A stretch of 64,000 nucleotides of DNA from an uncultured Gammaproteobacteria bacterium. GTDB lineage: Bacteria > Patescibacteriota > Patescibacteriia > Patescibacteriales > GWC2-42-12. Shown here piece by piece: positions 1 to 64,000 of this stretch. Below the pieces are notes generated by a model that was not told the DNA's origin, did not search any database, and worked only from the letters and a program-made list of their open reading frames with translations. The DNA is taken from NCBI GenBank assembly GCA_964560005.1, contig CAZLKB010000003.1:110951-174950 (forward strand). The letters run 5' to 3'. Positions within the stretch are counted from its first letter, which is position 1. The number at the start of each line of letters is the position of its first letter. A program made the position numbers and the translations under genes.

Positions 1-1191
1 GATCCCCTCTCCGTTAATATTTAAACCCGAGGGTGTCAGCCATTTAGCCACGGTAATTTTTACTGAAGAGCCGTCATTGAGCTCTTCCAGGGTTTGCACC
101 GAACCCTTGCCATAAGTTTTTTTACCCACGATGGTGGCCTTTTTATAATCCTTTAAAGCTCCGGAAACTATTTCCGAAGCCGAAGCGCTGCCCTGGTTGA
201 CCAGCACCACGGTCGGAAAATCTTTCAGCCTGGCGCGCCCGCGGTTTAAATATTCATTCTTTTTTTCCGGATTAAACTGTTCGGTTACGATCACCCCCTG
301 ATCAATCCATTCGCTGGCCACATCAATAGCGGTTTCCAGGTAGCCGCCCGGATTATTCCTTAAATCCAAAATAACGCCTTTAGGGCCCTGCGCCACGGCT
401 TTCATGGCCGCCTCTTTAAATAGATTGGCCGTATCGTCGTTAAAGTTGGTTATGGTAATGATAAATATTTTATCGTCGCGCATTTCAGTCCTTACGCTCT
501 TAACCACTATGGCGTCTCTGATAATTTTGAAATCTTTCGTCATGTCAAAACCGTCCCTGAAAATAGTCAGAGTTACTTCGGTGCCCTTGGGACCGCGAAT
601 TAAACTGACCGCCTCATCGGTGGATAAACCGGCCGTTGATTGGCCGTTGATGGCATAAATTTTATCGCCCGATTTAAGCCCGGCTTTCTCGGCCGGCATA
701 TCGGCTAAGGGCGCGACGATGGTGATAATATCATTCTTTTTGCCGATTTCAGCGCCAATGCCTTCAAAGGTGCCGGCTAAATCATCGGAAAATTCCTTAG
801 CCAGCTTCGGCTCCATAAAGACGGTATAGGGATCTCCGGTTGACTCAACCAAGCCTTTAAGCGCGCCATAGAACATCTGCTTATCGTTCAGCAAATTCCT
901 GTCAACATATTCTTCTTTAAGCAAGTCCCAAACCTCCCAGAACAAATTGAAATCCACATCTTGAGTCAGCTTATTGGCCGGAGCGGTGATATACTTATTA
1001 TAGACTTTACCCGCATAATCAGCCTGTTTCAGGCTGGCTGATTTTATAAACTCATTTTTCTGAGCCAGCATCATGCCGCCGGCGAAGGCGGCCGACAGTA
1101 AAATCAGGCTTAATAAAACAACGCCTAAGATTTTAATTTTACGGCGTTTTTTTATTACCGGTCCACCTACTGCTGATGTAAAATTTTCCAT
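1..1191 (-). CDS. S41-family C-terminal processing peptidase (Ctp/Prc-like), C-terminus cut by window edge
   Basis: Own minus-strand translation from ATG at 1191-1189. It reads MENFTSAVGGPVIKKRRKIKILGVVLL (membrane anchor), a PDZ-like AEKAGLKSGDKIYAINGQS, then LDLRNNPGGYL, VLVNQGSASASEIVSGAL and TYGKGSVQT (S41 Ser/Lys region). Absent from the ORF track because it runs off the edge. Confidence 0.85.
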   Translation of the reverse strand, partial: MENFTSAVGGPVIKKRRKIKILGVVLLSLILLSAAFAGGMMLAQKNEFIKSASLKQADYAGKVYNKYITAPANKLTQDVDFNLFWEVWDLLKEEYVDRNLLNDKQMFYGALKGLVESTGDPYTVFMEPKLAKEFSDDLAGTFEGIGAEIGKKNDIITIVAPLADMPAEKAGLKSGDKIYAINGQSTAGLSTDEAVSLIRGPKGTEVTLTIFRDGFDMTKDFKIIRDAIVVKSVRTEMRDDKIFIITITNFNDDTANLFKEAAMKAVAQGPKGVILDLRNNPGGYLETAIDVASEWIDQGVIVTEQFNPEKKNEYLNRGRARLKDFPTVVLVNQGSASASEIVSGALKDYKKATIVGKKTYGKGSVQTLEELNDGSSVKITVAKWLTPSGLNINGEGI

Positions 1192-1324
1192 AAAAAAATA
1201 ACAGCTAATATTTATTCTTTAATCTTACCATAAGTAAATCTATTTTGCCAAATCTTGCGGTTGAGCGCTCGACAGGCCTTGAAAAAATGCTTTATTTAAG
1301 CTATGATATAGCCATAAATACAAA

Positions 1325-1470
1325 AATTCAAAATCCTAAATCCTAAATTCTAAACTCTAAACAAAATCAAAAATTCTTAATTCAAATGATCCAAACAAAA
1401 TTCGACACATTTGTATTTAATTTTTAATTTGAAATTTGTTTAGAATTTAGATATTAGATATTAGAATTTA
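1325..1470. repeat. AT-rich inverted-repeat spacer element (ctaaat heptamer dialect)
   Basis: Left arm aaatcctaaatcctaaattctaaactctaaacaaa (1330-1364) is complementary to right arm tttgtttagaatttagatattagatattagaattt (1435-1469). It lies between the divergent ctp and murA starts. Confidence 0.7.
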
Positions 1471-1478
1471 ATAAATTT

Positions 1479-2777
1479 ATGTCAAATTTTATTATTAACG
1501 GCGGCAAAAAACTCCATGGCACGATTAAAACCAATTCGGCTAAAAATTCGGCCGTGGCTATTCTTTGCGCCCTGCCGATGATCAAAGGAAGAACCGTTCT
1601 GTTAGATATGCCCAGAATTGAAGAAGTCAACCGGATTATTGAAATATTAACCTCCATCGGCTTAAAGATTACCTGGCTGGCTAACCATAAACTTCAAATA
1701 ATCAATCCGGGTAAAATTTCTTTACATTCTATAAACCGCGAAGCTTATGAAAAAACCAGATCGGCGATTCTTCTACTTGGGTCCTTGTCATCAATCTTTA
1801 AAAAATTTATTCTGCCGAAAACCGGCGGATGCAAATTAGGCAAACGAACGGTTAATCCGCACTTCATTGCCTTGGCGCACCTAGGCATTTTCGTCAAAAA
1901 AATTAATAACAGCTTTTATATTAACAACCGCCGCGCCAAGAGCGCGCAATTTACCATGTATGAGTCCGGCGATACGGCCACCGAAAATGCCATCCTGGCC
2001 TCAATTTTGCTGCCAGGCAAGACGGAAATAAATTTAGCTTCAGCCAACTACATGGTGCAGGATTTATGCTATTTTTTAGTTAAAGCCGGCGCTAAAATCA
2101 GCGGTATCGGCACGACTAAACTTACAATCACTGGCGTAAAAAAACTTAAGCCGGTTATATACCCGATCATGCCTGACCCGATAGAATCAATGGCCTTTAT
2201 CTCTATCGCCATTACTACCGGCTCAAAAATGAAAATTACCAATTGCCCCATAGAATTCTTAAGCCTGGAACTGGAAAAACTCAGAGTGATGGGGCAAATC
2301 ATGAAAATAAGCAAACCGTATAAATCAGCCAACGGCCGATTTATTTTAATAAATCTAGAAATATCACCGTCTGAATTATATGCTCTTTCGGATAAGATTT
2401 ATGGACGGCCTTTCCCCGGCTTAAACATAGATAATTTACCCTTATTCCTGCCGATTTTAACTAAAGCTAAGGGCGCAACCTTAGTTCACGATTGGATTTA
2501 TGAAAATCGAGCCATCTACTATACTGAGTTGGAAAAGCTGGGAGCTAACATTATGCTTCATGACCCGCACCGCGTTACTGTCACCGGGCCGACTAAGTTA
2601 AAATCCGCGGAAATTATCTGCCCGCCGGCCTTAAGGCCGGCCATAAATCTGCTAATCTGCATGCTGGCGGCTGAAGGTAAATCAATTCTTCATAACTCAT
2701 ATTCAATTGACCGCGGTTACGAAAATATCTGCGAACGGCTTAATAAATTAGGCGCCGACATCAAACGGGTTGATTAA
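1479..2777 (+). CDS. murA: UDP-N-acetylglucosamine 1-carboxyvinyltransferase
   Basis: 432-aa ORF. The N-terminus IINGGKKLHGTIKTNSAKNSAVAILCA is typical of the MurA/EPSP-synthase fold. KTGGCKLGKRTVNPH aligns with the catalytic Cys loop of MurA. Confidence 0.85.
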   Translation: MSNFIINGGKKLHGTIKTNSAKNSAVAILCALPMIKGRTVLLDMPRIEEVNRIIEILTSIGLKITWLANHKLQIINPGKISLHSINREAYEKTRSAILLLGSLSSIFKKFILPKTGGCKLGKRTVNPHFIALAHLGIFVKKINNSFYINNRRAKSAQFTMYESGDTATENAILASILLPGKTEINLASANYMVQDLCYFLVKAGAKISGIGTTKLTITGVKKLKPVIYPIMPDPIESMAFISIAITTGSKMKITNCPIEFLSLELEKLRVMGQIMKISKPYKSANGRFILINLEISPSELYALSDKIYGRPFPGLNIDNLPLFLPILTKAKGATLVHDWIYENRAIYYTELEKLGANIMLHDPHRVTVTGPTKLKSAEIICPPALRPAINLLICMLAAEGKSILHNSYSIDRGYENICERLNKLGADIKRVD

Positions 2778-2786
2778 GTTTTTTCT

Positions 2787-2894
2787 GTCATTGCGGGCTT
2801 GACCCGCAATCCACCCCGCACTTTGCGGGGCGGCTCGTCCGCCTCGGCTTCGCCTTTAGGCGAGACGGGCCTTCGGCTTTAAGGCCGGAATGAC
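2787..2894. repeat. cluster of GC-rich hairpins (REP/BIME-like)
   Basis: Consecutive hairpins attgcggg-cttga-cccgcaat, ccccgca-ctt-tgcgggg and ggcctt-cggcttt-aaggcc, flanked by gtcattgcgg and ccggaatgac. The internal segment tccgcctcggcttcgcctttaggcgagacgggcc recurs inside eno (40842-40901, opposite strand). Confidence 0.7.
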
Positions 2895-2903
2895 AAAAAT
2901 TTT

Positions 2904-4235
2904 ATGACTCTAAAAGTCAGAAGAATACTTAGCCTGATATTTATAATTTTCTTTTTAACTATCGCCCCGGTTATTATACTCTACGCCGCCGGCTACAAGC
3001 TGAAAAGAAACGGTTTTGCCATAGAACGAACCGGCATATTTATTATTGAAAGCAGTCCTAAGGGCGCAAAAATATTGATTAACGGCAAGTCCCAAAAAAC
3101 GCTGACTAGCTCCTTGTTCAATCAAAATAATTTTGTAACTACACCGGCAAAAATAAAGAATCTTCTGCCCGGAGAATATGATCTTTCGCTGGAACTTGAT
3201 GGCTACTCAAGCTGGCAAAAAAAATTAAATATCAATCCCGGATCATCCACTTACGCAAAAAATATTTATTTATTTAAAAAAAATCTGCCGGTCCAAATAG
3301 CTTCTGCTGAAATTCAAGCTATTAGCTTTTCCCCGGATAAAAATCAGGCGGTAACTATATCCGCCAGCCAGCTTACTTTATATAATCTGAAAAACGAAAC
3401 GGCAAAATCCATTAACCAAAGTAATCTTAAAGGACAACACATAACCTGGCCGTTAGACGGCCGAATGCTGGTAGTTGATAATTATCTTTACGATACCTCC
3501 GCTTTTAACTCTATAATTGACTTAAACAAATTAACTCCGGGAAGTTTCAAGTATAAATGGAGTAATAATATTTTATTTTACCAAGATAAAACATCGGTTT
3601 ACCAGCTTAACGACGCGAATTTGCCCAAAAAAATAATTAATAATATAGATTTTAGCGATTATCTCATAAAGGACAAATTTTTATACTTAATTAATCAATC
3701 CAAGTCAGCCACCAGCCTAAAAACCATTAATCTGGCGTCAAGCAAACAAATTAAAGATATCAGCCTGCCGTCCGCCAATTATTCCTTTATCAACCCGGAG
3801 CAAACCCTAATTAATCTGCTTGATAATGACCATAAAATCCTCTACCTGATTAACCCGCTGGTTGATTATTACCCCTTGGTAGAGATTATTAATAATATTA
3901 AAACCACCGCTTGGTACGATAATAATAATTTGCTTTATACTAATGATTTTGAAATTTGGCTATACAGCTTAGAATCAAGGCAAAAAACTTTAATTACCAG
4001 AATTAGCGATTCCATTAACAGCGCCTTAATGCACCCGAATAAAAATTATATTATCTATTCCACCGATCAAACTATTAATACGATTGAACTGGATGAAAGA
4101 GAAAAAAGGAACACTACCGAATTGGTAAAATTTGACTCAATTAAAACCTTAGCCTTAAATACCTCGGGCGATATCCTTTATTTCTTCGGGCAAATCGGCA
4201 ACACGAAAGGATTATATAAATTATTAATCCAATAG
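2904..4235 (+). CDS. membrane-anchored PEGA-domain protein with beta-rich C-terminal region
   Basis: 443-aa ORF with an N-terminal TM helix. PEGA-like segment SSPKGAKILINGKSQ...PGEYDLSLELDGYSSWQKKLNINPGSS. Confidence 0.6.
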   Translation: MTLKVRRILSLIFIIFFLTIAPVIILYAAGYKLKRNGFAIERTGIFIIESSPKGAKILINGKSQKTLTSSLFNQNNFVTTPAKIKNLLPGEYDLSLELDGYSSWQKKLNINPGSSTYAKNIYLFKKNLPVQIASAEIQAISFSPDKNQAVTISASQLTLYNLKNETAKSINQSNLKGQHITWPLDGRMLVVDNYLYDTSAFNSIIDLNKLTPGSFKYKWSNNILFYQDKTSVYQLNDANLPKKIINNIDFSDYLIKDKFLYLINQSKSATSLKTINLASSKQIKDISLPSANYSFINPEQTLINLLDNDHKILYLINPLVDYYPLVEIINNIKTTAWYDNNNLLYTNDFEIWLYSLESRQKTLITRISDSINSALMHPNKNYIIYSTDQTINTIELDEREKRNTTELVKFDSIKTLALNTSGDILYFFGQIGNTKGLYKLLIQ

Positions 4236-4243
4236 CCCCCTCT

Positions 4244-4277
4244 AAAAAAGAGCCGTCATTATGGCGGCTCTTTTTTT
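4244..4277. terminator. bidirectional intrinsic terminator between convergent genes
   Basis: Stem gagccg (4250-4255) pairs with cggctc (4265-4270). It is preceded by an A-run and followed by a T-run (4271-4277). Confidence 0.6.
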
Positions 4278-4282
4278 GTTTT

Positions 4283-4312
4283 TCCGCCAGAGGCGGATCC
4301 GCCTTTGGCGGA
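4283..4312. repeat. 30-nt GC-rich double-hairpin element, intergenic copy
   Basis: tccgccagaggcgga + tccgcctttggcgga, two tandem 15-nt hairpins. Same unit as at 8169, 15403, 23913, 49791, 55874 and 56267. Confidence 0.85.
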
Positions 4313-4319
4313 CTTGTTT

Positions 4320-5225
4320 TTACCTTAACTGCCAAATCCATTTGTCTAATAAATCTCTGTCTGACTTATTAATCAAATAAATATTGTCGCTATCGCCTCT
4401 TTTAGCGTAATATAGCTCATCTTTTGCCGAACCAATCATTAAAACATTATCAACTCCCTCGCCTGAGGCTTCTATAATTATTAAGTGCTTGTCCAGGCCG
4501 GTATTGGCGAAGGTCTGCTCGGGAATTTCCGCGGCTTTTAGATTAGTCATAATTTCCAATAACGGACCGATTTTTTCTTGATTTACCGCGAATTTTTCCG
4601 GCAATATGCCGCTCCATTTATCATCTTTAAATTCAACCGTGAATTCACGATTCGGATATTGAAATCTGATTTTGTTGATTTTCTCTTTAGCGGTGGAAAA
4701 AATCATTAAATCCCGCCACTCCGGCTGATTGAAAGAACCGGACAAATCGGCTTTAACTGAATAGGTAGCGGAAGACCCGGCCGTCGCAATATAAGTGCTA
4801 TCATAATCGCTGGCTCGACTGCCAATAATAAAGTCTACAACCGGCTGGCCGTCCTGATAAACCTTTACCGTTAAGCCGGCTTCTGTTTTAAACTCGCTTT
4901 TTCTCTCCGGATTATTGCTGACCAATTCAACTTCCGAGGCGGCCGCTTGTTTTAGGCTCTCTAAGGCGCCTGCTATTAGGCTTGGTTCAACATAAAAATC
5001 TTTAGTGTTATTGTATCTCCATTTTTCATTTTGTTTAGATAAAACGAGAGTGTTATCGCCGGAAACTACTTCAAGCTTATCAACTTTAGCGGCGTCGATT
5101 TTGGCAAAAATATTTTTCGGTTTGCCGAAATTATTTTGCCACTCTTTTAAAGGACCATGATAAAGATAAGCCAGGGCAATCAAAGCAATTAGCACCGCAC
5201 CCAAAATTAGAGTCTTTTTATTCAT
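4320..5225 (-). CDS. DUF4340-like protein (accessory to GldG-type ABC system)
   Basis: 301-aa ORF with an N-terminal TM helix. It is the last gene of the co-directional ABC ATPase, ABC-2 permease and GldG-like cluster, the usual context of DUF4340. Confidence 0.6.
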   Translation of the reverse strand: MNKKTLILGAVLIALIALAYLYHGPLKEWQNNFGKPKNIFAKIDAAKVDKLEVVSGDNTLVLSKQNEKWRYNNTKDFYVEPSLIAGALESLKQAAASEVELVSNNPERKSEFKTEAGLTVKVYQDGQPVVDFIIGSRASDYDSTYIATAGSSATYSVKADLSGSFNQPEWRDLMIFSTAKEKINKIRFQYPNREFTVEFKDDKWSGILPEKFAVNQEKIGPLLEIMTNLKAAEIPEQTFANTGLDKHLIIIEASGEGVDNVLMIGSAKDELYYAKRGDSDNIYLINKSDRDLLDKWIWQLR

Positions 5226-5376
5226 AAGTGATAATTTTAATTTTTAATTTTTAATTTTCAAACAATTTTTAATGTTTTAATTTTCAATTACTTGTATCAC
5301 CTCGCTTAGCGAGAGCGTAAAAATTTAATAATTGATCATTCATTGGAAATTGAAAATTGAAAATTGAAAATTTATT
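5226..5376. repeat. AT-rich inverted-repeat spacer element (gaaaatt dialect) with central GC hairpin
   Basis: Left arm aattttaatttttaatttttaattttcaaacaat and right arm cattggaaattgaaaattgaaaattgaaaatt, with central ctcgcttagcgag. It fills the gap between the gldG-like stop and the DUF4340 start. Confidence 0.75.
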
Positions 5377-6900
5377 TTATATCTGATCCACAAACTTAGT
5401 CCTTCTTCTGAAAAAATATCTTATCAAGCCGAACAGCACAACCAGCGCGGTCAGGCCGAAGACATTGGCATACCTGATCGTAGCTTTCATGGATTCAGTT
5501 ACTTCCTTAAGCGGCCTCTCGGTCACGCCTTTGGAGCGGATAGTGATTAGGTCATTACCCAAGCTTAAGCTATCCACTACATTCTGGAAAAAGACTAAAT
5601 TGTCCGGATAATTTCTTAAAAAGTTGTCAGTTATGAAATCACTATCGCCGACTAAGACGATTCGGCCGGCGGAAGTGTTCGGATTATTATAAACGCTATT
5701 GAATTTTCCGGATAAGGACACGGCTAAATCATATTTCCCTTTGGCGCCATTCTTAATTTCCGCCTGTGGAGACAAATTAAAATTATCCGCCACTAGCATA
5801 GCTCGATCAGAAGTTCTGGCCAGATATGATATGGTTATATCCTTCATTTTGTCAGGCGACAAATCAATTGATGACGCCCATGGCAAAACCAAACTCTCTA
5901 ATTTAGCAACCGCTATATTATTTTGATCAAAGCCGGCCTTTATAACTTTGGGCCAATAAGGGTAATTGGTTGAAAAAGTGACGAAACCCTGGCTAAAAGA
6001 TGCCATGCCGTTGTTTACATCTAAGATTAAATTATTATTCAGCTTAAGCCCATAGCCGGCTAAAATTTTATTTAAACCGGTATCATTCTTGGCCGCCTGC
6101 AGTCCCTGCTCCACAGTCACGCCGTTAGCCAGAATTATTAAAGAACCGCCTTTCATTAAAAAAGCATCAATTGCTTTTAATTCTTCGTCCTTAAAGGCCT
6201 CTTTCGGGCCAATAATAATTAATGTGTCCATGTTCTCAGGAATCTTTTTCTCGGCAGTATAATTGACCGCGGAAACATTGTAGATTTCGCTTAGTTTTTG
6301 AAAAATCGCGGTTATATCGTTTTGCGTGTCGGCCGAGCCATTGCCCTGCCAAAAACCGATGCTGGCTAGCTTATCATCAGTAACTTTTTTAATGGCCGAG
6401 GTAATCTGATATTCAAAATCACGCGTGTCCTGTATGACCGGTATGGCCTGAGTTTTGTCGCCGTATTTAACCACCAAGCCTAAATAACCGTTGATGACTT
6501 GATATTTGTCTTTTTCCAGAACATTAAATTGCAGTTGCGGAATTCCGGCCAGATACAGTTCCTGTTGCGTCGCCTGATCGTCTTTTGGATCAATAAATTC
6601 AACTTTAACCTTGCCGCCGGAATAATTGGAGTATTCTTCCAGGATATCCCCCACTTCTTGCCTTAAATTTAAATACTGCGATGGCAAATTAGCCGAAAAA
6701 TAAGCTTTAATATTAACCACATCCTTTAAATCAGCCACTGTCTTCTTGCTGACGCCGGAAATTGAATAATCTTTATTCTGGGTTAAATCAAAACGGTAAA
6801 AGATATTATAGGAAAAAAAGTTAAGCACGGCTAAAATGCCGATAACGATAATTATCAGAGCGGAGGAATTAGTTTTGTTCAAAAATTGGTGTAATTTCAT
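5377..6900 (-). CDS. GldG-like ABC-transporter auxiliary component
   Basis: 507-aa ORF with N- and C-terminal TM helices flanking a large exported domain. It sits next to ABC-2 permease and ATPase genes. The architecture matches the ABC_transp_aux/GldG family. Confidence 0.7.
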   Translation of the reverse strand: MKLHQFLNKTNSSALIIIVIGILAVLNFFSYNIFYRFDLTQNKDYSISGVSKKTVADLKDVVNIKAYFSANLPSQYLNLRQEVGDILEEYSNYSGGKVKVEFIDPKDDQATQQELYLAGIPQLQFNVLEKDKYQVINGYLGLVVKYGDKTQAIPVIQDTRDFEYQITSAIKKVTDDKLASIGFWQGNGSADTQNDITAIFQKLSEIYNVSAVNYTAEKKIPENMDTLIIIGPKEAFKDEELKAIDAFLMKGGSLIILANGVTVEQGLQAAKNDTGLNKILAGYGLKLNNNLILDVNNGMASFSQGFVTFSTNYPYWPKVIKAGFDQNNIAVAKLESLVLPWASSIDLSPDKMKDITISYLARTSDRAMLVADNFNLSPQAEIKNGAKGKYDLAVSLSGKFNSVYNNPNTSAGRIVLVGDSDFITDNFLRNYPDNLVFFQNVVDSLSLGNDLITIRSKGVTERPLKEVTESMKATIRYANVFGLTALVVLFGLIRYFFRRRTKFVDQI

Positions 6901-6906
6901 GGCAAT

Positions 6907-7332
6907 TTAATTATTATTTTTTTCTGATGAATCAGAATTAGACGAAGATTTTCTGGACTGCTCTTCTTGAAGCTGCGATAACCGGTGCCTGCCACTTTTT
7001 AAATCCATTTCGGTATCAGCGTTAGCACAATAAATACTAAATCTAACTATTTTCTTTTCAAGCTCGGCCAACCATCGAGCTTTCTTGGAAATAATATCGA
7101 CTTTTAACGCCTTCTTTACTATTTCTATGACTTCTATTAGACTGGCAGCCATCAGATCACTTTCCCTTAAACCGTTAAGAAATTCATCGTCGTTTAGGTC
7201 TAATATAGCCGCGACAGACATGGCTATCTTTCTATCATATGGAGTTATGAACGGATCAATCAACTCAGCTTGATTATTAATATAATTAGCCTCATTGCCA
7301 CGATTGAAATTTTCAAAAAGGTTTTCTGACAT
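6907..7332 (-). CDS. hypothetical acidic/serine-rich protein
   Basis: ORF trimmed to the first ATG (MSENLFENF). The track start at 7359 is a TTG inside the spacer repeat. No recognisable motif. Confidence 0.45.
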   Translation of the reverse strand: MSENLFENFNRGNEANYINNQAELIDPFITPYDRKIAMSVAAILDLNDDEFLNGLRESDLMAASLIEVIEIVKKALKVDIISKKARWLAELEKKIVRFSIYCANADTEMDLKSGRHRLSQLQEEQSRKSSSNSDSSEKNNN

Positions 7333-7398
7333 ATTTATTATTACATTTTTTATTTTCAACTGTCATTTTTAACTTTGAGATTTACATTTTACATTTTC
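7333..7398. repeat. AT-rich post-stop module (aaaatgtaaa dialect)
   Basis: caactgtcatttttaactttgagatttacattttacatttt abuts the permease stop codon. Near-identical strings occur at 28661-28715, 47262-47300 and 49441-49494. Confidence 0.75.
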
Positions 7399-8133
7399 TC
7401 ACTTCCACGACCTTCTCTCAATCACCCTTACATTCAGCCACAAAAACAAAAATATAAAAGAAAAATAATAAATTATATCCTTGGTGTCAATCACGCCTTT
7501 GGCAATATTGTTAAAATGACTGCCTAGGCCTAAAAATTTCATAACCGGGACGAGCAAGGCTGGCGAACTGGCTAAAACGAAATCAGCGCCGATTATGAAA
7601 GCGAAAAAACAAGCCACCAGGCCTAAAATAAAAGCGATAATTTGATTCTTCGTTAAGCTGGAAATAAATAAGCCTAAAGCTAAATACGAACCGCCCAAAA
7701 ATAAGGCGCCTAAATAGCTTCCGATCACCGGCCCTTTATCCAGATTGCCCAGCCAGGCGATGCTTAAGGGCATGGTAAGCGAAAGCAGCAAACTGAAAAA
7801 TAAAAAGGTTAAAGCGCTGAAAAATTTAGCTAATACCACTTGCCAATCGGTTAAGGGCAAAGTCAATAAAAATTCAATCGTGCCGCTTTTCTTTTCTTCG
7901 GCCCAAAGCCTCATAGTAATAGCCGGCGCTAAAAATAAAAAAATCCAGGGCAAAAGCGAAAAATAATTTCTCATTGAGGCTTGGCCAACCAGGAAAAAAG
8001 AGTTAAAAAACAGCCAATTGCCGACGATTAAAAACACACCGATAAAAATATAAGCAATCGGAGAATTAAAGTAGGACATTAATTCTTTTTTAAATAATAT
8101 GTAGATGGTTTTTAGATACTGTGGTTTTGACAT
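7399..8133 (-). CDS. ABC-2 type transporter permease (GldF-like)
   Basis: Six predicted TM helices. Trimmed to ATG (MSKPQYLK), because the track start is a TTG inside the gaaaatt repeat. Adjacent to the ABC ATPase. Confidence 0.75.
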   Translation of the reverse strand: MSKPQYLKTIYILFKKELMSYFNSPIAYIFIGVFLIVGNWLFFNSFFLVGQASMRNYFSLLPWIFLFLAPAITMRLWAEEKKSGTIEFLLTLPLTDWQVVLAKFFSALTFLFFSLLLSLTMPLSIAWLGNLDKGPVIGSYLGALFLGGSYLALGLFISSLTKNQIIAFILGLVACFFAFIIGADFVLASSPALLVPVMKFLGLGSHFNNIAKGVIDTKDIIYYFSFIFLFLWLNVRVIERRSWK

Positions 8134-8168
8134 AATTAAATAATTTTCAATTCTCAATTTTCAATTTT

Positions 8169-8198
8169 TCCGCCCAAGGCGGATCAGCCTCGGGCTGA
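8169..8198. repeat. 30-nt GC-rich double-hairpin element, intergenic copy
   Basis: tccgcccaaggcgga + tcagcctcgggctga. The arms differ from other copies but stay self-complementary. Confidence 0.8.
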
Positions 8199-8384
8199 CA
8201 AACAATGACCAATAAATCAATGACCAATTTTCAAAACAAGGCACAATCTTGCTCATTGAAAATTTAATCATTAAAAATTGTTTAAAAATTACTTGCCTAC
8301 CGGCAGACGGGAATTTAAAATTATTAAATTAAACATTTTGCATTTTGAACTGTCATTTTTCATTTTGATCTTTTCATTTTACAT

Positions 8385-9314
8385 TTACTTCGTCAGTTCC
8401 CTGAATACATTCTCCAGGCTGGCGCTCTTCCTGCTGAATTCCAAAATGCTCCAATTATTTTTCATCACCGTCATAGATAAATATTCCCTTAAATCCACGC
8501 CGGCTTTGGGCTCGATTTCATAGCCGTAAATGTCTTCGGCCTCCTTGTCTTTAACCTCAACATTCGCCACATTCTCCATTTCTTTAAGCTGTTTAATAAT
8601 TTCCGCCTGCGGTCCTTTAATTTTAACATAAATCATTTCTACTCCGCCGAGCTGGCTAGATAATTCTTTGGGGCTGCCTTGCCCGACAATCTTTCCTTGA
8701 TTGATAATTATTACCCGGTCGCATGTGGCGCTGACCTCGCTTAGAATATGAGTAGAAAATATTACGGTTTTCTCCCGGCCGATTTCTTTGATTAAATCTC
8801 TAATTTCTACAATCTGATTCGGATCCAGTCCGGTAGTCGGCTCGTCCAAAATTAAAATATCCGGCTGGTGCATGATCGCTTGGGCTAAACCAACGCGCTG
8901 GCGAAAACCTTTAGACAATTCATCAATCGGCTGGCGCAATACCTTGGTCAAACCGCAAATTGAAACCACCCTGCCGATTCTTTCTTTAATAGTATTTTTT
9001 TCCAACGAACGAATTTCGGCAATAAATTTAAGATATTCAAACACCCTCATATCTTCATAAAGCGGCACGGTTTCAGGTAAATAGCCGATTTTTTTTCTGG
9101 TAGCTAAAGAATTGGCGGCTACATCTACGCCGTCAATCAAAATTTGGCCTGAAGTCAATGGCCAAAAAGAAGTAATAATCTTCATGGTGGTGGTCTTACC
9201 GGCTCCGTTCGGACCTAAAAAGCCTAAAATTTCACCTTTCTTTACCGAAAAGCTGATATCATTTAAAACTAAGCGATCGCCGAATTTTTTTGTTAAATTT
9301 TTTATCTCTATCAT
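8385..9314 (-). CDS. ABC transporter ATP-binding protein (GldA-like)
   Basis: Walker A GPNGAGKTT, signature LSKGFRQR, Walker B ILILDEPTTGLD. Confidence 0.9.
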   Translation of the reverse strand: MIEIKNLTKKFGDRLVLNDISFSVKKGEILGFLGPNGAGKTTTMKIITSFWPLTSGQILIDGVDVAANSLATRKKIGYLPETVPLYEDMRVFEYLKFIAEIRSLEKNTIKERIGRVVSICGLTKVLRQPIDELSKGFRQRVGLAQAIMHQPDILILDEPTTGLDPNQIVEIRDLIKEIGREKTVIFSTHILSEVSATCDRVIIINQGKIVGQGSPKELSSQLGGVEMIYVKIKGPQAEIIKQLKEMENVANVEVKDKEAEDIYGYEIEPKAGVDLREYLSMTVMKNNWSILEFSRKSASLENVFRELTK

Positions 9315-9407
9315 ATAAAAGCGAATTTACTGCAAATTAAATCAAATTGAGCGAATTTATCGAATTTAAGGACGATAAATTCGCTTATAATTAGTGTCTA
9401 ATTCGTA

Positions 9408-10523
9408 TTATCTAAACTCATCCAAAACCGCTATTAAGATTTTAATTTTCCCATCCCGGAAAACTCTTAAACCGATTTTATCGCCTGGTTTATATTTTTG
9501 GATAACCGATAACAAAGTGTTTTTTTCTTGTAACTTTATGCCATTGATTTCCATAATGATATCACCTGCTCTTAACCCAGCTTTTTCGCCCGGCGAACCC
9601 GCCAGCACCGAAGGCGTGCCGATATCGCTAACCGAAATCCAGGCACCGCTAATTTTGGCTAATTTATACTGTTCGGCGATTGCCGGGGTAAGCATAATAT
9701 ACCTAACGCCAAGCCTTGGCCTGACGATTCGCCCGATTTCCCTAACCGACTTTATTACCGGCTTAGCGTCATTTACCGGGATGGCGAAACCGACCGATGA
9801 GCCGGACTGATCAATAGCCACATTAATACCCACGATATTACCCTCTAAATCAACCAACGGACCACCGGAATTTCCTAAATTAATATTTGCATCGGTCTGT
9901 AGCACATTATCTAAAGTTTCAGCTGAATTACCGTTTTGGTCTGAAGCTTCAATACTTCTGCCCAACCCGCTGATTATGCCCTTGGTAGCGCTATTTTGAT
10001 ACCGCCCTAAAGTATTGCCAATGGCAATAACTGAAGTTCCGATCTGCAGTTTATCGCTGTCGCCCAGCTGGACATAGGGTAAATTTTTATCAAAAATCTT
10101 TAAAACCGCCAAATCATTTATCGGGTCCTTGCCGATTAACTGGGCATAATATTGTTTGCCTGACCCTAAAATAATCTTGTATTCGGCGGTTTTTTCACTG
10201 CCTACTCCGATCACATGTTTATTGGTTAAAATCAGGCCGTCGGCCGAGATCAGAAAACCGGTTCCCGAACCTTTTTGCACCTTGCTAATTTCTTGGGACT
10301 GCTGGCCGGAACCTAAATTGACAATTGTTGTGCTCAGCTGATCAACAACAATAATGCTAACCACGGCCGGCATGACTTTATTAATCGCCCTGATGGTGGC
10401 TTCCTGATCGTCCAGGCGCAGGCTATCGGCAATAACTCCAGTCAAATTGGGCGAATAAAAATTTATAAACAACCCGCCGCTTAAACCGATTAAAAAAAAT
10501 ATAATTATCAAATATTTTTTCAT
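9408..10523 (-). CDS. HtrA/DegP-family serine protease with C-terminal PDZ domain
   Basis: Intact catalytic triad context: LILTNKHV (His), NDLAVLKI (Asp), NLGNSGGPL (Ser). PDZ segment GSPGEKAGLRAGDIIMEINGIKL. Confidence 0.9.
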   Translation of the reverse strand: MKKYLIIIFFLIGLSGGLFINFYSPNLTGVIADSLRLDDQEATIRAINKVMPAVVSIIVVDQLSTTIVNLGSGQQSQEISKVQKGSGTGFLISADGLILTNKHVIGVGSEKTAEYKIILGSGKQYYAQLIGKDPINDLAVLKIFDKNLPYVQLGDSDKLQIGTSVIAIGNTLGRYQNSATKGIISGLGRSIEASDQNGNSAETLDNVLQTDANINLGNSGGPLVDLEGNIVGINVAIDQSGSSVGFAIPVNDAKPVIKSVREIGRIVRPRLGVRYIMLTPAIAEQYKLAKISGAWISVSDIGTPSVLAGSPGEKAGLRAGDIIMEINGIKLQEKNTLLSVIQKYKPGDKIGLRVFRDGKIKILIAVLDEFR

Positions 10524-10539
10524 TTTTTATGATAAACAA

Positions 10540-10824
10540 TTAATTAATCTTATCTTCAATATTACCGTGATGGCCTAATGGGTAAACAGGGCGATTATGC
10601 CTAGAGTGGGGTTTGCCAGCTGAACCGGTTTGGTCTGTTTTACGATCTTCAGGCTCATAATTTTCATCTCTGCTATAATCACCATTTAAAACCTTATGAC
10701 TAAAACCTCGCCTAATATTTTTAGTTGGCAATTTATTAATTCCTTGACCTTCGGTTTCTGATTGCTCTGTTTTCGCCTTATCGGGAGTAAATAAATCTAA
10801 TTGTTCTTCCATTTTATTTGGCAT
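10540..10824 (-). CDS. hypothetical small hydrophilic protein
   Basis: 94-aa ATG-initiated ORF with a low-complexity charged sequence and no motif. Confidence 0.35.
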   Translation of the reverse strand: MPNKMEEQLDLFTPDKAKTEQSETEGQGINKLPTKNIRRGFSHKVLNGDYSRDENYEPEDRKTDQTGSAGKPHSRHNRPVYPLGHHGNIEDKIN

Positions 10825-10954
10825 ATAAATAAATTATTACTTTCTATATTATAACTCAAAGAAAAATACCTGACAACTTTACAAAAGTCAAATAATATTT
10901 TATTATAGTAATAGTCCCGATTTTTCGGGATTTTGCTTAGTTTATTATTATTAT

Positions 10955-11025
10955 TCGGGGATCGTCCAATGGTAAGACAGCGGCCTTTGGAGCCGCTAAT
11001 CATGGTTCGAATCCATGTCCCCGAA
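10955..11025 (+). tRNA. tRNA-Gln (anticodon UUG)
   Basis: Acceptor TCGGGGA/TCCCCGA (U1:A72). Anticodon arm GCGGC-CTTTGGA-GCCGC. T arm CATGG-TTCGAAT-CCATG. CCA is not encoded. Confidence 0.9.
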
Positions 11026-11111
11026 CAATGAAAAGACAATTTTATTAACGGGGTGAAAGTCCATACCCCTTAGTCATCTAATCTTTTTTCTTATTTAAGC
11101 CTGATTTGTTT

Positions 11112-11630
11112 ATGTATCAAAGTTTTATATCTATTGGTTTAAGTTTTATATATTTACTTTTATTTCTTTTATTGCCCTGGTTCTTTTATAACACCAGGGC
11201 AAAACCGAACGCCAAATCCATTGCCTCGCTTATAATTATAGCTTTAGTAAGCCTGCTAAGCTATTTTATCGCTTTAAACATACCGAATGAATGGCTGGGC
11301 AATAGAATTCAACATATTTTCGGCGGAGGCTTTCTTTCATTTTTAATTTGCTTTTTCGTCGTTAAAGACGCCGGATTAAGGCTTACTAAATTTCAATTTT
11401 TTATATTCAGCTACCTGATAGTTACAATACTCGGCGTAGGTAACGAGTTAATTGAATTTTTCTTACAAAGTTATTTTGATTTTACCTTCGCTAGAACCGT
11501 GGACGATACCTGGTTAGATTTAACGAGCAACGCTATCGGCGCGCTGATTGCCGCCGCGATTTTTATTCCTTTGATAAAAGCTGACCGCGCTGAACCAAAC
11601 CGCCGAAGCAAGAAGCCGGCAAAAACCTAA
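11112..11630 (+). CDS. hypothetical polytopic membrane protein
   Basis: About 5 TM helices with a basic C-terminal tail. ATG at 11112 (the track start at 11106 is TTG). Confidence 0.5.
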   Translation: MYQSFISIGLSFIYLLLFLLLPWFFYNTRAKPNAKSIASLIIIALVSLLSYFIALNIPNEWLGNRIQHIFGGGFLSFLICFFVVKDAGLRLTKFQFFIFSYLIVTILGVGNELIEFFLQSYFDFTFARTVDDTWLDLTSNAIGALIAAAIFIPLIKADRAEPNRRSKKPAKT

Positions 11631-11745
11631 AAAAATAAAATAAAAATTTCTCTCTAAAGAATTGCGTTGGCGTTAATAAATACAGATCAATAATTAATCA
11701 ATTATCCACCCCGACACCCTGGGTGTTTTTTTATTTAGCCGGAAA

Positions 11746-11754
11746 TGCTATAAT
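11746..11754 (+). promoter_or_regulatory. extended -10 promoter element (TGcTATAAT) 13 nt upstream of the ATPase ATG
   Basis: tgctataat at 11746-11754 with no good -35. The spacing implies a very short (about 6 nt) leader and no Shine-Dalgarno sequence. Confidence 0.45.
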
Positions 11755-11766
11755 TATTAAATATTT

Positions 11767-14337
11767 ATGCTCACCGATAAAGAAATTAAAAACTTGAAGG
11801 GGCTATCGCAAAGCCAAGCCGAAGCGCTCCTTAAAGACGAAGGCTTTAACGAATTGCCGGGGGAAAGAAGCAAAAAAATCTGGCGTATTTTTTTAGATGT
11901 GCTTAAAGAGCCGATGCTCTTACTCTTGGTTGCTTGTACGATTATTTATTTTGTCTTGGCCGATATTAGAGAAGCTCTGATCTTATGCTTCTCTATCTTC
12001 GCGGTGATCGGCATAACCATTCACCAGGAAAACAAAACGGAAAAAGCTTTAAACGCCTTACGCAATCTTGCCAGTCCGCGCGCCCTGGTTATTAGAGACG
12101 GCCTAAAAAAAATTATTGCCGGCCGAGATGTCGTCAGGGGGGACTATGTATTTTTAAACGAAGGCGACCGGGTGCCGGCCGATGGAATAATTTTGTGGAC
12201 TTTAAATCTATCCATTGACGAGTCAATTTTAACCGGCGAATCAATGGCGGTGCAAAAATCTTCGGGCAAGGCCGATCTGGAGGTTGGCCACCCGTCTTCC
12301 AACGACTCGCCATTCGCTTTCTCGGGTTCACTGGTTACCAGCGGCCAGGGTATATTACTGGTTAAAAGAACCGGCGTAGAAACCGAGATGGGAAAAATAG
12401 GCAGAATGCTTAACATCATAAAAGAAGAAAGCACGCCTCTGCAAAAAGAAATAAAAAAAATTATAAAAATCGTTTCGGTAATCGGCCTGATTTTATGTCT
12501 GGCCGTTGTAATTTTTTATATTTTAAGAATCGGCGGCCTGATTGATGGTTTCTTGGCCGGCATCACCCTGGCTATGTCAATCTTACCCGAAGAACTGCCG
12601 GTGATGATGGTTATCTTTTTATCTTTAGGCGCTTGGCGTATTTCAAAAAAACAAGTTTTAGCCAGGAATATGAGCGCGGTAGAAACTCTAGGCTCGACTT
12701 CCGTGTTATGCGTGGATAAAACCGGCACCCTGACTCAAAACAAGATGCAGGTAGAGAAAATTTTTACCCTAACTCAGGCTAACAAGAATTCTTTCAAGGG
12801 CGGTTTCTTTAACCTGAACGAAAAAAATAATTTTGAAAATTCCAATTCAGCCTTGAAAAAAATGGCGGAATTCGGCTGTTTGTCATGCAAAAAACTGACT
12901 TTTGACCCCATGGATATAGCCATAAAGCAGTTCAGCGCTGATAATACAAATCAAAAAACCATAGAACAAAATTATGAATTTTTACGCGAATACCCGCTAT
13001 CTCATAAATTGCTGGCCGTGGCTAATGTTTGGAAAAATAAAGACGGTGAAATCATCATCGCCACCAAGGGCGCGCCCGAAGCAATCGCCGAACTATGCCA
13101 TTTTACCGATAAACAAAATAAAGAATTCATGAAAGTGGTTAAATCGCTGGCTTTGGAAAATTTTAGAATCTTGGGTCTTGCTAAAGCGCAATATCAAGAT
13201 GATAATCTGCCGCGAGAAATGCATGATTTTAATTTTGAATTTCTGGGCTTGTTCGGCCTGGCGGATCCGATTCGCTCTTCCGTCCTCCCGGCCATAAAAG
13301 AATGCTATGACGCCGGCATTAAAATTATTATGATCACCGGCGACTATCCGGAAACGGCAAAAAATATCGCCAAGCAAATCGGTTTAAAAAATCCGGACGA
13401 AACAATCACCGGCGAGCAATTTGACATGATTAGTAACGAGGAGTTGCTTAGACGGTTAAAAACTGTCGCGGTATTTTCACGCATGGTGCCGACGCAAAAA
13501 TTAAGAATAGTTGACGCGCTTAAAAAAACCGGGGAAATCGTGGCTATGACGGGCGACGGAGTTAACGATGCACCGGCTTTAAAATCAGCTCATATCGGCA
13601 TCGCTATGGGCGAGAGAGGCACGGATGTATCCAGAGAAGCCTCGGATATTGTGCTGTTAAATGATAATTTTTCCTCCTTGGTCAGCGGTATAAAGGTGGG
13701 CCGCGCAATTTTTGATAATTTAAAAAAAGCCATCGCCTATATCTTATCAATTCATATTCCGATAGCCGGGATCGCTCTACTGCCGATTATATTTAAATGG
13801 CCGCTGGTCTTATATCCAATCCATGTGGTATTTTTGGAGTTTATTATTGATCCGGCTTGTTCAATTCTATTTGAAGCCGAACCGGCAGAAAAAAATGTAA
13901 TGAAGCGACCGCCCCGCGGTAAGAATGAATCGCTTTTAAACAGGCGCTTGCTCGGTTTAAGCCTAACCCAAGGTTTTATTATTTTATTGGCGGTTATTAC
14001 TGCTTTCGCGCTGGCTACGGCTATGGGTAGAAACCCCGGCCAAATCAGAGCCCTTGCATTTACAACTTTAATTTTTGCTAACATTTTATTAATCTTATCT
14101 AATCGTTCCTGGACGCAAACAATTCCCCAAACCTTGCTTAAAAAAAACCCGGCGGCTTGGTGGATTATGGGCGGAGCTCTGGCTTTTTTGCTATTTATCA
14201 ATTACCAGCCCGATTTAAGCAGTATCTTTAGATTTTCTCCCCTAGGCATGTTCGATCTCGGTATCGCTTTTACCCTCAGCCTATTAACAGTCGCCTGGCA
14301 TGAAGTTTACAAACTCGTAAAACAAATAAGGCTATGA
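11767..14337 (+). CDS. cation-transporting P-type ATPase (P2-type, Ca2+/Mg2+-like)
   Basis: Phosphorylation motif CVDKTGTLTQN, TGES, hinge MTGDGVNDAPALK, PEELP in TM4 and an N-terminal Cation_ATPase_N-like segment. Confidence 0.9.
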   Translation: MLTDKEIKNLKGLSQSQAEALLKDEGFNELPGERSKKIWRIFLDVLKEPMLLLLVACTIIYFVLADIREALILCFSIFAVIGITIHQENKTEKALNALRNLASPRALVIRDGLKKIIAGRDVVRGDYVFLNEGDRVPADGIILWTLNLSIDESILTGESMAVQKSSGKADLEVGHPSSNDSPFAFSGSLVTSGQGILLVKRTGVETEMGKIGRMLNIIKEESTPLQKEIKKIIKIVSVIGLILCLAVVIFYILRIGGLIDGFLAGITLAMSILPEELPVMMVIFLSLGAWRISKKQVLARNMSAVETLGSTSVLCVDKTGTLTQNKMQVEKIFTLTQANKNSFKGGFFNLNEKNNFENSNSALKKMAEFGCLSCKKLTFDPMDIAIKQFSADNTNQKTIEQNYEFLREYPLSHKLLAVANVWKNKDGEIIIATKGAPEAIAELCHFTDKQNKEFMKVVKSLALENFRILGLAKAQYQDDNLPREMHDFNFEFLGLFGLADPIRSSVLPAIKECYDAGIKIIMITGDYPETAKNIAKQIGLKNPDETITGEQFDMISNEELLRRLKTVAVFSRMVPTQKLRIVDALKKTGEIVAMTGDGVNDAPALKSAHIGIAMGERGTDVSREASDIVLLNDNFSSLVSGIKVGRAIFDNLKKAIAYILSIHIPIAGIALLPIIFKWPLVLYPIHVVFLEFIIDPACSILFEAEPAEKNVMKRPPRGKNESLLNRRLLGLSLTQGFIILLAVITAFALATAMGRNPGQIRALAFTTLIFANILLILSNRSWTQTIPQTLLKKNPAAWWIMGGALAFLLFINYQPDLSSIFRFSPLGMFDLGIAFTLSLLTVAWHEVYKLVKQIRL

Positions 14338-14380
14338 GCCGTGTCACTAAAAGACAAATTGAAAGCTTAGGAGTCAACTA

Positions 14381-14407
14381 AAAAACAGGCGTTAAAAACC
14401 TGTTTTT
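14381..14407. terminator. bidirectional intrinsic terminator between ATPase (+) and ftsX (-)
   Basis: aaaaacagg-cgttaaaa-cctgttttt, with stem aacagg/cctgtt flanked by an A-run and a T-run. Confidence 0.65.
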
Positions 14408-14436
14408 ATATACCAACCTCTTTCCCTTTCATTTGA

Positions 14437-15351
14437 TCAAACCTTGGAATACTTCCCTACAGCTACCAGGCTGGCTAAAAAATTAACCAAAGTTACGGCT
14501 AAAAATTCCAAACCGAAAATAGCGAAAAAATTATTATTATAATATTCTAAAATATTAACCTCAAAACCGGCAAAGAAACTGGCTAAATACGGCTGAGAAA
14601 AGCTTAATAGAGGATATAGTATGGTTATAATAGCCGCTACCCCTATCAGCGCATAAATTATACCGGAGATTAAATAAGGCGCACGGATGAACCAGGTAGA
14701 CGCTCCCACCAATTTCATAATGCCGATCTCTCGCCTATGGGTATAAATCGCCACCCGCACGGTGTTATAGACGACCAAGATGGTTATCAATACAAATATC
14801 AGACTGATAAATAACCCGATCTCGCTGGCCTTTTCGGTTAGACTGTTAATCTTTGTCAGCATGGCTTTATGGTCGTCAAAATTCCTGGATTCAATAATCT
14901 GATCATCAAACTTATTCAAGCTGGCAATCAAGCTTTCATAATCATCAACATCTTTAGGTTTAATCACTAAGCTCGGCGATAAGGGGTTATTGCCTAATTC
15001 CAATAAGGCTTGCAGTATTTCTTGATTATTCTGATGCTTATCTCTGAAGTCCTCAATCGCGGCCTGCTGAGAGGTATAAACCACTTCTTTAACAGAATCA
15101 ATTTCTCCGATTTTATTTTTCAAAGCTAAAATTTTGCTCTCCTCGGTATTTGATTTTAAATATAAACTGATATCTACCTTTTCCTTGACCGCGCTAATGG
15201 CGGTTGAACCTAATACTTTTACCACCAATAATATATTTACCGATAATAAAGCTAGAATAATAATAATCAGGGTGATGATAGAAAGCCAGATATTGCGAAA
15301 TATATCCTGCAGGCTGAATTTTATCACTCTAAAAAAAGATAGTAAAAACAT
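14437..15351 (-). CDS. ftsX: cell-division ABC permease-like protein FtsX
   Basis: FtsX topology (TM1, large extracytoplasmic loop, three C-terminal TM helices), directly downstream of ftsE. Trimmed to MFLLSFF, because the track N-terminus SAKGGSASGGKIENCLSPDGGKLKI is a read-through of the repeat element. Confidence 0.85.
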   Translation of the reverse strand: MFLLSFFRVIKFSLQDIFRNIWLSIITLIIIILALLSVNILLVVKVLGSTAISAVKEKVDISLYLKSNTEESKILALKNKIGEIDSVKEVVYTSQQAAIEDFRDKHQNNQEILQALLELGNNPLSPSLVIKPKDVDDYESLIASLNKFDDQIIESRNFDDHKAMLTKINSLTEKASEIGLFISLIFVLITILVVYNTVRVAIYTHRREIGIMKLVGASTWFIRAPYLISGIIYALIGVAAIITILYPLLSFSQPYLASFFAGFEVNILEYYNNNFFAIFGLEFLAVTLVNFLASLVAVGKYSKV

Positions 15352-15354
15352 ATG

Positions 15355-15450
15355 GTTAATTTTCAATTTTCCCCCATCCGGGGACAAGCAATTCTCAATT
15401 TTTCCGCCAGAGGCAGATCCGCCTTTGGCGGACAATAAATTTTCAATGCA
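15355..15450. repeat. composite spacer element: ccccatccgggg hairpin + gaaaatt words + 30-nt double hairpin (15403-15432)
   Basis: The reverse complement matches 23883-23994 inside the GT4 gene at >90% identity by eye over about 75 nt (…ggcggaaaaattga[g/a]aattgcttgtccccggatgggggaaaattgaaaatt). Confidence 0.85.
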
Positions 15451-15551
15451 TTAATTTTCAAATAAACGCATCTTTTCTGCGCCTGTTTGAAAATTTAAAC
15501 ATTATATCATTGCAAATTGTTTGAAAATTGTAAATTGTAAATTGAAAATTT

Positions 15552-16232
15552 TTATAGGATATACTTGCCCACCGCCTGATCGCCGACAATCAAGCCATTT
15601 TCAATAGTGATCACTCTTTTCCTCAACTTATTCACCACATCTCGATTATGAGTCACTAAGAGAACCGTGGTGCCGAATTTATTTATTTTTTGCAGAATTT
15701 CAATAATTTCATCGGCATTGATAGAATCCAGATTGCCGGTCGGTTCATCGGCTAAAAAAATCTTGGGCCGATGGACCAGGGCTCGGGCAATAACGGCGCG
15801 CTGCTGTTCGCCGCCGGATACTTCCAGCGGATAGCGATGCATTTTATTTTCCAACCCGACGATTTTTAAAACTTGCGGCACGATGTTATTAATTTTACTT
15901 TGCGGATCGCCGCAAACCTGCAAGGCAAAGCAAACATTTTCAAAGATAGTCTTGCGATGAAGCAATTTAAAATCCTGAAAAACCACGCCGATTTGCCGGC
16001 GCAAAACTGGAATTTCCGACTGACCGATATCGGTAATATCCCAGCCGCCAACGATGATTTTCCCCTGGTTGGGTTTTTCCTCGCCGATTAAAATTTTAAC
16101 CAGGGTGGTTTTACCAGTACCCGACTGCCCGACAATGGAAACAAACTCGCCTGGCTTAATATGCAAATTAACTTTATATAAAGCCTTGATATCCGGCGGG
16201 TATATTTTTGTGATATTTTCAAGTCTGATCAT
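15552..16232 (-). CDS. ftsE: cell-division ATP-binding protein FtsE
   Basis: Walker A GQSGTGKTT, signature VSGGEQQR, Walker B IFLADEPTGNLD. Located upstream of ftsX. Confidence 0.9.
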   Translation of the reverse strand: MIRLENITKIYPPDIKALYKVNLHIKPGEFVSIVGQSGTGKTTLVKILIGEEKPNQGKIIVGGWDITDIGQSEIPVLRRQIGVVFQDFKLLHRKTIFENVCFALQVCGDPQSKINNIVPQVLKIVGLENKMHRYPLEVSGGEQQRAVIARALVHRPKIFLADEPTGNLDSINADEIIEILQKINKFGTTVLLVTHNRDVVNKLRKRVITIENGLIVGDQAVGKYIL

Positions 16233-16244
16233 AATCGTTTTTTA

Positions 16245-17849
16245 CTATCGCTTAATCATTTTAAGCCCGTATTTTAAAAGCTCCTCGGTTTCGGCAAAAC
16301 TTTTATCCCGGCTGGAAGTTCCCATGGTTACCGCGATAACTTGCCTGCCCTGCTTATCCGCCGCTCTGGCCATTAAGCAATATAGCGCTTCGTCAAGATA
16401 ACCGGTTTTAGATCCGGTAATATTTAAACCACTGACTTCTAAAAGTTTGTCGGTATTGGTTATGGTGTGAGCTTTTTTAGTGTTATGAGTGGTAAATTTA
16501 TACTTAAACATGGTACTGGCCTTTTGAATAATCGGATGAATATAAACCTCTTTACTTATTATAGCATAATCAAGCGCTGAGCTCACATTGCCGGGCGCCA
16601 AGCCAGTCGGTTCAATAAAATGTGTTGAAGACGCGCCCAAATTAGCCACCATACTATTCATTTTATTTATAAATTCCTGGCGCGCCAAACCACTGGAGCG
16701 CACCAGAGTCTCAATCGCATTATTGGCCGAGCCAACCAAGGCCGCATACAGCAAATCCTCAATGGTTAAGCTATCGCCGTCGTTCAATTTCAATCTGGCC
16801 GATTCCCATTTTTTAACATATTGATAATTATACTCTTCATCCTTAAGGCTATAAGTTACGATTTTATTTAGACTCGGCCGAGTATCTAAAAACACTTTTA
16901 TGGCTACCAGCTTGGTCAGACTGGCTAAGGGCCTAGTGCTAGTGGCATTTTTTTGCCATAGAACCTCTCCGGTCTGTTCGTTAATTAAAACGGCCGATTT
17001 AGAAGTTACCGCCGGTTCTTTTTTCGCTCCCTGATCGCTTAAACCGAATAATCTTTCTCCTTTGGCGCCCAGGGAAATCAGTTCAACCCTGACCCGAATA
17101 GTCCCCTGCGCTACACTGGCGATTTTACTAAAAGCGGTTTTTTCCAAATCAACCACCCGGTCAGGATGCAATTTTCTTTCCGGTCCGAAATCGTTTACTA
17201 TTACATCCACGGATTTCCCGTTATCCAAATTATAAACTCTCAACTTTGAGCCTTTAGGAAAATCCGGCGAAGCGGTAAAATTACCCTTTTTATAGCTATA
17301 CCAGCTGGCCTTACCGACTACCAGGGCGTTTGGGTTGGAAAAAACGGCTAAACGGGCGAAACTAAAGGGTATTTCACATCTAACGGATTTTTGATTATTA
17401 ATTTCCTTGCAATTTAAAGGGCGCCAAGCTGAGTAATTCTTGTCATAAAAATAAATTTGTTTCAAAAAATTGGAATCTTGATTATGCTTAATTTCAACCA
17501 ATAGCGGTTTTTTGCCATCATAAGCTGATTTATTAACAATCTCATACTGATATATATCGCTTAACTTCTCTAATTGCCACGGTAAATCCATTACTTCGTT
17601 GATTTTCCTTATTTCCACGCCGGTGGCATCTTTTAATAAGCCCTTAGGTAAAACCAGGCTGACTAAACCGCTTAGGGCTTTGATGGTATAACCTTTGCCG
17701 GCGGTGGCTTTATTAATATTAATGAAAAAGGAATTTTCCGACTGCGCTTCCGGCTCGGCCGCATAAATAAAATTACCGGCTATCAAGGCCAGCAGTAAGA
17801 TTAAAAAAAATGTTGCTAATTTTGCCACTATTTGACTTTGTCTTAGCAT
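16245..17849 (-). CDS. fusion protein: RlpA-like double-psi beta-barrel domain + S11 D-alanyl-D-alanine carboxypeptidase
   Basis: RlpA-like segment ASWYSYKKGNFTASPDFPKGSKLRVYNLDNGKSVDVIVNDFGP. PBP5-type motifs SLTK (SxxK), SAN (SxN) and KTG, plus a signal anchor. Confidence 0.75.
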   Translation of the reverse strand: MLRQSQIVAKLATFFLILLLALIAGNFIYAAEPEAQSENSFFININKATAGKGYTIKALSGLVSLVLPKGLLKDATGVEIRKINEVMDLPWQLEKLSDIYQYEIVNKSAYDGKKPLLVEIKHNQDSNFLKQIYFYDKNYSAWRPLNCKEINNQKSVRCEIPFSFARLAVFSNPNALVVGKASWYSYKKGNFTASPDFPKGSKLRVYNLDNGKSVDVIVNDFGPERKLHPDRVVDLEKTAFSKIASVAQGTIRVRVELISLGAKGERLFGLSDQGAKKEPAVTSKSAVLINEQTGEVLWQKNATSTRPLASLTKLVAIKVFLDTRPSLNKIVTYSLKDEEYNYQYVKKWESARLKLNDGDSLTIEDLLYAALVGSANNAIETLVRSSGLARQEFINKMNSMVANLGASSTHFIEPTGLAPGNVSSALDYAIISKEVYIHPIIQKASTMFKYKFTTHNTKKAHTITNTDKLLEVSGLNITGSKTGYLDEALYCLMARAADKQGRQVIAVTMGTSSRDKSFAETEELLKYGLKMIKR

Positions 17850-18010
17850 ACATATATAATTATAGCATACTTAATACAAAATTTTCAATTTTCAATTTTT
17901 AAACAATTTACAATTAACTAATGATTAAATTTTCAAACAAAGACCTTATTTATTGTATTGAAAATTGATCATTAAAAAATGTAAAGTGTAAATCTCAAAT
18001 TGAAAATTAT
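17850..18010. repeat. AT-rich inverted-repeat spacer element (gaaaatt dialect)
   Basis: aaaattttcaattttcaatttttaaacaatt ... cattaaaaaatgtaaagtgtaaatctcaaattgaaaatt. Confidence 0.65.
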
Positions 18011-18014
18011 TAAG

Positions 18015-18088
18015 GCGGGATTAGTACAATGGTAGTACATCTGCTTCCCAAGCAGGAAACGCGAGTCCGATTCTCGTATCCCGCTCCA
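18015..18088 (+). tRNA. tRNA-Gly (anticodon CCC), CCA encoded
   Basis: Acceptor GCGGGAT/ATCCCGC with discriminator U. Anticodon arm TCTGC-TTCCCAA-GCAGG. T arm GCGAG-TCCGATT-CTCGT. Confidence 0.9.
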
Positions 18089-18118
18089 AAATCAAAATAT
18101 TTTATACTGAAAAAACTT

Positions 18119-18127
18119 TGGTATAAT
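18119..18127 (+). promoter_or_regulatory. extended -10 promoter element (TGgTATAAT) for the DUF218 / NIF3-insert pair
   Basis: tggtataat at 18119-18127, about 55 nt upstream of the ATG at 18183. Confidence 0.4.
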
Positions 18128-18182
18128 AATTAACCGCTGTCATTCGGCAATCACACCGGGAGAATACAGCGCATCAAGAAAT

Positions 18183-18902
18183 ATGCGAGAAAATAAATTA
18201 CTAGGGTTTGAAAAGCCAAAAAAAATTGAGCAATACAGAGAAATGGTAGGCAATTCAGAAGCTATCTTTGTTTTATCGGCGAGCGCCAGAAAAATAGATA
18301 AGGACGAACATACAACATATCGAGCTGATTCTTACAGCAACTTAGATAATCATGGTTCCATGGGTGGCGGACACTCGCGCGTCATCGCGGCTGCTGAAAT
18401 TGCGCAGTATATTCCGGATGTAAAAATCATAACCACCAGTTACGATTACGAAGATGAGCCAACCCTTGCTAAAACTTACGCGCGCGATCTTGAAGGACTG
18501 GGGGTGCCGAAAGAAAGAATTGAGCTGGAAGAGCGTTCCACAAACACATTAACCGAACTTCTTGAAATGGTTAAAAAGGCCAGAGAACGCGGTTGGAAAA
18601 AAGTAGCAATACTTACCGGTGAAATTCATCTTGCAAGAGTTCAGGCAATGTGGAATCATTTAGAAGAATTGGCAAAAAGACTTCATGCAACGGATGAAAG
18701 ATTCTTCGCATCCTGGGATCACTTTAAAAAAGGAGCGGATTTAGATATTCACCTATTATCGGCCGAAAAAGTATTGCCGTTGCGAGATAGTCGATACAAT
18801 AAAATAATAGAAGCAATGAGAAATTCAGATTCATACAGAAGAACTGCTGAAGCAGAAGAAAAAGGAGTCAAACAAATTGAAGACGGAACATATGGTAAAT
18901 AA
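18183..18902 (+). CDS. DUF218/YdcF-like protein
   Basis: The pattern GGGHSRVIAAAEI ... ERSTNTLTELLEMVK ... ILTGEIHLARV resembles the YdcF/ElyC (DUF218) core (GG..R, S.nT.eN, vTs..H..R). Confidence 0.55.
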   Translation: MRENKLLGFEKPKKIEQYREMVGNSEAIFVLSASARKIDKDEHTTYRADSYSNLDNHGSMGGGHSRVIAAAEIAQYIPDVKIITTSYDYEDEPTLAKTYARDLEGLGVPKERIELEERSTNTLTELLEMVKKARERGWKKVAILTGEIHLARVQAMWNHLEELAKRLHATDERFFASWDHFKKGADLDIHLLSAEKVLPLRDSRYNKIIEAMRNSDSYRRTAEAEEKGVKQIEDGTYGK

Positions 18903-18911
18903 TTAAATCCT

Positions 18912-19244
18912 ATGTTAAAAGAATCTGATTATGTAAAAATCCGTATTGCCGTTCCGATAGAATCTGCGGCCGATATCCGCCGGGTTCTGGGCCAAACCGG
19001 CGCTGGCATCCAGGGAAACTACGAATATTGCAGTAGCTCGGTAAAGCAAACCGGCCGCTTTATACCCGGAACCGGCGCCAAACCCGCTCTTGGCCAAATC
19101 GGCAGATTGGAGGAAGTTGAAGAAGAATTAGTTGAAACTATCTGCCGAAAAAATCTGGTTGAAAAAGTCATTCTAGAAATAAAAAAAGCCCATCCTTACG
19201 AGGAACCGGCTATTGATATTATACCCAGATATGATATAGTTTAA
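18912..19244 (+). CDS. stand-alone NIF3-insert (PII-like) domain protein
   Basis: IRIAVPIESAADIRRVLGQTGAGIQGNYEYCSSSVKQTGRFIPGTGAKPALGQIGRLEEVEE...AHPYEEPAIDIIP closely follows the insert domain of NIF3/YqfO proteins as I remember it (VP..h...v..al..aGAG.iGnY..C........G.F.P......P.iG..G....veE...E.....HPYEEpayd). Confidence 0.6.
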   Translation: MLKESDYVKIRIAVPIESAADIRRVLGQTGAGIQGNYEYCSSSVKQTGRFIPGTGAKPALGQIGRLEEVEEELVETICRKNLVEKVILEIKKAHPYEEPAIDIIPRYDIV

Positions 19245-19250
19245 AATTAC

Positions 19251-19323
19251 GCCGATGTAGCTCAGCTGGTAGAGCAATGGTATCGTAAACCATAGGTCGT
19301 CGGTTCGATCCCGACCATCGGCT
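19251..19323 (+). tRNA. tRNA-Thr (anticodon CGU)
   Basis: Acceptor GCCGATG/CATCGGC. Anticodon arm ATGGT-ATCGTAA-ACCAT. T arm GTCGG-TTCGATC-CCGAC. Confidence 0.9.
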
Positions 19324-19331
19324 CAATTAAT

Positions 19332-19362
19332 AAAATCAGCCTATATTTAGCGCTGATTTTTA
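19332..19362. terminator. hairpin terminator between tRNA-Thr (+) and convergent minus-strand gene
   Basis: aaatcagc ... gctgattttt, with stem aatcagc/gctgatt followed by a T-run. Confidence 0.5.
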
Positions 19363-19369
19363 TTTATTG

Positions 19370-20929
19370 CTAATTGGCTAAGATAAATACTTTAATTTCC
19401 GCGGTTTTTTCGCTTAAATATTGTTCTAAAGTTTTTGCCCTAATAAAAATATAATTCACCCCGATTTGGTTAGCCTTATCATCAATTCTCTGAATAATAT
19501 AATAACCATCGGCTCGGGGTATTATGCCGCTGGTTTGGCTGATAGTTAAATTAAAAACGCTGGGGCCGAATTTTTCCGCTGCCGCCTCTCGGTTAAAATA
19601 AATCCCGCCGCTATATTCGTCCGCATATTTACTTAAATTTTCAATGGCGTTTTGATCTTGCAAAAATTCATTGATTTTGTTTATCCTGGACCAACCGACT
19701 TGATTAAAATCTTTGTCTAAAACAAATTTTATGGCCAAATAATTAGATGAAACCTCGCCTGACATGCCGTATTTTTTCTTTATATTATTTATTACCTCCC
19801 ATTCAGTTAAATATTTATTTCTCTCGCCCAAGCTTAAAGCTAAGTAACTTTTATCTTGAATTCTCTTAAAATCGCTATAGCTGATTATGCCCCGGCTGGT
19901 TATCACCGCCGGTACGGGTAAATATTGGGCTGCTTTTCTAATAAAAATATTATCCGCCTTAAACCTTAATACCGCGAAGCAAAAAACTATATAAAAAATA
20001 GACAGGCAGATTATCAAAAGCGATATTAGAAAAATAATATTCCGTTTAATTATAGCGTAAAAAACGCTTGCCTTAAAATTAAAATTCCGCTTAAATTTTC
20101 TAAAAATCTTTTGCCGTCTGATTTTTTTCTTCTCCCGAGCCACTTGTTTTGCCAAGCTAGCTTCTTGTTTTTCTCTTTCGATCTCCTGCTGACGCTTAAT
20201 TTTCTCTAAGCGCGAGTTTTCCTTAATTTTCCTTTTCTCCGCTTTCTCAAGTTCTGCCAGCTTTATTTTCTCAGCCAATTTTTTAGCTTCTTCAACCTGT
20301 TTTCTAGCTTCAACTTCGCGTTTGGCTTTATCAATAATCTCTTTTTTCTTCAGTTCTTCTCGCTTAATCGCTTCCGTCTGCTCGCGGCGTTTTTTTTCAA
20401 CTAACTCTCTTTTTTGTTTCTCAATTTCCGCCTGCTTGATTTCTGCCTGCTTGATTCTTGCTTTTTCTTGATCAATTTTATCTTGCTTGGCTTTTTCCTC
20501 CCGATCTTTACGATCCTGTTCAGCTTGTTCTTGATTTTTCTTAAACTGCTTTTCTTCTTCCTTGATTTTCCGCCTGGCCTCTTCCTGCCGTTTTATGGCT
20601 TGTCGAAGCCTATTAGCTTCCTCAACATCAATCTTCCCCGACTTTGCTTCCGCCGCCTTGGCGGCGGCTCGGCCATCGGAAAGATTGGGGAAAAACTCAA
20701 CTTTCGCTGATGATTTCTTCGGACTCGCCTTGCCTCTGCCGTTAATCCTGTTAATCGTATTTAAATTTATGCCGTCAACGCTTTTTGATGAAGCCGCGCT
20801 TAAGGCGGAACTCTTGAGTTGATTAACTTCGGGGGCATCTTCTTCGCCGATATAATTAAGAACGATTTTACGGTATTTTTTTATGTCGTCCGAATTTAAT
20901 TTTTTAATACCATCCAAACTTTTTACCAT
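19370..20929 (-). CDS. bitopic membrane protein: E/K-rich coiled-coil N-terminal half, one TM, SurA/PpiC-like C-terminal domain (tentative)
   Basis: 519-aa ORF with about 200 aa of KE-rich repeats (KQAEIKQAEIEKQKRELVEKKRRE) and the TM helix IIFLISLLIICLSIFYIVFCFAVL. The function of the C-terminal domain is uncertain. Confidence 0.5.
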   Translation of the reverse strand: MVKSLDGIKKLNSDDIKKYRKIVLNYIGEEDAPEVNQLKSSALSAASSKSVDGINLNTINRINGRGKASPKKSSAKVEFFPNLSDGRAAAKAAEAKSGKIDVEEANRLRQAIKRQEEARRKIKEEEKQFKKNQEQAEQDRKDREEKAKQDKIDQEKARIKQAEIKQAEIEKQKRELVEKKRREQTEAIKREELKKKEIIDKAKREVEARKQVEEAKKLAEKIKLAELEKAEKRKIKENSRLEKIKRQQEIEREKQEASLAKQVAREKKKIRRQKIFRKFKRNFNFKASVFYAIIKRNIIFLISLLIICLSIFYIVFCFAVLRFKADNIFIRKAAQYLPVPAVITSRGIISYSDFKRIQDKSYLALSLGERNKYLTEWEVINNIKKKYGMSGEVSSNYLAIKFVLDKDFNQVGWSRINKINEFLQDQNAIENLSKYADEYSGGIYFNREAAAEKFGPSVFNLTISQTSGIIPRADGYYIIQRIDDKANQIGVNYIFIRAKTLEQYLSEKTAEIKVFILAN

Positions 20930-20944
20930 ATATTTATCTAATAG

Positions 20945-21382
20945 TTACATTCTAAAAAAATAATTCAGCCATTTTTTGGGATTAGAAAATTCTTTAACCG
21001 GTTCCGCTTTTTTATAACCGGGAATGTCATAAATTTGATTATAATCGGAAGAACTGGCTAAGCTCAAGCCGCTATCAACGGTTTTAATTATCGTTAATTC
21101 TTCGCCTGATTTTTTTAAATTTAAATTCAGCCTGGCTTGCTCTTCGGCGAATTGATCAGAATCCAAATAAGCGACGATTTTTTTTAAATCTTGGCTTTTA
21201 TTTTGCAATGAGGCGATTTCTTTTTTAAAATTGCTTATTTCCTGATTGATCTTATACTGTTTAACCGCGCTTTTCGCGTAAGGGAAGCCTATTAAAACAA
21301 TAATAATTAAACCAACCAGGCTTAAGAACGCTTGATTAAAAAATATTTTTTGCAGGCTATTTTTTTTGCCTTGATTAAGCAT
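20945..21382 (-). CDS. FtsB/DivIC-like septum formation initiator
   Basis: Single TM followed by the coiled coil EIASLQNKSQDLKKIVAYLDSDQFAEEQARLNLNLKKSGEELTII. Trimmed to ATG (MLNQGKK), because the track start is TTG. Confidence 0.6.
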   Translation of the reverse strand: MLNQGKKNSLQKIFFNQAFLSLVGLIIIVLIGFPYAKSAVKQYKINQEISNFKKEIASLQNKSQDLKKIVAYLDSDQFAEEQARLNLNLKKSGEELTIIKTVDSGLSLASSSDYNQIYDIPGYKKAEPVKEFSNPKKWLNYFFRM

Positions 21383-21390
21383 ATGAGATT

Positions 21391-21561
21391 CTACAATATA
21401 ATTATTATACCAATAATCAGCCAAAATATCAAAAGATAATTTAAATTAAAGTAGGCTAAAATAATACCCGGCCAAATCATTTCCAGACAGGCAAAAATAA
21501 AAATTGCCCCGGTTATGGCATAAAACAATTCAAATAAAAATTGCTTGATAAATATTCTCAT
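21391..21561 (-). CDS. possible small membrane protein
   Basis: MRIFIKQFLFELFYAITGAIFIFACLEMIWPGIILAYF... with two hydrophobic helices. The track N-terminus (IRSEKINKFSQNS) is a read-through of the repeat at 21608-21768. Confidence 0.3.
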   Translation of the reverse strand: MRIFIKQFLFELFYAITGAIFIFACLEMIWPGIILAYFNLNYLLIFWLIIGIIIIL

Positions 21562-21607
21562 AAAACTAATTACGGATTTTAAACTATCGTGAATTATGTT
21601 ATTTATA

Positions 21608-21768
21608 GTCGCGGAGTTTTGGCTAAATTTATTTATTTTTTCACTACGGATCAAATTCTTTATGTGCTGGCCGGTCAGTCCTCGCCCCGTTAAATCACTT
21701 TGTGAGGCGAAGCCTATTTAACGGGGCGAGCTTCAAAAATAAATAAATTTTGCCAAAACAAAAATTAT
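21608..21768. repeat. MITE-like inverted-repeat element, family B copy 1
   Basis: Terminal arms gttttggctaaatttatttatttttt / aaaaataaataaattttgccaaaac. The core ggactgaccggccagcacataaagaatttgatccg (reverse strand) is about 90% identical to the copy at 44816-44953. The central GC hairpin ctcgccccgttaaat...atttaacggggcgag is copy-specific. Confidence 0.75.
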
Positions 21769-21796
21769 TAACTAGCGTAGTCCATAAACTATTATA

Positions 21797-23275
21797 TTAT
21801 TTACCGAAAAGGTTATTGATTTTTTTCCATAGGCCGGTGCCGGATAAATCAATTTTAATTTCTTTGATAAGAACCGCGCCTTGATTCTCTTCTTCAGCCT
21901 TAAGGCCGGGGACGGAAATTAAAAATTGATATTTGCCATTTTCTTGATAACCCTTGGTCAGATCAAAATCGGCGGTAACCGTCGTCCATCGGCCGGATTC
22001 ATTGGAAGCTCTATAATTAGTTAAAACATAATTTATTCTCTCCCGATCAATCTCGGTGGTCTTATCTATATTTTTAAATCTCGGGTCAAACAGGCCGGCT
22101 TGGTTAAGGCCAAAAACGCCATCGCCGGAAATAATTATATCATCCTTGGCTAGTTCAATTTTCACCCAATTAAATAGCTGTATGTTTTCCCGGCTATTTT
22201 TGCCTTCGACCAAATCAGATTCATCGGCATTAAGCTGATCGTCGAGCTTTAAAGAAAATTGCTTAAAAGTGCCATTAAGATTAATTTCATCATCGCCTAC
22301 TTTAATTTTTCCTAAACTGGCGGGATTAACGGTTTGAGCGCTGACTAATCGGCTGTTGGTAAAAAAAACTGAATTCGTTTTATTTCCGCTGTTTAGCCAA
22401 AATTTATTTATCAAAGCGAATTGGCTTTGCGAGGTGGTTATAGTCTTGGTGACTATATCATCATTAGCGATAAAACTTATCCGATAAACGCCTTCCGCTA
22501 AATCCGGTACCCTAAAATCAACCCGGCGCTCCGGACTCGCCGCGGCGTCATCCGCTATATGCTTAGCGTAAATTAAACCTGCGGAAGAATAAACTTTGAT
22601 ATCAACCGGATCATTATCTTTATTTATATTTAAATCAATAAAATCAAAGATATAGCCAAGGTCTTCATTTTTTATATAAGTATAGAATTGATAAGAACCT
22701 CGGAAACTATAATCGATCAACCGTGTTTCAGCTGTAGGCGCATACTGCTTGAGTAAAAATTGATCGTTTAAACTATAATCATACAAAGCGATTTCATTCC
22801 TCGGCGGCGGATTGTCTAAAAATTCTTCAATCGTCATATATTTTTTATCCCGCTGAATCAGCCTGGCGCCAGTCGAGCCATAAACAACCGGCCAGACTAG
22901 AGCCAGCTGATCAATAATTTTGTTTTGGAGCGGTTTTAAATCGTAGCCCCAGGCAATTTTATCGTTAAGCAAGCCGATTTCCATAACCGGAAAATCCGTC
23001 GTGTTTTTAAACTTTATGGTAACTTTCGCCCGCTCAAATCTTCTCGGCGTCGTTAAAGAAAAATAAACCGGGTCGCCTTTGATTTCAGCCGAGCCTTGGC
23101 TGGTTATTACTCTGGCTTCCGGCGATAGCTTGCCGATAAAAAAATTCGGCTTTTCAAAGTTATTAATATAGCTAATATTACCCGTTGGCGCTATTCTCAT
23201 ATACCCAAACCAACCAATTATTACCGCTAATATCAGCCATAAAAATATTCTTATTTTTTTAATAATTTTTTGCAT
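21797..23275 (-). CDS. hypothetical exported protein (N-terminal anchor), next to glycosyltransferase genes
   Basis: 492-aa ORF trimmed to ATG (MQKIIKK), because the track start is GTG. No motif recognised. Confidence 0.5.
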   Translation of the reverse strand: MQKIIKKIRIFLWLILAVIIGWFGYMRIAPTGNISYINNFEKPNFFIGKLSPEARVITSQGSAEIKGDPVYFSLTTPRRFERAKVTIKFKNTTDFPVMEIGLLNDKIAWGYDLKPLQNKIIDQLALVWPVVYGSTGARLIQRDKKYMTIEEFLDNPPPRNEIALYDYSLNDQFLLKQYAPTAETRLIDYSFRGSYQFYTYIKNEDLGYIFDFIDLNINKDNDPVDIKVYSSAGLIYAKHIADDAAASPERRVDFRVPDLAEGVYRISFIANDDIVTKTITTSQSQFALINKFWLNSGNKTNSVFFTNSRLVSAQTVNPASLGKIKVGDDEINLNGTFKQFSLKLDDQLNADESDLVEGKNSRENIQLFNWVKIELAKDDIIISGDGVFGLNQAGLFDPRFKNIDKTTEIDRERINYVLTNYRASNESGRWTTVTADFDLTKGYQENGKYQFLISVPGLKAEEENQGAVLIKEIKIDLSGTGLWKKINNLFGK

Positions 23276-23276
23276 T

Positions 23277-24539
23277 TTATATAATTCTAGAAGCACCGCT
23301 GAATAGTTTCAAGTATTCTTTGGCGGTTTTCTCCCAGCTAAATTTTTTCGCCTGCGCTAGACCGCGCGCGATTAATTTATTTCTCAAATTATTATCAGTT
23401 AAAATTTCGGCCATAGCACGAGCCAAGTCATTAATATTATAAGGGTCAACCATTATTGCGGCGTCGCCCGCGACTTCAGGCAAACTGGAGGAGAAGCTGG
23501 CGATTACCGGCAAGCCGCTGGCCATGGCTTCCAGTGGCGGAAAGCCAAAGCCTTCATAAAAGGAAGGGTAAACAAACACGCTCGCCAAATTATATAAATA
23601 AACTTTGTCCTCGCCGTCCACATAGTTTAAAAATTTTATATCATTTTTAAATTCCGACCGCTCCCATTCTTTATAAATGCTTTTGCTTTTCCACCCCCTG
23701 TTCCCGGCGATGACCAACTTTATATTTCTTAATTCTAAATTCTGACTTCTGACTTCATTATAGGCTCTAATTATTCCGTCCACGTTCTTCCGCGGCTCAA
23801 CCGTGCCAAGATAAAGTATAAATTTGTTCGGTAAATTATATTTATTTTTTACTTCCATCAAATTTCGTTCATCAGTATTTTGTTTGAAAATTTGAGAATT
23901 GTGATTTGTTTTTCCGCCATAGGCGGATCCGCCTATGGCGGAAAAATTGAAAATTGCTTGTCCCCGGATGGGGGAAAATTGAAAATTGATTTTCCTGTAT
24001 TCCTCCCCTACCCCCGCGTAGATTACTTTTATGTTACTTTCATTCACTCCGCACAGCTCGACAATATCCCGTTTAGTATTTTCGCTCACTGCCACTATAG
24101 TATTGAAACGCCTAACTAATTTTTTCACATTTACCATGCTATGCCAAAAATTCTTGCGCGCGGAAAAAAATTCTGGATACCTTAAAAATGATAGGTCATG
24201 AACCGCAATTAAGCTCCTAGCGCCCCCCGACATGCCGATAAAATTAATATGAGGCATGAAAAATACATCAACGCCCAGCGCTTGATCTATTTTCGGATAA
24301 TTAAAAAACTTAAAATACAAGTAATTTAATAATTTATTGGGGTAATTATATTTGACTAATTTAACATTATCGGCTGGAAATCGCGGGATACTCAGACAAT
24401 CGCCAAAACAATTATAAAACAGCCGGTATTGGTTATTATTATCCAGCCTTATAATCTCCCTGATTAAATTCAACGCATATTCGGACACGCCGCTATATTG
24501 CGCGTCCATCAGAGTTCGTATGTCAATGCCTATTTTCAT
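23277..24539 (-). CDS. GT4-family glycosyltransferase carrying an in-frame repeat-element insertion
   Basis: N-terminal MKIGIDIRTL and C-terminal GT4 core ILYLGTVEPRKN ... PSFYEGFGFPPLEAMASGLPVI. It also has about 34 extra residues encoded by the repeat at 23883-23994. Confidence 0.8.
   Translation of the reverse strand: MKIGIDIRTLMDAQYSGVSEYALNLIREIIRLDNNNQYRLFYNCFGDCLSIPRFPADNVKLVKYNYPNKLLNYLYFKFFNYPKIDQALGVDVFFMPHINFIGMSGGARSLIAVHDLSFLRYPEFFSARKNFWHSMVNVKKLVRRFNTIVAVSENTKRDIVELCGVNESNIKVIYAGVGEEYRKINFQFSPIRGQAIFNFSAIGGSAYGGKTNHNSQIFKQNTDERNLMEVKNKYNLPNKFILYLGTVEPRKNVDGIIRAYNEVRSQNLELRNIKLVIAGNRGWKSKSIYKEWERSEFKNDIKFLNYVDGEDKVYLYNLASVFVYPSFYEGFGFPPLEAMASGLPVIASFSSSLPEVAGDAAIMVDPYNINDLARAMAEILTDNNLRNKLIARGLAQAKKFSWEKTAKEYLKLFSGASRII
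23883..23994. repeat. composite spacer element inserted inside GT4 CDS (contains 30-nt double hairpin 23913-23942)
   Basis: tttccgccataggcggatccgcctatggcggaaaaattgaaaattgcttgtccccggatgggggaaaattgaaaatt is the reverse complement of the ftsX-upstream element at 15355-15450. Confidence 0.85.
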
Positions 24540-24558
24540 AATAAACGCATATTGATAG

Positions 24559-25671
24559 CTACCCGTTTCCCGAATTAAACTTCTCCCACTCCCAATCTAT
24601 AAACTCCGTAATTTCCTTCTTGAACCTCTCGGTGCTGAACTCTTCCGCATGCTGTTTAATTTTATGCGGATCAAACTTTGAGTCATCAAAATTTGAAATT
24701 GCCTGCGCTAAACTATCGGGAGTTTGCTCGTTAAAAAATGTGCCGGTTACACCTTGAGCTACAGTTTCCTTAGCCCCTCCAGAACGAAAAGCTATCACCG
24801 GCCGGCCCGAAGCCATGGACTCCACCGCCGTGATGCCGAAATCCTCTTCTTGGGGGTTAATAAAGGCTAAGCACCGGCCATAGAGTTCGGCTTTAGTTTG
24901 ATCATCCACTCGGCCTAAAAATTCAATATTATCGTGCCCTCGCGCCATATTTTTAAGACGCTCCAAATCCACGCCATCTCCAAAAATCTTTAATTTCTTA
25001 TTTATCCGTTTAAACGCTTCCACGACAATATCAACTCTTTTGTACGGGGCTAAACGGCCGCCGATTAAAAAGTAATCGCCCAGCGAGTCGGCAATTTTAA
25101 ACTTTTCCGTTTCTACCGGCGGATAAATCACTGTTGATTCTCTGCGGTAGTATTTATTAATCCTGCCGGCCACGAAATGAGAGTTGGCGATATATTGGTC
25201 TACTCTGTCCGCAGCCAGCTTATCCCACATGCGGATATAATTTAAAACCAAAGAAATAACTTTCTTAAAATATTTATTGTATTTTAATTCCTCAATATAT
25301 TGGTGAGTATCGCTCCAGAGATAGCGCGTCGGCGTATGGCAATAACAAATATGCAAAGCATGACTGGAAGTGATTACGCCCTTGGCGAATGAGCTGGAAT
25401 CGGAAATGATTAAATCATAATCATTTAAATTGAAAAATTCCACGGCCATGGGCATAAACGGCATATACCACTGGTAGTGCGAGATGCCGCCGGGAAGCTT
25501 TTGAATAATTGAAGTATTTATCCGGCGATGCCGATAATATTTATCAGCGTTCTTCTTTTCGTAAAGCAGGGTGTAAATCGGCGCGTTCGGAAATATATCA
25601 GCCAGGACTTTTAAGACCCTCTCCGCTCCCCCGTCTTGAGCCAGGTGATCGTGAATTAAAGCTGCTTTCAT
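24559..25671 (-). CDS. GT4-family glycosyltransferase
   Basis: MKAALIHDHLAQDGGAERV start and EDFGITAVESMASGRPVIAF (the E-x7-E region). Trimmed from the track start, which reads into the spacer repeat. Confidence 0.8.
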   Translation of the reverse strand: MKAALIHDHLAQDGGAERVLKVLADIFPNAPIYTLLYEKKNADKYYRHRRINTSIIQKLPGGISHYQWYMPFMPMAVEFFNLNDYDLIISDSSSFAKGVITSSHALHICYCHTPTRYLWSDTHQYIEELKYNKYFKKVISLVLNYIRMWDKLAADRVDQYIANSHFVAGRINKYYRRESTVIYPPVETEKFKIADSLGDYFLIGGRLAPYKRVDIVVEAFKRINKKLKIFGDGVDLERLKNMARGHDNIEFLGRVDDQTKAELYGRCLAFINPQEEDFGITAVESMASGRPVIAFRSGGAKETVAQGVTGTFFNEQTPDSLAQAISNFDDSKFDPHKIKQHAEEFSTERFKKEITEFIDWEWEKFNSGNG

Positions 25672-25868
25672 AGTATAAATGTAAAGTGTAAAAATCAAAA
25701 TGTAAAATGACAATTAAAAATGCAAAATGTCAATATTTATTATTTTCCCCACCCTCGGGAAACGAGGTGGGACAAAAAATTTTGAATTGTCACGCCCAGT
25801 GAAATTCGCTTTGCGATTATTTCACGGAGTCAATTTTTAACTTTGACTTTTACATTTTCAACTCTTTA

Positions 25869-27290
25869 TCATTCTGCTTTTCTTCTCCTGATTATCGCCA
25901 GCGGCGTTCTAAATATGATGGATAAGTCTAAAAGAATCGACCAATTTTCAATATAATAGCTGTCCAATTTAACCTCGTCTTCAAAGCTTAAATCGCTTCT
26001 GCCGGAAATTTGCGCCAGTCCGGTAATGCCGGGTTTAACCGTTAAAACTTTAGTATGGCGGCGCTCATATTTGGCGACTTCTCTGGGCTGGTGCGGCCTG
26101 GGCCCGACTAGGCTCATATTACCCAGCAATACATTGATAAATTGCGGCAATTCATCAATACTCCAGCGCCTGATAAATTTACCCACGCTGGTCAATCTAG
26201 GATCGCCGGCGATTTTATATACCGGCCCGGCCTTGGTATTTTTTTCTTCAATTAATTTTTTTTCGAACTCTAAGGCCTGATCTTGGCCGTAGTCATCGCC
26301 GACGCAATACTGGCAGACCATAGACCTGAATTTAAATAATTTAAAAACGCCGTTCTTAGACACCCGGTCGTTTTTATATATTACCGGCCCGCGTGAATTT
26401 AACTTAATTATGAGCATAGTGACAATAAAAACCGGTGAAAAAAGTATTATTAAGAATAAAGAACCGATTATATCAAGCAGCCTTTTTATTATCTTGCCCC
26501 AGCCGTCCAGCGGAGTTTTTTTTACCGAGACAATCGGAATGCCGGCGATTTCGGCAACTTCCGTTTTTAAAACTTTGGCGCCGAGCAGATCGGCCGCGTA
26601 CTGAAAGGTAATATGATTTTCATCGGCAAAATCAAACAGCCGAAGCACCTCGGCTTTGCTTAAATTAGGATCGCTTTGCATAATTTCATCAACCCCGTTT
26701 GACTTTAAAAAATCGGAAAAATCCTTTTCTGATTCCAGATTAAAATTATTAAATCGTTTGATGATTTTATAACCGGAATTTTTTCGGCTGGAAAACTCGT
26801 GGATTAAAATATCGGCGGTCTTGCTGTTGCCGACCAAGACTATATTATGAACGCCGATGCCATAATTCAATAAAATTCTTTGAATGGATCTGATAATGAT
26901 ACGAGCCGCGCTAATATAGAATATCGCGATCAGCCAGCCGGCTAAGACTATAAAACGAGAGGAAAAAAGTTCTCTAAAAACAAAAATTAAAACTACAATC
27001 AGCATTAAGCCGGTTGAACAAGCCAATATCACCCGATAAATCTCAATGCTTAAACTGCGCGATCCTTTGATGCTGTACAGCCCGGCTAAAGCAAAAATAA
27101 TCAGCCAGGCAGCGGCGATGAGCAATAAAATTTGAAAATACTCGCTAAAAGGCAGGCTGAAAATCACCGGCCTGATTTCAGCCGCCAGGCTGGTAAACCT
27201 AAGATAATAAGCCGAGGTGCCGGCTAAAATTATCATTAAAAAATCCAGCGGTACGAGTAAAAAGGAAAAAAGAAGTTCTGATTTCTTCAT
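25869..27290 (-). CDS. undecaprenyl-phosphate sugar phosphotransferase (WbaP/EpsL-type initiating transferase)
   Basis: Four N-terminal TM helices plus the C-terminal bacterial sugar transferase domain: RGPVIYKNDRVSKNGVFKLFKFRSM, DELPQFINVLLGNMSLVGPRP, KPGITGLAQ. Confidence 0.85.
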   Translation of the reverse strand: MKKSELLFSFLLVPLDFLMIILAGTSAYYLRFTSLAAEIRPVIFSLPFSEYFQILLLIAAAWLIIFALAGLYSIKGSRSLSIEIYRVILACSTGLMLIVVLIFVFRELFSSRFIVLAGWLIAIFYISAARIIIRSIQRILLNYGIGVHNIVLVGNSKTADILIHEFSSRKNSGYKIIKRFNNFNLESEKDFSDFLKSNGVDEIMQSDPNLSKAEVLRLFDFADENHITFQYAADLLGAKVLKTEVAEIAGIPIVSVKKTPLDGWGKIIKRLLDIIGSLFLIILFSPVFIVTMLIIKLNSRGPVIYKNDRVSKNGVFKLFKFRSMVCQYCVGDDYGQDQALEFEKKLIEEKNTKAGPVYKIAGDPRLTSVGKFIRRWSIDELPQFINVLLGNMSLVGPRPHQPREVAKYERRHTKVLTVKPGITGLAQISGRSDLSFEDEVKLDSYYIENWSILLDLSIIFRTPLAIIRRRKAE

Positions 27291-27412
27291 ATTAAAGCCA
27301 ATTAAATGCTAATGAAAAACGAATTAAAGCGAATTTATTGATCTGGTTTATGAACTCATTCGTTTTAATTCGTTTTAATTCGCGGCTAATTCGTTTTTAT
27401 ATTTAACTAATC

Positions 27413-27975
27413 TCAGGGCAAGCTATAAGCCGGATTCTGTTCCGCCAATTGGCGGAGATGATCATCTATCTAGCCATGATGTTGCCATCATGGTCAAGCG
27501 AGCCACTTTTCGTTACACCGTAAAAACGGCGTAGTTTGCTCTTGCTCCAGGTAGGGTTTGCCGCGTCTCTCTGTCGCCAGAGGACGAATCCTGTAATTTA
27601 AGTTAATCGGATATCCTTTATAACCCAAATTTCAGAATACTTTTCACCTTTCACCGCTGCTGCGCAGCAGAAATCCCAATAGCCAAGAGCCAACATCCAA
27701 ACAAATTTCAAATTCAAATTGCCGAAATATAAAATTAATTTATATTTGAGTATAGAAATTTGGAATTTATTTGGACATTGGAAATTGAAAATTGGTCATT
27801 CCGCTGCGGAGCAGCGGTTAGTATTGTCTCTGTGGCACTTTCCCTGCTCCGCTATAAACGGAGCGGTGGATATTATCCATTACCATTTTCCAGCGCATAA
27901 TGCGCTTTTAGAGTCCGGACTTTCCTCGCCGATTAAAATAAAATTTTAACCGGTGTAATCATCCGCTTACCCTGA
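27413..27975 (-). ncRNA. rnpB: RNase P RNA (bacterial type A) with greatly expanded AT-rich P12 region
   Basis: On the minus strand, CR-I is GAGGAAAGTCCGGACTC (rc of 27911-27927), CR-V is ACAGAATCCGGCTTATAG (rc of 27423-27440) and P1 is agggtaagc/gcttgccct. GTGCCACAGAGACAA and GGTGAAAGGTGAAAAG resemble the E. coli M1 P10/11-J11/12 strings. Confidence 0.85.
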
Positions 27976-28059
27976 TATTAGCGAAATATAAAGAACAAAC
28001 TATAAAAAAATATTACCATTAAATAGAGTAAATGTCAAACTTTTTTAATTTGTTACTTG

Positions 28060-28133
28060 TGGACACAGCAGGACTCGGACCTGCGACCTTTCCGATGTGA
28101 ACGGAACGCTCTAACCAACTGAGCTATGTGTCC
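28060..28133 (-). tRNA. tRNA-Val (anticodon CAC)
   Basis: Acceptor GGACACA/TGTGTCC. Anticodon arm TTCCG-TTCACAT-CGGAA. T arm GCAGG-TCCGAGT-CCTGC (C at position 55 is unusual). Confidence 0.85.
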
Positions 28134-28138
28134 TAAAT

Positions 28139-28552
28139 TTATTTTCCGGCTTTATCCAAGGCTAGATTAACCAATTTGTCGGCCAGCTCGTTTTTCTCCC
28201 GGCGGATATGTTTAAAAACTATTTTTTTAAAACCCAATGTCAAATTATATACCAAAACAAATAAAGGAGCAAGGTCTTTATCTTTAACCCGGTATTCGCG
28301 ATTCAATTGCTTCACCACCAGCTCGCTATCTAAAAAAACCTCAGCTTCTTTAGCGCCCAGCTCTTTCGCCTTAGTTAAACCCGCCAGCAAGGCCTTGTAC
28401 TCTGCCTGATTATTGGTTGTTTCACCGATACATTGGGAAATTTCCGCGACCGCGTTCCCCTCTTCGTCTAAAATAACCGCACCGATTCCGGCCGGTCCCG
28501 GGTTGCCGCGCGAACCGCCGTCGGTGAAAATTGTAAGTTTTTCGTATTTCAT
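28139..28552 (-). CDS. rnhA: ribonuclease HI
   Basis: MKYEKLTIFTDGGSRGNPGPAGIGAVI ... NNQAEYKALLAGL ... DSELVVKQL ... REKNELADKL carries the DEDD-type RNase H motifs. The N-terminal track extension is a read-through of GC hairpins. Confidence 0.85.
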   Translation of the reverse strand: MKYEKLTIFTDGGSRGNPGPAGIGAVILDEEGNAVAEISQCIGETTNNQAEYKALLAGLTKAKELGAKEAEVFLDSELVVKQLNREYRVKDKDLAPLFVLVYNLTLGFKKIVFKHIRREKNELADKLVNLALDKAGK

Positions 28553-28591
28553 AAATATAAAATGTAAAGTGTAAATCTCAAAATGGAAAAT

Positions 28592-28640
28592 GCTAGCTCC
28601 GCTAGCACCCCGCAGATGCGGGGTCATTGCAGAGCAATGA
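28592..28640. repeat. three tandem GC-rich hairpins
   Basis: gctagc-tcc-gctagc, ccccgca-ga-tgcgggg and tcattgc-aga-gcaatga. The last two are related to the hairpins at 2787-2830. Confidence 0.7.
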
Positions 28641-28715
28641 CAATGTAAAATTAAAAATTTCAAATTTTATCATTTTACATTTTCAACTGTCATTTTTAAC
28701 TTTGATATTTACATT

Positions 28716-30440
28716 TTAAACTTTTTTCATGTCCACAATCTTCATCTGAACCGAGCGCCGACCGTTAAACTCATTAAATTCTAAATAATAAACCAAATCA
28801 ACCTGATCGCCGATTTTAAAATCTTTATAATTTTCAGCTTGGTTAAAGGCGACCGCCCAAAGTTGCCCGAACCTAAACTTTATATGCTGGGCGGCAGCCC
28901 CCATGCTGGTTTTGTCCATTATAACCGTAGCCCGGCTTAAAAATTTCGGCTTTTCGTTTTCCTCGCCGTATGGTTCGAATTTTTCTAAAGTGCCAACCAG
29001 CTTATCATTAATATCTGATAAAGTAATTTCCGCCTCAATTAAAATTTTCGGTTGAAGCTCTACTCCGCTTAAGGCCTCCGAGGCGATTTTTTTTATTTTT
29101 TTCGTAAACTCGGCTAAATCTGCTTGGCTTTTTACCGTGAACCCGCAAGCGGCCGCGTGACCGCCAAATTTTTTTAAATGACTGCCTAATTTCTCAACCG
29201 CCCTAATTACATTAAATTCTTCTATGCTTCTGCCGGAGCCTTTAATTTCTCCGCCAAACTGGGTAATCACTAAACACGGGCGATAATATTCTTCGCAAAG
29301 CCTCCCGGCTACCAAGCCCATCACGCCTTCGGGCCAAGGCTCCGCTCCGGGCTCGGATAAACTGGGGCAAACCATAACCAGAATCTTATCATCAAGCATG
29401 TTTGCTTCTACCATTTTCTTGGCTGACGAAAATATTTCTTCGGTAATCTTCTGCCTGGCCTGATTTTTTTTATTAAGTTTCTCCGCGATTTCTCCGGCTT
29501 CGGTTCTATCTTTGGTAATTAATAATTTATAAGCCGTGTTGGCGTGATCCATTCTACCGGCCGAATTTAAACGCGGCGCAATCTGCCAGCCGATCTGCCA
29601 AGCTTTGACGGCTTTATCGCTATTAGCGTTAATTTTAGCGGCTTTAATCAATTCGTTAATGCCCAGCCTCTTGCCCTGATTAATGATTTCTATCCCCCGG
29701 CTGGCTAAAATTCGATTTTCTCCGACCAAATCAACCATATCGGCCACCGTGCCTATCGCGACTAAATCCAAAATTTTTTCCTCCAGCCTAACCTTTAAAT
29801 TATCGGCTAATTTCGCGGATCCTATCAGGGCTTTGGCTAACTTATAAGCCACGCCGACTCCGGCTAAAAACTTAAACGGATAACTGCCGGCTTTAGGATT
29901 AATGGTTAAACAATCCGGCCAATCGCTCTTCTCCGCCGGAGCCTCGTGATGATCGGTAATAATTATTTCCAGCCCCAAGCTTTTCGCGTATTCAACTTCC
30001 CGCTTGTTGCGAATGCCATTGTCAACCGTGACAATCAATTTAACCCCGTTTTTAGCCAACTCGTCAATCGCTTTTTTATTAAGGCCATAGCCCTCGCTGA
30101 CTCTAGCCGGAATATAAACGCTGGTCTTGGCTTTAAAAATATTTAATATCTCCACCAGCACGGCCGCGGAGGTTACCCCGTCGGCGTCATAATCCCCGTA
30201 AATAACGATTAAGTTTTGCGCTTTAATGTGTTTAATAATTAAAGACACAGCCGCCTTCATATCAGTAAATAAATATGGATCAAGCAAGTCGGCCATATCA
30301 GGCTGTAAAAACGATTCTATATCTTTTTTACAAGTTAAGCCACGATTAAAAAGCAGCTGCTGTATAATTCCGCCAAATTCAGCATTTTGTTTTGCAAAAT
30401 CAGCTGAAACTACGGGTTTTAACTGCCATTTATTTTGCAT
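28716..30440 (-). CDS. recJ: single-stranded-DNA-specific exonuclease RecJ
   Basis: DHH motifs GDYDADGVTS, TVDNG, ITDHH and the DHHA1 motif GGHAAACG. Trimmed to ATG (MQNKWQLK). Confidence 0.9.
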   Translation of the reverse strand: MQNKWQLKPVVSADFAKQNAEFGGIIQQLLFNRGLTCKKDIESFLQPDMADLLDPYLFTDMKAAVSLIIKHIKAQNLIVIYGDYDADGVTSAAVLVEILNIFKAKTSVYIPARVSEGYGLNKKAIDELAKNGVKLIVTVDNGIRNKREVEYAKSLGLEIIITDHHEAPAEKSDWPDCLTINPKAGSYPFKFLAGVGVAYKLAKALIGSAKLADNLKVRLEEKILDLVAIGTVADMVDLVGENRILASRGIEIINQGKRLGINELIKAAKINANSDKAVKAWQIGWQIAPRLNSAGRMDHANTAYKLLITKDRTEAGEIAEKLNKKNQARQKITEEIFSSAKKMVEANMLDDKILVMVCPSLSEPGAEPWPEGVMGLVAGRLCEEYYRPCLVITQFGGEIKGSGRSIEEFNVIRAVEKLGSHLKKFGGHAAACGFTVKSQADLAEFTKKIKKIASEALSGVELQPKILIEAEITLSDINDKLVGTLEKFEPYGEENEKPKFLSRATVIMDKTSMGAAAQHIKFRFGQLWAVAFNQAENYKDFKIGDQVDLVYYLEFNEFNGRRSVQMKIVDMKKV

Positions 30441-30454
30441 AATAATTATTCCCA

Positions 30455-30528
30455 CAAATCTACAAATCTGCTACGAATATTACAAATATATTCGTAATAT
30501 TCGTTGTGAATTCGTAGATTTGTGGGGT
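30455..30528. repeat. AT-rich inverted-repeat spacer element (caaatctaca dialect)
   Basis: cccacaaatctacaaatctgctacgaatattac pairs with gtaatattcgttgtgaattcgtagatttgtgggg. Same dialect as 57027-57150. Confidence 0.8.
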
Positions 30529-30624
30529 CTAAAAAAACACGCCAACAGTCCAAGCCAGCATGGAAAAAATTACCATAATGCTGATGATTGTCCAAAGCAC
30601 TTTTTGTAATGCTTTCTTTTTCAT
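30529..30624 (-). CDS. possible 31-aa single-TM micropeptide
   Basis: Own translation: ATG at 30624-30622, MKKKALQKVLWTIISIMVIFSMLAWTVGVFF, stop at 30531-30529. It is below the ORF-track length cut-off and has no supporting homology. Confidence 0.3.
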   Translation of the reverse strand: MKKKALQKVLWTIISIMVIFSMLAWTVGVFF

Positions 30625-30662
30625 ATACTCAATGTTGAAATTATATTAAACATTTACGCAAG

Positions 30663-30807
30663 TTGTCTGGCATATTAAATTTATTTTATGCGAATACAAA
30701 ATTGTATTATTTTTTCTTAAAATTATCCAGACCAAATATATAATAATTTTAAGAAAAAATACACAAATTTTGTCGCGAGCGAAAAATAAATTTAATATGC
30801 CAGACAA
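30663..30807. repeat. long inverted-repeat element, family C copy 1
   Basis: Arms of about 65 nt: ttgtctggcatattaaatttattttatgcgaatacaaaattgtattattttttcttaaaatta versus taattttaagaaaaaatacacaaattttgtcgcgagcgaaaaataaatttaatatgccagacaa. About 85% complementary. Confidence 0.8.
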
Positions 30808-30813
30808 TTTTGT

Positions 30814-32592
30814 TTAACGTTTTAACAACTTTACAAAAGTGTCTGAAGGAATTTCCACGCTGCCCCGGCCATGAGCCTCCATTTTCTTCTTGCCTTTTTT
30901 CTGCTTCTCCAGTAATTTCTTTTTTCGGGATACATCGCCGCCATACAGCTTGGCTATAACATCCTTCTTCATGGCGGATATTCTTTCGGCCGCGATAATC
31001 TTGCCGCCGATGGCCGCCTGGAGCTTAACCACGAACATCTGCTTGGGCAAAGTTTCTTTTAGGGTTACTACCACTTCTTTGCCGCGCCTAAAGGCTTCGT
31101 CGCGATAAACGATCATGGCCAGCGCCTCAATCGCGTCCTCGGCTACAATGATATCCATTTTTACCACATCAGTTTTTTTATAGCCGATCAAGTCATAATT
31201 AATTGAGGCATAGCCGGAGCTGGCACTCTTTATTTTATCATAAAAATCGGTCAGGATGGCGGCTAGAGGGATTTCATAATGCAAAACCACCCTGGTCTCG
31301 TCAATATACTCGGTATTTTTATAAGTCCCTCGTTTTTCTTGGACTAAATTTAAAATCGGACCGATATATTCTTTGGGTGCGACGATATCCAGGCTTACCC
31401 AAGGTTCTTCAATCTTTTCTATCTCGGAAGGATCGGGCAATTTTTGCGGACTGCGGATGATTGATTCCTCGCCGTTTTTTTTAAATACTTTATAAGCGAC
31501 GCTGGGAACGGTTATGATTAAATTCAGATTATATTCCCTTTTTAACCGTTCTTGAAAAATTTCCAAATGTAAAAGGCCCAGAAAGCCGCACCTTAAGCCA
31601 AAGCCTAGAGCCTCGGAGCTCTCCGGCTCGTACATCAAAGCCGCGTCGTTAAGCTTCAACTTAGCCACCGCCTCCCTTAACTCGGCGAATTCATTGCCTT
31701 CGCGAGGGAAAATCCCGGCGAAAACCATGGGCTTGACTTCATTATAGCCTCTTAACGGTTTAGTTTCATCGGCGAATTTTTGAAGCGCTACCGTATCCCC
31801 GACCCGGCACTCGCTGACATCTCTAAAACCGGTTATGACATAGCCGATTTCTCCGGTTTTTAATTCTCCGGTTGACTTATATTCGGGCTTGAAAACTCCG
31901 GCGTCTAAAGCCTCGCTTTTCGCCTTGGTTGCCATTAATATTATTTTATCGCCCTTTCTAACCGAGCCATCAAAAACTCTGACAAAAGCCACCACGCCGC
32001 GATATTCATCATAAGTTGAATCAAAAATCAGAGCTCTTAAAGAGGCTTTATTCCTCTCTATCGGCGCGGCCACGCGGTCAATTACCGCTTTCAATACCTC
32101 GGCCACGCCCTGGCCGGTTTTGCCCGAAGCCAAAATAATTTCTTCCGGCTTGCAGCCCAGCAATTGAAGTATTTCTTTCTTGGTTTTTTCAACATTGGCA
32201 GCCGGTAAATCAATTTTATTTATCACCGGGATAATGGTTAAATTCTGCTCTAAGGCCAAATATAAATTAGCCATGGTCTGCGCCTGGATGCCCTGGGTCG
32301 CGTCCACCAATAAAATCGCCCCTTCAACCGCGGCTAAACTGCGGGAAACTTCATAAGTAAAATCAACATGGCCGGGAGTATCAATCAGATTTAAACTATA
32401 GCCCTGATACTCCATCCTGACCGGCTGCAGTTTTATGGTAATGCCTCTTTCCCGCTCCAAATCCATCTGGTCCAGCACCTGATCCCTCATTTTTCTTTTT
32501 TCTATGGTGCCTGTTAATTCCAGCATGCGGTCGGCCATGGTAGACTTGCCGTGGTCAATGTGGGCGATGATGCAAAAGTTGCGTATCTTCAT
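30814..32592 (-). CDS. lepA: translation elongation factor 4
   Basis: MKIRNFCIIAHIDHGKSTMADRMLE, DTPGHVDF, NKIDL and the LepA-specific C-terminal domain. Confidence 0.95.
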   Translation of the reverse strand: MKIRNFCIIAHIDHGKSTMADRMLELTGTIEKRKMRDQVLDQMDLERERGITIKLQPVRMEYQGYSLNLIDTPGHVDFTYEVSRSLAAVEGAILLVDATQGIQAQTMANLYLALEQNLTIIPVINKIDLPAANVEKTKKEILQLLGCKPEEIILASGKTGQGVAEVLKAVIDRVAAPIERNKASLRALIFDSTYDEYRGVVAFVRVFDGSVRKGDKIILMATKAKSEALDAGVFKPEYKSTGELKTGEIGYVITGFRDVSECRVGDTVALQKFADETKPLRGYNEVKPMVFAGIFPREGNEFAELREAVAKLKLNDAALMYEPESSEALGFGLRCGFLGLLHLEIFQERLKREYNLNLIITVPSVAYKVFKKNGEESIIRSPQKLPDPSEIEKIEEPWVSLDIVAPKEYIGPILNLVQEKRGTYKNTEYIDETRVVLHYEIPLAAILTDFYDKIKSASSGYASINYDLIGYKKTDVVKMDIIVAEDAIEALAMIVYRDEAFRRGKEVVVTLKETLPKQMFVVKLQAAIGGKIIAAERISAMKKDVIAKLYGGDVSRKKKLLEKQKKGKKKMEAHGRGSVEIPSDTFVKLLKR

Positions 32593-32649
32593 AAAGATTA
32601 TCCAAATTTAGGCAAAGACAGGTTCAAAACCTGTCCCGATTACCTCTAT

Positions 32650-32678
32650 ATCCTACTAATTTTTTAGTCTTTGGTCAA
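32650..32678 (-). promoter_or_regulatory. candidate sigma70-type promoter for lepA
   Basis: On the minus strand: TTGACC (rc of 32673-32678), a 17-nt spacer, then TAGGAT (rc of 32650-32655). It is followed by the leader hairpin gacaggttttgaacctgtc. Confidence 0.35.
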
Positions 32679-32809
32679 ATTATATTAGTATTTAAATTAT
32701 GATTTAATTTTGATTTCTCAAAAAAAATAGTCCCGATGCGTGAATAGCAAAGGGACATATGGGTTAAAAAACTAATTTTAACCAGCGAAGCCGACCCGGG
32801 CTTCAGCGG

Positions 32810-33307
32810 TCAAGGCTTCACGAAGACCGCCGGAAACTTAACACAATAGCTCCAAAAGCTGTCCGGGTTCGTCTTGCGAATACGTAGAATTCGCTCGCGA
32901 ACACGGTTCTTACGAATGCGCTCGTAGACATGAATTGCCCAGAGCTGGCCGTGGCTGGTGAAAGTCGCGGCAAGATTCGGCAGCTCATCAAGAGCGTTGG
33001 CATAACTGATGGTGACCAGCGGATCAGCCATGCCGAGAGTGAGGCCGGTGGGAAGACCTTTTCTAAACTGACGAATGGCTCGCTCCAGCTCATGATTCCG
33101 GACTTTACGGCCTAGGTTAACTGCGCGGACTTCCCGCATTGATTGCCCGACATTATTAAGCGGAATTTCCTCGGGATTTAAATCAATGTATTTATGGTCG
33201 AATCTGCCGCTGGCAATCGCCCGGCCAACCGCGTGTTTGCCATAATCAACCAATACGAAGATTTGATCAGCGTCTGCCTGAAACGCTGATTCTAATACCA
33301 TAATCAT
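32810..33307 (-). CDS. hypothetical protein, compositionally foreign (GC-rich orphan)
   Basis: 165-aa ATG ORF that is visibly more GC-rich (about 50% by eye) with different codon choice (CGC, CTG, GAG) than its neighbours. It contains the string GRKVRNHE (R-x4-H). No family recognised. Confidence 0.55.
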   Translation of the reverse strand: MIMVLESAFQADADQIFVLVDYGKHAVGRAIASGRFDHKYIDLNPEEIPLNNVGQSMREVRAVNLGRKVRNHELERAIRQFRKGLPTGLTLGMADPLVTISYANALDELPNLAATFTSHGQLWAIHVYERIRKNRVRERILRIRKTNPDSFWSYCVKFPAVFVKP

Positions 33308-33514
33308 TTTCTAATCCTTTCTGTTGTTTTTCTGCAATGCAATTATTGCAGCTTCTAATTTCGTGTGCTAACGGACTTAAAAGCCGCAATAATTGCCGAC
33401 CTACGAGCAAAATTTAAAGGTGCAATCTTAACATTACTGTATACCACAAAATTTAATTTATGTCCAGCCGGCTAATTTTTAAATCAAAAATCTAAAATCA
33501 TAAATTGAAAATTC

Positions 33515-35155
33515 CTAGATTCCCCTGGCTTCTCCTTGATCCGGCGCAGTAATTTTTTTAGACTGTAGGCGGCGCTTTAAGGACGACCAAAAATTAAACA
33601 GTTCTTCACTGCGCAAAATGTAACAGACCAAGAGATAAATTAAAATTCCGGAAATACCGGCGATCAAGCCTTGAGTTAACACTCCCCAAAGCCTGGTCAT
33701 ATCTATGTTGGCGCCGATAATTAATTTTACACCCTGAACGGCCGCGCCGGCCGCTAAAGCGGCTAAGGAAAATTTTACGATTGAAACCAAAATTTTTCCT
33801 TCATCTATCCGGCCGATTTCAAAATTCAGCCAAAGCCAAAGCAAAATTAAATTCATGATGCTGGCCAAAGAAAAAGCTAATGCCAGCCCGGCCACGCCCA
33901 TTTTTCCGGACAGCCAGACTGATAAAAAGATATTAAGGAGCGCCGCGGCCAGGCCGATGAGAAACGGGGTTTTAGAATCATGGCGGGCATAAAAGGCGCG
34001 GACCAGCAAGGGAGTTAAGGCTTGAGCAAAAAGCGACAGGCAAAAAAAGCCTAAAGTATTAATAGTTAAAATGGTATCTTGCCAGTCAAACTGGCCGGTG
34101 CCCAAAATTACCCTGATAATCTGCGCGCGCAGGGCTAAGAGAATGATGGTGGCGGGAATGATAAAAAATAATATTTGCCTGACGGTCACCGAAATATCTT
34201 TAACTAAATTTTTTTTGTCAAAAGCCGCGGACGACATAGCCGGAAAGGCGGCAATCGCGAAGGAAATTCCAAAAATTCCCACCGGGAATGACTGCAAGTT
34301 ATTCGCCAGATTAAAAACCGAAAGCGAGCCGCTGGCCAGGGTTGAGGCGATAATGGTGATCACCAATAAATTAAGCTGCGAGATGGCCAAGCTCATGGTT
34401 CGCGGCACCATCATCAGCCAAATTTTTATGACTTTGGGGCTTTTAAGGTTAAAACTGAATTTATATTTAAAGCCAAGCTGGATCATGGCCGGAAACTGCA
34501 CCAGCATATGAGCTAAAGCGCCCAGGCAAACGCCCCAGGCTAAGCCGTAAATTCCCCAAATTGGCACCAGATATATAGCGCCGACAATGATGCCGATATT
34601 ATAAAAAATCGGCGATAATGAATAGACGAAAAATCTTCTAAACGATTGCAAGACGCCGCCGAAAACGCTGGAAATACCTAAAAAAATCGGCGACAAAAAC
34701 ATGATTCTTGACAGGCTAACGGTCAAAGCTAATTTCTCCGGGTCAAACCCGGGAGTAACCAATTTCATGATTTGCGGAGCGAAAATAACGCCCAAGCCGC
34801 ATAAAATCAACAGCCCAACACCCAAAATATTCAAGATATTACTGGTTAATTCCCAGGCCTCGATATGATCATCGCCGAACAGAGAACGAACTTTTTGAAG
34901 CGGTCCTTTAACCAAAGAGGTAAAAATCGGAATAAAGCCGGCCGACAGCGCTCCCAGTATCAGCAAATTAAAAATTAAATCCGGAATTCGAAACGCCGCG
35001 TAGTAAATATCCAGGCTATCGCCGGCGCCGAACTGGCCGGCTAAAATTCTGTCGCGAAATATGCCTAAAAAACGGCTCACCAGAGATGAACCGCCGACCA
35101 GTATCGCGGCCATGGTAATACTGTTTATTTCGCCGTTAAATAAGCGCTTAATCAT
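33515..35155 (-). CDS. murJ: lipid II flippase MurJ
   Basis: 546 aa and about 14 TM helices. N-terminus SSLVSRFLGIFRDRILAGQFGAGDSLDIYYAAFRIPDLIFNLL is typical of MurJ/MviN. Confidence 0.9.
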   Translation of the reverse strand: MIKRLFNGEINSITMAAILVGGSSLVSRFLGIFRDRILAGQFGAGDSLDIYYAAFRIPDLIFNLLILGALSAGFIPIFTSLVKGPLQKVRSLFGDDHIEAWELTSNILNILGVGLLILCGLGVIFAPQIMKLVTPGFDPEKLALTVSLSRIMFLSPIFLGISSVFGGVLQSFRRFFVYSLSPIFYNIGIIVGAIYLVPIWGIYGLAWGVCLGALAHMLVQFPAMIQLGFKYKFSFNLKSPKVIKIWLMMVPRTMSLAISQLNLLVITIIASTLASGSLSVFNLANNLQSFPVGIFGISFAIAAFPAMSSAAFDKKNLVKDISVTVRQILFFIIPATIILLALRAQIIRVILGTGQFDWQDTILTINTLGFFCLSLFAQALTPLLVRAFYARHDSKTPFLIGLAAALLNIFLSVWLSGKMGVAGLALAFSLASIMNLILLWLWLNFEIGRIDEGKILVSIVKFSLAALAAGAAVQGVKLIIGANIDMTRLWGVLTQGLIAGISGILIYLLVCYILRSEELFNFWSSLKRRLQSKKITAPDQGEARGI

Positions 35156-35371
35156 GGTAAAATGTAAAATTAAAATCTCAAAATGAAAAATGACAATGAA
35201 AAGTGTAAAATTTTAATTTCTAATATCTAATCAATAACCAGTTTTTAATGTCTAATTATCAAAAATTAGAAATTGGTCATTGGGATTTGACCCGCCTCGC
35301 GTCGACGAGCGACAGCGAGTCGAGGCGGGTTAGGTCAATTAGGAATAAGAGTAATCAGACATTTTGCATTT

Positions 35372-36451
35372 TTAACTGTCATTTTTCATTTTGAGATTTA
35401 CATTTTTCATTAAAAGTTCTTTCACTTCTCTGGCAATCATCAGCTCCTCATCGGTCTTTATCGCCAGCATGGGCAACGAGCCTAAGCATTTGATTTTTTT
35501 CATGACTTGATTTCGCGTCACCGGATTACCCGAGCCGATACTGCCGGTAAAAATTATCGCTTCCGCCTTGCCTTCAAGACCGACCCAATAGGCGCCAATA
35601 TATTTAACCAGGCGATTAATAGCTAAATCAAAAGCCGACTTCGCCTCCTGATCGCCCAGCGAGGCGCTGGCCAGAAGTTCTTGATAATCGGTCAAGCCGG
35701 TTAAGCCTTTTATTCCGGAATTTTTATTTAATAAATTATAAAGCTGATCCACTTTAGCCTGGTTTACTTCTCCGGGTAGATTTTTTAAAAGTTTAAATAT
35801 TATCCCCGGATCCAAATCTCCGGATCTGGTTATCATCACTAGTCCCTCCAGCGGCGTAAAGCCCATAGAAGTATCAATCGGCTTGCCGTTTTTTACGGCG
35901 GTAATGGACCAGCCGCCGCCTAAGTGGCAGCTAATCAAGCTTATCTTATTAATCTTCTTTTTTAACAGTCTGGCGGCCTCGGCCATAACGAATTCATGGG
36001 AAATACCGTGAAAACCGTAGCGATGAATATTATATTGCTCGGTGATCTCGCGAGGCAAGGCGTAAAATTTCGCCGTATCCGGCAAATCGTGAAAAAAAGC
36101 CGTATCAAAAACCGCGACCTGTTGCGCCTGCGGTAAATAGCTAATCGCCGCTTTTATGCCGGCTAAATTATAAGGGTTATGCAGCGGAGCCAGATCGTTC
36201 AACCGTTCCAATTCAATCAAATTGCTGTCATTGATTAACAAGGGTTTAAAAAACTTATTACCGCCATGAACCACCCTATGGCCGACTGCCGCCAGATCTC
36301 TTAAATCTCCGATTTCCCTTAAAACCAATTTTATCGCCGTAAAATGATCTTTTACATTTTTAATCTGGCCCTGCTTAATTTCTTTTTCATCATGGCTAAA
36401 TAATTTATATTTAACCGAAGTAGAACCGGAATTTAGAGATAAAATAGACAT
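35372..36451 (-). CDS. ackA: acetate kinase (compact form)
   Basis: ILSLNSGSTSVKYKLF, HRVVHGG, FDTAFFHDLP, YGFHGISH, SCHLGGGWS, TSMGFTPLEGLVMITRSGDLDP, IFTGSIGSGN. The last 12 codons (MKNVNLKMKNDS) read into the spacer repeat. Confidence 0.85.
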   Translation of the reverse strand: MSILSLNSGSTSVKYKLFSHDEKEIKQGQIKNVKDHFTAIKLVLREIGDLRDLAAVGHRVVHGGNKFFKPLLINDSNLIELERLNDLAPLHNPYNLAGIKAAISYLPQAQQVAVFDTAFFHDLPDTAKFYALPREITEQYNIHRYGFHGISHEFVMAEAARLLKKKINKISLISCHLGGGWSITAVKNGKPIDTSMGFTPLEGLVMITRSGDLDPGIIFKLLKNLPGEVNQAKVDQLYNLLNKNSGIKGLTGLTDYQELLASASLGDQEAKSAFDLAINRLVKYIGAYWVGLEGKAEAIIFTGSIGSGNPVTRNQVMKKIKCLGSLPMLAIKTDEELMIAREVKELLMKNVNLKMKNDS

Positions 36452-36564
36452 AGTAAGTTTAAAATGTAAAAATCAAAATTAAAAATTATGGAGTGAAAAT
36501 TTTTTTAAAAATTTTCACGGAGTAATTTTACAATAATTTTACATTTTGAGATTTTCATTTTTAA

Positions 36565-38154
36565 CTATATTAAACTCCGTCCGGTCATTTCCGCCGGTTT
36601 ATCCAAGCCCATTACTTTTAGAATCGTCGGCGCCACATCAGATAAGATGCCTTGAGGCTGAACCAGACTTAAATCTCCGCCAGGCGCGTCACCCAGCGAC
36701 AAGCTCTTGCCTTCATAAGATTTACCAATAATAATAAACGGCACCGGATTAGCCGAGTGCTCTTTATCTATCATGCCGGTTTGCATATTAAACAGGCCTT
36801 CGGCATTGCCATGATCCGCGGTAATAAATAACATGCCGGACTTGCTTAAAACGGATTTCACGATTCTGCCAAGGCATTTATCCACCGTTTCCACGGCCTT
36901 AACCGTGGCTTTTAAGTTGCCGGTGTGGCCGACCATATCGGCATTGGCGAAATTTATCAAAATGAAATCGTAACTATCCTTTCCAACCGCCTCAACTACT
37001 TTATCCGTAATCGATAGAGCCGACATTTCCGGCTGAATATCATAGCTGGAAACCGCCGGGGATGAAATTAATATATGGTCTTCGCCTTTAGACTTTTCTT
37101 CACGGCCGCCGTTAAAAAAATAAGTCACATGGGCGTATTTTTCCGTTTCCGCGATTCTTAACTGCTTTAATCCGGCCTTAGCCAGAACCTCTCCTAAGGT
37201 ACTCCGTAAAATTTCTGCCGGAAAGACTATCTCCATGGGCAAGCTGGCTTCATATTCGGCAAAACCGGCGAAATATATATTCAAATATTTTTCTCTCTTA
37301 AATTTTTCAAAACCGGGCAGAACTAAGGCCTTGGTCAGCTGGCGCGCCCGGTCAGGGCGATAATTAAAAAATATAACCGCGTCGCCGTCTTCTATTTTAG
37401 CTATGGGTTCTTTATCTTCGGTGATTACCGTCGGCATGAATTCCTCGTCATAAATTTTTTTCTTATAGCTGTCTAAAATCGCTTTCTTTACGGACTCATT
37501 TTTTTCTCCCAAGCCTCGCACCATCACATCATACGACTTAGCCGTCCTGTCCCAATGATTGTCCCGATCCATGGCGTAAAATCTTCCGTGAAGCGAAGCG
37601 ATTTTCCCATCGGTGCCTTCCAAAGATTTTTCAATTTCTTGAATAAAATTCAAGCCGGAATTAAAAGGCGTGTCCCGGCCGTCTAAAATCGCGTGGATAA
37701 AAAAATTCTTCACTTTATTATCCTGAGCCAGGTTAATCAGCGCTTGAAGATGCTCCAGTGAAGAATGAACGCTGCCCGAAGAAACCAAACCGATAAAATG
37801 CAGCTTTGAATTGTTATTTTTTACCCGCTCAATCGCTTTCAGCAAAACTTTATTCTTATAAAAACTTCGGTCGGCTATCGCTTTATTAATTCTGGGTAGG
37901 TTTTGATAGAGAATTCTCCCCAATCCCAAATTGAGGTGGCCGACTTCGCTATTGCCCGATTCGCCCCAAGGCAAACCCACGCCTTCGCCCGAAGCCACTA
38001 GAGTAGCTGAAGGATATTTGGTTAAATAACCGTTGATATTCGGCGTATTCGCCTGGCTGATGGCATTGCCGGAATAGGGAGTGGTTATACCCCAGCCGTC
38101 AAGCACTATCAACACCACGGGCTTAGGACGGGTTGATTGTTGTTGATCTGCCAT
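36565..38154 (-). CDS. gpmI: 2,3-bisphosphoglycerate-independent phosphoglycerate mutase, paralogue 1
   Basis: LIVLDGWG, GNSEVGHLNLG (catalytic Ser), FANADMVGHTGN, TADHGNAE. Confidence 0.9.
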   Translation of the reverse strand: MADQQQSTRPKPVVLIVLDGWGITTPYSGNAISQANTPNINGYLTKYPSATLVASGEGVGLPWGESGNSEVGHLNLGLGRILYQNLPRINKAIADRSFYKNKVLLKAIERVKNNNSKLHFIGLVSSGSVHSSLEHLQALINLAQDNKVKNFFIHAILDGRDTPFNSGLNFIQEIEKSLEGTDGKIASLHGRFYAMDRDNHWDRTAKSYDVMVRGLGEKNESVKKAILDSYKKKIYDEEFMPTVITEDKEPIAKIEDGDAVIFFNYRPDRARQLTKALVLPGFEKFKREKYLNIYFAGFAEYEASLPMEIVFPAEILRSTLGEVLAKAGLKQLRIAETEKYAHVTYFFNGGREEKSKGEDHILISSPAVSSYDIQPEMSALSITDKVVEAVGKDSYDFILINFANADMVGHTGNLKATVKAVETVDKCLGRIVKSVLSKSGMLFITADHGNAEGLFNMQTGMIDKEHSANPVPFIIIGKSYEGKSLSLGDAPGGDLSLVQPQGILSDVAPTILKVMGLDKPAEMTGRSLI

Positions 38155-38283
38155 AATAAAATAAATTTTTAATTTTTAATTTTATAAATAATACTAAAAT
38201 TTTTAATATAAAAATTAAGATATTAAAAATTATTTACAATATTAAAAATTATTTACAAAATTAAAAATTATAAAAATTAAAAA
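38155..38283. repeat. AT-rich inverted-repeat spacer element (aaaatta dialect)
   Basis: aatttttaatttttaattttataaataat pairs with attatttacaaaattaaaaattataaaaattaaaaatt. It lies between the two gpmI paralogues. Confidence 0.75.
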
Positions 38284-39867
38284 TTATTTTATTAAGCTCT
38301 TTCCAGTCATCTCCGCCGGCTTTTTAATATTTAATAATTCCAGTATGGTCGGCGCGATATCACCCAAGACTCCATTGCTTCTCAATTTAGTTTTTTTATC
38401 AATTCTATTATTTATTAAAATAAAAGGCACCGGATTGGTTGAATGTTCGGTATTGATTTCGCCGGTTTTTAAATTAATCATCTCTTCAATATTGCCATGA
38501 TCAGCCGTCACTAAAATCGTGCCGTTAACGCTTAGATAAGCCTTAACTATTTCTCCTAAATACTTATCAACTTCGTGGCAGCTTTTTACCCCGGCAGCCA
38601 GGTTACCCGTATGGCTTATCATGTCCGGCGCGGCAAAATTCAAAACGGTAAATTCGTAATTATGCTTGCCTAGATTTTTTATAACCTCCCTGGCCAATTT
38701 CTCCGAGCTCATGGCCGGAGTTATATCATATGATTTTACATCCGGTGAAGGAATCACCAGCCTGGCTTCCCGGGCGACCGGATCGGCATAGCCACCGTTA
38801 AAAAAATAAGTCACATGAGCGTATTTTTCCGTTTCGGCCAGATAGAGCTGTTTTAAATTCATTAACTGCATTGGCAGCGTCTGTTTTATATCTACGCTTG
38901 GGTAAGCGGTTAAAATATTATCTAAATCCGGCCCGAAATCAGTCATGGCCACGAATAATAAATCTTTCAAATTCTTCTTTCTGATAAAAGAGCCGGGGTT
39001 TAATTTATTGAAATCTTTCTGTACAAAAACCTTGGCGAATTGTCTGGCCCGATCAGACCTTAAATTAAAAAAAATAACGCTGTCGCCGCTGCCGATCCTG
39101 GGCAAAGGCTTGCCGTTCCTAGTTATAATATAGGGCTCAATAAATTCATCGCTCAAGCCCCGGTTATAGCTTTCGGTGATAGCGGCTTGGGCGCTTTCCG
39201 CTTTCCTGCCGATGCCGCTGGTTAATGCTTCATAGGCCTGTTCGGTTCTGGCCCAAGCCTTCTTCCTGTCCATGGCGTAGAATCTGCCGATGATGCTAGC
39301 AATGGCTTCGCCGTTCTTAAAAACTTTTTGAATATCATCAACTAATTTTAAAGCGGCATATTGAGGCGAATCGCGGCCATCGGTAAATAAATGCAAATAG
39401 ACTTCCTTTATTTTATTTATTTTTACGAAAGACAATAAAGCCAGCAGGTGATCCGGATCGCTATGCGCGCTCATACCGTTGGAGATCATGCCCATTAGAT
39501 GAAGCCTGGATTTATTTTTGTTGACATGGCGGATAGCTTCTCGGAAACTCGTATTTTTAAAAAATGTGCCTTCGTTGATGCTTTTTGATATTTTAACCAC
39601 ATCCTGCTCAACGATTCTGCCGGCGCCGATATTCATATGCCCGGCTTCGGAGTTGCCGGCTTGCAACGGCGGCAAACCGACCTCTTTGCCGGAAGCGCTA
39701 AGAATTGTATTGGGATATTTTTTGATCAGTCCGTCCATGGTCGGGGTCTTGGCTAAAGAGACGGCATTGCCCTGGCTCGGTTTGGCTATGCCCCAACCGT
39801 CAAGGATAACTAGAATCATGGGTAGATTATTCTTCAATGATTTATACTCATTTCCATGTTTTATCAT
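38284..39867 (-). CDS. gpmI: 2,3-bisphosphoglycerate-independent phosphoglycerate mutase, paralogue 2
   Basis: LVILDGWG, GNSEAGHMNIG, FAAPDMISHTGN, TADHGNIE. Roughly half the residues are identical to paralogue 1 by eye. Confidence 0.9.
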   Translation of the reverse strand: MIKHGNEYKSLKNNLPMILVILDGWGIAKPSQGNAVSLAKTPTMDGLIKKYPNTILSASGKEVGLPPLQAGNSEAGHMNIGAGRIVEQDVVKISKSINEGTFFKNTSFREAIRHVNKNKSRLHLMGMISNGMSAHSDPDHLLALLSFVKINKIKEVYLHLFTDGRDSPQYAALKLVDDIQKVFKNGEAIASIIGRFYAMDRKKAWARTEQAYEALTSGIGRKAESAQAAITESYNRGLSDEFIEPYIITRNGKPLPRIGSGDSVIFFNLRSDRARQFAKVFVQKDFNKLNPGSFIRKKNLKDLLFVAMTDFGPDLDNILTAYPSVDIKQTLPMQLMNLKQLYLAETEKYAHVTYFFNGGYADPVAREARLVIPSPDVKSYDITPAMSSEKLAREVIKNLGKHNYEFTVLNFAAPDMISHTGNLAAGVKSCHEVDKYLGEIVKAYLSVNGTILVTADHGNIEEMINLKTGEINTEHSTNPVPFILINNRIDKKTKLRSNGVLGDIAPTILELLNIKKPAEMTGKSLIK

Positions 39868-40013
39868 AATTACACAAAATTTTCAATTTTTAATTTTTAA
39901 TTTCTAAACAATGATTCAATGTCTAAATTTTTAAACCGAATTAGATAGACATTTGAAAATTGAAAATTAATTCATTGAAAATTGTTTAAAAATTGAGAAT
40001 TGAAAATTGAAAA
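39868..40013. repeat. AT-rich inverted-repeat spacer element (gaaaatt dialect, conserved core)
   Basis: aatttctaaacaatgattcaatgtctaaattttt ... cattgaaaattaattcattgaaaattgtttaaaaattgagaattgaaaattgaaaatt. Near-identical cores occur at 42138-42280 and 58150-58313. Confidence 0.85.
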
Positions 40014-41321
40014 TTATTTTATATTTTCCTCAATCTCCATTAATCTATTATATTTCGCCAATCTCTCGCCTCTGGATAAGGAGCCGGCCTTGATATAATC
40101 GGCTTGAACCGCCACGGCCAAGTCGGCGATAAAGTCGTCCGTGGTTTCTCCGGAACGATGCGAAATAATGATTTTATAGTTATGCCTTTGAGCCAGCTTA
40201 ATGCAAGCGATAGTTTCCGATAAGGTACCGACTTGATTGGGTTTTATTAAAATAGCGTTGGCGGAGTTTTCTTTTAAGCCTCGCCTTAAGCGCTCAACAT
40301 TGGTAACGAATAAATCATCTCCTACCAGCATTAATCTGTCACCCAGCTCCTTATTTAATTTTTGCCAGCCGGCCCAATCGTCTTCAGCCAAAGGATCTTC
40401 AATGAAAATAATCGGGTATCTTCTAAACCATTCGGCATATAGACCGGACAAGGTGCCGGCCGTGAAGCTGGCCTGATCCAGCTTAAAGATATACTTGCCG
40501 TCTGCTTTATTATAAAGCTGGGACGAACCGACATCTATGCCCAAATTAACCTCTTCGCCCGGTTTATAGTTTGATTTAATAATCGCCGTCATGATTAATT
40601 CTATGGCCTGGATGCTGGAGGTCATATCGGGCGCGTAGCCGCCCTCACTGCCAACATCAGTATCGTATCCGGCCCGCTTCAAGATAACGCCCAAAGTATG
40701 AAAAATCTCCGCGCCCATCCTTACTTGTTCGCTTAGACTGGTATTCTTGGTAGGAATTATCATAAATTCCTGAAAATCCAAATTAGTGTCAGCGTGTTTT
40801 CCGCCGTTAAAAATATTAAAACAAGGAGTAGGTAATTTTACCCCCTTTAACAAAGGCCCGTCTCGCTTGGCGGGAGCCGAGGCGGAGGGTGAGGGGGATT
40901 TAAAGGCAAATTTATCGGCGATATATTCATAAAGCTCTTCATTGTTTGCTAAGGCGCCGGCGCGAGCGCAAGCTAGCGACACGGACAGAACCGCATTAGC
41001 GCCTAACTTGCTCTTATTCTTGGTGCCGTCCAGTTTAATCATCAATTCATCTATCTTTTCTTGTTTACCAATATCAAAACCCGCCAGCTTCGGCGCGATT
41101 TTCTTTTCAACATTTTTTACGGCATTTAATACTCCCAGACCGCCATATCTTTTTTTGTCCCCGTCGCGCAATTCTAAAGCTTCATGTACGCCGGTGGACG
41201 CCCCCGACGGCACGCCGGCCTTTGTCCACAAACCATTGTCCAGCATCACTTTAGCTTCAACCGTGGGGTTGCCTCGCGAATCTAAAATTTCGCGAGCTGA
41301 AATTTTTTTAATTTTAGGCAT
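40014..41321 (-). CDS. eno: enolase, with about 20-aa GC-hairpin-derived insertion
   Basis: MPKIKKISAREILDSRGNPTVEA, FNIFNGGKHAD, SHRSGETTD, IKAGSLSRGERLAKYN. Confidence 0.95.
   Translation of the reverse strand: MPKIKKISAREILDSRGNPTVEAKVMLDNGLWTKAGVPSGASTGVHEALELRDGDKKRYGGLGVLNAVKNVEKKIAPKLAGFDIGKQEKIDELMIKLDGTKNKSKLGANAVLSVSLACARAGALANNEELYEYIADKFAFKSPSPSASAPAKRDGPLLKGVKLPTPCFNIFNGGKHADTNLDFQEFMIIPTKNTSLSEQVRMGAEIFHTLGVILKRAGYDTDVGSEGGYAPDMTSSIQAIELIMTAIIKSNYKPGEEVNLGIDVGSSQLYNKADGKYIFKLDQASFTAGTLSGLYAEWFRRYPIIFIEDPLAEDDWAGWQKLNKELGDRLMLVGDDLFVTNVERLRRGLKENSANAILIKPNQVGTLSETIACIKLAQRHNYKIIISHRSGETTDDFIADLAVAVQADYIKAGSLSRGERLAKYNRLMEIEENIK
40842..40901. repeat. GC-rich hairpin repeat inside eno CDS
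   Basis: The minus-strand sequence tccgcctcggctcccgccaagcgagacgggcc matches the intergenic tccgcctcggcttcgcctttaggcgagacgggcc at 2842-2875. It encodes KSPSPSASAPAKRDGPLLKG. Confidence 0.7.
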
Positions 41322-41378
41322 AAAAAATTATGTCATAGCGAAAAGCAACGACAAGTTTAATAATTCATTATAAGCCGG

Positions 41379-42137
41379 CTACAAAATTTCGTATTCAACC
41401 GTGGCGATTATTATGATTTCATTGCTGCCGGCTTCAATAGCCGGAGAAACCCCGCCGGCCGAGACTGATTTTTCCATCAACCGATAATTATCATAATATG
41501 GGGTTGGCGGCTGGGTAGCTGATTCGCTGAAAGAAATTATATTCCCCAGCTTGACGCCCACGACTTTCGCTAAAGCGTCGGCTTTTTCCTTGGCTTGCTT
41601 AATGGCCATTTCCCTGGCCTGCTGTTTTAATATTTCCGGCTGATCAATTTCAAACGACAAATTGCCAATCTGATTCATGCCAATCTGCCCGGCCGCGTCT
41701 AAAATTTGACTGACCTTATCCAAGTCTCTAACCTTGATGCTTAAATCCTGGCTAACCGTATAGCCTTTTAAAATTTGGCGGCCGCTGGTCCAATCATACT
41801 GCGGCGAGATGGAATAATTTAAAGTTTTAATATCCAGCGGATCAATTTTAAAATCTTTTTTTAATTTTTCCACCATGCCGTTCATCTTGGTGGTATTGTC
41901 GGTTTGCGCCGCGGCCACGGTATTTTTTAATATGGAATAGCCCAGTTGGATTTTCGCCACATCGGGAACAGCGGTTACTTTGCCTTCTCCCGCCATACTA
42001 ATAGAGTGCGGAGTTTTTGGGCTAACTCCAATATAATCATGCGCTTTAACCGCATTCCAGCTTAAAAGAGCCAAATAAATTGAGCCCAGCGTTAAAAAAA
42101 CACCGATAAAGATTGTCACGATTTTGTTTGGAATCAT
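41379..42137 (-). CDS. SIMPL-domain (DUF541) periplasmic protein
   Basis: N-terminal anchor, GEGKVTAVPDVAKIQLGYS and C-terminal IEAGSNEIIIIATVEYEI, typical of the SIMPL/26-kDa periplasmic immunogenic protein family. Trimmed to ATG. Confidence 0.7.
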   Translation of the reverse strand: MIPNKIVTIFIGVFLTLGSIYLALLSWNAVKAHDYIGVSPKTPHSISMAGEGKVTAVPDVAKIQLGYSILKNTVAAAQTDNTTKMNGMVEKLKKDFKIDPLDIKTLNYSISPQYDWTSGRQILKGYTVSQDLSIKVRDLDKVSQILDAAGQIGMNQIGNLSFEIDQPEILKQQAREMAIKQAKEKADALAKVVGVKLGNIISFSESATQPPTPYYDNYRLMEKSVSAGGVSPAIEAGSNEIIIIATVEYEIL

Positions 42138-42280
42138 AAAATTAATTTTCAATTTTCAATTTCTAATTTCTAAACAATGATTTAATGTCTTAATTTTCAA
42201 ACAATGCTATTTTCATCATTGAAAATTAATTCATTGAAAATTGTTTGAAAATTGAAAATTATAAATTGAAAATTTTATTA
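42138..42280. repeat. AT-rich inverted-repeat spacer element (gaaaatt dialect, conserved core)
   Basis: aatttctaaacaatgatttaatgtcttaattttcaaaca ... cattgaaaattaattcattgaaaattgtttgaaaattgaaaatt. Confidence 0.85.
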
Positions 42281-42325
42281 TTTAAAATATTAAAATTTTA
42301 TAAGATACTTTATCTATGTTTTCCA

Positions 42326-43477
42326 CTATTTCACAATCCCCTTAAGCCCGGGCATGGGCTCGCCGCCCAAGAAAGCCAGCATGGCGCCGCCACCGGTAGA
42401 AACCCAATCAATAAAATTTTCCATTTTCGTAAGCTTCACCGCCTCAATAGTTTCTCCGCCGCCAACAACGCCGAAAGCCTGGCCGGTGGAACGAGCGGCG
42501 ACCAGTCGGGCAACGGATAAAGTGCCGTGCTTAAAATGTTCGTTTTCAAAATAACCCAACGGGCCGTTCCAAATAAGAGTGTTAGCCTGCTTAATATAGT
42601 GCGCGAACAACCTAACGGTTTTAGGGCCGATATCTAAAATTATATCATTTTTTTCCACTCGGGATACCGTTTTAACCCAAACCCGGCCGCCTTTTATTTT
42701 CTTAGCTACGACAACATCAACCGGCAAAATAATGTTCCGATGCCGCTTAATTAAGCCGGCCGCCAGGCTGACGCTATTTTTATCGGCTAAAGATTTTCCG
42801 ATTTTATAACCATGAGCGGCGATAAAATTATTCGCCAAGGCGCCGCCGATTAAAACCCGGTACGATTTTTTCGCTAAGCTGTTTAATAAAACAATCTTAG
42901 TCCCTATCTTAGCGCCGCCGATAATTGAAATTAAGGGCTGCTTCGGCTTTAAAACTTTTTCTAAATTTAAAATCTCTTTTTCCAGGAGAAGGCCGGCGTA
43001 ACCGGGTAAATATTTTTTAATCGCTTGAACCGTAGCATGATTGCGGTGGCAGACGGCGAAGGCGTCGTTAACATAAATATCAGCCAGTTCGGCCAGGTTT
43101 CTGGCGAATCTTTTATCATTTTTTTCTTCGCCTTGGTTTAATCGCAAATTATCTAAAAGTATGATCCGTCCGTCTTTTTGATTAACCGACTCTATAACCT
43201 TCTCATTTAAACCGCCTGGTATGAATATGACTTTCTCGCCCAATAGCTCCGATAATCTCTTGGCTATCGGTTTGGCCGTGGCTTTTTCGTCAGTCAGATG
43301 GCTGGCTATGATTAACCGGCAATTATGCCTTAATAAATAACGAATCGTCGGCAAGGTCATGACAATTTTATATTCATCCTTGATTTCCCTGCTCTTAATG
43401 GGTACATTAAAATCAACGCGTAAAAAGACGGTTTTAGAGGTTAAATTCTTTATTTGTCTAATGGATTTAACTACCAT
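42326..43477 (-). CDS. pgk: phosphoglycerate kinase
   Basis: FLRVDFNVP, IIGGAKIGTKI, WNGPLGYFE, GGGETI. Start set at the ATG (MVVKSIRQ) that lies 13 nt downstream of an extended -10 element. Confidence 0.9.
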   Translation of the reverse strand: MVVKSIRQIKNLTSKTVFLRVDFNVPIKSREIKDEYKIVMTLPTIRYLLRHNCRLIIASHLTDEKATAKPIAKRLSELLGEKVIFIPGGLNEKVIESVNQKDGRIILLDNLRLNQGEEKNDKRFARNLAELADIYVNDAFAVCHRNHATVQAIKKYLPGYAGLLLEKEILNLEKVLKPKQPLISIIGGAKIGTKIVLLNSLAKKSYRVLIGGALANNFIAAHGYKIGKSLADKNSVSLAAGLIKRHRNIILPVDVVVAKKIKGGRVWVKTVSRVEKNDIILDIGPKTVRLFAHYIKQANTLIWNGPLGYFENEHFKHGTLSVARLVAARSTGQAFGVVGGGETIEAVKLTKMENFIDWVSTGGGAMLAFLGGEPMPGLKGIVK

Positions 43478-43490
43478 AAAGGTTGTTATT

Positions 43491-43499
43491 ATTATAACA
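43491..43499 (-). promoter_or_regulatory. extended -10 element (TGtTATAAT) just upstream of pgk ATG
   Basis: The reverse complement of attataaca (43491-43499) is tgttataat. The spacing leaves only about a 6-7 nt leader and no Shine-Dalgarno sequence. Confidence 0.4.
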
Positions 43500-43585
43500 T
43501 AAACCGTTAAAAACAAAAACCCATCCGACCAATTCGGCCAAACAGGTTATATTGTTTGATATCGAAAGCTTAAATTAAAGTTTTT

Positions 43586-44761
43586 TCATTTCAAGTCCCC
43601 TAAAATTATTCTAACCTCTTTTTCTACTCCATCGCGTAAAATTATTAAATTTATCGTTTCACCGCTTAAATGATCCTGGATAATATTCGTTAAGTCATGA
43701 TCTTTATCTAAAGCGGTTCCGTCAACGGAAACAATAATATCGCCCTCGCGCAAACCGGCTTTTTCGGCCGGACTGTTTTTCTTAACCGCCAAAACATTAT
43801 CCGCCTTATAAATAATCGCGCCTTTTTGCCAATAAATATTTTGACCGTTAACCTCAATTAAATCCGATAAATCAATATAACTAACGCCTAGGCTGGGCCG
43901 GCCGGCCGTCTGATTCTTAAATAGGCTTTTTATCACTCCGGTTAGATGGCTAAAAGGTTCAACCTCCCCCTTATCGTTGACCAACCCTAAAGCATCTCCG
44001 GCTAAATTAAAAATTATTGAACCTTTAAATTCCACGGGCAATTTTTCATTTAACGCCAGCTTCTCCGAAAAACTGTCGCTTGATTTTACTAGTCCCGCAG
44101 ATTGGCTGAAACCGGCCACCGAGGAAACCGAGTTTAAGCCCAGCCAGTTGACGGCTACCGCCAGACTGCCGTCTTTAACCGCTTGGCTTTCCGCGAATTT
44201 TCTCACCTTTAGATCTTTGGCCTGAACATGAATAAAATTAAAGGCTGTCAAATTATCGGCTACCGCCTTGTCTATCTCTAAAATTTTTTTATCTTTAGTA
44301 ATAACCACATAATCTTTATAATTTTTAACTAAGGCCAGGCTAGTCACTATCCAGCCGTCCGAGGTTAAAATAAACCCCTGCCCGCTCGACTCGTTCAATT
44401 TATAAAAATTTTCTATACGAAAAACCTTGTTTGGCGCGGCTGATTTTTGCTGGTCATCTTTAAGAACGATCTTTTTATAAATACCGACTAAGCTATCGCC
44501 CACTGAACCGATAATCTCATCAACTTTCGCGTCCTGCTGAACAATCACATTTTTGGCGTTGGCTATCACCAAGCCTTGGTCTAAATATTTTCCTTTGGAA
44601 AAATCCAAATCTCCGGAAAGCGGCCAGCCGAATAAAGGGTCAATAAAATAAGACCTGGCAATGATCGCTCCGACCAGGCCGCTGCCTAAACCAAAAATAC
44701 AAACCACTAATATTATGGCCACTAAATTATGTTTTTTAAAAAATTCTTTAAAACGCTTCAT
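43586..44761 (-). CDS. HtrA-like protein with PDZ domain but degenerate catalytic triad (probable pseudoprotease)
   Basis: GQGFILTSDGWIVTSLALV replaces G.GF....G.I.TN.HV (no His). FNLAGDALGLV replaces GNSGGPL (no Ser). The PDZ segment SPAEKAGLREGDIIVSVDG is intact. Confidence 0.7.
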   Translation of the reverse strand: MKRFKEFFKKHNLVAIILVVCIFGLGSGLVGAIIARSYFIDPLFGWPLSGDLDFSKGKYLDQGLVIANAKNVIVQQDAKVDEIIGSVGDSLVGIYKKIVLKDDQQKSAAPNKVFRIENFYKLNESSGQGFILTSDGWIVTSLALVKNYKDYVVITKDKKILEIDKAVADNLTAFNFIHVQAKDLKVRKFAESQAVKDGSLAVAVNWLGLNSVSSVAGFSQSAGLVKSSDSFSEKLALNEKLPVEFKGSIIFNLAGDALGLVNDKGEVEPFSHLTGVIKSLFKNQTAGRPSLGVSYIDLSDLIEVNGQNIYWQKGAIIYKADNVLAVKKNSPAEKAGLREGDIIVSVDGTALDKDHDLTNIIQDHLSGETINLIILRDGVEKEVRIILGDLK

Positions 44762-44815
44762 AGATTGCTGATTTTTTATTTTAGTAAATTTATTGCTATG
44801 AATTGTTGCTGCTAT

Positions 44816-44953
44816 TGATTTTTGTTTTGGCTAAATTGATTTATTTTTGAAGCGAGGCTTCGTCGTGAGCTCAGCCGAACGGACTGACCGGCTGGCACAT
44901 AAAGAATTTGATCCGCAGCGAAAAAATAAATCAATTTAGCCAAAACTCTACGA
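44816..44953. repeat. MITE-like inverted-repeat element, family B copy 2
   Basis: gttttggctaaattgatttatttttgaagc ... ggactgaccggctggcacataaagaatttgatccgcagcgaaaaaataaatcaatttagccaaaac. It is in the opposite orientation to copy 1 (21608-21768). Confidence 0.75.
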
Positions 44954-44979
44954 CTGCAATTTGCGCAATCCATAAATTA

Positions 44980-45741
44980 CTATATCCACTTAGCGGTTAA
45001 TAAAACCGCCAATAAACTGATTGATCCCAATATTAAATACATTTTTACCTTGGCCGCGTCGAGTTTATCCAGCAAATGATTTTTTACCAGTCCGATAATC
45101 ACATAATAGCAGATCGCCAGAGTCAAACCGGAAATATTGTAGTTAAAGGGCAAGAATGAAATGGACCAAAATAATTCAACCAATATCAAACAGCTGATTA
45201 AAATACAGAGCAAGCCGGACCTCAGTTCTATTTTATTCACCCAAATTATCTGGTAGACCAATAAAATATCCGCTAATATTATGATCGGCACCAGCCAGGA
45301 AATCGGCAAATCAATAAATGACTGCAAGCCATAGATAGCGGCCGTCAGTAGAAAAAAGGCCGACCAATTGATATAAGCGGAAATATTTTCTATACTGAAG
45401 ACTTCATAAACCGCGGGGTTAAGCAAGTAATAATAAACTTGTCTTAAATATAAATACAAAAATACGACATTAAAAGCAAGCAGCAACTGGATGATAAGCT
45501 TATTGCTTATAAAAACCGAGTAAGCTATCACCGCTGTTGAAAAAACGGCCGGTAAAATCAAGTAATTCCACCAGCTCTTATCAATCGTGCTGGCTCTGCT
45601 GAATTGCCAGACGGCGAAAAAAATCAATAAATTAATCAAAACCGCGGCTACATAAATCAATTTCGGGGAAAAAAAATATATTTCCTCAAATAAAAAAATC
45701 AACAAAGGTATTAACGGGGTTAAAAAACGATTAAATTTCAT
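44980..45741 (-). CDS. hypothetical polytopic membrane protein
   Basis: 253 aa and about 8 hydrophobic helices. No motif. Confidence 0.5.
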   Translation of the reverse strand: MKFNRFLTPLIPLLIFLFEEIYFFSPKLIYVAAVLINLLIFFAVWQFSRASTIDKSWWNYLILPAVFSTAVIAYSVFISNKLIIQLLLAFNVVFLYLYLRQVYYYLLNPAVYEVFSIENISAYINWSAFFLLTAAIYGLQSFIDLPISWLVPIIILADILLVYQIIWVNKIELRSGLLCILISCLILVELFWSISFLPFNYNISGLTLAICYYVIIGLVKNHLLDKLDAAKVKMYLILGSISLLAVLLTAKWI

Positions 45742-45752
45742 TTCAGTAAAAA

Positions 45753-46178
45753 TTAGTTATTCAGCCAACTATAATCAGTTTTTAATTGCGCCATCATTTT
45801 TTGGCTTATGGTTTTCTCTCGATCGTCATTATCGGCCAGATATTTCTCCATTCTATCTAAAGCTAAAATAAAATCCAAGTGCAAATTCTTAAATTGCGCC
45901 GGCAAGCCTTTAACGCCCAGCAGCTTGTTTTTTAATTCCGCGATTTTCTCCAAGGTAAAATTATCGTCTGCAACCGATTTTTCATAGGCTAGGAAAATTT
46001 CTTTTACTTTTGCCTGATAGCTCGCCGCCGACAAAACAACATTTTCATTTTTAACCGTTTCAACCGGCCGGCCGGGGCTAACAATTTTTTTTCCTGATTC
46101 GGCGGTTGCTATTAAAACTAATACTAATACTAATAAAACCGCTGAAAGAATAATCAAAATGATATTTTTTTTGGACAT
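45753..46178 (-). CDS. hypothetical membrane-anchored protein
   Basis: 141 aa with an N-terminal TM helix and a helical ectodomain. Confidence 0.45.
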   Translation of the reverse strand: MSKKNIILIILSAVLLVLVLVLIATAESGKKIVSPGRPVETVKNENVVLSAASYQAKVKEIFLAYEKSVADDNFTLEKIAELKNKLLGVKGLPAQFKNLHLDFILALDRMEKYLADNDDREKTISQKMMAQLKTDYSWLNN

Positions 46179-46187
46179 ATTGTTCGT

Positions 46188-46517
46188 CTATACATCAAAT
46201 TTTTTAGCTTCCATTTCCAGCCAATTATTAATGGCTTCATCCCATTTATAGGCTTTAAACTTGTGGCTCTTCTCGTCCGGACTGTAGACATATTCCACTA
46301 CGGTTTCGGCGCCAAGGCGGTTGGAATACTTGGTTTTTTTATCTAGAACAGCCGGCCTGGTGGTAAACTCCAATTTCATCCGGCCTAACGGTCCGATAAA
46401 AATTATATGCTCAACCTCAATGCCTCCGGCCTCGTCAAGATGCGATGTTTTATTCTCTTCAACCTTATAATTATCTTTAATATTCCCAACAAGTTGTTGC
46501 CATTTTTCAGGAAGCAT
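46188..46517 (-). CDS. hypothetical protein
   Basis: 109-aa ATG ORF, co-directional and tightly spaced with its neighbours. Confidence 0.45.
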   Translation of the reverse strand: MLPEKWQQLVGNIKDNYKVEENKTSHLDEAGGIEVEHIIFIGPLGRMKLEFTTRPAVLDKKTKYSNRLGAETVVEYVYSPDEKSHKFKAYKWDEAINNWLEMEAKKFDV

Positions 46518-46583
46518 GTAGTTTGAATAATGAATTATGTTAGCATTATAACATAAAAACCTGTTAAATTACAAATGAATTTC

Positions 46584-47171
46584 TCAGTTGCGGGATTTGC
46601 TGAATTCACAGCCGCAATAATTCTGCCGGTATAGCCCGAGCTCTCGGGAAATGGCGGAGGATTTTTTAAAGCCGTCCTGCTTTTTAAAATCTTTATTTAT
46701 AAACTTAAGGCCAGGTCGCGCGGCCGCTCGCTCGCCGATTTTATTTATGGCTCCAGCGTCTTTATGCGGACTAGTGGTCAGGGTGGTGGTTAAATAACCG
46801 CAGTTTAATTTTTTCGCCATATCCGCGGCCGCGTCCAATCTGAATTTATAGCAGATCAGGCAGCGCTCGCCTCGCTCCGGATCGTTTTCGCGGCCGCGAA
46901 CCGCTTCCAGCCACTTTTCATGATCATAATCACCCTTGATTATCGCCAAATTAAATTGCTCGGCAATCTTCTCCGCCTCCGCCAGTCGTTTTTCATATTC
47001 TTCCATGGGCCAAATATTGGGATTATAAAAAAACAGCATTACTTCATAATCCTGTTTTAATAGCTGGCTGACATAGACTCCGCAACCGACGCAGCAGATG
47101 TGGAGCAACAATTTAGATTTTTTACTACATTCTCCTTCAGGCAAAGCTATGGATTGCTTGGCGTAATTCAT
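46584..47171 (-). CDS. queH: epoxyqueuosine reductase QueH (DUF208)
   Basis: LLLHICCVGCGVY, FFYNPNIWPMEEYEKR, CLICYKFRL and the C-terminal YRQNYCGCEF cysteine pattern. Confidence 0.8.
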   Translation of the reverse strand: MNYAKQSIALPEGECSKKSKLLLHICCVGCGVYVSQLLKQDYEVMLFFYNPNIWPMEEYEKRLAEAEKIAEQFNLAIIKGDYDHEKWLEAVRGRENDPERGERCLICYKFRLDAAADMAKKLNCGYLTTTLTTSPHKDAGAINKIGERAAARPGLKFINKDFKKQDGFKKSSAISRELGLYRQNYCGCEFSKSRN

Positions 47172-47300
47172 GGAATAAATTTAAAATTAAAATCTCAAAA
47201 TGTAAAATGACAATGTAAAATCTAAAATTGAACTCAAAAGGCTTATTTATAACTTTGCATTTTAAATTGTCATTTTTAACTTTGAGATTTACATTTTACA
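47172..47300. repeat. AT-rich inverted-repeat spacer element (aaaatgtaaa dialect)
   Basis: aaatctcaaaatgtaaaatgacaatgtaaaatc pairs with gcattttaaattgtcatttttaactttgagatttacattttacatt. Confidence 0.8.
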
Positions 47301-48509
47301 TTATTTTAGATACTTTTTTCCCTTTAATTTCTCCGGCAAGTACTCCTGCTTTTCTTTGTAATCATAATCCGGGCTGTATTTATAATCCTTGCCGTAGCCC
47401 AAGTTTTTCATTAATTTTGTCGGCGCATTTCTAATATGGAGCGGCACCGGCAGGTTGCCGTACTCGCGCACATCGGCAGCCGCTTGATTATAAGCGGTGT
47501 ACAAAGCGTTGGACTTCTGGCATTTGGCCATATAGACAACGGCCTGGGCTAAAATCACATTGCATTCGGGTAAACCGATGAAATGGCAAGCCTCGTAGGC
47601 GGCCACGGCCTGCTCTAAGGCGCGCGAATTAGCCAAGCCGATATCTTCCGAGGCGAACCGCACCAGCCGGCGCGCGATGTAGAGCGGATCTTCGCCCGCT
47701 TCGGTCATGCGCGCCAGCCAATACAAAGCCGCGTCCGGGTCGGAACCGCGCATGGCTTTATGCAGAGCGGAAATAATATTATAGTGCTCTTCCCCGTCTT
47801 TATCGTAAAATAAATAAGATTTTTGAAAAGCTTCCTTGATGACATTGATAGAAATATTACTGTTCATTGAGGCGGCGTATTCTAAAACATTAAGAGCCGT
47901 ACGGGCGTCGCCGTTGGATAGTTGAGCCAGCATTTTTACGGCATCTTCGCTTAGGTTAATTTCCATTTTGCCCAAACCCTTATCTTTATCTTTAACCGCT
48001 CTTCCAATTATAGTTTCCAGCTGCGCTTCGCCTAATTGCTTTAAAACGAAAACGCGGCATCTTGATAACAACGCTCCGCGCACTTCAAAGCTCGGGTTCT
48101 CCGTGGTGGCGCCGATTAAAATTATGGTTCCGCGTTCAACGTGGGGCAGCAAAGCGTCTTGCTGGGCCTTATTCCAGCGGTGGATCTCATCAATAAACAA
48201 AATGGTTTTTTTGTCTTCAATGGCATTCTCCTTCGCTTTCTTAATGACTTCCTTTAAATCTTTTAAGCCGCTGGTAACGGCGCTAAATTGTAAAAATTCA
48301 GATTTGGTCAAACGGGCAATTATATGAGCCAAAGTGGTTTTGCCGCTCCCCGGCGGACCCCAAAAAATCATTGAAGGCAAATTATCGCTCTCTATCGCCT
48401 GCCTTAGTAATTTCCCCTGCCCGATAATTTCATCTTGCCCCAATAAATCTTTCAGCGTTTCCGGCCGTATTCTATCGGCTAAAGGCGAAGTTTTATTATA
48501 AAACACCAT
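47301..48509 (-). CDS. rarA: replication-associated recombination protein A (AAA+ ATPase)
   Basis: LADRIRPETLKDLLGQDEIIG, FWGPPGSGKTTLA, LFIDEIHRWNKAQQDALLPHVE, MRGSDPDAALYWLARM. Confidence 0.9.
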   Translation of the reverse strand: MVFYNKTSPLADRIRPETLKDLLGQDEIIGQGKLLRQAIESDNLPSMIFWGPPGSGKTTLAHIIARLTKSEFLQFSAVTSGLKDLKEVIKKAKENAIEDKKTILFIDEIHRWNKAQQDALLPHVERGTIILIGATTENPSFEVRGALLSRCRVFVLKQLGEAQLETIIGRAVKDKDKGLGKMEINLSEDAVKMLAQLSNGDARTALNVLEYAASMNSNISINVIKEAFQKSYLFYDKDGEEHYNIISALHKAMRGSDPDAALYWLARMTEAGEDPLYIARRLVRFASEDIGLANSRALEQAVAAYEACHFIGLPECNVILAQAVVYMAKCQKSNALYTAYNQAAADVREYGNLPVPLHIRNAPTKLMKNLGYGKDYKYSPDYDYKEKQEYLPEKLKGKKYLK

Positions 48510-48684
48510 ATTTATAAATTATAAATCCTAATCGTGCTACTGGATTTGGTTTTGAGCGCACGCTAAAATATCAATTTTTAAATTTTGTAATTTTTAATTT
48601 TTAAATAATTTTTAATACCTTAATTTTTAATAAAATTATTTCTTAAGATATTTGGATATTATAAAATTAAAAATTGCAAAATTT

Positions 48685-49392
48685 TTACGCCCCAAACCGC
48701 CTCTTTCTTTCCGCATACTCTCTTAAAATAATTTCTACATCCACCTCTTCAAAATCAGGCCAATATTTTTTTATAAAAAATAGCTCGCTATAAACCGACT
48801 GCCAAGCCAGAAAGCCGGAAAGCCTTTGCTCGCCCGAGGTGCGCACCACTATATCCGGGTCGGCCAGGTCGCCATTATACAAATATTTTTTTATCATGCC
48901 CTCGTGCACCTGCTCCAACTCAACTTTATTCTTTATCATTTTCCGCACCGCGTCCACTATTTCGGCCCGGCCGCCATAATTTAAGCAAATATTTACCGTG
49001 CCATTTCTGTTATTTTTTGTTTCGGCGATAATCTCCGCGCATTTAGCCGGCAAATCTCCGGGCAATTCTTCAGTCCGTCCGCTGATTAAAACTTTATAAC
49101 CTTGCTTTTTAGCCTGCTCCCGCAAGCTAGACTCAACGGCATGTAATAATAATTTCATTAAATAATTAACTTCATCTTGCTGCCGATTCCAGTTTTCAAC
49201 CGAGAAAGCGTAGAACGATACAATGCTTACCCCGCGAGAAAAAAACCATTCCGGAGTTGATTTTAACTTTTCATAGCCTTTCTGGTGGCCTTCAAAAGTC
49301 GGCAGGTTTCTTTCGCGCGCCCAGCGCCGATTGCCATCCATAATAATGCCGACATGAACAGGAATATTTTGTTGTGTTTTTTTATCAGGCAT
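48685..49392 (-). CDS. uppS: isoprenyl transferase (undecaprenyl-diphosphate synthase)
   Basis: HVGIIMDGNRRWA, FSVENWNR, RTSGEQRLSGFLAWQ. Confidence 0.9.
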   Translation of the reverse strand: MPDKKTQQNIPVHVGIIMDGNRRWARERNLPTFEGHQKGYEKLKSTPEWFFSRGVSIVSFYAFSVENWNRQQDEVNYLMKLLLHAVESSLREQAKKQGYKVLISGRTEELPGDLPAKCAEIIAETKNNRNGTVNICLNYGGRAEIVDAVRKMIKNKVELEQVHEGMIKKYLYNGDLADPDIVVRTSGEQRLSGFLAWQSVYSELFFIKKYWPDFEEVDVEIILREYAERKRRFGA

Positions 49393-49494
49393 AAAAAAAT
49401 AAAAATGAAAAAATAAAAATGTAATTTGTAGTTAAAAAACTGATAATTTTACATTTTTAACTGTCATTTTCAACTTTGAGATTTACATTTTACA

Positions 49495-49770
49495 TTATTT
49501 AACTATCTTCACCAATTTTAACCTCTCGCCGGCTCCACTGATTATTTTAATGTTACTTTTGCTAACGCTAAATTCCCGCGCTAAAAATTTTATTAGCTCT
49601 GAATTAGCTTTGCCCCGAATCGCCGGCGCCGCTATGTCTATCTTAATTATTTCCCCGTCATCATCCTTTAGGATTTGCTTGACTTTATCGGTAACCGAAC
49701 CAGGCCGGGCCTTTATCCTTAAATAAACTTCGCCGTCCTGATTAAACTGCTTGAGAAATTGGCTTAACAT
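49495..49770 (-). CDS. DUF167 (YggU-like) protein
   Basis: LRIKARPGS ... GKANSELIKFLAREFSVSKSNIKIISGAGERLKLVKI matches the DUF167 pattern. Confidence 0.75.
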   Translation of the reverse strand: MLSQFLKQFNQDGEVYLRIKARPGSVTDKVKQILKDDDGEIIKIDIAAPAIRGKANSELIKFLAREFSVSKSNIKIISGAGERLKLVKIVK

Positions 49771-49772
49771 GG

Positions 49773-49834
49773 TCGGGATACTGGGAATTGCCAGCCCGAG
49801 GCTGGTCCGCCTTGGGCGGAAACCCAGTCTACAC
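49773..49834 (-). pseudogene. duplicated 3-prime fragment of tRNA-Pro interrupted in the T loop by the 30-nt double-hairpin element
   Basis: tcgggatactgggaattg (18 nt) and aacccagtctacac (14 nt) are identical to 49879-49910 of the intact tRNA-Pro. They are separated by ccagcccgaggctggtccgccttgggcgga (49791-49820). No 5-prime half is present. Confidence 0.8.
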
Positions 49835-49878
49835 TCGCCGTTACACGGTTAAACTGACATCCTAATTAATATTACATG

Positions 49879-49949
49879 TCGGGATACTGGGAATTGAACC
49901 CAGTCTACACGCACCCGAAGCGTGTGTACTACCGGTATACGATATCCCG
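49879..49949 (-). tRNA. tRNA-Pro (anticodon CGG)
   Basis: Acceptor CGGGATA/TATCCCG. Anticodon arm CACGC-TTCGGGT-GCGTG. T arm CTGGG-TTCAATT-CCCAG. Confidence 0.9.
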
Positions 49950-49956
49950 TGATTTA

Positions 49957-50301
49957 CTATTTTTGAACCTTAAAAATGTTATTTAAAACATAGCTGACTA
50001 TTGATAAAATAATGCTGAACAGCATCGCTATCCAAAATCCGTTCACCGAAAAACCTTTAATCACCGAAGCGGCTAATAAAATAAGCAAAGCGTTAATGAC
50101 AAAAGTAAACAACCCTAAGGTTAGAATATTGATAGGCAGGGTTATTAAAATTAAAACCGGTTTAACCAAAACATTAATAATTCCCAAAAACAAGGCCAGC
50201 CACAAAGCCGTCCAAAAACCGGCTACCACGACGCCGGGTATTAAATACGAGCTGATCATAATCGCCAGGACCATGATGAGCCACCTGATAATCAATGGCA
50301 T
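49957..50301 (-). CDS. phage-holin-4 / DUF360 (YvlD-like) small membrane protein
   Basis: 114 aa with four TM helices: VLAIMISSYLIPGVVVAGFWTALWLALFLGIINVLVKPVLILITLPINILTLGLFTFVINA. Confidence 0.65.
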   Translation of the reverse strand: MPLIIRWLIMVLAIMISSYLIPGVVVAGFWTALWLALFLGIINVLVKPVLILITLPINILTLGLFTFVINALLILLAASVIKGFSVNGFWIAMLFSIILSIVSYVLNNIFKVQK

Positions 50302-50322
50302 AATATTTTCATTTAATAATTA

Positions 50323-50396
50323 TGGTGGACTTAGCGGGAGTCGAACCCGCGTCTCGGCAATGCGAATGCCGCGTACTACCACTATACTATAAGCCC
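50323..50396 (-). tRNA. tRNA-Ala (anticodon CGC), CCA encoded
   Basis: Acceptor GGGCTTA/TAAGTCC with the G3:U70 identity pair. Anticodon arm CGGCA-TTCGCAT-TGCCG. T arm GCGGG-TTCGACT-CCCGC. Confidence 0.9.
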
Positions 50397-50421
50397 ATGT
50401 TGATTTACAAATTATGATTTA

Positions 50422-51258
50422 CTATTGATTTTCTAAGGTTGAACTGGCTGATTCATCTTCCGAAGCTGGCGCGACGCCGGACGGCAATTCCGGACCGACG
50501 ACCTTAGCTTCATCTCCGGCTTCCGCGCTTACTAGCTCTACGCCGTTTACCGTAACATCCTGCAGCGGATGGTCGTCTCCGTTCACCTCGACATTTTCAA
50601 TCTTTTCCACCGCTTCCATGCCCTCGGCCACATAGCCGAAATTAGTATGCTTGCCGTCCAGCCAGGGCGTCGAATCTTTAGTTACGATAAAAAATTGCGA
50701 GCCATTGGTATTGGCTCCGGAATTGGCCATGGCCAAGCTGCCTTTAACCAATTTGTGCTGATTAATTTCATCCTGAAATTGATAGCCCGGACCGCCTTGG
50801 CCGTCGTTAGATGGATCGTCGTCTTTGCTTAACGGATCGCCGCCCTGAATCATGAAATCTTTAATCACCCGGTGAAATTTCGTGCCGTTATAAAATCCAG
50901 CCTTGGCTAAATTTAAAAAATTATTAACCGTGATGGGCGATTCTTGAGCGTAAAATTTAACAATAATATCGCCAAAATTGGTTTTAATAATAGCGCTGTC
51001 GAATTGCGCAGCCAGATTCTCCAACTGCTTTTGGCCGCTATCCGGCGCCGGAGCCGTTTCGGCCGGCGCTTCTGTCCCTCCGGTAGGTTTTACATTCGGC
51101 TTTAAGCCGTTTTTTATGGCTGTCATTCTACCTATTATATCCGCTTCGTTGAAATTGTCCATAGTCTTGGGCGCGCTGGTCTCGTCTATGCTCACCGGAC
51201 TTTCCGAACAAGCGGTTAAGGTTAGCGATAAAATAATTAATAGAATAATTCTTTTCAT
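50422..51258 (-). CDS. cyclophilin-type peptidyl-prolyl isomerase, lipoprotein
   Basis: Lipobox LTLTAC. FHRVIKDFMIQGGDP and GSLAMANSGANTNGSQFFIV. Confidence 0.9.
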   Translation of the reverse strand: MKRIILLIILSLTLTACSESPVSIDETSAPKTMDNFNEADIIGRMTAIKNGLKPNVKPTGGTEAPAETAPAPDSGQKQLENLAAQFDSAIIKTNFGDIIVKFYAQESPITVNNFLNLAKAGFYNGTKFHRVIKDFMIQGGDPLSKDDDPSNDGQGGPGYQFQDEINQHKLVKGSLAMANSGANTNGSQFFIVTKDSTPWLDGKHTNFGYVAEGMEAVEKIENVEVNGDDHPLQDVTVNGVELVSAEAGDEAKVVGPELPSGVAPASEDESASSTLENQ

Positions 51259-51302
51259 ATTTTTATTCTCAATTTCTTCAATTTCAGTATACCCATAAAA
51301 AT

Positions 51303-52052
51303 TTAAATGCTTTTTGAAATATTCGCCACTTTAACATCTCCATAATAATTCGAGGAAAAAATCAAATAGATCATCTCCAATTGATTGATAATCGCTTTAA
51401 TCAGCACTTCGGTCTGCCCGGCAATTTTTATTCTTGGAATCAGGCAGCAAATTTTGATTTTTAAATCATTTCGGTCGGAACAAAAAATTATAAATGACTC
51501 TAAATTAAAATTATTGATTAAATCGTGATTGCTGATCCGGCTCGTCAAAGCGGCCGCGCCTTGGCGGCAATGGCAATGCTCGCTCAAGGTTTTGAAATCG
51601 TCCAAGTTAATTATTTTAAATAAAACCCAATCTACGGCAACAATGCTTAAAATCTTTTCCGAAAAATATCTGAAAATTTTCTTTAATTCATTCTTGCTCT
51701 CCGGATATTTTTTAAAACCGCTGAAAATGGCTTTGATTTCCTGAATCTGAATATTAACTTGGCCGATATGCTTAAAGGCCTCTTCCAGCCGTTCTTCCAA
51801 AGTCAAGCGGCGAGAGTTTAAATTCTTTAACTCTTCTTCATTCTTTTTAATTTCTTTTTTGTATAGAAGATAGATAAAATAACCCAAGCCGAAAAGTAAA
51901 GCGCTCAAAATTATCTCTAAAATTTCCTCGTGCTCGTGGCTTAAGTCCGGTAAGTTTTTCTCCAATATTAAAGGGTGGAGAATAATCACGCCAATCATTA
52001 TCACGAAGGATAAAATATATAAATTTTTTAACGCCAATATGCCTTTTTGCAT
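51303..52052 (-). CDS. hypothetical membrane protein with coiled-coil linker
   Basis: Two N-terminal TM helices, a coiled coil (EELKNLNSRRLTLEERLEEAFKHIGQVNIQIQEI), then a Cys-containing C-terminal domain. Sensor-like but with no kinase motifs. Confidence 0.45.
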   Translation of the reverse strand: MQKGILALKNLYILSFVIMIGVIILHPLILEKNLPDLSHEHEEILEIILSALLFGLGYFIYLLYKKEIKKNEEELKNLNSRRLTLEERLEEAFKHIGQVNIQIQEIKAIFSGFKKYPESKNELKKIFRYFSEKILSIVAVDWVLFKIINLDDFKTLSEHCHCRQGAAALTSRISNHDLINNFNLESFIIFCSDRNDLKIKICCLIPRIKIAGQTEVLIKAIINQLEMIYLIFSSNYYGDVKVANISKSI

Positions 52053-52055
52053 ATA

Positions 52056-53504
52056 TTATTTAACATAAAATTCTTTTTTTATTTCTTCATCGTCCTCCAT
52101 CTTTTTCTCTTCTATTTTCTCTTTAGCTCGTTCTCTTAATTCTTTTAAGTCCATCTTATTAAGTGCAGCGCTCCGCGCCGCCAAATATTCCTGATTGTTC
52201 AATTTCTGATCTTCAATTACTTCGGATAGTAAGACATCTAAAATCGCTCCGATTTTCGGCCCGGGTTCAATTTTCAACAATTTCATTAAATTATCGCCGT
52301 TGATTTTTAACATTTTAACCGAAACCGCGTCATGCCTGACTTTCTCCATCATATACTCCAAGTGCCTTAGCTTATACGGCTTAGCCTTGGGCACGCCCGA
52401 ACCCAGCCGGTCGGCAATGCGCAAATCAATCAGGTCGGCCAAATTTTCTTCACCCACCTTTCTAATCAAGCGGCGAACCGAGCTTTCCGTCACCTCGCCG
52501 ACATTATAATAAAACATATGGTTCTTGATCAGGTTAGTTACTTTTTCAATGTCGTCATTAGAAAACTTCAGCCTGGACATAATTTTGCCGGTCACCCTGG
52601 CTCCCATTAAATCATGGTTATAAAAAGTAACATCGCCTTTAATAATCCTCTTGGTTTGCGGCTTGGCGATATCGTGAAGCAATGACGCCAGCTTAACCTG
52701 CCATTTTTTATTGGGCGTATGTTTTAAAGATAAAACGCTGTGGTTAAAAACCGTGTAAATATGATGCCGATTTTGATCCACGCCCACGCCCCGCTCCAGC
52801 TCCGGGATAATATATTGAAGCAGCTTAAATTCATGAAGCATCATGATGCCTTCATAAGCTTTGTCTGATTCCAATATTTTAATGAGTTCATCGCGGATCC
52901 GTTCGCCGGAAACGAATTTAATGCCGCCGGCCATTTTAATAATGCCCCGTTCGGTTTTAGGCTCAAGGGAAAAATTTAACTGGCAAGCCAATCTGACCGC
53001 CCGCATCATGCGCAAAGCATCTTCTTTAAACCTGTCTTCCGGCTCGCCCACCGCCCGAATAATCCGTTTTTTCAAGTCTTTTTTTCCGCCGAACAAATCG
53101 GTTATCTCCGGGGCCTGCCCTGAGCGAAGCCGAAGGGCCATGGCATTAACCGTAAAATCTCTGCGGCTCAAATCTTTTTCCAGACTGTCTTCAAATTTAA
53201 TTTCATCCGGATGCCGCCGATCGCTATAACCCTGCTCCGAGCGATAAGTCGTTACTTCTACCACATCTTCAATCTCCCCGTTTTCAAGTTTTATCGGTAC
53301 TAAAACCGTGCCGAAAATATTTTCATATTTTCCGTCCGTAAAAATTTCTAAAATTTTTTCCGGCCGTGCATTAGTAGTTATGTCCCAATCCTTAGGTGCC
53401 TTTGCCATTAATAAATCACGCACGCAGCCGCCCACGATATAGGCTTCAAATCCTGCTTGGTCCAGTTTCTCCAAAATATTTTTTACATAATCGGGAATTT
53501 TCAT
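52056..53504 (-). CDS. cca: CCA-adding enzyme (class II tRNA nucleotidyltransferase with HD domain)
   Basis: AYIVGGCVRDLLM, DWDITT, RDFTVNAMA and the HD region LLHDIAKP. Confidence 0.9.
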   Translation of the reverse strand: MKIPDYVKNILEKLDQAGFEAYIVGGCVRDLLMAKAPKDWDITTNARPEKILEIFTDGKYENIFGTVLVPIKLENGEIEDVVEVTTYRSEQGYSDRRHPDEIKFEDSLEKDLSRRDFTVNAMALRLRSGQAPEITDLFGGKKDLKKRIIRAVGEPEDRFKEDALRMMRAVRLACQLNFSLEPKTERGIIKMAGGIKFVSGERIRDELIKILESDKAYEGIMMLHEFKLLQYIIPELERGVGVDQNRHHIYTVFNHSVLSLKHTPNKKWQVKLASLLHDIAKPQTKRIIKGDVTFYNHDLMGARVTGKIMSRLKFSNDDIEKVTNLIKNHMFYYNVGEVTESSVRRLIRKVGEENLADLIDLRIADRLGSGVPKAKPYKLRHLEYMMEKVRHDAVSVKMLKINGDNLMKLLKIEPGPKIGAILDVLLSEVIEDQKLNNQEYLAARSAALNKMDLKELRERAKEKIEEKKMEDDEEIKKEFYVK

Positions 53505-53634
53505 AAAACAAAATAAGCACTATTATTAGCCTTTAATATTATCACAATTATAGCTAAAATATACAATAGAATAGTACAAAAGTCAAAAAAACAGGCTATC
53601 AATCCTGTAATATTATTTTAACAATGAAATTATA

Positions 53635-54057
53635 TCAATAAATCTTTCCTGATTTAAAATTCTTAATCATAATTTCCGTGGCCTCCAGCATCTTATCCGG
53701 CAGATTTTCCAAACTAAACCAACACCATTCTTTAAACTTATCCGGTTCCATTAACCTTGGCTCTCCTCGGTAATTTTCTGATTTAAAACAAGCTACAATA
53801 AAATACTTTCCATCGATTTTTATATAACGTTTTTCTTCAACCACGGAAATTAGTTTCAAATCATAAACCTCCAAACCGGTCTCTTCCTTAGTTTCCCTTA
53901 CGGCTGCCTCCAACAAGCTCTCTCCAAACTCCACGCTACCGCCCGGACAGCACCACTCACCGGCGACGGGAGCCATTCGCGAGCCCATCAGCACCTCGCC
54001 ATTTTTATTTTGAATCATCACGCCCACGCCGACCTTGGGAAGTTTTTTTTCCGACAT
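53635..54057 (-). CDS. NUDIX hydrolase
   Basis: Nudix box GGSVEFGESLLEAAVRETKEETGL. Confidence 0.9.
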   Translation of the reverse strand: MSEKKLPKVGVGVMIQNKNGEVLMGSRMAPVAGEWCCPGGSVEFGESLLEAAVRETKEETGLEVYDLKLISVVEEKRYIKIDGKYFIVACFKSENYRGEPRLMEPDKFKEWCWFSLENLPDKMLEATEIMIKNFKSGKIY

Positions 54058-54058
54058 A

Positions 54059-54592
54059 TTAAAGCCTCTTTAACCACTTTAAAATTGCGAAAGCGATCAT
54101 ACCGCCCAAGACGGCTGTGGCCAATTGCGGCCAGCTCATCATCTGCGCCACCGCCGCGGCCAGCTCCTTTTTTATCAGTAATTTCGTTATCCAGCTTACG
54201 CTTAAAAATAAAAAGGCAAATTTCAAAACTGCGCCGATTATAATTCCCAGCCAATAACCCTTACTGCTGTCTTTCGCTTGAATGTAAAACCAATCAACGG
54301 CTAAGACAAAAATCGCATTGCCGATCATGATAAAGGGCACGACCGGCGCCAAAACCGCGGGTAGAAGCCCGCCGGACAAGGCCATCAAACTGGGAATCAG
54401 ACAGATAACCAGAGCGCTCCTGATGCCGACCAAGAATAATGCCAAAATGAAAATCGCGTTGATAACCGGACCAGTGATCCATTGTAGATGGATAAAAAAC
54501 GGCAGAATCGCGGCAGTCCCGGCTAAGGCGATAAACTGGGTTAGCGCCTGGACGTTAACATTCTCTAAAGTTTGGTCTTTGATAATTTCCAT
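54059..54592 (-). CDS. polytopic membrane protein, ECF-transporter S-component-like (tentative)
   Basis: 177 aa and 5-6 TM helices. WITGPVINAIFILALFLVG and VPFIMIGNAIFVL resemble ECF S-component strings. The assignment is weak. Confidence 0.4.
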   Translation of the reverse strand: MEIIKDQTLENVNVQALTQFIALAGTAAILPFFIHLQWITGPVINAIFILALFLVGIRSALVICLIPSLMALSGGLLPAVLAPVVPFIMIGNAIFVLAVDWFYIQAKDSSKGYWLGIIIGAVLKFAFLFLSVSWITKLLIKKELAAAVAQMMSWPQLATAVLGGMIAFAILKWLKRL

Positions 54593-54647
54593 AGTTTTAT
54601 TAATGATTATTAATTGTTTACATACTTGCCAGGCAAAGGATATTTAG

Positions 54648-54917
54648 CTATTTCGTCATTACATTCACCTTGGCCACCAGACCATAAAGTTCGTCCAACT
54701 TCTTGGTTAAATCCATTATCTCCTCTGCCGTGCCTTTCACCGCTAAGGCAATCAGGCCGGTGCAGCTTTTTATGCAAGCCGGTTGAACATTAACCCCTAG
54801 CCGGGAGATAATTAAATGACCCGAATCGGTTAACAACTGATTCATTTTTCCGGCGTTGGTCTGCCGATCTTCTACTAAGATTGAAATTACCGCTAAATGA
54901 ATTTTTTGGTTTGTCAT
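54648..54917 (-). CDS. TM1266-like small ACT/NikR-C-like protein (putative iron-only hydrogenase system regulator)
   Basis: 89 aa. The pattern IAVISILVEDRQ...N.LL...G..IISRLGV......IALAVKG...EI..LT.KL....GV..K follows the TM1266 family as I remember it. Immediately downstream of hydA. Confidence 0.5.
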   Translation of the reverse strand: MTNQKIHLAVISILVEDRQTNAGKMNQLLTDSGHLIISRLGVNVQPACIKSCTGLIALAVKGTAEEIMDLTKKLDELYGLVAKVNVMTK

Positions 54918-54927
54918 ATATTTGTTA

Positions 54928-55110
54928 GCTGTCGGCAGGATGTTGATTTTGAGCGGCTCCTCAGTGCCTGCCTCGGCGCTAATAAGGCAAACAGGGTGAA
55001 ATTGTATTGTTTTTGCAGGAAATTATTTAATTTTCATTTTACCACTGAATAATTTCCTGCAAAAATACACAAATTTCGTCTAAGTGAAAAAGCAACATCC
55101 TGCCGACAGC
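54928..55110. repeat. long inverted-repeat element, family C copy 2
   Basis: Outer arms gctgtcggcaggatgttg / caacatcctgccgacagc and inner arms aaattgtattgtttttgcaggaaattatt / aataatttcctgcaaaaatacacaaattt. It shares the aaaaatacacaaattt core with 30663-30807. The left arm carries an extra GC-rich insert of about 50 nt. Confidence 0.75.
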
Positions 55111-55141
55111 GCCTAAGACGATTTAATGATATTTTTAGTTA

Positions 55142-56992
55142 TTAACTTCTCTTCTTATAAGTCGTATGTAAAACTTGATGCTCTAATTTGCCCTTTTCTT
55201 TTAGCCAACTTAAGGCTAGAATCGCCTCTTTATTTTCATGCGCCCGCCTTATTTTATTGCCTGAATCAATTTTATACAGCGCGGCCAATCTTTTTTTCCT
55301 AATCTCCGCCGTGGTGGGAATCGGCTGGCCGCCGCCGCCGATACAGCCGTCCGGGCAGGCCATAACTTCAATATAGTCAAAATCTTTTAAATTGTCCAAA
55401 ATCGGCTGGATGTTGCCGATACCGTTCACCACCGCTACTCTGATTTTTTTATCCCCCATCATTAATTCGGCTTTTTTTACCCCGTTGAGCCCCCGGACAT
55501 CTTCAAACTCAATTCTGGTATTGCAAAACTTATTATTTAATTTTTCCGCTTTTTTTAAATCTCGGCAAACCGTGCCTTGCGCGGTCTCCATCAAATATTC
55601 GGCCGTCCTTAGGGCTGATTCCATAACCCCGCCGGTAGCGCCGTAAATCGCCGCCGCCCCGCTGGACTCTCCGAGAGGGTTATCGGCGGGCAGAGATTTT
55701 AGGCCGGTAAAATTTATTCTATTTTTTTTAATCAGCCAGGCCAGTTCGCGGGTGGTAATTACCTGATCAATCGGTAAAATTCCTTTTATCTTAAGCTCTT
55801 TGCGGCCGGCTTCAAATTTCTTGGCGGTACAGGGCATAACGGACACTACGGTTATGTTCTTCGGATTAAAATTTCGGCCCAAGGCCGATCCGCCTTGGGC
55901 GGACATTTTCTCGGCCCAATAAGTTTTGATAATACCGGCGCTATGCACCTGGGGGCTCTTAGCGGTTGTCATGTTGGGAATTAAATCAGGCCGAAAAAAC
56001 TCCACATACTTTATCCAAGCCGGACAGCAGGAAGTAAACATGGGCAAACCCTGACCGCTCTTTATCCTCTCTAGGAGCTCCTCAGCTTCAACGATAGTAG
56101 TGATGTCAGCGCCAAAATTTACGTCAAAAACATAATTAAAGCCTAACTTTTTCAAAGCCGCCACTACCTGGCCGGTCATCACCTTGCCGGCGGGAACGCC
56201 GAATTCTTCGCCGATGCTAACCCTGATTGAAGGCGCGAATTGCGCTACGACAATTTTACCATCTTTTCGGCCCGAGGCCGATCCGCCTCGGGCGGATAAA
56301 GCTTTTTCTACCAGCTCCCAATCGGAGTGCTCCTGCGCCGCGCCCACCGGGCAATGAACGGCGCATTGGCCGCAATAGATACAGTCGGTTTTTTTCTTAC
56401 TCTTATCACGAAAAGAAAAAACGCTTTTCTCCGTAACCGGCACCACTTCCTGCTCGGTCCCCTTGCCTCTAAGCTCCAAAAAATTTATCTTCTGCAAACT
56501 TGAACATGCTTCTATGCAATTGCGGCAATCAATGCATTGGCTGCCGTCAATCTCCACGGCGTTGGCGAATTTATAAACCTTTCTCTTGCCCTTGCGATCT
56601 TTAAATCTGGTAATTTCTATCTTATATTTATCGGCTAATTCCAATAGTTTACAATTTACCCGCCAAATGCAGGTCGGGCATCTTTCAATATGTTCGGCGA
56701 AAATTAACTCTATATTTAAATTGCGCGATCTTTTTACCCGCTCGGTGTCGGTCTTAATAACCATGCCATCTTCAACTACGGTATTACAAGATGTTACCAG
56801 CTTAGCCGGTCCTGAATTAGCCGCGGAAGAAACTTCAACGACGCAAACCCGGCAATTGGCTTTAACCGAAAGGTCAGGGTGAAAGCAAAGGCTGGGCAGA
56901 TCAATTCCGTGATCCCTGGCCGCTTTCATTATGGTCGTACCCTGATTACAGACGATTTCTTTGCCGTCTATATTAATTTTTATTTTTTTCAT
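55142..56992 (-). CDS. hydA: [FeFe]-hydrogenase catalytic subunit (CpI-like M3 architecture)
   Basis: N-terminal 2Fe-2S ferredoxin-like domain, HIERCPTCIWRVNC, two CxxCxxCxxxCP motifs, and H-cluster motifs FTSCCPAW, MPCTAKKFE and EVMACPDGCIGGGGQP. Confidence 0.9.
   Translation of the reverse strand: MKKIKINIDGKEIVCNQGTTIMKAARDHGIDLPSLCFHPDLSVKANCRVCVVEVSSAANSGPAKLVTSCNTVVEDGMVIKTDTERVKRSRNLNIELIFAEHIERCPTCIWRVNCKLLELADKYKIEITRFKDRKGKRKVYKFANAVEIDGSQCIDCRNCIEACSSLQKINFLELRGKGTEQEVVPVTEKSVFSFRDKSKKKTDCIYCGQCAVHCPVGAAQEHSDWELVEKALSARGGSASGRKDGKIVVAQFAPSIRVSIGEEFGVPAGKVMTGQVVAALKKLGFNYVFDVNFGADITTIVEAEELLERIKSGQGLPMFTSCCPAWIKYVEFFRPDLIPNMTTAKSPQVHSAGIIKTYWAEKMSAQGGSALGRNFNPKNITVVSVMPCTAKKFEAGRKELKIKGILPIDQVITTRELAWLIKKNRINFTGLKSLPADNPLGESSGAAAIYGATGGVMESALRTAEYLMETAQGTVCRDLKKAEKLNNKFCNTRIEFEDVRGLNGVKKAELMMGDKKIRVAVVNGIGNIQPILDNLKDFDYIEVMACPDGCIGGGGQPIPTTAEIRKKRLAALYKIDSGNKIRRAHENKEAILALSWLKEKGKLEHQVLHTTYKKRS
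55874..55903. repeat. 30-nt GC-rich double-hairpin element inside hydA CDS
   Basis: tcggcccaaggccga + tccgccttgggcgga, translated in frame as SAQGGSALGR. Confidence 0.85.
56267..56296. repeat. 30-nt GC-rich double-hairpin element inside hydA CDS
   Basis: tcggcccgaggccga + tccgcctcgggcgga, translated in frame as SARGGSASGR. Confidence 0.85.
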
Positions 56993-57026
56993 ATTCTAAC
57001 AAGTTTTATATTTCTAAAATGTAATT

Positions 57027-57150
57027 CACCCACAAATCTACAAATCAACTACAAATATTACTAATTAATAAATATAAATTCCGTTAATTAATATTTAAAT
57101 ATTGTAAATAAATATTTGTATTATTCGTAGCTAATTTGTAGATTTGTGGG
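57027..57150. repeat. AT-rich inverted-repeat spacer element (caaatctaca dialect)
   Basis: cacccacaaatctacaaatcaactacaaatattac pairs with gtattattcgtagctaatttgtagatttgtgggt. It lies between the nuoF-like stop and the hydA start. Confidence 0.8.
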
Positions 57151-58149
57151 TTACTCCATTTCCGGCCAGACATTCTTAATAAAGCTTTTTATCGGTATGG
57201 CGACCGAGCCGCCTAAAGCGCAAATCGAAGTATCGGTTAAGTTGTCCAATAAATTATTAAATAAAACCCAATCGGTTTTCTCGGCGGTAAAAACTTCCTT
57301 AAGCCTAAGCGTGCCCTCGCGGCAGGGCGTGCACTGCCCGCAAGTTTCGCCCGAAAAAAAATCCAGCCAATGATTGATCAGGTCTTTACAATTATTTTTA
57401 GCCAGGCTGTAGACCGTGATTGATCCGGCGCCTAAAGCCGGCCGTTTTAACTGCCGGCTATTCAAAGCTTCACCCGACATATCTCCGCCTGCCACAACGA
57501 AAAAAGGAAATTTCGGATAATTTTTAGTTTCTTTAAGAACTTTTTCAATGGTAAAACCAGCCGGCAATTCAAAGACTCCTTCGTTCGGGCAGTCGCCCGC
57601 AATATCAAAAAATCTGTCATTTTTAAATTGGCCGGAGTTCACCAGGCTGACATTATAAAAAGTCTCTACATTATTTACAATAGTGGGAAACCCCCAAAGG
57701 CCGCGAGTTACCGGAAAAGGCGGCCTTAGTCTGGGTTCAATTCTACGGCCTTCAATCGCGTTTAAAGCCGCGCTTTCTTCTCCTCCTATATATCCCGCGT
57801 TTAAAGGCTTGACGAAAATTTCTATAGCCGAATCTTTTAACAAAGCGGCTATCTTTTTACTATATTTTTTATTATAAGCATAATTCAAAAATATATAACC
57901 TTTTACAGCGCACCTGTTCTTGGCTAAAAAATCAATGGCGATTTTCATACCATTAATCACTTTATCCGCGTGATGCTCTAAAATATAGCAATCTTTTACC
58001 AGGCCGGGCTCGCCTTCGGCCGCGTTGCAGACTACACATTTCTTTTCCGTGCAACACTGACAGACCGATTCCCACTTTTTTGCCACGGGAAAACCGGCGC
58101 CGCCGCGCCCAACCAAACCGGCTTGTTTAATTTTTTCTAGGATATCCAT
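57151..58149 (-). CDS. NuoF-like NAD(P)H-binding flavoprotein (hydrogenase diaphorase-type subunit, minimal form)
   Basis: GLVGRGGAGFPVAKKW, NAAEGEPG, GYIGGEESAALNAIEG, PPFPVTRGLWGFPTIVNNVETF, ETCGQCTPCREGT...ICALG (N3 4Fe-4S). No NuoE-like or ferredoxin extension domains. Trimmed to ATG. Confidence 0.8.
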   Translation of the reverse strand: MDILEKIKQAGLVGRGGAGFPVAKKWESVCQCCTEKKCVVCNAAEGEPGLVKDCYILEHHADKVINGMKIAIDFLAKNRCAVKGYIFLNYAYNKKYSKKIAALLKDSAIEIFVKPLNAGYIGGEESAALNAIEGRRIEPRLRPPFPVTRGLWGFPTIVNNVETFYNVSLVNSGQFKNDRFFDIAGDCPNEGVFELPAGFTIEKVLKETKNYPKFPFFVVAGGDMSGEALNSRQLKRPALGAGSITVYSLAKNNCKDLINHWLDFFSGETCGQCTPCREGTLRLKEVFTAEKTDWVLFNNLLDNLTDTSICALGGSVAIPIKSFIKNVWPEME

Positions 58150-58313
58150 AAAATAAATTTCCAATTTCTAATTTTCAATTTCTAAACAATGACTTAATGT
58201 CTAAATTTTCAAACATAATTATTTGGCGTTTTCAAATTGAAAATTCTGTCATTGAAAATTGTTTGAAAATTGAGAATTGAGAATTGAAAATTCTAGAGAC
58301 TTTCAATTATTTA
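58150..58313. repeat. AT-rich inverted-repeat spacer element (gaaaatt dialect, conserved core)
   Basis: aatttctaaacaatgacttaatgtctaaattttcaaaca ... gtcattgaaaattgtttgaaaattgagaattgagaattgaaaatt. Confidence 0.85.
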
Positions 58314-59345
58314 CTAGATCAACCGATTCTTCCCAATATACTCGCACAAATCCGCCAGTCGGCAGGAATAGCCCCATTCATTATCATACCAAGCGATCAC
58401 TTTTAACAGGTCGCCGCCGATTACTTTAGTTAACGGCAGGTCCACGATGGCGCTGGCCGGATGGCCGATAAAATCGGATGACACTAGCGGTTCTTCGGTA
58501 ACCGCCACAAAGCTCTTATAAGCTCCGGCCGCGGCTTTTTTAAAAATCTCGTTGACGGCTTCAGCGCTAGTCGGCTTTTCAGTCAGGTAGACGGTATCGC
58601 ACAAAGATACCACCGGAGTGGGCACGCGCAAAGCCAGGCCGTCGAATTTGCCATTAAGCTCCGGCATAGTTTTAGTAACAGCCTTGGCCGCGCCGGTTGT
58701 GGTAGGAACAATGTTTAAAGCCGCTGCGCGCGCCCGGCGCAAATCCTTATGCGGCCCATCTACCAAATTTTGGTCGGCCGTATAGGAATGAGTGGTGGAC
58801 ATAACGGCTTTTTTAACGCCAAAATTATCAGAAATTATTTTAGTGACCGGCGCCAAGCAATTGGTAGTGCAAGAAGCCATGGAAATAATCTTGTCGTTTT
58901 TATTTAAATCTTTCTCGTTAACCGACAAAACAATGGTTTTAATTTCCTCCCCCCTGACAAGGGGGGTTGGGGGGGTTAATTCTTTAGCCGGCGCGGACAG
59001 GATAACTTTTTTAGCGCCGGCTTCAAGGTGCTGTCCGGCTCCGGACGCGTCCAAGAATCGGCCGGTGCATTCCAAGACAACATCTACTTTCAGCTTGTTC
59101 CAGGGTAATTTAGCCGGTTCTTTCTCGGCCAAAACCAGATATTTCTTGCCGTCAACCATTAGATTTTTCTCATCAAAACCCACCTTTTTATCAAAATCAT
59201 AGCAACTATCGTGCTTTAACAGATGCGCCAAGGTCTTAGTGTCGGTTAAATCGTTTATGGCCACAATATTGACGCTCTTTTTACTTAATAATGCTTTAAA
59301 AGCGGCTCGGCCAATTCGGCCAAAGCCATTTATAGCGATATTCAT
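58314..59345 (-). CDS. gap: type I glyceraldehyde-3-phosphate dehydrogenase, with 12-aa hairpin-derived insertion
   Basis: MNIAINGFGRIGR, SCTTNCLAP, WYDNEWGYS. Confidence 0.95.
   Translation of the reverse strand: MNIAINGFGRIGRAAFKALLSKKSVNIVAINDLTDTKTLAHLLKHDSCYDFDKKVGFDEKNLMVDGKKYLVLAEKEPAKLPWNKLKVDVVLECTGRFLDASGAGQHLEAGAKKVILSAPAKELTPPTPLVRGEEIKTIVLSVNEKDLNKNDKIISMASCTTNCLAPVTKIISDNFGVKKAVMSTTHSYTADQNLVDGPHKDLRRARAAALNIVPTTTGAAKAVTKTMPELNGKFDGLALRVPTPVVSLCDTVYLTEKPTSAEAVNEIFKKAAAGAYKSFVAVTEEPLVSSDFIGHPASAIVDLPLTKVIGGDLLKVIAWYDNEWGYSCRLADLCEYIGKNRLI
58947..58982. repeat. G/C-homopolymer hairpin inside gap CDS
   Basis: cccccc-tgacaa-gggggg followed by ttggggggg. It encodes ELTPPTPLVRGE between SAPAK and EIKTIVLSVN. 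Confidence 0.6.
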
Positions 59346-59455
59346 AGATTTTCACTTAATAATTATGAAATTATTATATCATATTCTGAATAAAACAAAA
59401 AACGGCCATTAAAGCCGTTCTTACGCGGTTGTTTTAAGAAGCGCTTACTTTCCGA

Positions 59456-60343
59456 TTATGCGTTGCGCGATTTTTTTACCCTGTCCGGCCCTACCTCAAT
59501 CATCGTAGCCGCTTCGCCGTTATTTTCATAAATTTGCACGCCCACAGTCTGCTTTAAAATATGGTGAGCCACCACTCTCCCCCTCTTACCGTCAACTATA
59601 ACCTCGCTATAAAGCGGCGGCAATTTTTCGGCCAGCTTTTTATAACCGTTTTCTTCAAAAGACAAACAGCACATCAGCCGGCCGCAGATGCCGGAAATTC
59701 TTTCCGAACCGCGGTGGGCGCATTGCTGCAGTTCCGCCATCTCCGAAGTGATTGAATTAAGTTCTCCCAAAAACCGCCCGCAGCATAACGGCCGGCCGCA
59801 ATGGCCGAAGTCGCCGCAGTATCTGGCTTCGTCGCGAATGCCGATTTGCTGTAATCTGATGCTGCGGCCGAAATGCTTGGTCAAATCTTTGACCAAGTCC
59901 CTAAAATCCACCCTGGAATCGGCGATGAAAGGAAATGTGATTCTGGAATCGTCAAAAGAGTAATGCACCCCCACCAATTTCATGGCTAATTGATATTTTT
60001 CAATAACTTTTTTGCAATAGGAAAAATCTTCATCCAGCTGTTTAGCGTCGGGCAGTTTCTCGAAGTCGGCCGCTGCCGCTTTTCTAATGATTTTTTTTAT
60101 CCGGCCAGAACCGGTCTGCCCGCCAGCCGAAGCCGGCTGATCTGGGCTTAAAGAACCGGCTGATTCGGGCTTTTCTTCCGCTCCGTTCGGCGTCGGCAAA
60201 TCGATAAAGCCGACGACTTTGCCTAATTCCAAGCCTAATTCAGTCTTTACTATAACCTGATCGCCGACTTTTATCGTTAAATCAGCCGGGTCAAAATTAT
60301 ATTTTTTATCCCAAGAAGCGAATTGTACTTGAGCTATCTTCAT
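59456..60343 (-). CDS. PSP1-domain protein (YaaT/RicT-like)
   Basis: C-terminal PSP1 cysteine pattern GHCGRPLCCGRFL ... CGRLMCCLSFE. Confidence 0.8.
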   Translation of the reverse strand: MKIAQVQFASWDKKYNFDPADLTIKVGDQVIVKTELGLELGKVVGFIDLPTPNGAEEKPESAGSLSPDQPASAGGQTGSGRIKKIIRKAAAADFEKLPDAKQLDEDFSYCKKVIEKYQLAMKLVGVHYSFDDSRITFPFIADSRVDFRDLVKDLTKHFGRSIRLQQIGIRDEARYCGDFGHCGRPLCCGRFLGELNSITSEMAELQQCAHRGSERISGICGRLMCCLSFEENGYKKLAEKLPPLYSEVIVDGKRGRVVAHHILKQTVGVQIYENNGEAATMIEVGPDRVKKSRNA

Positions 60344-60487
60344 AGAGAAATTTCTAATTTTTAATTTCTAATTTTTAAATAATGCTTAAATTTCTAATTA
60401 TTAAAAATTAAAGCATTAAAAATTACTTATAAAATTATTTATCCTCCATAGCGCAAGCGAAGGGGGACAAAATTAAAAATTAAAAAT

Positions 60488-61285
60488 TTACAAACTATAT
60501 CTAATAAACTTCTCCACTTTCGCACCACCTAATATATCTTCAACGCGCTTTTCGTCATCCTTAATATATTCCTGCTTGACCAGGCAAATCTGTTCATAAA
60601 GCTTATTCAGTTTGCCTATGATAATCTTTTCAATCATATTTTCCGGCTTGCCCTGTTTTAGCAATTCTTCTCTATAAATATCTTTTTCTTTAGCTATTTT
60701 TTCCGCCGGTACATCTTCCGGCCTGACATATTCCGGGCTGGCGGCCGCGATTTGCATGGCGATTTCGTAAGCTAAATCTTTTTTTCCGGCTTGGTCTAAA
60801 GCGACGATCACGCCGATTTTACCGCCCAAGTGGGAATAACTGGCGATGGAGCCGCTGGTTTCTAACATATCATATCTTTTAAGATCCAATTTCTCGCCGA
60901 TGATTCCGCTTAAACTATCAAGTTCATCTTTAACCGTCCCTTGGCCAAAATCCAAAGACATTAACTGAGCCAAATCTTTCGGCTTATTTTCTTTGGCTAA
61001 ATTTATAACTTTATCCGCATAATCCTGAAACTTAGCGCTGCGCACCACAAAATCGGTTTCAGCGTTTATTTCTAGAATATAGCCGGTTTTATTATCCGCC
61101 GACACGGCCATCTTGACCACGCCTTCTTGGGTTTCACGCTCGCTTCTCTTCGCCGCCTTGACAATGCCTTTTTTCCTTAAAATTTCCATGGCTTTATCAA
61201 TATCGCCCTGAGCTTCGTCTAAAGCCTTCTTGCAATCAACCATGCCGGCGCCGGATTTTTCGCGTAATAATTTTATTTTTTCCAT
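60488..61285 (-). CDS. tsf: translation elongation factor Ts
   Basis: IKLLREKSGAGMVDCKKALDEAQGDIDKAMEILRKKG (UBA-like N-terminus) and the EF-Ts core. Confidence 0.95.
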   Translation of the reverse strand: MEKIKLLREKSGAGMVDCKKALDEAQGDIDKAMEILRKKGIVKAAKRSERETQEGVVKMAVSADNKTGYILEINAETDFVVRSAKFQDYADKVINLAKENKPKDLAQLMSLDFGQGTVKDELDSLSGIIGEKLDLKRYDMLETSGSIASYSHLGGKIGVIVALDQAGKKDLAYEIAMQIAAASPEYVRPEDVPAEKIAKEKDIYREELLKQGKPENMIEKIIIGKLNKLYEQICLVKQEYIKDDEKRVEDILGGAKVEKFIRYSL

Positions 61286-61406
61286 AATATTGTTAAGAAT
61301 TTTTAATTTTATAATTTTTGAATTTTTAAATAATATCTAATTTTTAATATTTAACATTATGATATTAAAAATTATTTACAAAATTAAAAATTAAAAATTT
61401 GTACTC

Positions 61407-62108
61407 TTATTGTTTATTCTCTTTAACCGCCGCCTTGCCTTCAAGCATCGCTTCCTTTACCAATCCCATTACCAGCTTAATGCCCTTGGTCGCGTCGTCA
61501 TTGGCCGGGATAATATATTTAACTCCGTCCGGGTTTACATTGGTATCGCAAACCGCCACCAACGGAATTTTTTTCTTTAAAGCTTCGGCAAAAGCGGTTT
61601 TCTCTTTTTTAATATCCCAAATAAAAATTATATCCGGGGTCTTGGTTAAGCTGACTAAGCCGCCGACATTGGTCTCCAGTTTGGCGATCTCGCGGTCGAA
61701 ATCAAGCCTCTCTTTCTTAGTATATTTATCCAGCTTGCCGCTATCTCTTTTCTCAATCAAATCTTTGAGTTTTCTGACTAAATTCCTAATTACGGCAAAG
61801 TTGGTTAACAAGCCGCCCAGCCATCTTTCCGAGACATAGGGCATATTGGTTTCTTCAGCGGTTTTTTTCAAAATCTTTTTGACTTGCATTTTAGTACCGA
61901 CCAGGAGGATTGATTTGCCTTCTTGGGCCTGTTTTTTTAAATACTCTAAAGCCGCTTCCAGCATTACCTGGGTTTTTCTCAAATCTATGATATGAATGCC
62001 TTTTCTTGAACCAAAAATAAAAGGCTCCATTTTCGGGTGCCATTTTGAAGTGCGATGCCCAAAGTGCATTCCGGCTTTAAGCAGCTCTTCGATTGAAGGT
62101 ATTTTCAT
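61407..62108 (-). CDS. rpsB: 30S ribosomal protein S2
   Basis: LLKAGMHFGHRTSKWHPKM, ERWLGGLLTNF. Trimmed to ATG (MKIPSIEEL), because the track start is GTG. Confidence 0.95.
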   Translation of the reverse strand: MKIPSIEELLKAGMHFGHRTSKWHPKMEPFIFGSRKGIHIIDLRKTQVMLEAALEYLKKQAQEGKSILLVGTKMQVKKILKKTAEETNMPYVSERWLGGLLTNFAVIRNLVRKLKDLIEKRDSGKLDKYTKKERLDFDREIAKLETNVGGLVSLTKTPDIIFIWDIKKEKTAFAEALKKKIPLVAVCDTNVNPDGVKYIIPANDDATKGIKLVMGLVKEAMLEGKAAVKENKQ

Positions 62109-62250
62109 ATTTTTCGCTTTCCTTTTCACCCCGCCTTGGCGGGGCTTAGCCTCTACTCCGAATCATCCCGCCTTAGCGGAACAAGGAAATTAAAGGAGTA
62201 TGAGAGATTTATTAATTACTTAAAAATAGCAGTGTCTGCTATTAAAATAG

Positions 62251-62277
62251 ATTATAATATTATTTCTAATCTGTCAA
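62251..62277 (-). promoter_or_regulatory. near-consensus sigma70 promoter for rpsB-tsf
   Basis: On the minus strand: TTGACA (rc of 62272-62277), a 15-nt spacer, then TATAAT (rc of 62251-62256). The leader of about 135 nt contains the GC hairpins agcagacactgct and ccccgccaaggcgggg. Confidence 0.5.
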
Positions 62278-62377
62278 CCTCGCCTAAAGGCGGGCGGATC
62301 TTGCTAAAATTTATTTTTTATGTTAGTGTGAAATCTATTGAATATAAGTTTGAAAATTTCATTAAGGAAAATGTGGT

Positions 62378-62454
62378 TGAGGGGTGGCGAAGTGGCTAAA
62401 CGCAACTGCCTTCGGAGCAGTTATTCGCTGGTTCGAATCCAGCCCCCTCGGCCA
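62378..62454 (+). tRNA. tRNA-Arg (anticodon UCG), CCA encoded
   Basis: Acceptor TGAGGGG/CCCCTCG (U1-G72 wobble). D arm GCG-AAGTGGCTAAA-CGC. Anticodon arm ACTGC-CTTCGGA-GCAGT. T arm GCTGG-TTCGAAT-CCAGC. Discriminator G followed by CCA. Confidence 0.8.
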
Positions 62455-62474
62455 ATCGATCTTTATAGATTTTA

Positions 62475-62826
62475 CGGCGGAGAATGTGGCCGCCCTCCTT
62501 TCGTGCATTGGAGAGGTGCGGTAGTCTCGGTCACGTTCTCCGCCGCCAATTTGGGTGCGCGCGTAGCTCAAAAGTAGAGCGTCGCCCTAACCCGGCGATA
62601 ATATGCCTGGTGCAACTCCGGCCGTGCGCACCATTCCCTTACGGCGGAAAGTTCGTAAAACTGTCCCTTTCTCTTCATAGGTGTTTTGAGACAGACGCAT
62701 TTTCCGCCGCCAATTTGGCCAAGAGGTTGCTCGATGATACGAGCGTTCAGTATCGCGGGCGGTTCCCAGCCGTCATGCAATATATTTAATGAATACGCGC
62801 AGGTTCAATTCCTGCCCTCTTGGCCG
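62475..62826 (+). ncRNA. array of four GC-rich acceptor-stem/tRNA-like modules (unassigned)
   Basis: Module a (62475-62548) is a 10-bp stem plus CCA. Module b (62557-62633) is a near-cloverleaf ending in ACCA. Module c (62642-62712) is a 9-bp stem plus CCA. Module d (62717-62826) is a 10-bp stem with D-like, anticodon-like (CCC) and canonical T arms. There is no credible ORF. Strand is inferred from T-loop polarity and the CCA ends. Confidence 0.55.
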
Positions 62827-62870
62827 ATAATTTTTGAAGTTTTAAAAAACTTCAACCCTAAAACAACTTT

Positions 62871-63074
62871 GGCGAGAGTGATTTGCAGACGCATTGTTTT
62901 TTATGCAACGGTGAAATTCCGTTGACGTGTCGCCCGCCGTCCCAAGCATACCTGCTCGGAATGAGAAGGACAACAGAGTCCGGAGCTAATGTAGGACAGC
63001 TCACCTGGCGCTAAGCGCTAGGGACAACCTGCTCGGGCACCATAAATAACAAGGAGCGCTGTTTCACTCTCGCC
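62871..63074 (+). ncRNA. unassigned structured RNA, about 204 nt, closed by an 11-bp helix
   Basis: ggcgagagtga (62871-62881) pairs perfectly with tcactctcgcc (63064-63074). Four internal hairpins, GC-rich, ORF-free. The strand is uncertain. Confidence 0.45.
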
Positions 63075-63158
63075 TCCTTAATATAATTTTCAAACTATAA
63101 TAATTCATCGCGAATTTATTCGTTAAATTCGTTTTAAATTCGTGTATTATTCGTTTTT

Positions 63159-63449
63159 ATGAAAAAAGACATCCACCCGAAATATTATCCGGAAGCCAAA
63201 GTAGTTTGCGCTTGCGGCAATGCTTTTACCACCGGCTCAACCCTAAAAGAGCTTAAGGTGGAAATCTGCTCGGCCTGCCATCCCTTCTATACCGGCAAAC
63301 AAAAGCTGATTGACAGCGCCCGCCGCGTAGAAAAATTCCAGGCTAAAATTGAAGCTAAAACCAAGAGCAAGCCCAAGCATAAGAGCAAGAAGGCCAAGCG
63401 CGTGGCCAAGACTAAGGCCAAGGCAGATAGAAAAACCGAAAAAAAGTAA
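63159..63449 (+). CDS. rpmE: 50S ribosomal protein L31 (Cys-containing type) with lysine-rich C-terminal tail
   Basis: [28 protein letters not shown] ... [13 protein letters not shown]. Confidence 0.95.
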
Positions 63450-63658
63450 CTACACCATTTTAAAGACGGCATTCTTTATAGTATGGCGAAATATTGCTAT
63501 ACTCTATAGAGAGAGCCGTTTTTATTTATAAAGTTTGGGCTAAGCTTATTAAATTTGCGAACAAATTGAATTTCTATAAAGTGGTTTGAAAATTAATTAA
63601 TTATATCATTGAAAATTAATTAAAAATTGAGAATTGAAAATTGAAAATTATTATTTTT

Positions 63659-64000
63659 ATGTATTCAAATATTAAACAAAAATTTAAAGACTTGGAAAGC
63701 CAGTTATCAGACCAGGCGATTATTTCCGACTTAAAAAAATTGAAAGAAATTTCCAAACAGCACAGTGACCTTAAAACCGTGGTTGAACTGATTTTAGAAT
63801 TGGAAAAAAAACAAACTCAACTGGCTCAGAGCGAAGAGATGATCAGGCAAGAATCCGATCAAGAATTATTGAAAATCGCCAAGGAAGAAACCACTGAATT
63901 AAAAAAACAAGTTGAAAAATTAACTAACGAGATCGAGACCGAACTCCACCCGGCCGACCCCAACGATAAAAAAAATATAATCATGGAAATCAGAGCCGGC
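63659..64000 (+). CDS. prfA: peptide chain release factor 1, N-terminal part (runs off window)
   Basis: Own translation from the ATG at 63659: MYSNIKQKFKDLESQLSDQAIISDLKKLKEISKQHSDLKTVVE ... HPADPNDKKNIIMEIRAG, which matches the RF1 pattern (LLPKDPNDxKNvilEIRAG). rpmE-prfA adjacency is common. Confidence 0.85.
   Translation, partial: MYSNIKQKFKDLESQLSDQAIISDLKKLKEISKQHSDLKTVVELILELEKKQTQLAQSEEMIRQESDQELLKIAKEETTELKKQVEKLTNEIETELHPADPNDKKNIIMEIRAG

Follow-up and report, generated by a model that had tools for sequence, protein, structure and literature searches.

A 30-nt palindromic element made of two abutting hairpins is dispersed through the window (the whole 64-kb stretch of DNA analyzed here), and two of its copies lie in frame within hydA, the gene for the catalytic subunit of a group A [FeFe]-hydrogenase, in a Falkowbacteria-like (CPR) bacterium. 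The copies form a repeat family, one of them differs from an empty allele by an indel of exactly 30 nt, the two in hydA occupy predicted loop positions, and the family has a marked reading frame bias and a preference for particular flanking sequences. We consider it probable that the element is a non-autonomous, selfish palindromic repeat, similar to REPs and to the Rickettsia palindromic elements (RPEs), which is tolerated and translated when it sits in permissive loops. The original prediction of a dispersed palindromic element inserted in frame in hydA is borne out by five further copies elsewhere in the window, of which three are intergenic, by orthologues with empty sites and by the predicted loop positions of the inserts.

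Architecture and copies of the element in the window

Each of the two 15-nt hairpins has a 6-bp GC-rich stem and a 3-nt loop, and the consensus reads TCCGCC-RRA-GGCGGA followed directly by TCCGCC-TYY-GGCGGA. Under this model 99% of cells pair, with compensatory change at 6 of the 12 pairs, a result matched by none of 500 shuffles, whereas a single long hairpin pairs in 89% of cells and is disrupted by the stem variants. Covariation among the copies supports the predicted double-hairpin structure. The element is preceded by T(.58) T(.86) T(.63) and followed by A(.60) A(.78) A(.60). We considered an intrinsic (rho-independent) terminator and rejected it, because, whichever strand is read, the hairpins have the conserved T-run on their 5′ side and the A's on their 3′ side; this reading is also ruled out by the roughly 37% of listed copies that lie within open reading frames and by the intra-operon copies at 8169 and 15403. 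No Rfam family matched the element in a gathering search of the whole window or in an E-value search around one copy, and the matches returned were limited to RNase P, tRNAs and spurious miRNA-hairpin matches.

A covariance model of the family (R1) detects exactly seven copies in the 64-kb window, scoring 46-53 bits each on the better-scoring strand, and the next candidate scores 12 bits. With up to three mismatches allowed, 0.00 occurrences of the element pattern are expected by chance (100 shuffles) vs. the seven clean copies found. Three are intergenic, two lie in hydA, one lies in the linker of a GT4 glycosyltransferase and one lies in a tRNA-Pro fragment. The five copies outside hydA are:

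4283-4312, unstranded: intergenic copy TCCGCCAGAGGCGGATCCGCCTTTGGCGGA, repeat family D12, R1 score 52.9 bits
8169-8198, unstranded: intergenic copy between an ABC-transporter ATPase gene (8385-9314, minus strand) and an ABC-2 permease gene (7399-8157, minus strand)
15403-15432, unstranded: copy nested in a composite repeat of ~110 nt (15358-15467), upstream of the likely start of ftsX (open reading frame 14437-15435, minus strand)
23913-23942, minus strand: third in-frame copy, SAIGGSAYGG, in a GT4 glycosyltransferase open reading frame (23277-24539, minus strand, 420 aa)
49791-49820, minus strand: copy that interrupts the T-loop of a tRNA-Pro(CGG) fragment, itself a partial duplicate of the 3′ half, arranged as gtgtagactgggtt, element, caattcccagtatcccga

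The first of these is flanked by the 3′ ends of two convergent genes (2904-4235, plus strand, and 4320-5225, minus strand). Those at 8169 and 15403 lie within operons, and the second hairpin of the 8169 copy, TCAGCC..GGCTGA, is a compensatory variant. In the glycosyltransferase, the copy occupies the interdomain linker between Glyco_transf_4 (16-177) and Glycos_transf_1 (231-393); the PDB alignment of this protein spans the C-domain only and leaves the linker uncovered. This copy is nested in an AT-rich/hairpin composite repeat (23878-23987). In empty GT4 orthologues, which are 378-379 aa long, the corresponding stretch is GVGEEFRI-NVDRE. P0125, the nearest of the orthologues, contains the AT-rich composite and lacks the 10-aa element.

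An intact tRNA-Pro(CGG) is encoded at 49878-49949 on the minus strand. A second tRNA carrying an intron-like element at 49791-49820 was considered and rejected, since ARAGORN calls no tRNA there even after deletion of the element; thus, the host of this copy is a 3′-half fragment. Other repeats sit in RNase P RNA.

Two in-frame insertions in the hydrogenase gene

The hydrogenase gene and its two inserts are:

55142-56992, minus strand: hydA, catalytic subunit of a group A [FeFe]-hydrogenase, 616 aa, host of two element copies
55874-55903, minus strand: 30-nt element copy at site 2 of hydA, SAQGGSALGR, aa 364-373, R1 score 50.7 bits
56267-56296, minus strand: 30-nt element copy at site 1 of hydA, SARGGSASGR, aa 233-242, R1 score 50.7 bits

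The open reading frame listing and the translation agree that hydA, as had been predicted, stays open across both copies, with 616 codons and a lone stop at its terminus. Verification of coordinates and frame also returned the two decapeptides originally proposed. Site 2 reads TCGGCCCAAGGCCGATCCGCCTTGGGCGGA on the plus strand and TCC GCC CAA GGC GGA TCG GCC TTG GGC CGA on the coding strand. The top PDB match of the product is 8a6t_A, the electron-bifurcating hydrogenase HydA1 (E=7e-135, full-length alignment), and its orthologues are labeled “[FeFe] hydrogenase, group A” by their sources. Pfam domains include Fer2_4, NADH-G_4Fe-4S_3, Fe_hyd_lg_C and Fe_hyd_SSU. The protein combines the N-terminal 2Fe-2S/4Fe-4S ferredoxin-like domains of a group A enzyme with the L1 (TSCCPxW), L2 (MPCxxKxxE) and L3 (ExMxCxxGCxxGGGQP) signatures. 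All three H-cluster motifs are intact, in agreement with the earlier claim: TSCCPAW at aa 320-326, MPCTAKKFE at aa 386-394 and EVMACPDGCIGGGGQP at aa 542-557.

Site 1 is located in the linker that joins the ferredoxin-like F-cluster part and the H-domain. Site 2 lies upstream of the MPC cysteine, C388, which we take to be a ligand of [4Fe-4S]H, and 14 residues (aa 374-387) separate it from the end of the insert. In an AF2 model of the product (mean pLDDT 76), site 1 falls in coil between H225-233 and E247-252, and site 2 in coil between H347-365 and E380-386. The pLDDT is below 50 at residues 237-243 (site 1) and 369-372 (site 2), and above 88 in the flanking blocks. In the alignment, the solved homologues 8a6t and 7q4v lack nine residues at site 1 and ten at site 2. 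Based on the model and these alignment gaps, both inserts are predicted to fall in surface loops. At the nucleotide level, the hydA copies fold stably (MFE −23 to −25 kcal/mol, z-scores −3.4 to −4.2).

As expected from the original prediction, an alignment of HydA orthologues yields element-free alleles. The insert residues are absent from about 65 of 70 CPR orthologues, which typically read “..KALxDKSKIVV..” at site 1 and “..AEKMKINPKN..” at site 2. Each site had been said to carry about ten extra residues, and this is exact for site 2: the closest orthologue is empty there, and the empty allele in L002 (gag aag atg/aaa ata, with the slash at the insertion point) is shorter by exactly 30 nt, so that the boundaries are unambiguous and a target duplication is absent. 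At site 1 the net gain is nine residues, with SARGGSASGRKDG in hydA vs. xDKS in the consensus, which implies that one additional indel codon adjoins the 30-nt block. The HydA loops of other lineages hold other hairpin repeats, for example GCCCCCCTTTGTTAAAGGGGGC at site 1, translated as PLPPFVKGG.

The possibility that the inserts are ancestral or convergent peptide loops of a HydA clade, maintained by selection on the protein and only incidentally similar to an intergenic repeat, bears directly on site 2. The original prediction took the same residues at the same sites of distant orthologues as a sign of such loops, and formally they occur. P0010 (Candidatus Falkowbacteria, ~78% identical) has the near-identical SAQGGSASGR at the same position, and P0008, P0042 and P0059, from distant clades, have related inserts of the canonical subfamily or a half element, including decayed, half and interrupted copies. 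However, occupancy of site 2 is patchy: in a neighbor-joining tree without support values, P0001 and P0010 are filled whereas their sisters P0002 and P0024 are empty. Moreover, between the window and L001 the element is identical at 29 of 30 nt and at all 10 third codon positions, whereas third-position identity across the whole gene is 52% (p ~0.0015 for 10/10 in the element). For these reasons, and given the different subfamily in distant lineages, we do not read the site 2 insert as an ancestral loop. The identical 30-mer also occurs in non-coding DNA of the window and at hundreds of unrelated loci, its GC content is 73-80% compared to 46% for hydA and 41% for the window, and its variants preserve base pairing, not amino acids. 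An ancestral loop is thus strongly disfavored and, in our estimation, very improbable.

Near-identical strains showed no differences in the presence or absence of the element, and even the closest hydA allele with an empty site shares only ~80% protein identity, so that recent movement is at most a possibility. A search for recent presence/absence polymorphism among the element loci returned only distantly related empty sites (~70–82% nucleotide identity).

Distribution across genomes and reading frame of the copies

GTDB species genomes contain at least 120 loci with the canonical form or the hydA-type variant, and metagenomes contain at least another 120. Phylum labels among the matches listed include Patescibacteria, Omnitrophota, Ignavibacteria, Kiritimatiellae and others. 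Thus, the emphasis that had been placed on a CPR-like genome and a metalloenzyme holds in part: the element is found in that setting but is not peculiar to it, as in-frame copies occur in many housekeeping genes and phyla and in the GT4 gene of the window. Among the matches listed, 46 of 133 canonical and 47 of 121 variant copies (~37%) lie within open reading frames, defined by at least 60 open codons on each side. Hosts of in-frame copies elsewhere include PheT, DnaG, UvrB, Mfd, PolX, a Mur ligase, ArsA, an SBP and AtpH.

Both orientations are used. For the variant, 16 forward and 22 reverse copies relative to the host gene were counted among the matches listed, with no bias. By contrast with the 36-52% expected from models that include target preference only, 85% of the copies inside long open reading frames (81 of 95 among the matches listed) use the SAxGGSAxGG frame (binomial p = 1e-11). 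This frame bias suggests that the element is translated.

Alternatively, the 30-nt blocks could remain untranslated, through translational bypassing of the kind described for mitochondrial “byp” elements and T4 gene 60, or through removal from the RNA. What speaks for this is a resemblance, since the bypassed mitochondrial elements, reportedly characterized by Lang et al. in PNAS in 2014, likewise look like GC-rich hairpin inserts in AT-rich genes. However, the concentration of 85% of listed coding copies in one benign Ser/Ala/Gly frame argues against bypassing, as a skipped sequence would give no reason for a choice of frame. The length of the element is also divisible by three in every case, the frame used contains no stops, and the hydA copies lack a take-off/landing codon pair (ATG/AAT at site 2 and TTA/AAA at site 1). 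We regard non-translation as having very little chance of being correct.

The wide occurrence of the element also bears on whether it could be an artefact of assembly or sequencing, with chimeric or adapter-like sequence ending up in the contig. The exact genome is on record as a single assembly, and P0001 comprises one member on one contig. Yet the P0010 lineage, represented by 8 contigs from independent assemblies at NCBI, JGI and ENA, carries the same insert at site 2, as does L226, and the element is present in short-read and long-read MAGs from many studies and assemblers. An artefact would show neither the variable loops and compensatory stems nor the consistent flank preference and frame bias, and we consider this explanation exceedingly improbable.

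We propose that copies insert beside T-rich/AAA sequence without target duplication. Two such insertions would have entered hydA at surface-loop points, one in the F-cluster/H-domain linker and the other in the helix-to-strand loop before the MPC cysteine. As 30 nt correspond to 10 codons, the reading frame is never shifted. The element is normally stop-free, and one of its frames would encode a flexible decapeptide rich in Ser, Ala and Gly; with no frameshift, normally no stop and a benign peptide, it would simply be translated. Purifying selection would then retain only those copies that lie in permissive loops and in the SAxGGSAxGG frame. We infer that the inserts are neutral. The hydrogenase most likely stays functional and carries them as near-neutral passengers, and the element itself appears to be mobile, not merely ancient.

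Same-site retention over 70-87% nucleotide divergence was observed in several lineages, in hydA (P0001/P0010) and in AtpH, where the element stays at one site in five orthologues; the AtpH loci were gathered by exact stem match, and this sample is biased accordingly. This pattern fits old insertions that have been kept, and it may mean that selection preserves the hairpins for some function, in which case they would not be purely selfish. They would then be domesticated regulatory modules, not passive passengers, and would exert their effect through RNA or DNA within the gene. They could cause ribosome pausing at a domain boundary, with effects on co-translational folding or cluster insertion, serve as an mRNA stability or processing signal, or form a protein-binding site. 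The stability of the hairpins and the maintenance of their stems by compensatory change are consistent with such roles, as are the interdomain linkers that host the HydA site 1, GT4, DnaG, Mfd, PheT and UvrB copies. The element is intact at one hydA site in P0001 and P0010 despite saturated synonymous divergence, as well as in the five AtpH orthologues, and the intergenic copies within operons (between the ABC ATPase and permease genes and upstream of ftsX) recall E. coli REPs. On the other hand, most orthologues of HydA, GT4 and other hosts are without the element, site 2 is inside a domain and not at a boundary, and the variant has no preferred orientation relative to its host gene. Furthermore, site 2 copies are decayed, halved or interrupted in P0008, P0042 and P0059, and one copy in the window sits in a dead tRNA fragment. 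We therefore consider a regulatory role unlikely and favor a selfish, near-neutral repeat.

A broader reading, which we put forward tentatively and at somewhat less than even chances, is that the 30-nt double hairpin represents an undescribed, pan-phylum class of ultra-small mobile DNA that is compatible with coding sequence, resides in housekeeping genes and is spread between phyla by a hairpin-specific enzyme. Coding compatibility would follow from a length of exactly 10 codons, the lack of stops and a Gly/Ser/Ala linker as the encoded peptide. Such elements would have colonized uncultured bacteria of groundwater and sediments (Patescibacteria, Omnitrophota, Ignavibacteria and the PVC group among them), settling in their housekeeping genes, and the hypothetical enzyme would insert them beside T-rich/AAA sequence without target duplication. 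A phage vector was considered and rejected, with only two matches among 2.9 million viral contigs. If this reading is true, the element would be a natural source of loop insertions in conserved enzymes. Confirmation of the findings on the element as a whole would explain some of the so far unexplained small insertions that make CPR proteins less similar to their references, and the element would mark genetic exchange between co-occurring phyla. For protein engineering, it would point to positions in [FeFe]-hydrogenase and other enzymes that naturally permit insertions, and it would pose a concrete question about mobile DNA, namely which enzyme recognizes and copies a 30-nt double hairpin.

Relation to known palindromic and hairpin elements

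Textbooks treat in-frame palindromic repeats as a curiosity, with Rickettsia as the main known case; the RPEs were reportedly described by Ogata et al. in 2000. A full-text literature search retrieved RPEs, REPINs and mitochondrial analogues, and no description of the present 30-nt element. RPEs are palindromic elements of 105-146 bp, some of which lie in RNA genes, namely those for tmRNA and RNase P RNA, and the product of the RPE-bearing gmk gene is translated and active (PMC2229807). Like RPEs, the element occurs both between genes and in frame within conserved protein genes, its inserts appear to be tolerated, and its copy in a tRNA fragment parallels the RPEs in RNA genes. However, an RPE is a single long stem-loop with terminal inverted repeats, whereas the element has two 6-bp hairpins in 30 nt. 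RPEs are confined to Rickettsia, while the element occurs under many phylum labels, and hosts in Patescibacteria, Omnitrophota, Ignavibacteria and others make its host range clearly unlike theirs. RPE translation has been demonstrated experimentally, whereas here it is deduced from sequence. The original prediction that the RPE phenomenon is mirrored here is thus sound as far as in-frame and intergenic copies go: the element is an analogue of RPEs and, by length, host range and probably also sequence, not a member. Compared to the Rickettsia case, the difference lies in a much smaller unit, in a host metalloenzyme with a highly conserved active-site scaffold, and in the in-frame recurrence of the 30-mer in replication, repair, translation and cell-wall genes of many uncultured phyla.

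REPs, BIMEs and REPINs are short (20-40 nt), GC-rich imperfect palindromes that form doublets and occur in tens to hundreds of dispersed copies, often in operons; they are non-autonomous and insert without target duplication (PMC3116915, PMC3337134). The present element resembles them in these respects, as a 30-nt doublet of 15-nt palindromes with seven copies in 64 kb. It differs in that REPs are extragenic by definition, whereas ~37% of the listed element copies are intragenic, and in that REPs carry a 5′ GT[AG]G tetranucleotide, whereas the element has T-rich/AAA flanks and no GTAG. REPs are also lineage-specific, while the element sequence spans phyla. They are mobilized by RAYT (Y1 HUH) transposases, and the cognate RAYT gene in the genome is typically REP-flanked (PMC3116915, PMC3337134). 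For comparison, an all-vs-all BLAST of 3,882 open reading frames from 120 element-bearing 8-kb loci revealed no protein family common to more than five loci that could represent a linked mobilizing gene; annotation of the window itself covered part of its genes.

IS-derived MITEs have terminal inverted repeats, target-site duplications and lengths of ~100-400 bp, unlike the element. Filled and empty hydA alleles are separated at site 2 by exactly the 30 nt, neither flank is duplicated, and this size is far below the range, so that the element is not a MITE. Similar in organization are the minimal elements derived from IS200/IS605 (PATEs), which have hairpins at both ends, no classical inverted terminal repeats and no target duplication, and which insert beside a short specific sequence, with seamless excision possible. 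PATEs differ from the 30-nt element in being at least ~100 nt long, in that their left end is distinct from their right end and in having a cognate TnpA; no link between the element and a TnpA came to light here.

Double-hairpin elements (DHEs) were reportedly found in Allomyces mitochondria by Paquin et al. in 2000. Together with yeast GC clusters, they resemble the present element as GC-rich, two-hairpin units of a few tens of nt in AT-rich genomes. Spacers and variable regions of rRNA harbor them, and in some cases they lie in frame within protein genes. They differ in being organellar and unrelated in sequence, and some related mitochondrial inserts are bypassed, not translated.

Cyanobacterial small dispersed repeats (SDRs), which are said to have been described by Elhai et al. 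in Genome Res in 2008, are palindromic, ~20-30 nt long and apparently mobile, and they occur in genes without disruption and nested in repeats, all of which they share with the element. To our knowledge, no transposase is known for them. SDRs differ in sequence and in being hosted by some cyanobacteria only, and we know of no report of a tandem double hairpin with a strong single-frame bias among them. Nesting of the present element within other repeats was observed in the GT4 composite and at loci L079, L124 and L003.

The two element copies in hydA

The window's [FeFe]-hydrogenase aligns over its full length with group A [FeFe]-hydrogenases in the PDB (8a6t HydA1, E=7e-135; also 7q4v), and the CpI entries match it at about 1e-114. 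Its gene holds two copies of the element, a 30-nt double-hairpin repeat:

54648-54917: TM1266-like regulator gene, flanking hydA
55142..56992, minus strand: hydA, a 616-aa open reading frame with a single terminal stop
55874-55903: site 2 element, coding strand TCC GCC CAA GGC GGA TCG GCC TTG GGC CGA = SAQGGSALGR, aa 364-373
56267-56296: site 1 element, coding strand TCC GCC CGA GGC GGA TCG GCC TCG GGC CGA = SARGGSASGR, aa 233-242
57151-58164: NuoF-like HydB gene, flanking hydA

As originally predicted, the frame is open across both copies, the codons give the two decapeptides first read, and the H-cluster motifs TSCCPAW, MPCTAKKFE and EVMACPDGCIGGGGQP are all intact. The L3 motif (55322-55369, aa 542-557) reads MACPDGC; nearly all orthologues have MACPGGC, and the Asp also occurs in P0010.

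We aligned HydA (P0001; other P-numbers are orthologous proteins and L-numbers database loci) using MAFFT with its 70 best database matches, which are all HydA proteins of the Patescibacteria type at 64-80% identity. Almost all read ..VEKALxDKSKIVVAQFAPS.. at site 1 and ..TYWAEKMKINPKNIVVVS.. at site 2, without inserts, and solved homologues have gaps of 9 and 10 residues, respectively, opposite them. At site 2 the closest orthologue, P0002 (encoded by L002), has gag aag atg/aaa ata and the window gag aaa atg/30 nt/aat ttt; the difference is exactly the 30-mer, with unambiguous boundaries and no duplication of the flanks. The net gain at site 1 is +9 residues (SARGGSASGRKDG versus xDKS), made up of a 30-nt block and an adjoining one-codon indel, so that the earlier estimate of about ten extra residues per site holds at site 2 and not at site 1.

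Besides the anticipated element-free alleles, which make up most of the 70, the alignment contains carriers at site 2. The insert of P0010, from Candidatus Falkowbacteria (its cluster includes OGF24288.1), occupies exactly the same position and reads SAQGGSASGR; that of P0008 spans 51 nt, of which 21 are nested within hairpin 1, and P0042 and P0059 have one 15-nt hairpin only. Such related residues are what the original prediction held would point to an ancestral peptide loop, but occupancy is patchy on a neighbour-joining tree of HydA (565 well-aligned columns, no support values): the filled P0001 pairs with the empty P0002 and the filled P0010 with the empty P0024, these two pairs group together, and P0008, P0042 and P0059 lie in distant clades and carry the canonical subfamily rather than the hydA-type variant. 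Between the window and L001, a filled-site locus of the P0010 lineage, the whole gene is 74% identical and its third codon positions 52%, whereas the element is identical at 29/30 nucleotides and at 10/10 third positions (p about 0.0015). An identical 30-mer also occurs in non-coding DNA of the same window. Given this patchy occupancy, nucleotide conservation and copies elsewhere, the site 2 residues most probably reflect the DNA element and not a conserved peptide loop, and we regard an ancestral loop as very improbable. The pattern at site 2 would require either two independent hits at a hot spot or one older gain followed by precise losses.

An assembly artefact as the source of the 30-nt blocks is extremely improbable, as the site 2 insert is reproduced on eight contigs of the P0010 lineage from NCBI, JGI and ENA, and also in L226 (99.3% identical to P0010). 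The hydA case is a clean, well-supported example of the element within a gene.

In an AlphaFold2 model of HydA built from a 66-sequence alignment (mean pLDDT 76, pTM 0.73), insert 1 falls in the coil connecting helix 225-233 to strand 247-252, and insert 2 in the stretch that joins helix 347-365 to strand 380-386. Confidence drops to pLDDT <50 at 237-243 (insert 1) and 369-372 (insert 2), compared with 88-96 in the H-domain blocks around them. From the alignment to CpI and 8a6t and the known CpI structure, we take site 1 to be the linker from the ferredoxin-like F-cluster region to the H-domain, and site 2 to be the loop ahead of the strand with the MPC cysteine, a ligand of the [4Fe-4S]H subcluster.

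Other CPR HydA have different short lineage-specific inserts at site 1, site 2 and about five further loop positions (P0004, P0037, P0042, P0043, P0055 (L004:~530-570); P0010, P0024, P0003, P0031, P0039 and others). Some derive from other hairpin repeats (PLPPFVKGG at site 1, from hairpin GCCCCCCTTTGTTAAAGGGGGC; PHPLLIRRGGGG; LSLPLGKGEK), and KKLEIRNLKFG is translated from an AT-rich repeat. These positions are permissive loops, into which several repeat families have inserted independently.

Element structure and copies in the window

The element consists of two abutting 15-nt hairpins, each with a 6-bp stem and a 3-nt loop (consensus TCCGCC-RRA-GGCGGA/TCCGCC-TYY-GGCGGA). Compensatory stem variants occur in the window (TCGGCC/GGCCGA in both hydA copies, TCAGCC/GGCTGA at 8169, CCAGCC/GGCTGG at 49791) and in other genomes (TGCGCC/GGCGCA, CCCTCC/GGAGGG). 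On a 16-sequence alignment whose rows were picked with the double-hairpin model, and whose counts are thus biased towards it, the double hairpin pairs 99.0% of cells, with 6 of 12 pairs changed on both sides (reached by 0/500 shuffles); a single 13-bp hairpin pairs 89.4% and is the MFE fold of most copies, yet it is exactly the stem variants that disrupt it. Each loop tends to be the reverse complement of the other (exact in 27/131 copies, about 2% expected by chance), so that the whole 30-mer comes close to a perfect palindrome and resembles two 15-nt units joined in inverted orientation.

Flanks favour T at -3 to -1 (0.58, 0.86, 0.63) and A at +1 to +3 (0.60, 0.78, 0.60), equally in coding and non-coding copies. 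This bias lies in the choice of target and does not belong to the element, since the empty hydA allele already reads ATG/AAA at the site.

A covariance model derived from the element finds exactly seven copies in the window (46-53 bits on the better strand; next candidate 12 bits), where chance expectation of the pattern is zero. The five outside hydA are:

4283: intergenic, between convergent genes
8169: intergenic, with an ABC ATPase gene on one side and its permease gene on the other
15403: intergenic, upstream of ftsX, within a composite repeat of about 110 nt
23913-23942, minus strand: in-frame copy in a GT4 glycosyltransferase gene (23277-24539, minus strand), within the interdomain linker
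49791: in the T-loop of a dead 3'-half copy of tRNA-Pro

The in-frame GT4 insert of about 40 aa (composite 23878-23987) joins translated AT-rich GAAAATTG-type repeats, an CCCCGGATGGGGG hairpin and the element (..RKINFQFSPIRGQAIFNFSAIGGSAYGGKTNHNSQIFKQ..). The linker is empty in orthologues of 378-379 aa (GVGEEFRI-NVDRE), and others have translated AT-rich repeats and differing repeat-derived inserts at the same point; the linker is an insertion hot spot. The nearest orthologue, P0125, has the AT-rich composite and lacks the 10-aa SAIGGSAYGG; the element is therefore nested in an older insert. The composite of about 110 nt occurs twice in opposite orientation, at 15358-15467 (upstream of ftsX) and 23878-23987, and may be a larger mobile unit of RPE size (RPE, Rickettsia palindromic elements).

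The tRNA fragment (49770-49860, minus strand) is a partial copy of the 3' half of tRNA-Pro, comprising variable loop, T-arm and acceptor strand, in tandem with the adjoining tRNA-Pro(CGG) at 49878-49949. No tRNA could be called in it after removal of the element, and it could be the att-site remnant of an integrated element.

The class A RNase P RNA (27410-27974, minus strand; 166.8 bits) spans 565 nt against a 367-position model, with about 150 nt of AT-rich CAATTTTCAATTTCC-type insert in the P12 region, of the same family as the intergenic repeats, and a small hairpin insert near P4/P5. AT-rich intergenic repeats (AATTTTCAATTTT / GAAAATTGAAAATTG, TGTCATTTTTAACTTTGAGATTTACATTTTACATT; families D1-D11) are abundant in the window on both sides of many genes (for example, 5227-5384, 39873-40027, 42132-42286, 58144-58297 and 63560-63654); candidate roles are promoter-associated sequence or mobile DNA.

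Distribution and reading frame in other genomes

The element belongs to a dispersed family. Scanning a single genome for each GTDB species for exact stems gave at least 120 loci (L005-L124), and a scan of metagenomes for the hydA-type variant at least 120 more (L125-L244). Record titles among the GTDB matches listed include many Patescibacteria classes, Omnitrophota, Kiritimatiellae, Verrucomicrobiota, Lentisphaerae, Planctomycetales, Ignavibacteria (including 1.6-Mb long-read contigs), Bacteroidota, Chloroflexota, Firestonebacteria, Desulfotomaculaceae and others. A separate scan of viral contigs gave two matches.

Among the matches listed, 46/133 canonical and 47/121 variant copies lie within ORFs with at least 60 open codons on each side. 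Housekeeping genes with in-frame copies include those for PheT, DnaG, UvrB, Mfd, PolX, a Mur ligase, an ArsA-like ATPase and AtpH; a solute-binding protein is a further host, and many copies fall at interdomain linkers. The frame SAxGGSAxGG (SAxGRSAxGG in reverse orientation) is used by 81 of the 95 ORF copies among these matches, PPxADPPxAE by 11/95 and RxRRIRLxR by 3/95, whereas models of flank preference only expect 36-52% in the first (binomial p = 1e-11). This pan-phylum single-frame pattern is more surprising than the hydA case. With the frame bias as the main, indirect evidence, we infer that ribosomes translate the inserts and that selection acting on the peptide filters them; translational bypass, by which the 30-nt blocks would be skipped, is very unlikely.

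The hairpins might instead act at the RNA or DNA level, by pausing ribosomes where domains meet or by affecting mRNA stability, and long retention at some sites would agree with this. Such a role is nonetheless unlikely: many orthologues lack the element, decayed copies exist, one copy sits in a dead tRNA fragment, and orientation bias relative to the host gene is absent (16 forward and 22 reverse among copies of the hydA-type variant).

In five AtpH-like orthologues (F-ATPase delta/OSCP C-terminal; L187, L170, L243, L236, L145), at 70-87% nucleotide identity, the element interrupts the gene at one shared codon position (..K SAxGGSAxGR DLKTQ..), which suggests long retention in a sample biased by exact-stem retrieval. 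In some genomes the element is embedded in larger repeats: Kiritimatiellae STD1_155 (L009 twice, L054) has recurring flanks gcataggaattt-E-caatccgtctttgttgtcattccga (E, element), and in L079, L124 and L078 it lies within the loop of a CCCCCTT..AAGGGGG hairpin. The 5,037-nt locus L094:1-5037 (plus strand) is an open frame of at least 1,679 codons extending beyond both ends, with three element hits (679, 943, 3541), one a CCCGCC/GGCGGG compensatory variant; in-frame status is confirmed for 943 only.

Related repeats and mode of spread

The element behaves like cyanobacterial small dispersed repeats and mitochondrial double-hairpin elements. A full-text literature search found no description of it. 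REP/REPIN were rejected because the element is not confined to extragenic DNA and lacks GTAG, and a MITE because there is no target duplication and the element is far too small; no RAYT was seen in the 8-kb loci compared. The RPE-like behaviour that was predicted stands as an analogy: RPE, too, are in frame, tolerated and also found within RNA genes (PMC2229807), although membership is rejected because size, structure and host differ.

The element is probably a now or formerly mobile, non-autonomous unit. No gene family is linked to it in the 8-kb flanks of the 120 loci compared, where none occurs in more than 5. By analogy, the absence of duplication, the hairpins and the short target resemble the single-strand HUH chemistry of IS200/IS605 and RAYT. 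Genic copies probably persist because 30 nt leaves the reading frame intact and its codons specify a flexible Ser/Ala/Gly decapeptide, and the HydA inserts are probably near-neutral. The spread across phyla fits the gene exchange among Patescibacteria, Omnitrophota and Bacteroidota reported from groundwater (PMC12455944).

Follow-up and report, generated by a model that had tools for sequence, protein, structure and literature searches.

A structured RNA cassette in the leader of rpmE

The GC-rich stretch with the hairpin and tRNA-like units a to d forms the central part of a 748-nt (~750-base) protein-free RNA cassette. The cassette spans 62348-63095 on the + strand of the window, the 64-kb stretch of DNA that was analysed, and lies in the 5′ leader of rpmE, the gene for ribosomal protein L31. 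Also inside the cassette lie the unit first read as tRNA-Arg (T1) and a 204-nt RNA (e204), and the whole is enclosed by the stalk, a 21-bp long-range helix in which the first 21 nt of the cassette pair with the last 21. Twelve homologous cassettes were found, all in one clade of related uncultured Falkowbacteria-like bacteria and always between rpsB and rpmE. We hold with moderate confidence that units a to d are modules of this rpmE-leader cassette, a polycistronic precursor of tRNA-derived mimics and other structured RNAs that would be released at the helix and cut into its modules. The original prediction had placed units a to d correctly, and had overlooked both the enclosing helix and the clade-wide, reshuffled array to which they belong. 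The features of the locus are the following.

62301..62329, + strand: promoter-like element with a -35 TTGCTA, a 17-nt spacer and an extended -10 TGT-TAGTGT
62348..62368, + strand: stalk 5′ strand, GTTTGAAAATTTCATTAAGGA, complementary to 63075-63095
62378..62454, + strand: module T1, a 77-nt tRNA ending in G-CCA with anticodon UCG, called by ARAGORN and by Rfam (58.7 bits)
62458..62471, + strand: small AU-rich hairpin, seen in the global fold, in the conserved linker after T1, (CCA)ATCGATCTTTATAGATTT
62475..62548, + strand: module a, a rod-like hairpin whose basal helix is 18 bp long and whose 3′ end is G-CCA
62557..62633, + strand: module b, an aberrant tRNA-like unit with CUAACCC as its anticodon loop, UGCAACU as its T loop and A-CCA at the 3′ end
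62642..62712, + strand: module c, paralogous to a, with a basal stem of 11 bp and CCA at the 3′ end
62717..62826, + strand: module d, an oversized tRNA-like RNA with a 10-bp terminal stem, no CCA and the 3′ end G-CC-G
62834..62855, + strand: small AU-rich hairpin, TTGAAGTTTTAAAAAACTTCAA, with equivalents at the same relative position in the related loci L146, L163 and L169
62871..63074, + strand: module e204, a 204-nt multi-branched RNA with an 11-bp closing stem
63075..63095, + strand: stalk 3′ strand, TCCTTAATATAATTTTCAAAC, pairing with 62348..62368
63159..63449, + strand: rpmE (ribosomal protein L31), from the ORF list, with Pfam Ribosomal_L31 on the identical contig

Between 62400 and 62800 the GC content is 0.47-0.60, as against 0.05-0.31 in the adjoining spacers. 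The mechanical ORFs of the region (101, 79 and 70 aa) matched no Pfam family and were not conserved, so protein coding was rejected, in agreement with the original description of a GC-rich region with no credible ORF. The unrestricted minimum free energy (MFE) fold of 62348-63095 is a stalk that closes separate domains, and the + strand both folds more stably than the - strand (-315.7 versus -292.7 kcal/mol) and is richer in G.U pairs. The neighbouring genes are rpsB, tsf, rpmE and prfA. Upstream, the cassette is preceded by the element at 62301..62329, whose general form, TTGCYAAAA...TATGTTAAYCT, stands 5′ of rpmE in nearly all relatives, array present or absent; a generic sigma-70 scan made no call on the element, which is probably the conserved rpmE promoter. 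On the + strand no terminator-like site was found from the cassette to rpmE, which comes next in what is presumed to be one transcription unit and is followed by prfA.

The closing helix is present in 12 of 12 arrays. Aligned over the 12 loci, it is paired in 91.7% of cells and has both sides changed in 10 of the 21 pairs, a level of covariation reached in 0 of 500 shuffles, while slid controls were 29-53% paired. The 14 one-sided changes all yield G.U pairs, consistent with a helix formed by + strand RNA. Each locus has the arms a single time, and they were found nowhere else in the window or in ~1 Mb of fetched loci. With a length of ~20 bp or more, a flanking position and conservation by covariation, the helix has the properties of an RNase III processing stalk, and cleavage there is what we infer from them. 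It is also AU-rich and interrupted by a 2x2 internal loop, for which reason it may not be an RNase III substrate and could be a regulatory or architectural helix instead.

A second reading, conceivable if rather doubtful, is that the region is an unprocessed cis-acting leader of rpmE-prfA-prmC whose domains bind a component of translation (L31, the ribosome, EF-Tu, an aaRS or RNase P) and so set downstream expression. The constant position between the rpmE promoter and rpmE, with the uninterrupted path to the gene, would suit such a leader, as would the fact that e204 directly adjoins the stalk 3′ strand and that last module and closing helix stack directly on each other. The same can be said of the SD-like AAGGA and anti-SD-like CCUCCUUA strings in leader and tail, of an exact copy of the initiator-tRNA anticodon stem-loop in the M6 modules of other arrays, and of the different small hairpin and U tract that array-free relatives have in the same leader. 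Against it, module number, order and identity vary among close genomes, an uncommon property for a leader that senses a ligand or a protein; the helix does not sequester the rpmE start, which is 60-90 nt past it; and the N-CCA ends and AU-rich linkers of the modules resemble processing sites.

CCA-tailed hairpins a and c

Module a consists of the stem cggcggagaa/ttctccgccg followed by CCA, with a helix that runs for 18 contiguous bp and an MFE of -45.6 kcal/mol (z = -5.96; 0 of 200 shuffles were as stable). Its paralogue c, also well folded when compared to shuffles (z = -4.34), scores 73.9 bits with covariance model R1. Together with two hairpins of related loci, L009 3427-3517(-) and L169 1284-1369, they make up a family scoring 74-82 bits with R1, in which the alignment of its 4 sequences reveals compensatory changes at positions 4, 6 and 7 of the stem. 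A search of 313 kb with R1 returned only its four training sequences, and neither a nor c matches an Rfam family.

The same string, CCAATTTGG, joins a to b and c to d, and both a and c start with ttacggcgga, as had been noticed earlier. The diverged tandem duplication of a two-part unit that was read from this is not supported, because a and c are paralogues and b and d belong to unrelated families; moreover, the order differs in relatives, as d adjoins b with no hairpins between them in L171 and a single hairpin precedes d in L009. The 10-bp acceptor-like stems of the original prediction are present, and part of their length is the 5′ leader GG(U) paired with the (A)CC of the 3′ CCA, while the acceptor stem of b is an ordinary 7 bp. 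Such pairing of a leader GG with the CC of CCA occurs in several modules; in model systems, leader pairing with the CC of CCA hinders RNase P, and it may do so in these modules too.

tRNA-like modules T1 and b

T1 and b are detected as tRNAs by Rfam and ARAGORN, and a, c and d are not called. In T1 the elbow and the loops are canonical (G18G19, T54-Psi55-C56, U33 and a purine at 37), and its body is of Gln type with an Arg anticodon, the nearest sequence being the window's own tRNA-Gln at 70% identity. Its homologue in L009, 83% identical, has the anticodon UUG, and a relative in L146 has UUU. Considering this and its position inside the closing helix, the first reading of the unit as a genuine flanking tRNA-Arg(UCG) is not supported. 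Module b, which ARAGORN calls tRNA-Val(AAC), scores 44.6 bits with the Rfam tRNA model against a gathering score of 29, the lowest value for any tRNA in the window (the others score 53.9-69.5 bits), and its fold has a z of only -2.23 against shuffles. It has U33 and departs from the signature of a decoding tRNA with A34, C37, a D loop AAAAGUA without GG and the T loop UGCAACU. The b homologue at L171 553-625 has canonical D and T loops and the loop CUCCACG, and is called ‘Trp CCA’. The original prediction had allowed that b and d might be scored as ordinary tRNAs: b is indeed passed by both programs, with loops and a homologue that speak against an ordinary tRNA, and d is not called. Its statement that none of the units is a normal tRNA stands.

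Anticodons thus differ between homologues, UCG, UUG and UUU for T1 and AAC and CCA for b, in contrast to the conserved anticodon of a decoding tRNA. Elsewhere in the clade, an ‘Ala-UGC’ of L088 has A3-U70 in place of G3.U70, and array modules called ‘Leu’ (73 nt) and ‘Ser’ (82 nt) are without class II (long variable) arms. We propose from these sequences that the tRNA-like modules are not dedicated decoding tRNAs, since body and anticodon disagree. Many array tRNAs have proper 7-nt loops, U33 and sensible anticodons, so some may be working tRNAs, and other arrays hold high scorers with normal anticodons (Thr-CGU at 69 bits and Gln-UUG at 65.7 bits with the Rfam tRNA model). On a third reading, T1 and b would be working tRNA genes of the usual kind in a tRNA operon upstream of rpmE, with a, c and d as no more than its structured spacers or processing hairpins. 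The scores and calls just given favor this, and co-transcription of tRNAs with mRNAs is well known, for example in the E. coli tufB operon. We nevertheless judge it unlikely, given the shifting anticodons, the non-standard A34 in a Val tRNA and C37, the missing G18G19 and TPsiC elbow of b, the ‘Ala’ of L088 that lacks G3.U70, and the presence of tRNA-Gln(UUG) and tRNA-Val(CAC) elsewhere in the window. Furthermore, compensatory changes maintain a, c and d, which are longer and GC-richer than spacers need to be.

Module d, e204 and processing-type signals

Module d comprises a D-like hairpin, a ~20-bp arm with UUCCCAG at its end, and a T arm of canonical form, and folds well compared to shuffles (z = -5.56). 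Its homologues, L009 3324-3427(-) and L171 383-517, show compensatory changes in the terminal stem, the distal arm and the T stem. The best Rfam match of d is tRNA-Sec (RF01852), at 27.2 bits against a gathering score of 47 (30.2 bits for the L009 homologue). This weak match is explained by what d has in common with that family: its long terminal stem (9-10 bp), a D stem of 5 bp whose loop is small, and its additional length. An identity as tRNA-Sec was rejected on the score, the lack of a UCA anticodon, a stack of terminal stem and T stem of 10 + 5 bp (15) as opposed to 8/5 (13), and an end loop that is not conserved among the three homologues (UUCCCAG, UUCCUAG and UAUCCAG).

The last module of the cassette, e204, folds to -85.9 kcal/mol (z = -5.83 against shuffles) and has no Rfam match. 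It belongs to a family with members of 70-161 nt in L001, L088, L093, L163 and L171, whose closing stems, GGCRRGAG/CTCYYGCC, covary. Both this family and the E-last family keep their stems by compensatory changes. In five other arrays, module M6 carries the initiator-tRNA anticodon stem-loop GGG-CUCAUAA-CCC exactly; a UUCGAAU string in M6 that was considered as a T-loop proved to be a helix strand.

Ends and linkers of the modules carry signals of a kind associated with processing. In T1, a, b and c an N-CCA follows a stem of at least 7 bp, and d ends in G-CC-G, so that four of the five window modules have N-CCA ends compared to two of six ordinary tRNAs. Across the arrays, CCA is found at 27% of module ends (10% background) and AAUUU-type linkers at 20 of 43 junctions (17% background), and the (CCA)ATCGATCTTTATAGATTT linker recurs 3′ of the first module in other arrays. 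Not every module has such an end, as CCA is missing in d, in the hairpin of L169 and in E-last and M6.

Conservation and turnover in related genomes

A first search, by BLAST of the units against 80 genome loci, found only L009, and the remaining arrays were recognised by inspecting enlarged rpsB-rpmE gaps. The distribution of the array follows the RpsB tree, in that it is confined to one RpsB clade with secondary losses; its loss in clade members L002 and L165-168 indicates that it is dispensable. Module number (2 to >10), order and identity differ between genomes whose RpsB and L31 are ~85-90% identical, and L087 has two cassettes in tandem. The cassette is vertically inherited in this one clade, and its modules turn over rapidly. 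The rpsB-rpmE gap is, in addition, an insertion hot spot for ORF cargo: that of L017 carries the toxin-antitoxin cargo MNT-HepT, and that of L020 has retron-like inverted repeats and a YADD-containing ORF, which had no Pfam match, and a retron was not confirmed. In L163, a gene caller had set a 187-aa ‘protein’ over the array.

With homologues known for a/c, b and d, it could be asked whether the stems drift or are maintained, a point on which the original claim of selection on structure had been made to depend. The relatives keep the a/c and d stems by compensatory changes, which agrees with that claim; the families have only 2-4 members each, so this covariation rests on few sequences. A decaying tRNA cluster, with pseudogenes drifting neutrally and structure left over from former tRNAs, would account for aberrant loops, insertions, lost CCA ends, the broken T loop of the L171 d (UCAGAUU), variable anticodons and the loss of the array in some members of the clade. 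We think it decidedly improbable all the same, as stems are perfect or near perfect (18 contiguous bp in a), compensatory changes are seen in a/c, d, E-last and the stalk, GC is held at 0.5-0.6 compared to 0.05-0.3 in neutral spacers, and the non-tRNA families e204, E-last and M6 are conserved across loci. A non-autonomous MITE- or BOX-like mobile DNA element, with the 21-bp arms as terminal inverted repeats and the modules as cargo, is highly improbable, for although pneumococcal BOX elements likewise have terminal inverted repeats around a variable number of modular sub-repeats, and although the tandem cassettes of L087 and the cargo hot spot might recall mobility, the cassette is a single copy per locus at the same rpsB-rpmE site rather than a set of dispersed copies, its distribution follows the RpsB tree, its arms differ by G.U-compatible changes that are mismatches at the DNA level, and matches were found neither for the whole cassette in phage or plasmid collections nor for the unit d and E-last patterns in viral contigs.

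A model for release of the modules

In the precursor model that we favor, the cassette would be transcribed on the + strand from the conserved rpmE promoter, and the closing helix would act like the processing stalk of an rRNA operon, at which a double-strand-specific nuclease of RNase III type would free the cassette from the rpmE-prfA mRNA. RNase P, whose RNA the window encodes at 27410-27974, would cut on the 5′ side of the acceptor-like stems, and endo- and exonucleases would cut the AU-rich linkers (CCA-AUUU-G), so that the modules would be released as stable RNAs of 70-200 nt, several of them with N-CCA ends. The tRNA-like modules would then be both tRNA-derived mimics and processing handles. 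What the sequences show is structured modules and a long-range helix, maintained by compensatory changes, and tRNA bodies that disagree with their anticodons; transcription of the cassette, the nucleases and a role for the released RNAs are predicted from these. The roles raised by the original prediction, RNase P/Z punctuation, decoys and mimicry, are plausible, and our guess would be that the released RNAs titrate or distract tRNA-binding factors.

A bolder form of this idea, which we put forward tentatively and consider rather unlikely, is that the arrays represent a new chromosomal RNA class of diversifying mimics of tRNAs and anticodon stem-loops that act in trans as decoys for tRNA-recognising proteins, most likely tRNA-cleaving toxins (VapC/PIN, HEPN or anticodon nucleases) or components of translation initiation. 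The free turnover of ‘anticodons’, the pyrimidine-37 variants, the M6 stem-loop and the toxin-antitoxin cargo in the gap would fit such decoys, and the initiator-tRNA anticodon stem-loop is a known cleavage target of enteric VapC (PMC4705866).

CPR genomes are tiny, and yet this clade keeps 0.2-1 kb of GC-rich, structured, protein-free RNA before a ribosomal protein gene and remodels it fast. If processed as proposed, the cassette would yield several small RNAs not known before, namely the a/c hairpins, d, e204, E-last and M6. The recruitment of tRNA genes, their loss of decoding identity and their change into mimics can be studied in this natural system, with the closing helix as a simple handle for experiments. 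Annotation is affected as well, since tRNA finders call some of the modules Arg, Val, Ala, Leu, Ser or Trp tRNAs.

Comparison with known systems

As the original prediction had supposed, the layout matches no described Rfam family and no paper that we found, including in the literature on CPR/Patescibacteria. Rfam searches of the window and 11 other loci, at gathering and at permissive E-values, gave tRNA matches and, below threshold, tRNA-Sec and Tymovirus TLS, the latter at 20.6 bits against a gathering score of 40 and taken as a chance T-loop similarity. No tmRNA was found by ARAGORN or by Rfam at E up to 10, and unit d has C3-G70 rather than G3.U70; SRP RNA, 6S RNA, known L31 leaders and self-cleaving ribozymes likewise gave no matches. 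[quoted passage not shown]

Several known systems share part of the layout. The bacterial Y RNAs of the YrlA type are tRNA mimics with T- and D-arm features and a long terminal stem, of which several may stand in tandem, and one bacterial Y RNA is cut by RNase P and receives CCA (PMC4201824). They differ from the cassette in being ~100 nt long, with a Ro60-binding stem motif, and encoded beside rsr; there was no Rfam match to YrlA in the window or the relatives' loci and no rsr (Ro60) gene at the locus. The co-transcribed tRNA cluster of phage T4, which RNase P matures, mixes tRNAs with two stable RNAs of unknown function, ‘species 1 and 2’, much as the cassette mixes tRNAs with non-tRNA structured RNAs; a search for literature on T4 ‘species 1 RNA’ found nothing usable. 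Unlike T4 and other phage or plasmid tRNA arrays, the cassette is chromosomal, vertically inherited and enclosed by a helix, with no match to phages or plasmids. In the E. coli operons thrU-tyrU-glyT-thrT-tufB and metY-nusA-infB, tRNAs lie upstream of translation ORFs and are separated by RNase P, E or III, an arrangement that the cassette resembles in having tRNA-type RNAs upstream of a translation-related ORF. Those tRNAs are bona fide and of fixed identity, whereas the cassette has drifting anticodons, bodies that do not match them and a majority of non-tRNA modules.

Two further likenesses concern the stalk and the modules. In rRNA operons, a ~20-bp helix of flanking sequences encloses structured RNA together with tRNAs and is cut by RNase III, and the cassette, too, has a long-range helix that joins both ends, presumably for excision. 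It differs in containing no rRNA (tRNA matches only, by Rfam) and in lying in the 5′ UTR of a protein gene, where RNase III cleavage is the predicted event. For the modules, the best functional analogue of a [hairpin-CCA][tRNA-like] layout in an mRNA leader is the t-elements of plant mitochondria, which with acceptor-stem-like stem-loops serve as cis signals for RNase P and Z, and an excised t-element can be stable and receive C or CCA (PMC1920247). Like the cassette, t-elements are non-canonical tRNA-like structures and simple stem-loops within longer transcripts, beside mRNAs. They are organellar and single, and lack an enclosing helix, an array of up to 10 or more modules and an encoded CCA; processing of the cassette is the predicted counterpart of theirs. 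If the proposed processing takes place, the cassette would be to bacteria what t-element punctuation is to organelles, with an rRNA-style stalk in addition.

An enclosing helix defines a cassette in the rpmE leader

Reading of positions 62000-64000 recovered the four predicted units, a to d, with every element listed for them and at the coordinates given. The region was confirmed as GC-rich (0.47-0.60 vs. 0.05-0.31 in nearby spacers), and its open-reading frames were purely mechanical, with no Pfam family among them, which supports the claim that it is ORF-free. The units lie within a 748-nt cassette in the leader of rpmE, the gene for ribosomal protein L31. All structures described here are predictions.

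Features of the cassette (window coordinates, forward strand)
62348-62368, + : 5′ strand of the stalk, the 21-bp closing helix, GTTTGAAAATTTCATTAAGGA
62378-62454, + : T1, annotated as tRNA-Arg(UCG)
62475-62548, + : unit a, stem cggcggagaa/ttctccgccg followed by CCA
62557-62633, + : unit b, cloverleaf with an A-CCA end
62642-62712, + : unit c, second hairpin with CCA (z = -4.34)
62717-62826, + : unit d (z = -5.56), 10-bp terminal stem, D-like hairpin, canonical T arm, and a long arm with end loop UUCCCAG
62871-63074, + : e204, strongly structured 204-nt RNA (z = -5.83)
63075-63095, + : 3′ strand of the stalk, TCCTTAATATAATTTTCAAAC

The unrestricted minimum free energy fold of 62348-63095 was closed by the stalk, inside which T1, units a to d, e204, and two small hairpins each formed a domain of their own, and the + strand folded 23 kcal/mol better than the - strand. 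The tRNA-Arg, originally taken as a flanking gene, therefore lies inside the cassette. In every array, as we call this cassette and its homologues in relatives, 21 nt just past the promoter-proximal leader were complementary to 21 nt after the last module. Alignment of the 12 sequences gave 91.7% paired cells and changes on both sides in 10 of the 21 pairs, values reached by none of 500 shuffles, while sliding the partner strand by 1-3 columns reduced pairing to 29-53%. Another 14 one-sided changes gave G·U pairs, which argues for an RNA helix of the + strand rather than an inverted repeat at the DNA level. The stalk tail reads (A)CCUCCUUAAU, like the 16S 3′ end. Locus L087 (1215-2240, read on the - strand) has a second, tandem helix-enclosed cassette after the first, at array coordinates 770-955, with arms GCCTTTGTGGATTTCATAGAGG / CCTCTATAAAATTCACAAGC.

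Unit a formed a helix of 18 contiguous base pairs in RNAfold (-45.6 kcal/mol, z = -5.96). Units a and c had no Rfam match up to E = 10, and the best match of d was tRNA-Sec, at 27.2 bits vs. a gathering score of 47. The original prediction that none of the four is a normal tRNA is supported, although b passes tRNA detectors: ARAGORN calls it tRNA-Val(AAC), and with the Rfam tRNA model it scores 44.6 bits, the lowest of the eight tRNA matches in the window. The 10-bp acceptor stems result in part from pairing of a GG in the leader with the last two C-bearing positions of the stem side, the CC of the CCA end.

Module ends and predicted processing

A 3′ CCA is encoded by 4/5 cassette modules vs. 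2/6 ordinary tRNAs of the window, the leaders of which are AT-rich. The two ordinary genes with CCA are Gly-CCC and Ala-CGC (18015-18088, 50323-50396); those without lie at 10955-11026, 19251-19324, 28059-28133, and 49878-49949. Over all arrays, CCA was found at 27% of module ends (background 10%) and AAUUU-type linkers at 20 of 43 junctions (background 17%).

A polycistronic precursor is the best-supported account of the cassette. Its architecture, the covariation of the stalk, the conservation of module structure, the turnover of modules, and the non-decoding features are shown, and the steps of expression and processing are inferred from them and from analogy. Transcription would start at the rpmE promoter; no terminator-like site was found between cassette and rpmE. 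By analogy with rRNA stalks, an RNase III-type enzyme would excise the cassette at the stalk; RNase P could then free modules at their acceptor-like stems, along with cutting and trimming in the AU-rich linkers 3′ of CCA. The RNase P RNA of the window (27410-27974, - strand; class A, 166.8 bits) measures 565 nt against a 367-position model and must carry large insertions. A regulatory leader that stays unprocessed is unlikely, though the strongest of the alternatives.

tRNA identity of the modules

Twelve array modules score above the Rfam tRNA threshold, and Thr-CGU, Gln-CUG, and Gly-GCC modules look nearly canonical, so that the arrays appear to take up genuine tRNA genes and then remodel them. 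Judged from sequence features, tRNA identity is not maintained. T1 has a Gln-type body (U1, 3-bp D stem, 6-bp anticodon stem; 70% identical to the tRNA-Gln of the window), and its family carries the anticodons UCG (window), UUG (L009), and UUU (L146), with a truncated anticodon arm in a fourth copy. Unit b has A34, C37, a T loop of UGCAACU, and a D loop without GG. Alanine identity requires G3·U70, present in the window's genuine tRNA-Ala; the "Ala-UGC" of L088 has A3-U70. The "Leu-CAA" (73 nt) and "Ser-GCU" (82 nt) modules have no class II arms, and the anticodon arm of one L093 module is lengthened by an additional helix. Ordinary tRNAs with structured spacers are improbable beside these non-decoding features. 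For the RNAs that the precursor would release, we tentatively favour tRNA mimicry, by which they may engage tRNA-binding proteins.

Module families across the arrays

Arrays hold from 2 (L170) to more than 10 (L093) modules. These belong to about a dozen recurrent families, the order of which differs between arrays; families a/c, b, and d have 2-4 members each. The hairpins a and c have homologues in L009 and L169, in which stem positions 4, 6, and 7 switch from G-C to A-U and back, and R1, a covariance model of these hairpins, found only these four members in 313 kb. Their apical 5′ strand (window 62490-62520 in a, 62664-62690 in c) is pyrimidine-rich (CCUCCUU, GAUCCUC) and the 3′ strand is GAGGUG(AUC), together resembling, in sequence, an intramolecular Shine-Dalgarno/anti-Shine-Dalgarno duplex. 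Comparison of d with its homologues (L009, L171) shows compensatory change in three helices: terminal stem (A-U, G-C, G·U), distal arm (G·U, A-U, G-C), and T stem (A-U, G-C). The end loop varies (UUCCCAG, UUCCUAG, UAUCCAG). The L171 homologue of b shares leader, acceptor stem, and trailer and has canonical D and T loops and the anticodon loop CUCCACG (Trp-CCA by ARAGORN). As d and b adjoin without hairpins in L171 and one hairpin lies 5′ of d in L009, the proposed two-part repeat a-b/c-d reduces to a local arrangement, with a and c the only paralogues.

Members of the e204 family measure 70-204 nt, and their closing stem covaries. In nine arrays (L009, L008, L087, L001, L088, L093, L163, L169, L170), the final module before the 3′ stalk strand is E-last (~80 nt), an undescribed motif with closing stem GYGAGCRTTGA/TCAAYGCTCRC, inner stem CGUC/GACG, an A-rich bulge, and compensatory change in 10 of 19 predicted pairs; it is absent from the window, where e204 abuts the stalk. 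The M6 family, also absent from the window, ends in an apical hairpin, GGG-CUCAUAA-CCC, that equals the stem-loop bearing the anticodon in bacterial initiator tRNA-fMet (CAU and three G-C pairs), and its GGG/CCC pairs are invariant in five loci.

M6 modules, each a long rod
L146, -, ~733-805
L163, 2248-2332
L169, ~1411-1496
L170, 325-460 (two copies)
L008, -, ~2633-2776

A decaying tRNA cluster could account for the degenerate tRNA features; with module structure kept by compensatory change during turnover, we give it little credence relative to the precursor.

Genomic site and distribution

By RpsB, the window belongs to a Falkowbacteria/Parcubacteria-like CPR lineage. The genes rpsB and rpmE lie side by side in most relatives, in divergent orientation and 200-400 bp apart; the interval contains a short rpmE leader and the conserved promoter TTGCCAAAA-N-TATGTTAAYCT. 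Where the gap is enlarged, it has received either ORF cargo upstream of the rpmE promoter or a GC-rich array without ORFs downstream of it. Inspection of enlarged gaps and of contigs reached via L31 homologues gave 12 arrays (window, L001, L008, L009, L087, L088, L093, L146, L163, L169, L170, L171); the genome and metagenome scans covered rpsB-linked loci, which biases the apparent restriction to this site. As the genome was covered over the 64 kb of the window, further copies may lie elsewhere in it. Array-bearing genomes form one clade on the RpsB tree, with a few array-free members (L002, L165-168), which suggests a single origin and vertical inheritance with occasional loss. A MITE-like mobile element, which fits this distribution and the RNA-level covariation of the stalk poorly, is very unlikely.

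Insertions of ORF cargo also concentrate in the space that separates the promoters of rpsB and rpmE, a hot spot for them (L017, L015, L020/L113, L023, L037/L131, L045, L086, L102). In L017 (2867-3750, -), the cargo is a toxin-antitoxin pair of MNT (Polbeta nucleotidyltransferase) and HepT (HEPN RNase). In L020 (~2888-3830, -) and likewise L113, inverted repeats tggcagattcggacaaa / tttgtccgatctgcca surround a ~100-nt structured stretch followed by a 211-codon frame with ...YSRYADDLFF... and no Pfam match; from its sequence, the element looks retron-like (ncRNA plus short RT). All rpsB loci share a conserved rpsB leader (window 62130-62215, -), ...CCTCTACTCC...GGAGTATGAGAGATT..., with variable hairpin insertions between conserved arms and no Rfam match in the window. 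At loci with and without arrays (window 63100-63158, L003, L010, L090, L105, L173), the rpmE start codon is preceded by 60-70 nt filled with 4-8 copies of (T/A)ATTCG ~10-13 nt apart; a similar stretch adjoins the RNase P RNA gene (27352-27400). A public 187-aa protein call over the L163 array (1838-2401) is interrupted by four in-frame stops (translation table 11) and is spurious.

Relation to known systems

In Rfam searches of all arrays, tRNA was the sole family matched; nothing similar was found in the viral contigs, phages, and plasmids searched, and literature searches returned no description of such arrays. We know of no other ribosomal-protein leader with a helix-enclosed, fast-reshuffled array in which tRNA-derived modules stand beside other structured ones. 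Its ingredients (processing stalks, processing signals resembling tRNA, and co-transcription of tRNA with mRNA) are known singly, but to our knowledge not in this combination; should the RNAs act as decoys in trans, the cassette would be more novel than a recombination of known parts. The one report that comes near describes tRNA genes of Patescibacteria with group I introns (bioRxiv 10.1101/2025.07.03.662931); no such intron is present in the cassette. The closest functional precedents come from plant mitochondria, in which t-elements and "acceptor-stem-like stem-loops" guide RNase P and Z (PMC1920247), and from the tRNA-like domain of a Y RNA, processed by RNase P/CCA (PMC4201824).

Follow-up and report, generated by a model that had tools for sequence, protein, structure and literature searches.

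In Escherichia coli, tRNA genes are co-transcribed ahead of translation-factor genes, as in thrU-tyrU-glyT-thrT-tufB and metY-nusA-infB, and the rRNA operons carry structured transcribed spacers together with long-range stems around the 16S and 23S rRNA, which are the substrates of RNase III. Leaders of rpmE, the gene of ribosomal protein L31, are represented by the L31 motifs of Rfam and by the E. coli rpmE 5' UTR and rpmE autoregulation, and palindromic DNA of comparable appearance is known from MITE/REP-like elements and from the GC clusters of AT-rich organelle genomes. The locus analysed here has features in common with each of these. As in the E. coli tRNA operons, tRNAs are placed on one strand between a putative promoter and a translation-related gene without a terminator, an arrangement in which excision from the leader is needed; unlike in those operons, the tRNAs are interleaved with long-hairpin modules and degenerate tRNA-like RNAs, and the block lies within a covarying 20-bp stem, varies in content from genome to genome and is absent from most of them. 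Like the processing stems of the rRNA operons, this stem is a helix made of the sequences flanking a stable-RNA block, and spacer-like parts keep their pairing despite sequence drift, but it encloses small RNAs within an mRNA leader, where it is a candidate cleavage substrate.

The window, that is the whole 64,000-nt stretch of DNA analysed, belongs to a Falkowbacteria-like Patescibacterium; its RpsB shares 85-88% identity with proteins from MAGs of Falkowbacteria and other Patescibacteria. An identical sequence is present in run SRR12133404, and related arrays are present in JGI Ga0172379, Ga0172369 and Ga0076133 as well as in GCA_028707005.1 and GCA_001778015.1. The genes tsf and rpsB lie on the minus strand, and rpmE (63159-63449, taken from the ORF list; the identical gene in the related locus L001 matches Pfam Ribosomal_L31) and prfA (downstream, at 63660) lie on the plus strand. 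Between the putative rpmE promoter and rpmE stands an array of approx. 745 nt, composed of two tRNAs, two hairpin modules, a tRNA-like RNA, a short AT hairpin and a 204-nt element (62871-63074, plus strand), the last being recognised by its fold, its homologues and the covariation of its closing helix, P1. The first-pass annotation had picked out the 204-nt element and missed this context, in which it is the last and largest module of the array.

Upstream of the array a promoter-like element can be read at 62301-62329 on the plus strand, with the -35 sequence TTGCTA (62301-62306), a 17-nt spacer, and TGT followed by TAGTGT (62321-62329). The motif TTGC[CT]AAAA..TATGTTAAT is common to array-bearing and array-less relatives and precedes the arrays both in the window and in the loci L217, L222, L211/L292, L216, L275, L221/L082 and L300. 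In the array-less relatives the motif, TTGCCAAAA-N-TATGTTAAT, is situated about 55 nt before the rpmE ATG and is followed by a small hairpin and a U-run. The consensus promoter scan did not flag 62301-62329, so the assignment rests on this conservation, from which we infer that the site is the clade's conserved rpmE promoter. The array modules and the tRNAs all lie downstream of it on the same (plus) strand, and no terminator-like site was found on that strand between 62306 and 63159.

The array begins with a tRNA-Arg having the anticodon UCG and an encoded CCA (62378-62454, plus strand; 58.7 bits with the Rfam tRNA model, also called by ARAGORN). It is followed by a closed hairpin module, CGGCGGAGAA...TTCTCCGCCG and then CCA (62475-62545, plus strand; the fold of 62455-62556 reaches -48.8 kcal/mol, z = -5.0), and by a tRNA-Val with the anticodon AAC and an encoded CCA (62557-62633, plus strand; 44.6 bits with Rfam tRNA, called by ARAGORN); apart from Arg-ACG, bacterial tRNAs with A at position 34 are, to our knowledge, unusual. 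The second closed hairpin module, CGGCGGAAA...TTTCCGCCG and then CCA (62642-62709, plus strand; -25.6 kcal/mol and z = -3.8 for the fold of 62634-62715), has termini paralogous to those of the first one. The tRNA-like RNA at 62717-62825 (plus strand; -49.1 kcal/mol, z = -5.1) possesses a 10-bp acceptor stem, a D arm and a T arm, and its anticodon arm is replaced by an arm of about 17 bp with the loop UUCCCAG; it reached only 27 bits with Rfam tRNA-Sec and was not called by ARAGORN. The counterpart of this RNA in L300 (approx. 1930-2035, minus strand) has the loop UUCCUAG and shows compensatory changes in three stems, namely those of the acceptor, the T arm and the long arm. Next comes an AT-rich hairpin, ttgaagtttt/aaaacttcaa (62834-62855, plus strand), which was read from the sequence and also forms when the array is folded as a whole. 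The modules are joined by A/U-rich linkers, and each is closed by its own strong helix.

The entire array is enclosed by a 20-bp long-range stem, in which TTTGAAAATTTCATTAAGGA (62349-62368, plus strand) pairs with TCCTTAATATAATTTTCAAA (63075-63094, plus strand). When eight such stems from seven loci were compared, 92.5% of the cells were paired and 10 of the 20 pairs were changed on both sides; none of 500 shuffles reached these values, and slid controls were 31-54% paired. The tail is homologous across the arrays and comes directly after the last module in every one of them. The locus L227 resembles an empty site, which suggests that the array may have grown in the apex of a leader hairpin. 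In L216 (1120-1400, minus strand) two tandem stem-enclosed blocks are found, each with its own covarying leader/tail helix.

Some further features of the intergenic region are recorded here. Four copies of ATTCGT, spaced by about 10-11 nt, lie downstream of the array tail and before the rpmE ATG (approx. 63112-63155); the repeat is also present in L300, L221, L216, L295, L219 and L234, some array-less relatives included, and could serve as a site of protein binding or of DNA bending. The rpsB leader (62130-62290, minus strand) contains the conserved GCCTCTACTCC...ACAAGGAAA..GAGTATGAGAGATT interrupted by GC-rich hairpins, which vary in sequence and length among the relatives (also in L221, L216, L275 and L211). 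Small ORFs are situated between rpsB and the rpmE promoter in L221/L082 (approx. 2204-2455), L217 (approx. 2000-2400) and L275 (approx. 1250-1550), and one of these was called as an 83-aa gene in L082.

The 204-nt element is closed by a perfect 11-bp helix between ggcgagagtga (62871-62881) and tcactctcgcc (63064-63074), just as annotated at first pass, and the proposed inward continuation of the helix was also recovered (62885-62888 with 63059-63062, 62890-62892 with 63056-63058, 62894-62898 with 63048-63052 and 62900-62905 with 63041-63046; the probability of each pair is at least 0.92). P1 as a whole extends over 62871-62905 and 63041-63074, and in both the MFE and the centroid structures this closing helix of about 30 bp stands under a multibranch of four to five hairpins. 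Four inner hairpins had been proposed as well, and two of them are present in the MFE structure: caacgg-TGAAATT-ccgttg at 62906-62924 (hairpin A) and the hairpin at 63004-63022 (hairpin C), which forms an 8-bp stem with a UAA triloop. The other two did not survive, since the hairpin of cctgctc and gagaagg is outside the MFE structure and carries a penalty of 5.4 kcal/mol when imposed, and the partner of GUCC (62978-62981) is the GGAC at 62968-62971 and not the one at 62994-62997. The remaining, lineage-specific centre of the module (approx. 62925-63003 and 63023-63040) contains the two copies of the 10-mer acctgctcgg (62950-62959 and 63027-63036); both these and the two copies of ggacaac (62968 and 63022) are where they had been reported. 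A repeated 10-mer appeared in 53 of 5000 shuffles (about 1%), thus the duplication is unlikely to have arisen by chance.

The plus strand of the element folds with an MFE of -84.7 kcal/mol, compared with -59.9 +/- 4.6 in 200 dinucleotide shuffles, none of which was as good (z = -5.3). Since the minus strand folds equally well (MFE -85.0, z = -4.9), the strand of the 204-nt element is not told by the fold alone. The segment is GC-rich as described (about 55% against 40.6% for the window), its end is followed after 84 nt by the ATG of rpmE (63159), practically the estimated distance of 85 nt, and it holds only short overlapping ORFs of 43-79 aa. These ORFs gave no match in the Pfam search, and a coding reading of the element was rejected on this basis.

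In order to place the element among known RNAs, the whole window was searched with Rfam 15 at gathering score, and only RNase P and eight tRNAs were recognised. The search of 62300-63200 with all 4227 families at E <= 10 and permissive filters gave nothing in 62871-63074, and in six array loci at E <= 1 only tRNAs were recognised. The description of a structured, family-less RNA-like element was therefore borne out: the fold beats the shuffles, the closing helix is kept by compensatory change and Rfam 15 is empty. The 204-nt element is a genuine structured element outside the known families. Two other structured stretches of the window are mentioned here in their own right. The RNase P RNA match (27410-27974, minus strand) is 565 nt long for a model of 367 positions, with an AT-rich insertion of about 170 nt and smaller ones. 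The plus strand ORFs 1479-2777 and 2904-4235 are separated by a 126-nt GC-rich (0.58) element (2778-2903) that takes up the whole space between them; in it UGUCAUU/AAUGACA closes four hairpins, the MFE is -66 kcal/mol (z = -7.5), and no Rfam match was obtained.

The identities suggested earlier for the 204-nt element were less successful. The 6S covariance models of Rfam gave no match at gathering score or, in 62300-63200, at E <= 10; the L31 leader models gave none at E <= 10 in the same interval, and no riboswitch family matched at E <= 10 within 62871-63074. Like 6S RNA, the element is about 200 nt long with its 5' and 3' ends paired in a long helix; unlike 6S RNA, it has a multibranched apex in place of the large central bubble, and its presence is patchy: it was found in three other arrays and is absent from about 40 close relatives at the locus and from 474 kb of other rpmE loci. 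As for a riboswitch, the centre of the element cannot be aligned among the homologues, so that no conserved ligand core is seen, no aptamer was matched, and neither a terminator nor the ribosome-binding site is involved. The rpsB-rpmE gaps of the relatives are AT-rich and devoid of the element, which is not what is seen with a leader conserved upstream of rpmE. Thus the assignment of the 204-nt element as a 6S RNA, a riboswitch or an L31 leader has no support. Three further candidates were tried and rejected. A group I intron (an idea taken from PMC13011429) was discarded because no Rfam intron matched and the ends pair mutually and not with flanking tRNA exons; a box C/D or TIGR-like guide (from PMC12045711), because the CUG beside the 3' terminal stem pairs with CAG and there is no tandem G-A kink-turn; and an integron attC site, because the termini lack the AAC/GTT core. 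With blastn the 745-nt insert showed similarity to phage genomes only in its tRNA-Arg, and exact-pattern scans of viral contigs gave 2 matches for GGTGAAATTCCGTTGAC and more than 120 for CCGCCGCCAATTTGG, numbers which, judged from the counts alone, we take as roughly chance level.

Homologues of the 204-nt module were found in L217 (1158-1292), L222 (1507-1629) and L211 (1860-1954), all on the minus strand; together with L292, which is the same as L211, there are four homologues and effectively three lineages besides the window. By blastn, positions 1222-1292 of L217 match the 204-nt element with 74% identity over 73 nt, and the homologues in L222 and L211 were recognised by eye and by a covariance model. 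All of them end alike (GGCRRGAG... and ...CUCYYGCC), and the irregular closing helix of about 30 bp with its U-rich internal loop has the same internal loops in the four homologues. In P1 93.5% of the cells are paired and 11 of the 29 pairs are changed on both sides (12 by our separate count), values which are biased towards the structure because the alignment was fitted to it by hand; MAFFT misaligned the inner 3' strand of the full-length homologues, and an N-padded hand alignment was used for this reason. None of 500 shuffles matched the observed values, and the slid controls were 37-55% paired. Since the four-fold degenerate sites of rpsB are only 62-68% identical between the window and the loci of the module homologues, the pairing of P1 was held while the sequence drifted. 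The covariance model of the P1 helix, R1, was built from four sequences including the window copy; it matches L217, L211, L292 and L222 with E values of 2e-7 to 3e-5 (33-41 bits). On the window copy the match is partial (15.9 bits), the model being unable to bridge the 135-nt apex. Paralogous modules were detected in L222 (1744-1826; E = 0.002, 25.9 bits) and L211 (1962-2041; E = 0.12, 18.9 bits), and there was no match in the 474 kb of other rpmE loci.

Conservation inside P1 is partial. Hairpins A and C are kept in two of the three homologue arrays, L217 and L222. Hairpin A reads CAACGG/CCGUUG in L217 and AGCGG/CCGCU in L222, with one change on both sides, and its loop is CAUUC in the former and CAACAAC in the latter; hairpin C is CUCGCGC-GCN-GCGCGRAG in both, against CCUGGCGC-UAA-GCGCUAGG in the window, one pair again being changed on both sides. 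Elsewhere the centre cannot be aligned, and the duplicated 10-mer and its proposed partner are confined to the window. The number of apex hairpins is one in L211, three in L217 and L222 and five or more in the window, the lengths of the family members being 95, 123, 135 and 204 nt.

Most close relatives have no array, and their rpsB-rpmE gap is 250-360 nt; among close and distant relatives together the gap is 200-500 nt and AT-rich, or it is filled by unrelated protein genes. An rpmE-based scan of species-representative genomes (80 loci) found neither tRNAs next to rpmE nor any homologue of the element at the sequence level. Array blocks at the same site were found in L217, L222, L211 (= L292), L216, L275, L221 (= L082) and L300, which we count as six or seven distinct arrays besides that of the window. 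Each block is made up of tRNAs, degenerate tRNA-likes and closed non-tRNA modules of 75-200 nt; the tRNA identities and the module content differ from array to array, and the final module is always a long hairpin of the same build. The four-fold sites of rpsB in the window are 62-75% identical to those of the array-bearing loci and 40-48% identical to those of the array-less L087 and L085, while the array-less L293 and the array-bearing L211 have RpsB proteins of 93.6% identity. Comparison of these sequences indicates that the arrays are both inherited and lost. The array most like that of the window, in L300, holds an 85-nt long hairpin in the place of the 204-nt module. Since this module is missing in L300 and the whole array is missing in close relatives, it is dispensable. 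The orthologous tRNAs at the same position of these two arrays have different anticodons, Arg-UCG in the window (62378-62454) and Gln-UUG in L300 (2257-2333, minus strand), and are about 85-90% identical as read from the pairwise alignment, the body being otherwise conserved.

In order to decide between the RNA and the DNA level, 25 non-tRNA modules were pooled. On the strand of the tRNAs (plus) they contain 39 internal G-U pairs and 7 A-C mismatches, on the minus strand 21 and 12, respectively; the summed folding energy is -1035 kcal/mol on the plus and -1000 kcal/mol on the minus strand. The excess of G-U over A-C on the tRNA strand favours the module set as a whole being RNA on the plus strand, and the 204-nt element alone gives no preference.

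On balance, and with moderate confidence, we take the 204-nt element to be the last and largest module of a polycistronic RNA-gene array in the 5' leader of rpmE-prfA, co-transcribed and processed with the rest and carrying an apex expanded in this lineage. Transcription of the array would start at the rpmE promoter, the tRNA-processing enzymes would excise it and cut it up, with a double-strand-specific RNase probably cutting at the long helices as well, and the 204-nt module would persist as a stable small RNA. The selected property may be the stable, self-contained folding itself, which would insulate the neighbouring tRNAs and provide nuclease-resistant ends; such a module would be expected neither to sense a ligand nor to pair with targets in trans. 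The duplicated 10-mer would then be the trace of a local duplication that took place as the apex grew.

A different explanation places the phenomenon at the level of the DNA: a permissive, AT-rich leader would have accumulated GC-rich palindromes, inserted either as small selfish mobile elements or as inverted repeats generated by template switching during replication, and any RNA structure would be incidental and without function. Like MITE/REP elements and GC clusters, the 204-nt element is GC-rich relative to the window, intergenic, variable between close relatives and bounded by terminal inverted repeats (11 bp perfect, about 30 bp imperfect). Unlike them, it is single-copy in the DNA examined, no further copy of it or of its termini having turned up in the 64-kb window or, away from the rpmE leader, in approx. 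0.9 Mb of related loci; its flanks (...caacttt and tccttaa...) show no direct repeat, so that no target-site duplication is seen; and its internal loops are conserved and its compensatory changes lie at an orthologous site. Arrays and single modules come and go among very close relatives, every array differs in module content, the small GC hairpins of the rpsB leader are likewise swapped between relatives, and the closed multi-hairpin element at 2778-2903 sits in an unrelated gap, all of which agrees with a DNA-level origin, as does the equal folding of the two strands of the 204-nt element. Template switching in replication is documented to create and maintain hairpins, and it can mimic covariation without selection on RNA (PMC8794818). 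However, bona fide tRNAs alternate with the modules on one strand, the pooled modules have more G-U than A-C on that strand, and the imperfections of the helix, with the same internal loops in four homologues, are unexpected for freshly copied inverted repeats. For these reasons we regard the DNA-level explanation as unlikely, while still giving it weight.

If the modules are RNA genes, the stem-enclosed block could be more than a set of passive spacers. It might represent a hypervariable, previously undescribed RNA-gene island of the Patescibacteria, with cassette-like tRNAs that vary, and even change their anticodon, from one close relative to another. Together with the tRNA-like RNAs and long-hairpin modules these would be maintained for the sake of diversity, perhaps to replace RNAs hit by phage or host toxins that target tRNA or other RNA, or to act as decoys for such toxins, with the 204-nt RNA as an effector; we consider this extension quite unlikely.

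A regulatory leader acting in cis on rpmE-prfA would either bind L31 or another factor, or toggle between the copies of ACCUGCUCGG/GGACAAC, and thereby control read-through or the translation of rpmE. Its location within the 5' leader of rpmE, not separated from the gene by a terminator, fits such a role, the array takes the place of the small hairpin-plus-U-run leader of the array-less relatives, and structured L31 leaders are known in other phyla. The element resembles these in being a structured RNA upstream of rpmE, but it matches no L31 leader model of Rfam, is not conserved together with rpmE, most close relatives having the same rpmE promoter without it, and its end lies so far from the start codon that the start region is not contacted. 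The switch that had been proposed on the basis of the competing 10-mer copies is not upheld. The two alternative pairings of GAGAAGG are near-isoenergetic (-79.3 and -79.8 kcal/mol), but both are about 5 kcal/mol worse than the MFE, and the duplicated segments and their partner are missing from every homologue. Control in cis by this element thus appears decidedly improbable. A divergent 6S RNA, an SRP RNA or an FMN/cobalamin-type riboswitch, to which the size of about 200 nt, the closed terminal helix and the T-loop-like hairpin GGUGAAAUUCC (presumably similar to a motif of the FMN and cobalamin aptamers) might point, is scarcely credible, as none of the 4227 Rfam families matches at E <= 10 even under lax filtering, L217 and L222 have other sequences in the loop of that hairpin, there is no central bubble, and the element is absent from most relatives.

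Should the modules turn out to be inert palindromic insertions, they would call for caution in the structure-based discovery of non-coding RNAs in AT-rich genomes. The orthologous tRNAs with different anticodons are of interest for the study of decoding in Patescibacteria. If the arrays are expressed, they would add a structured RNA family absent from Rfam and would offer a tractable case of the growth of structured RNA by accretion at hairpin apices, through the steps of 95, 123, 135 and 204 nt. It would also mean that genome-reduced Patescibacteria keep a block of stable RNAs with fast turnover in the leader of an essential translation operon.
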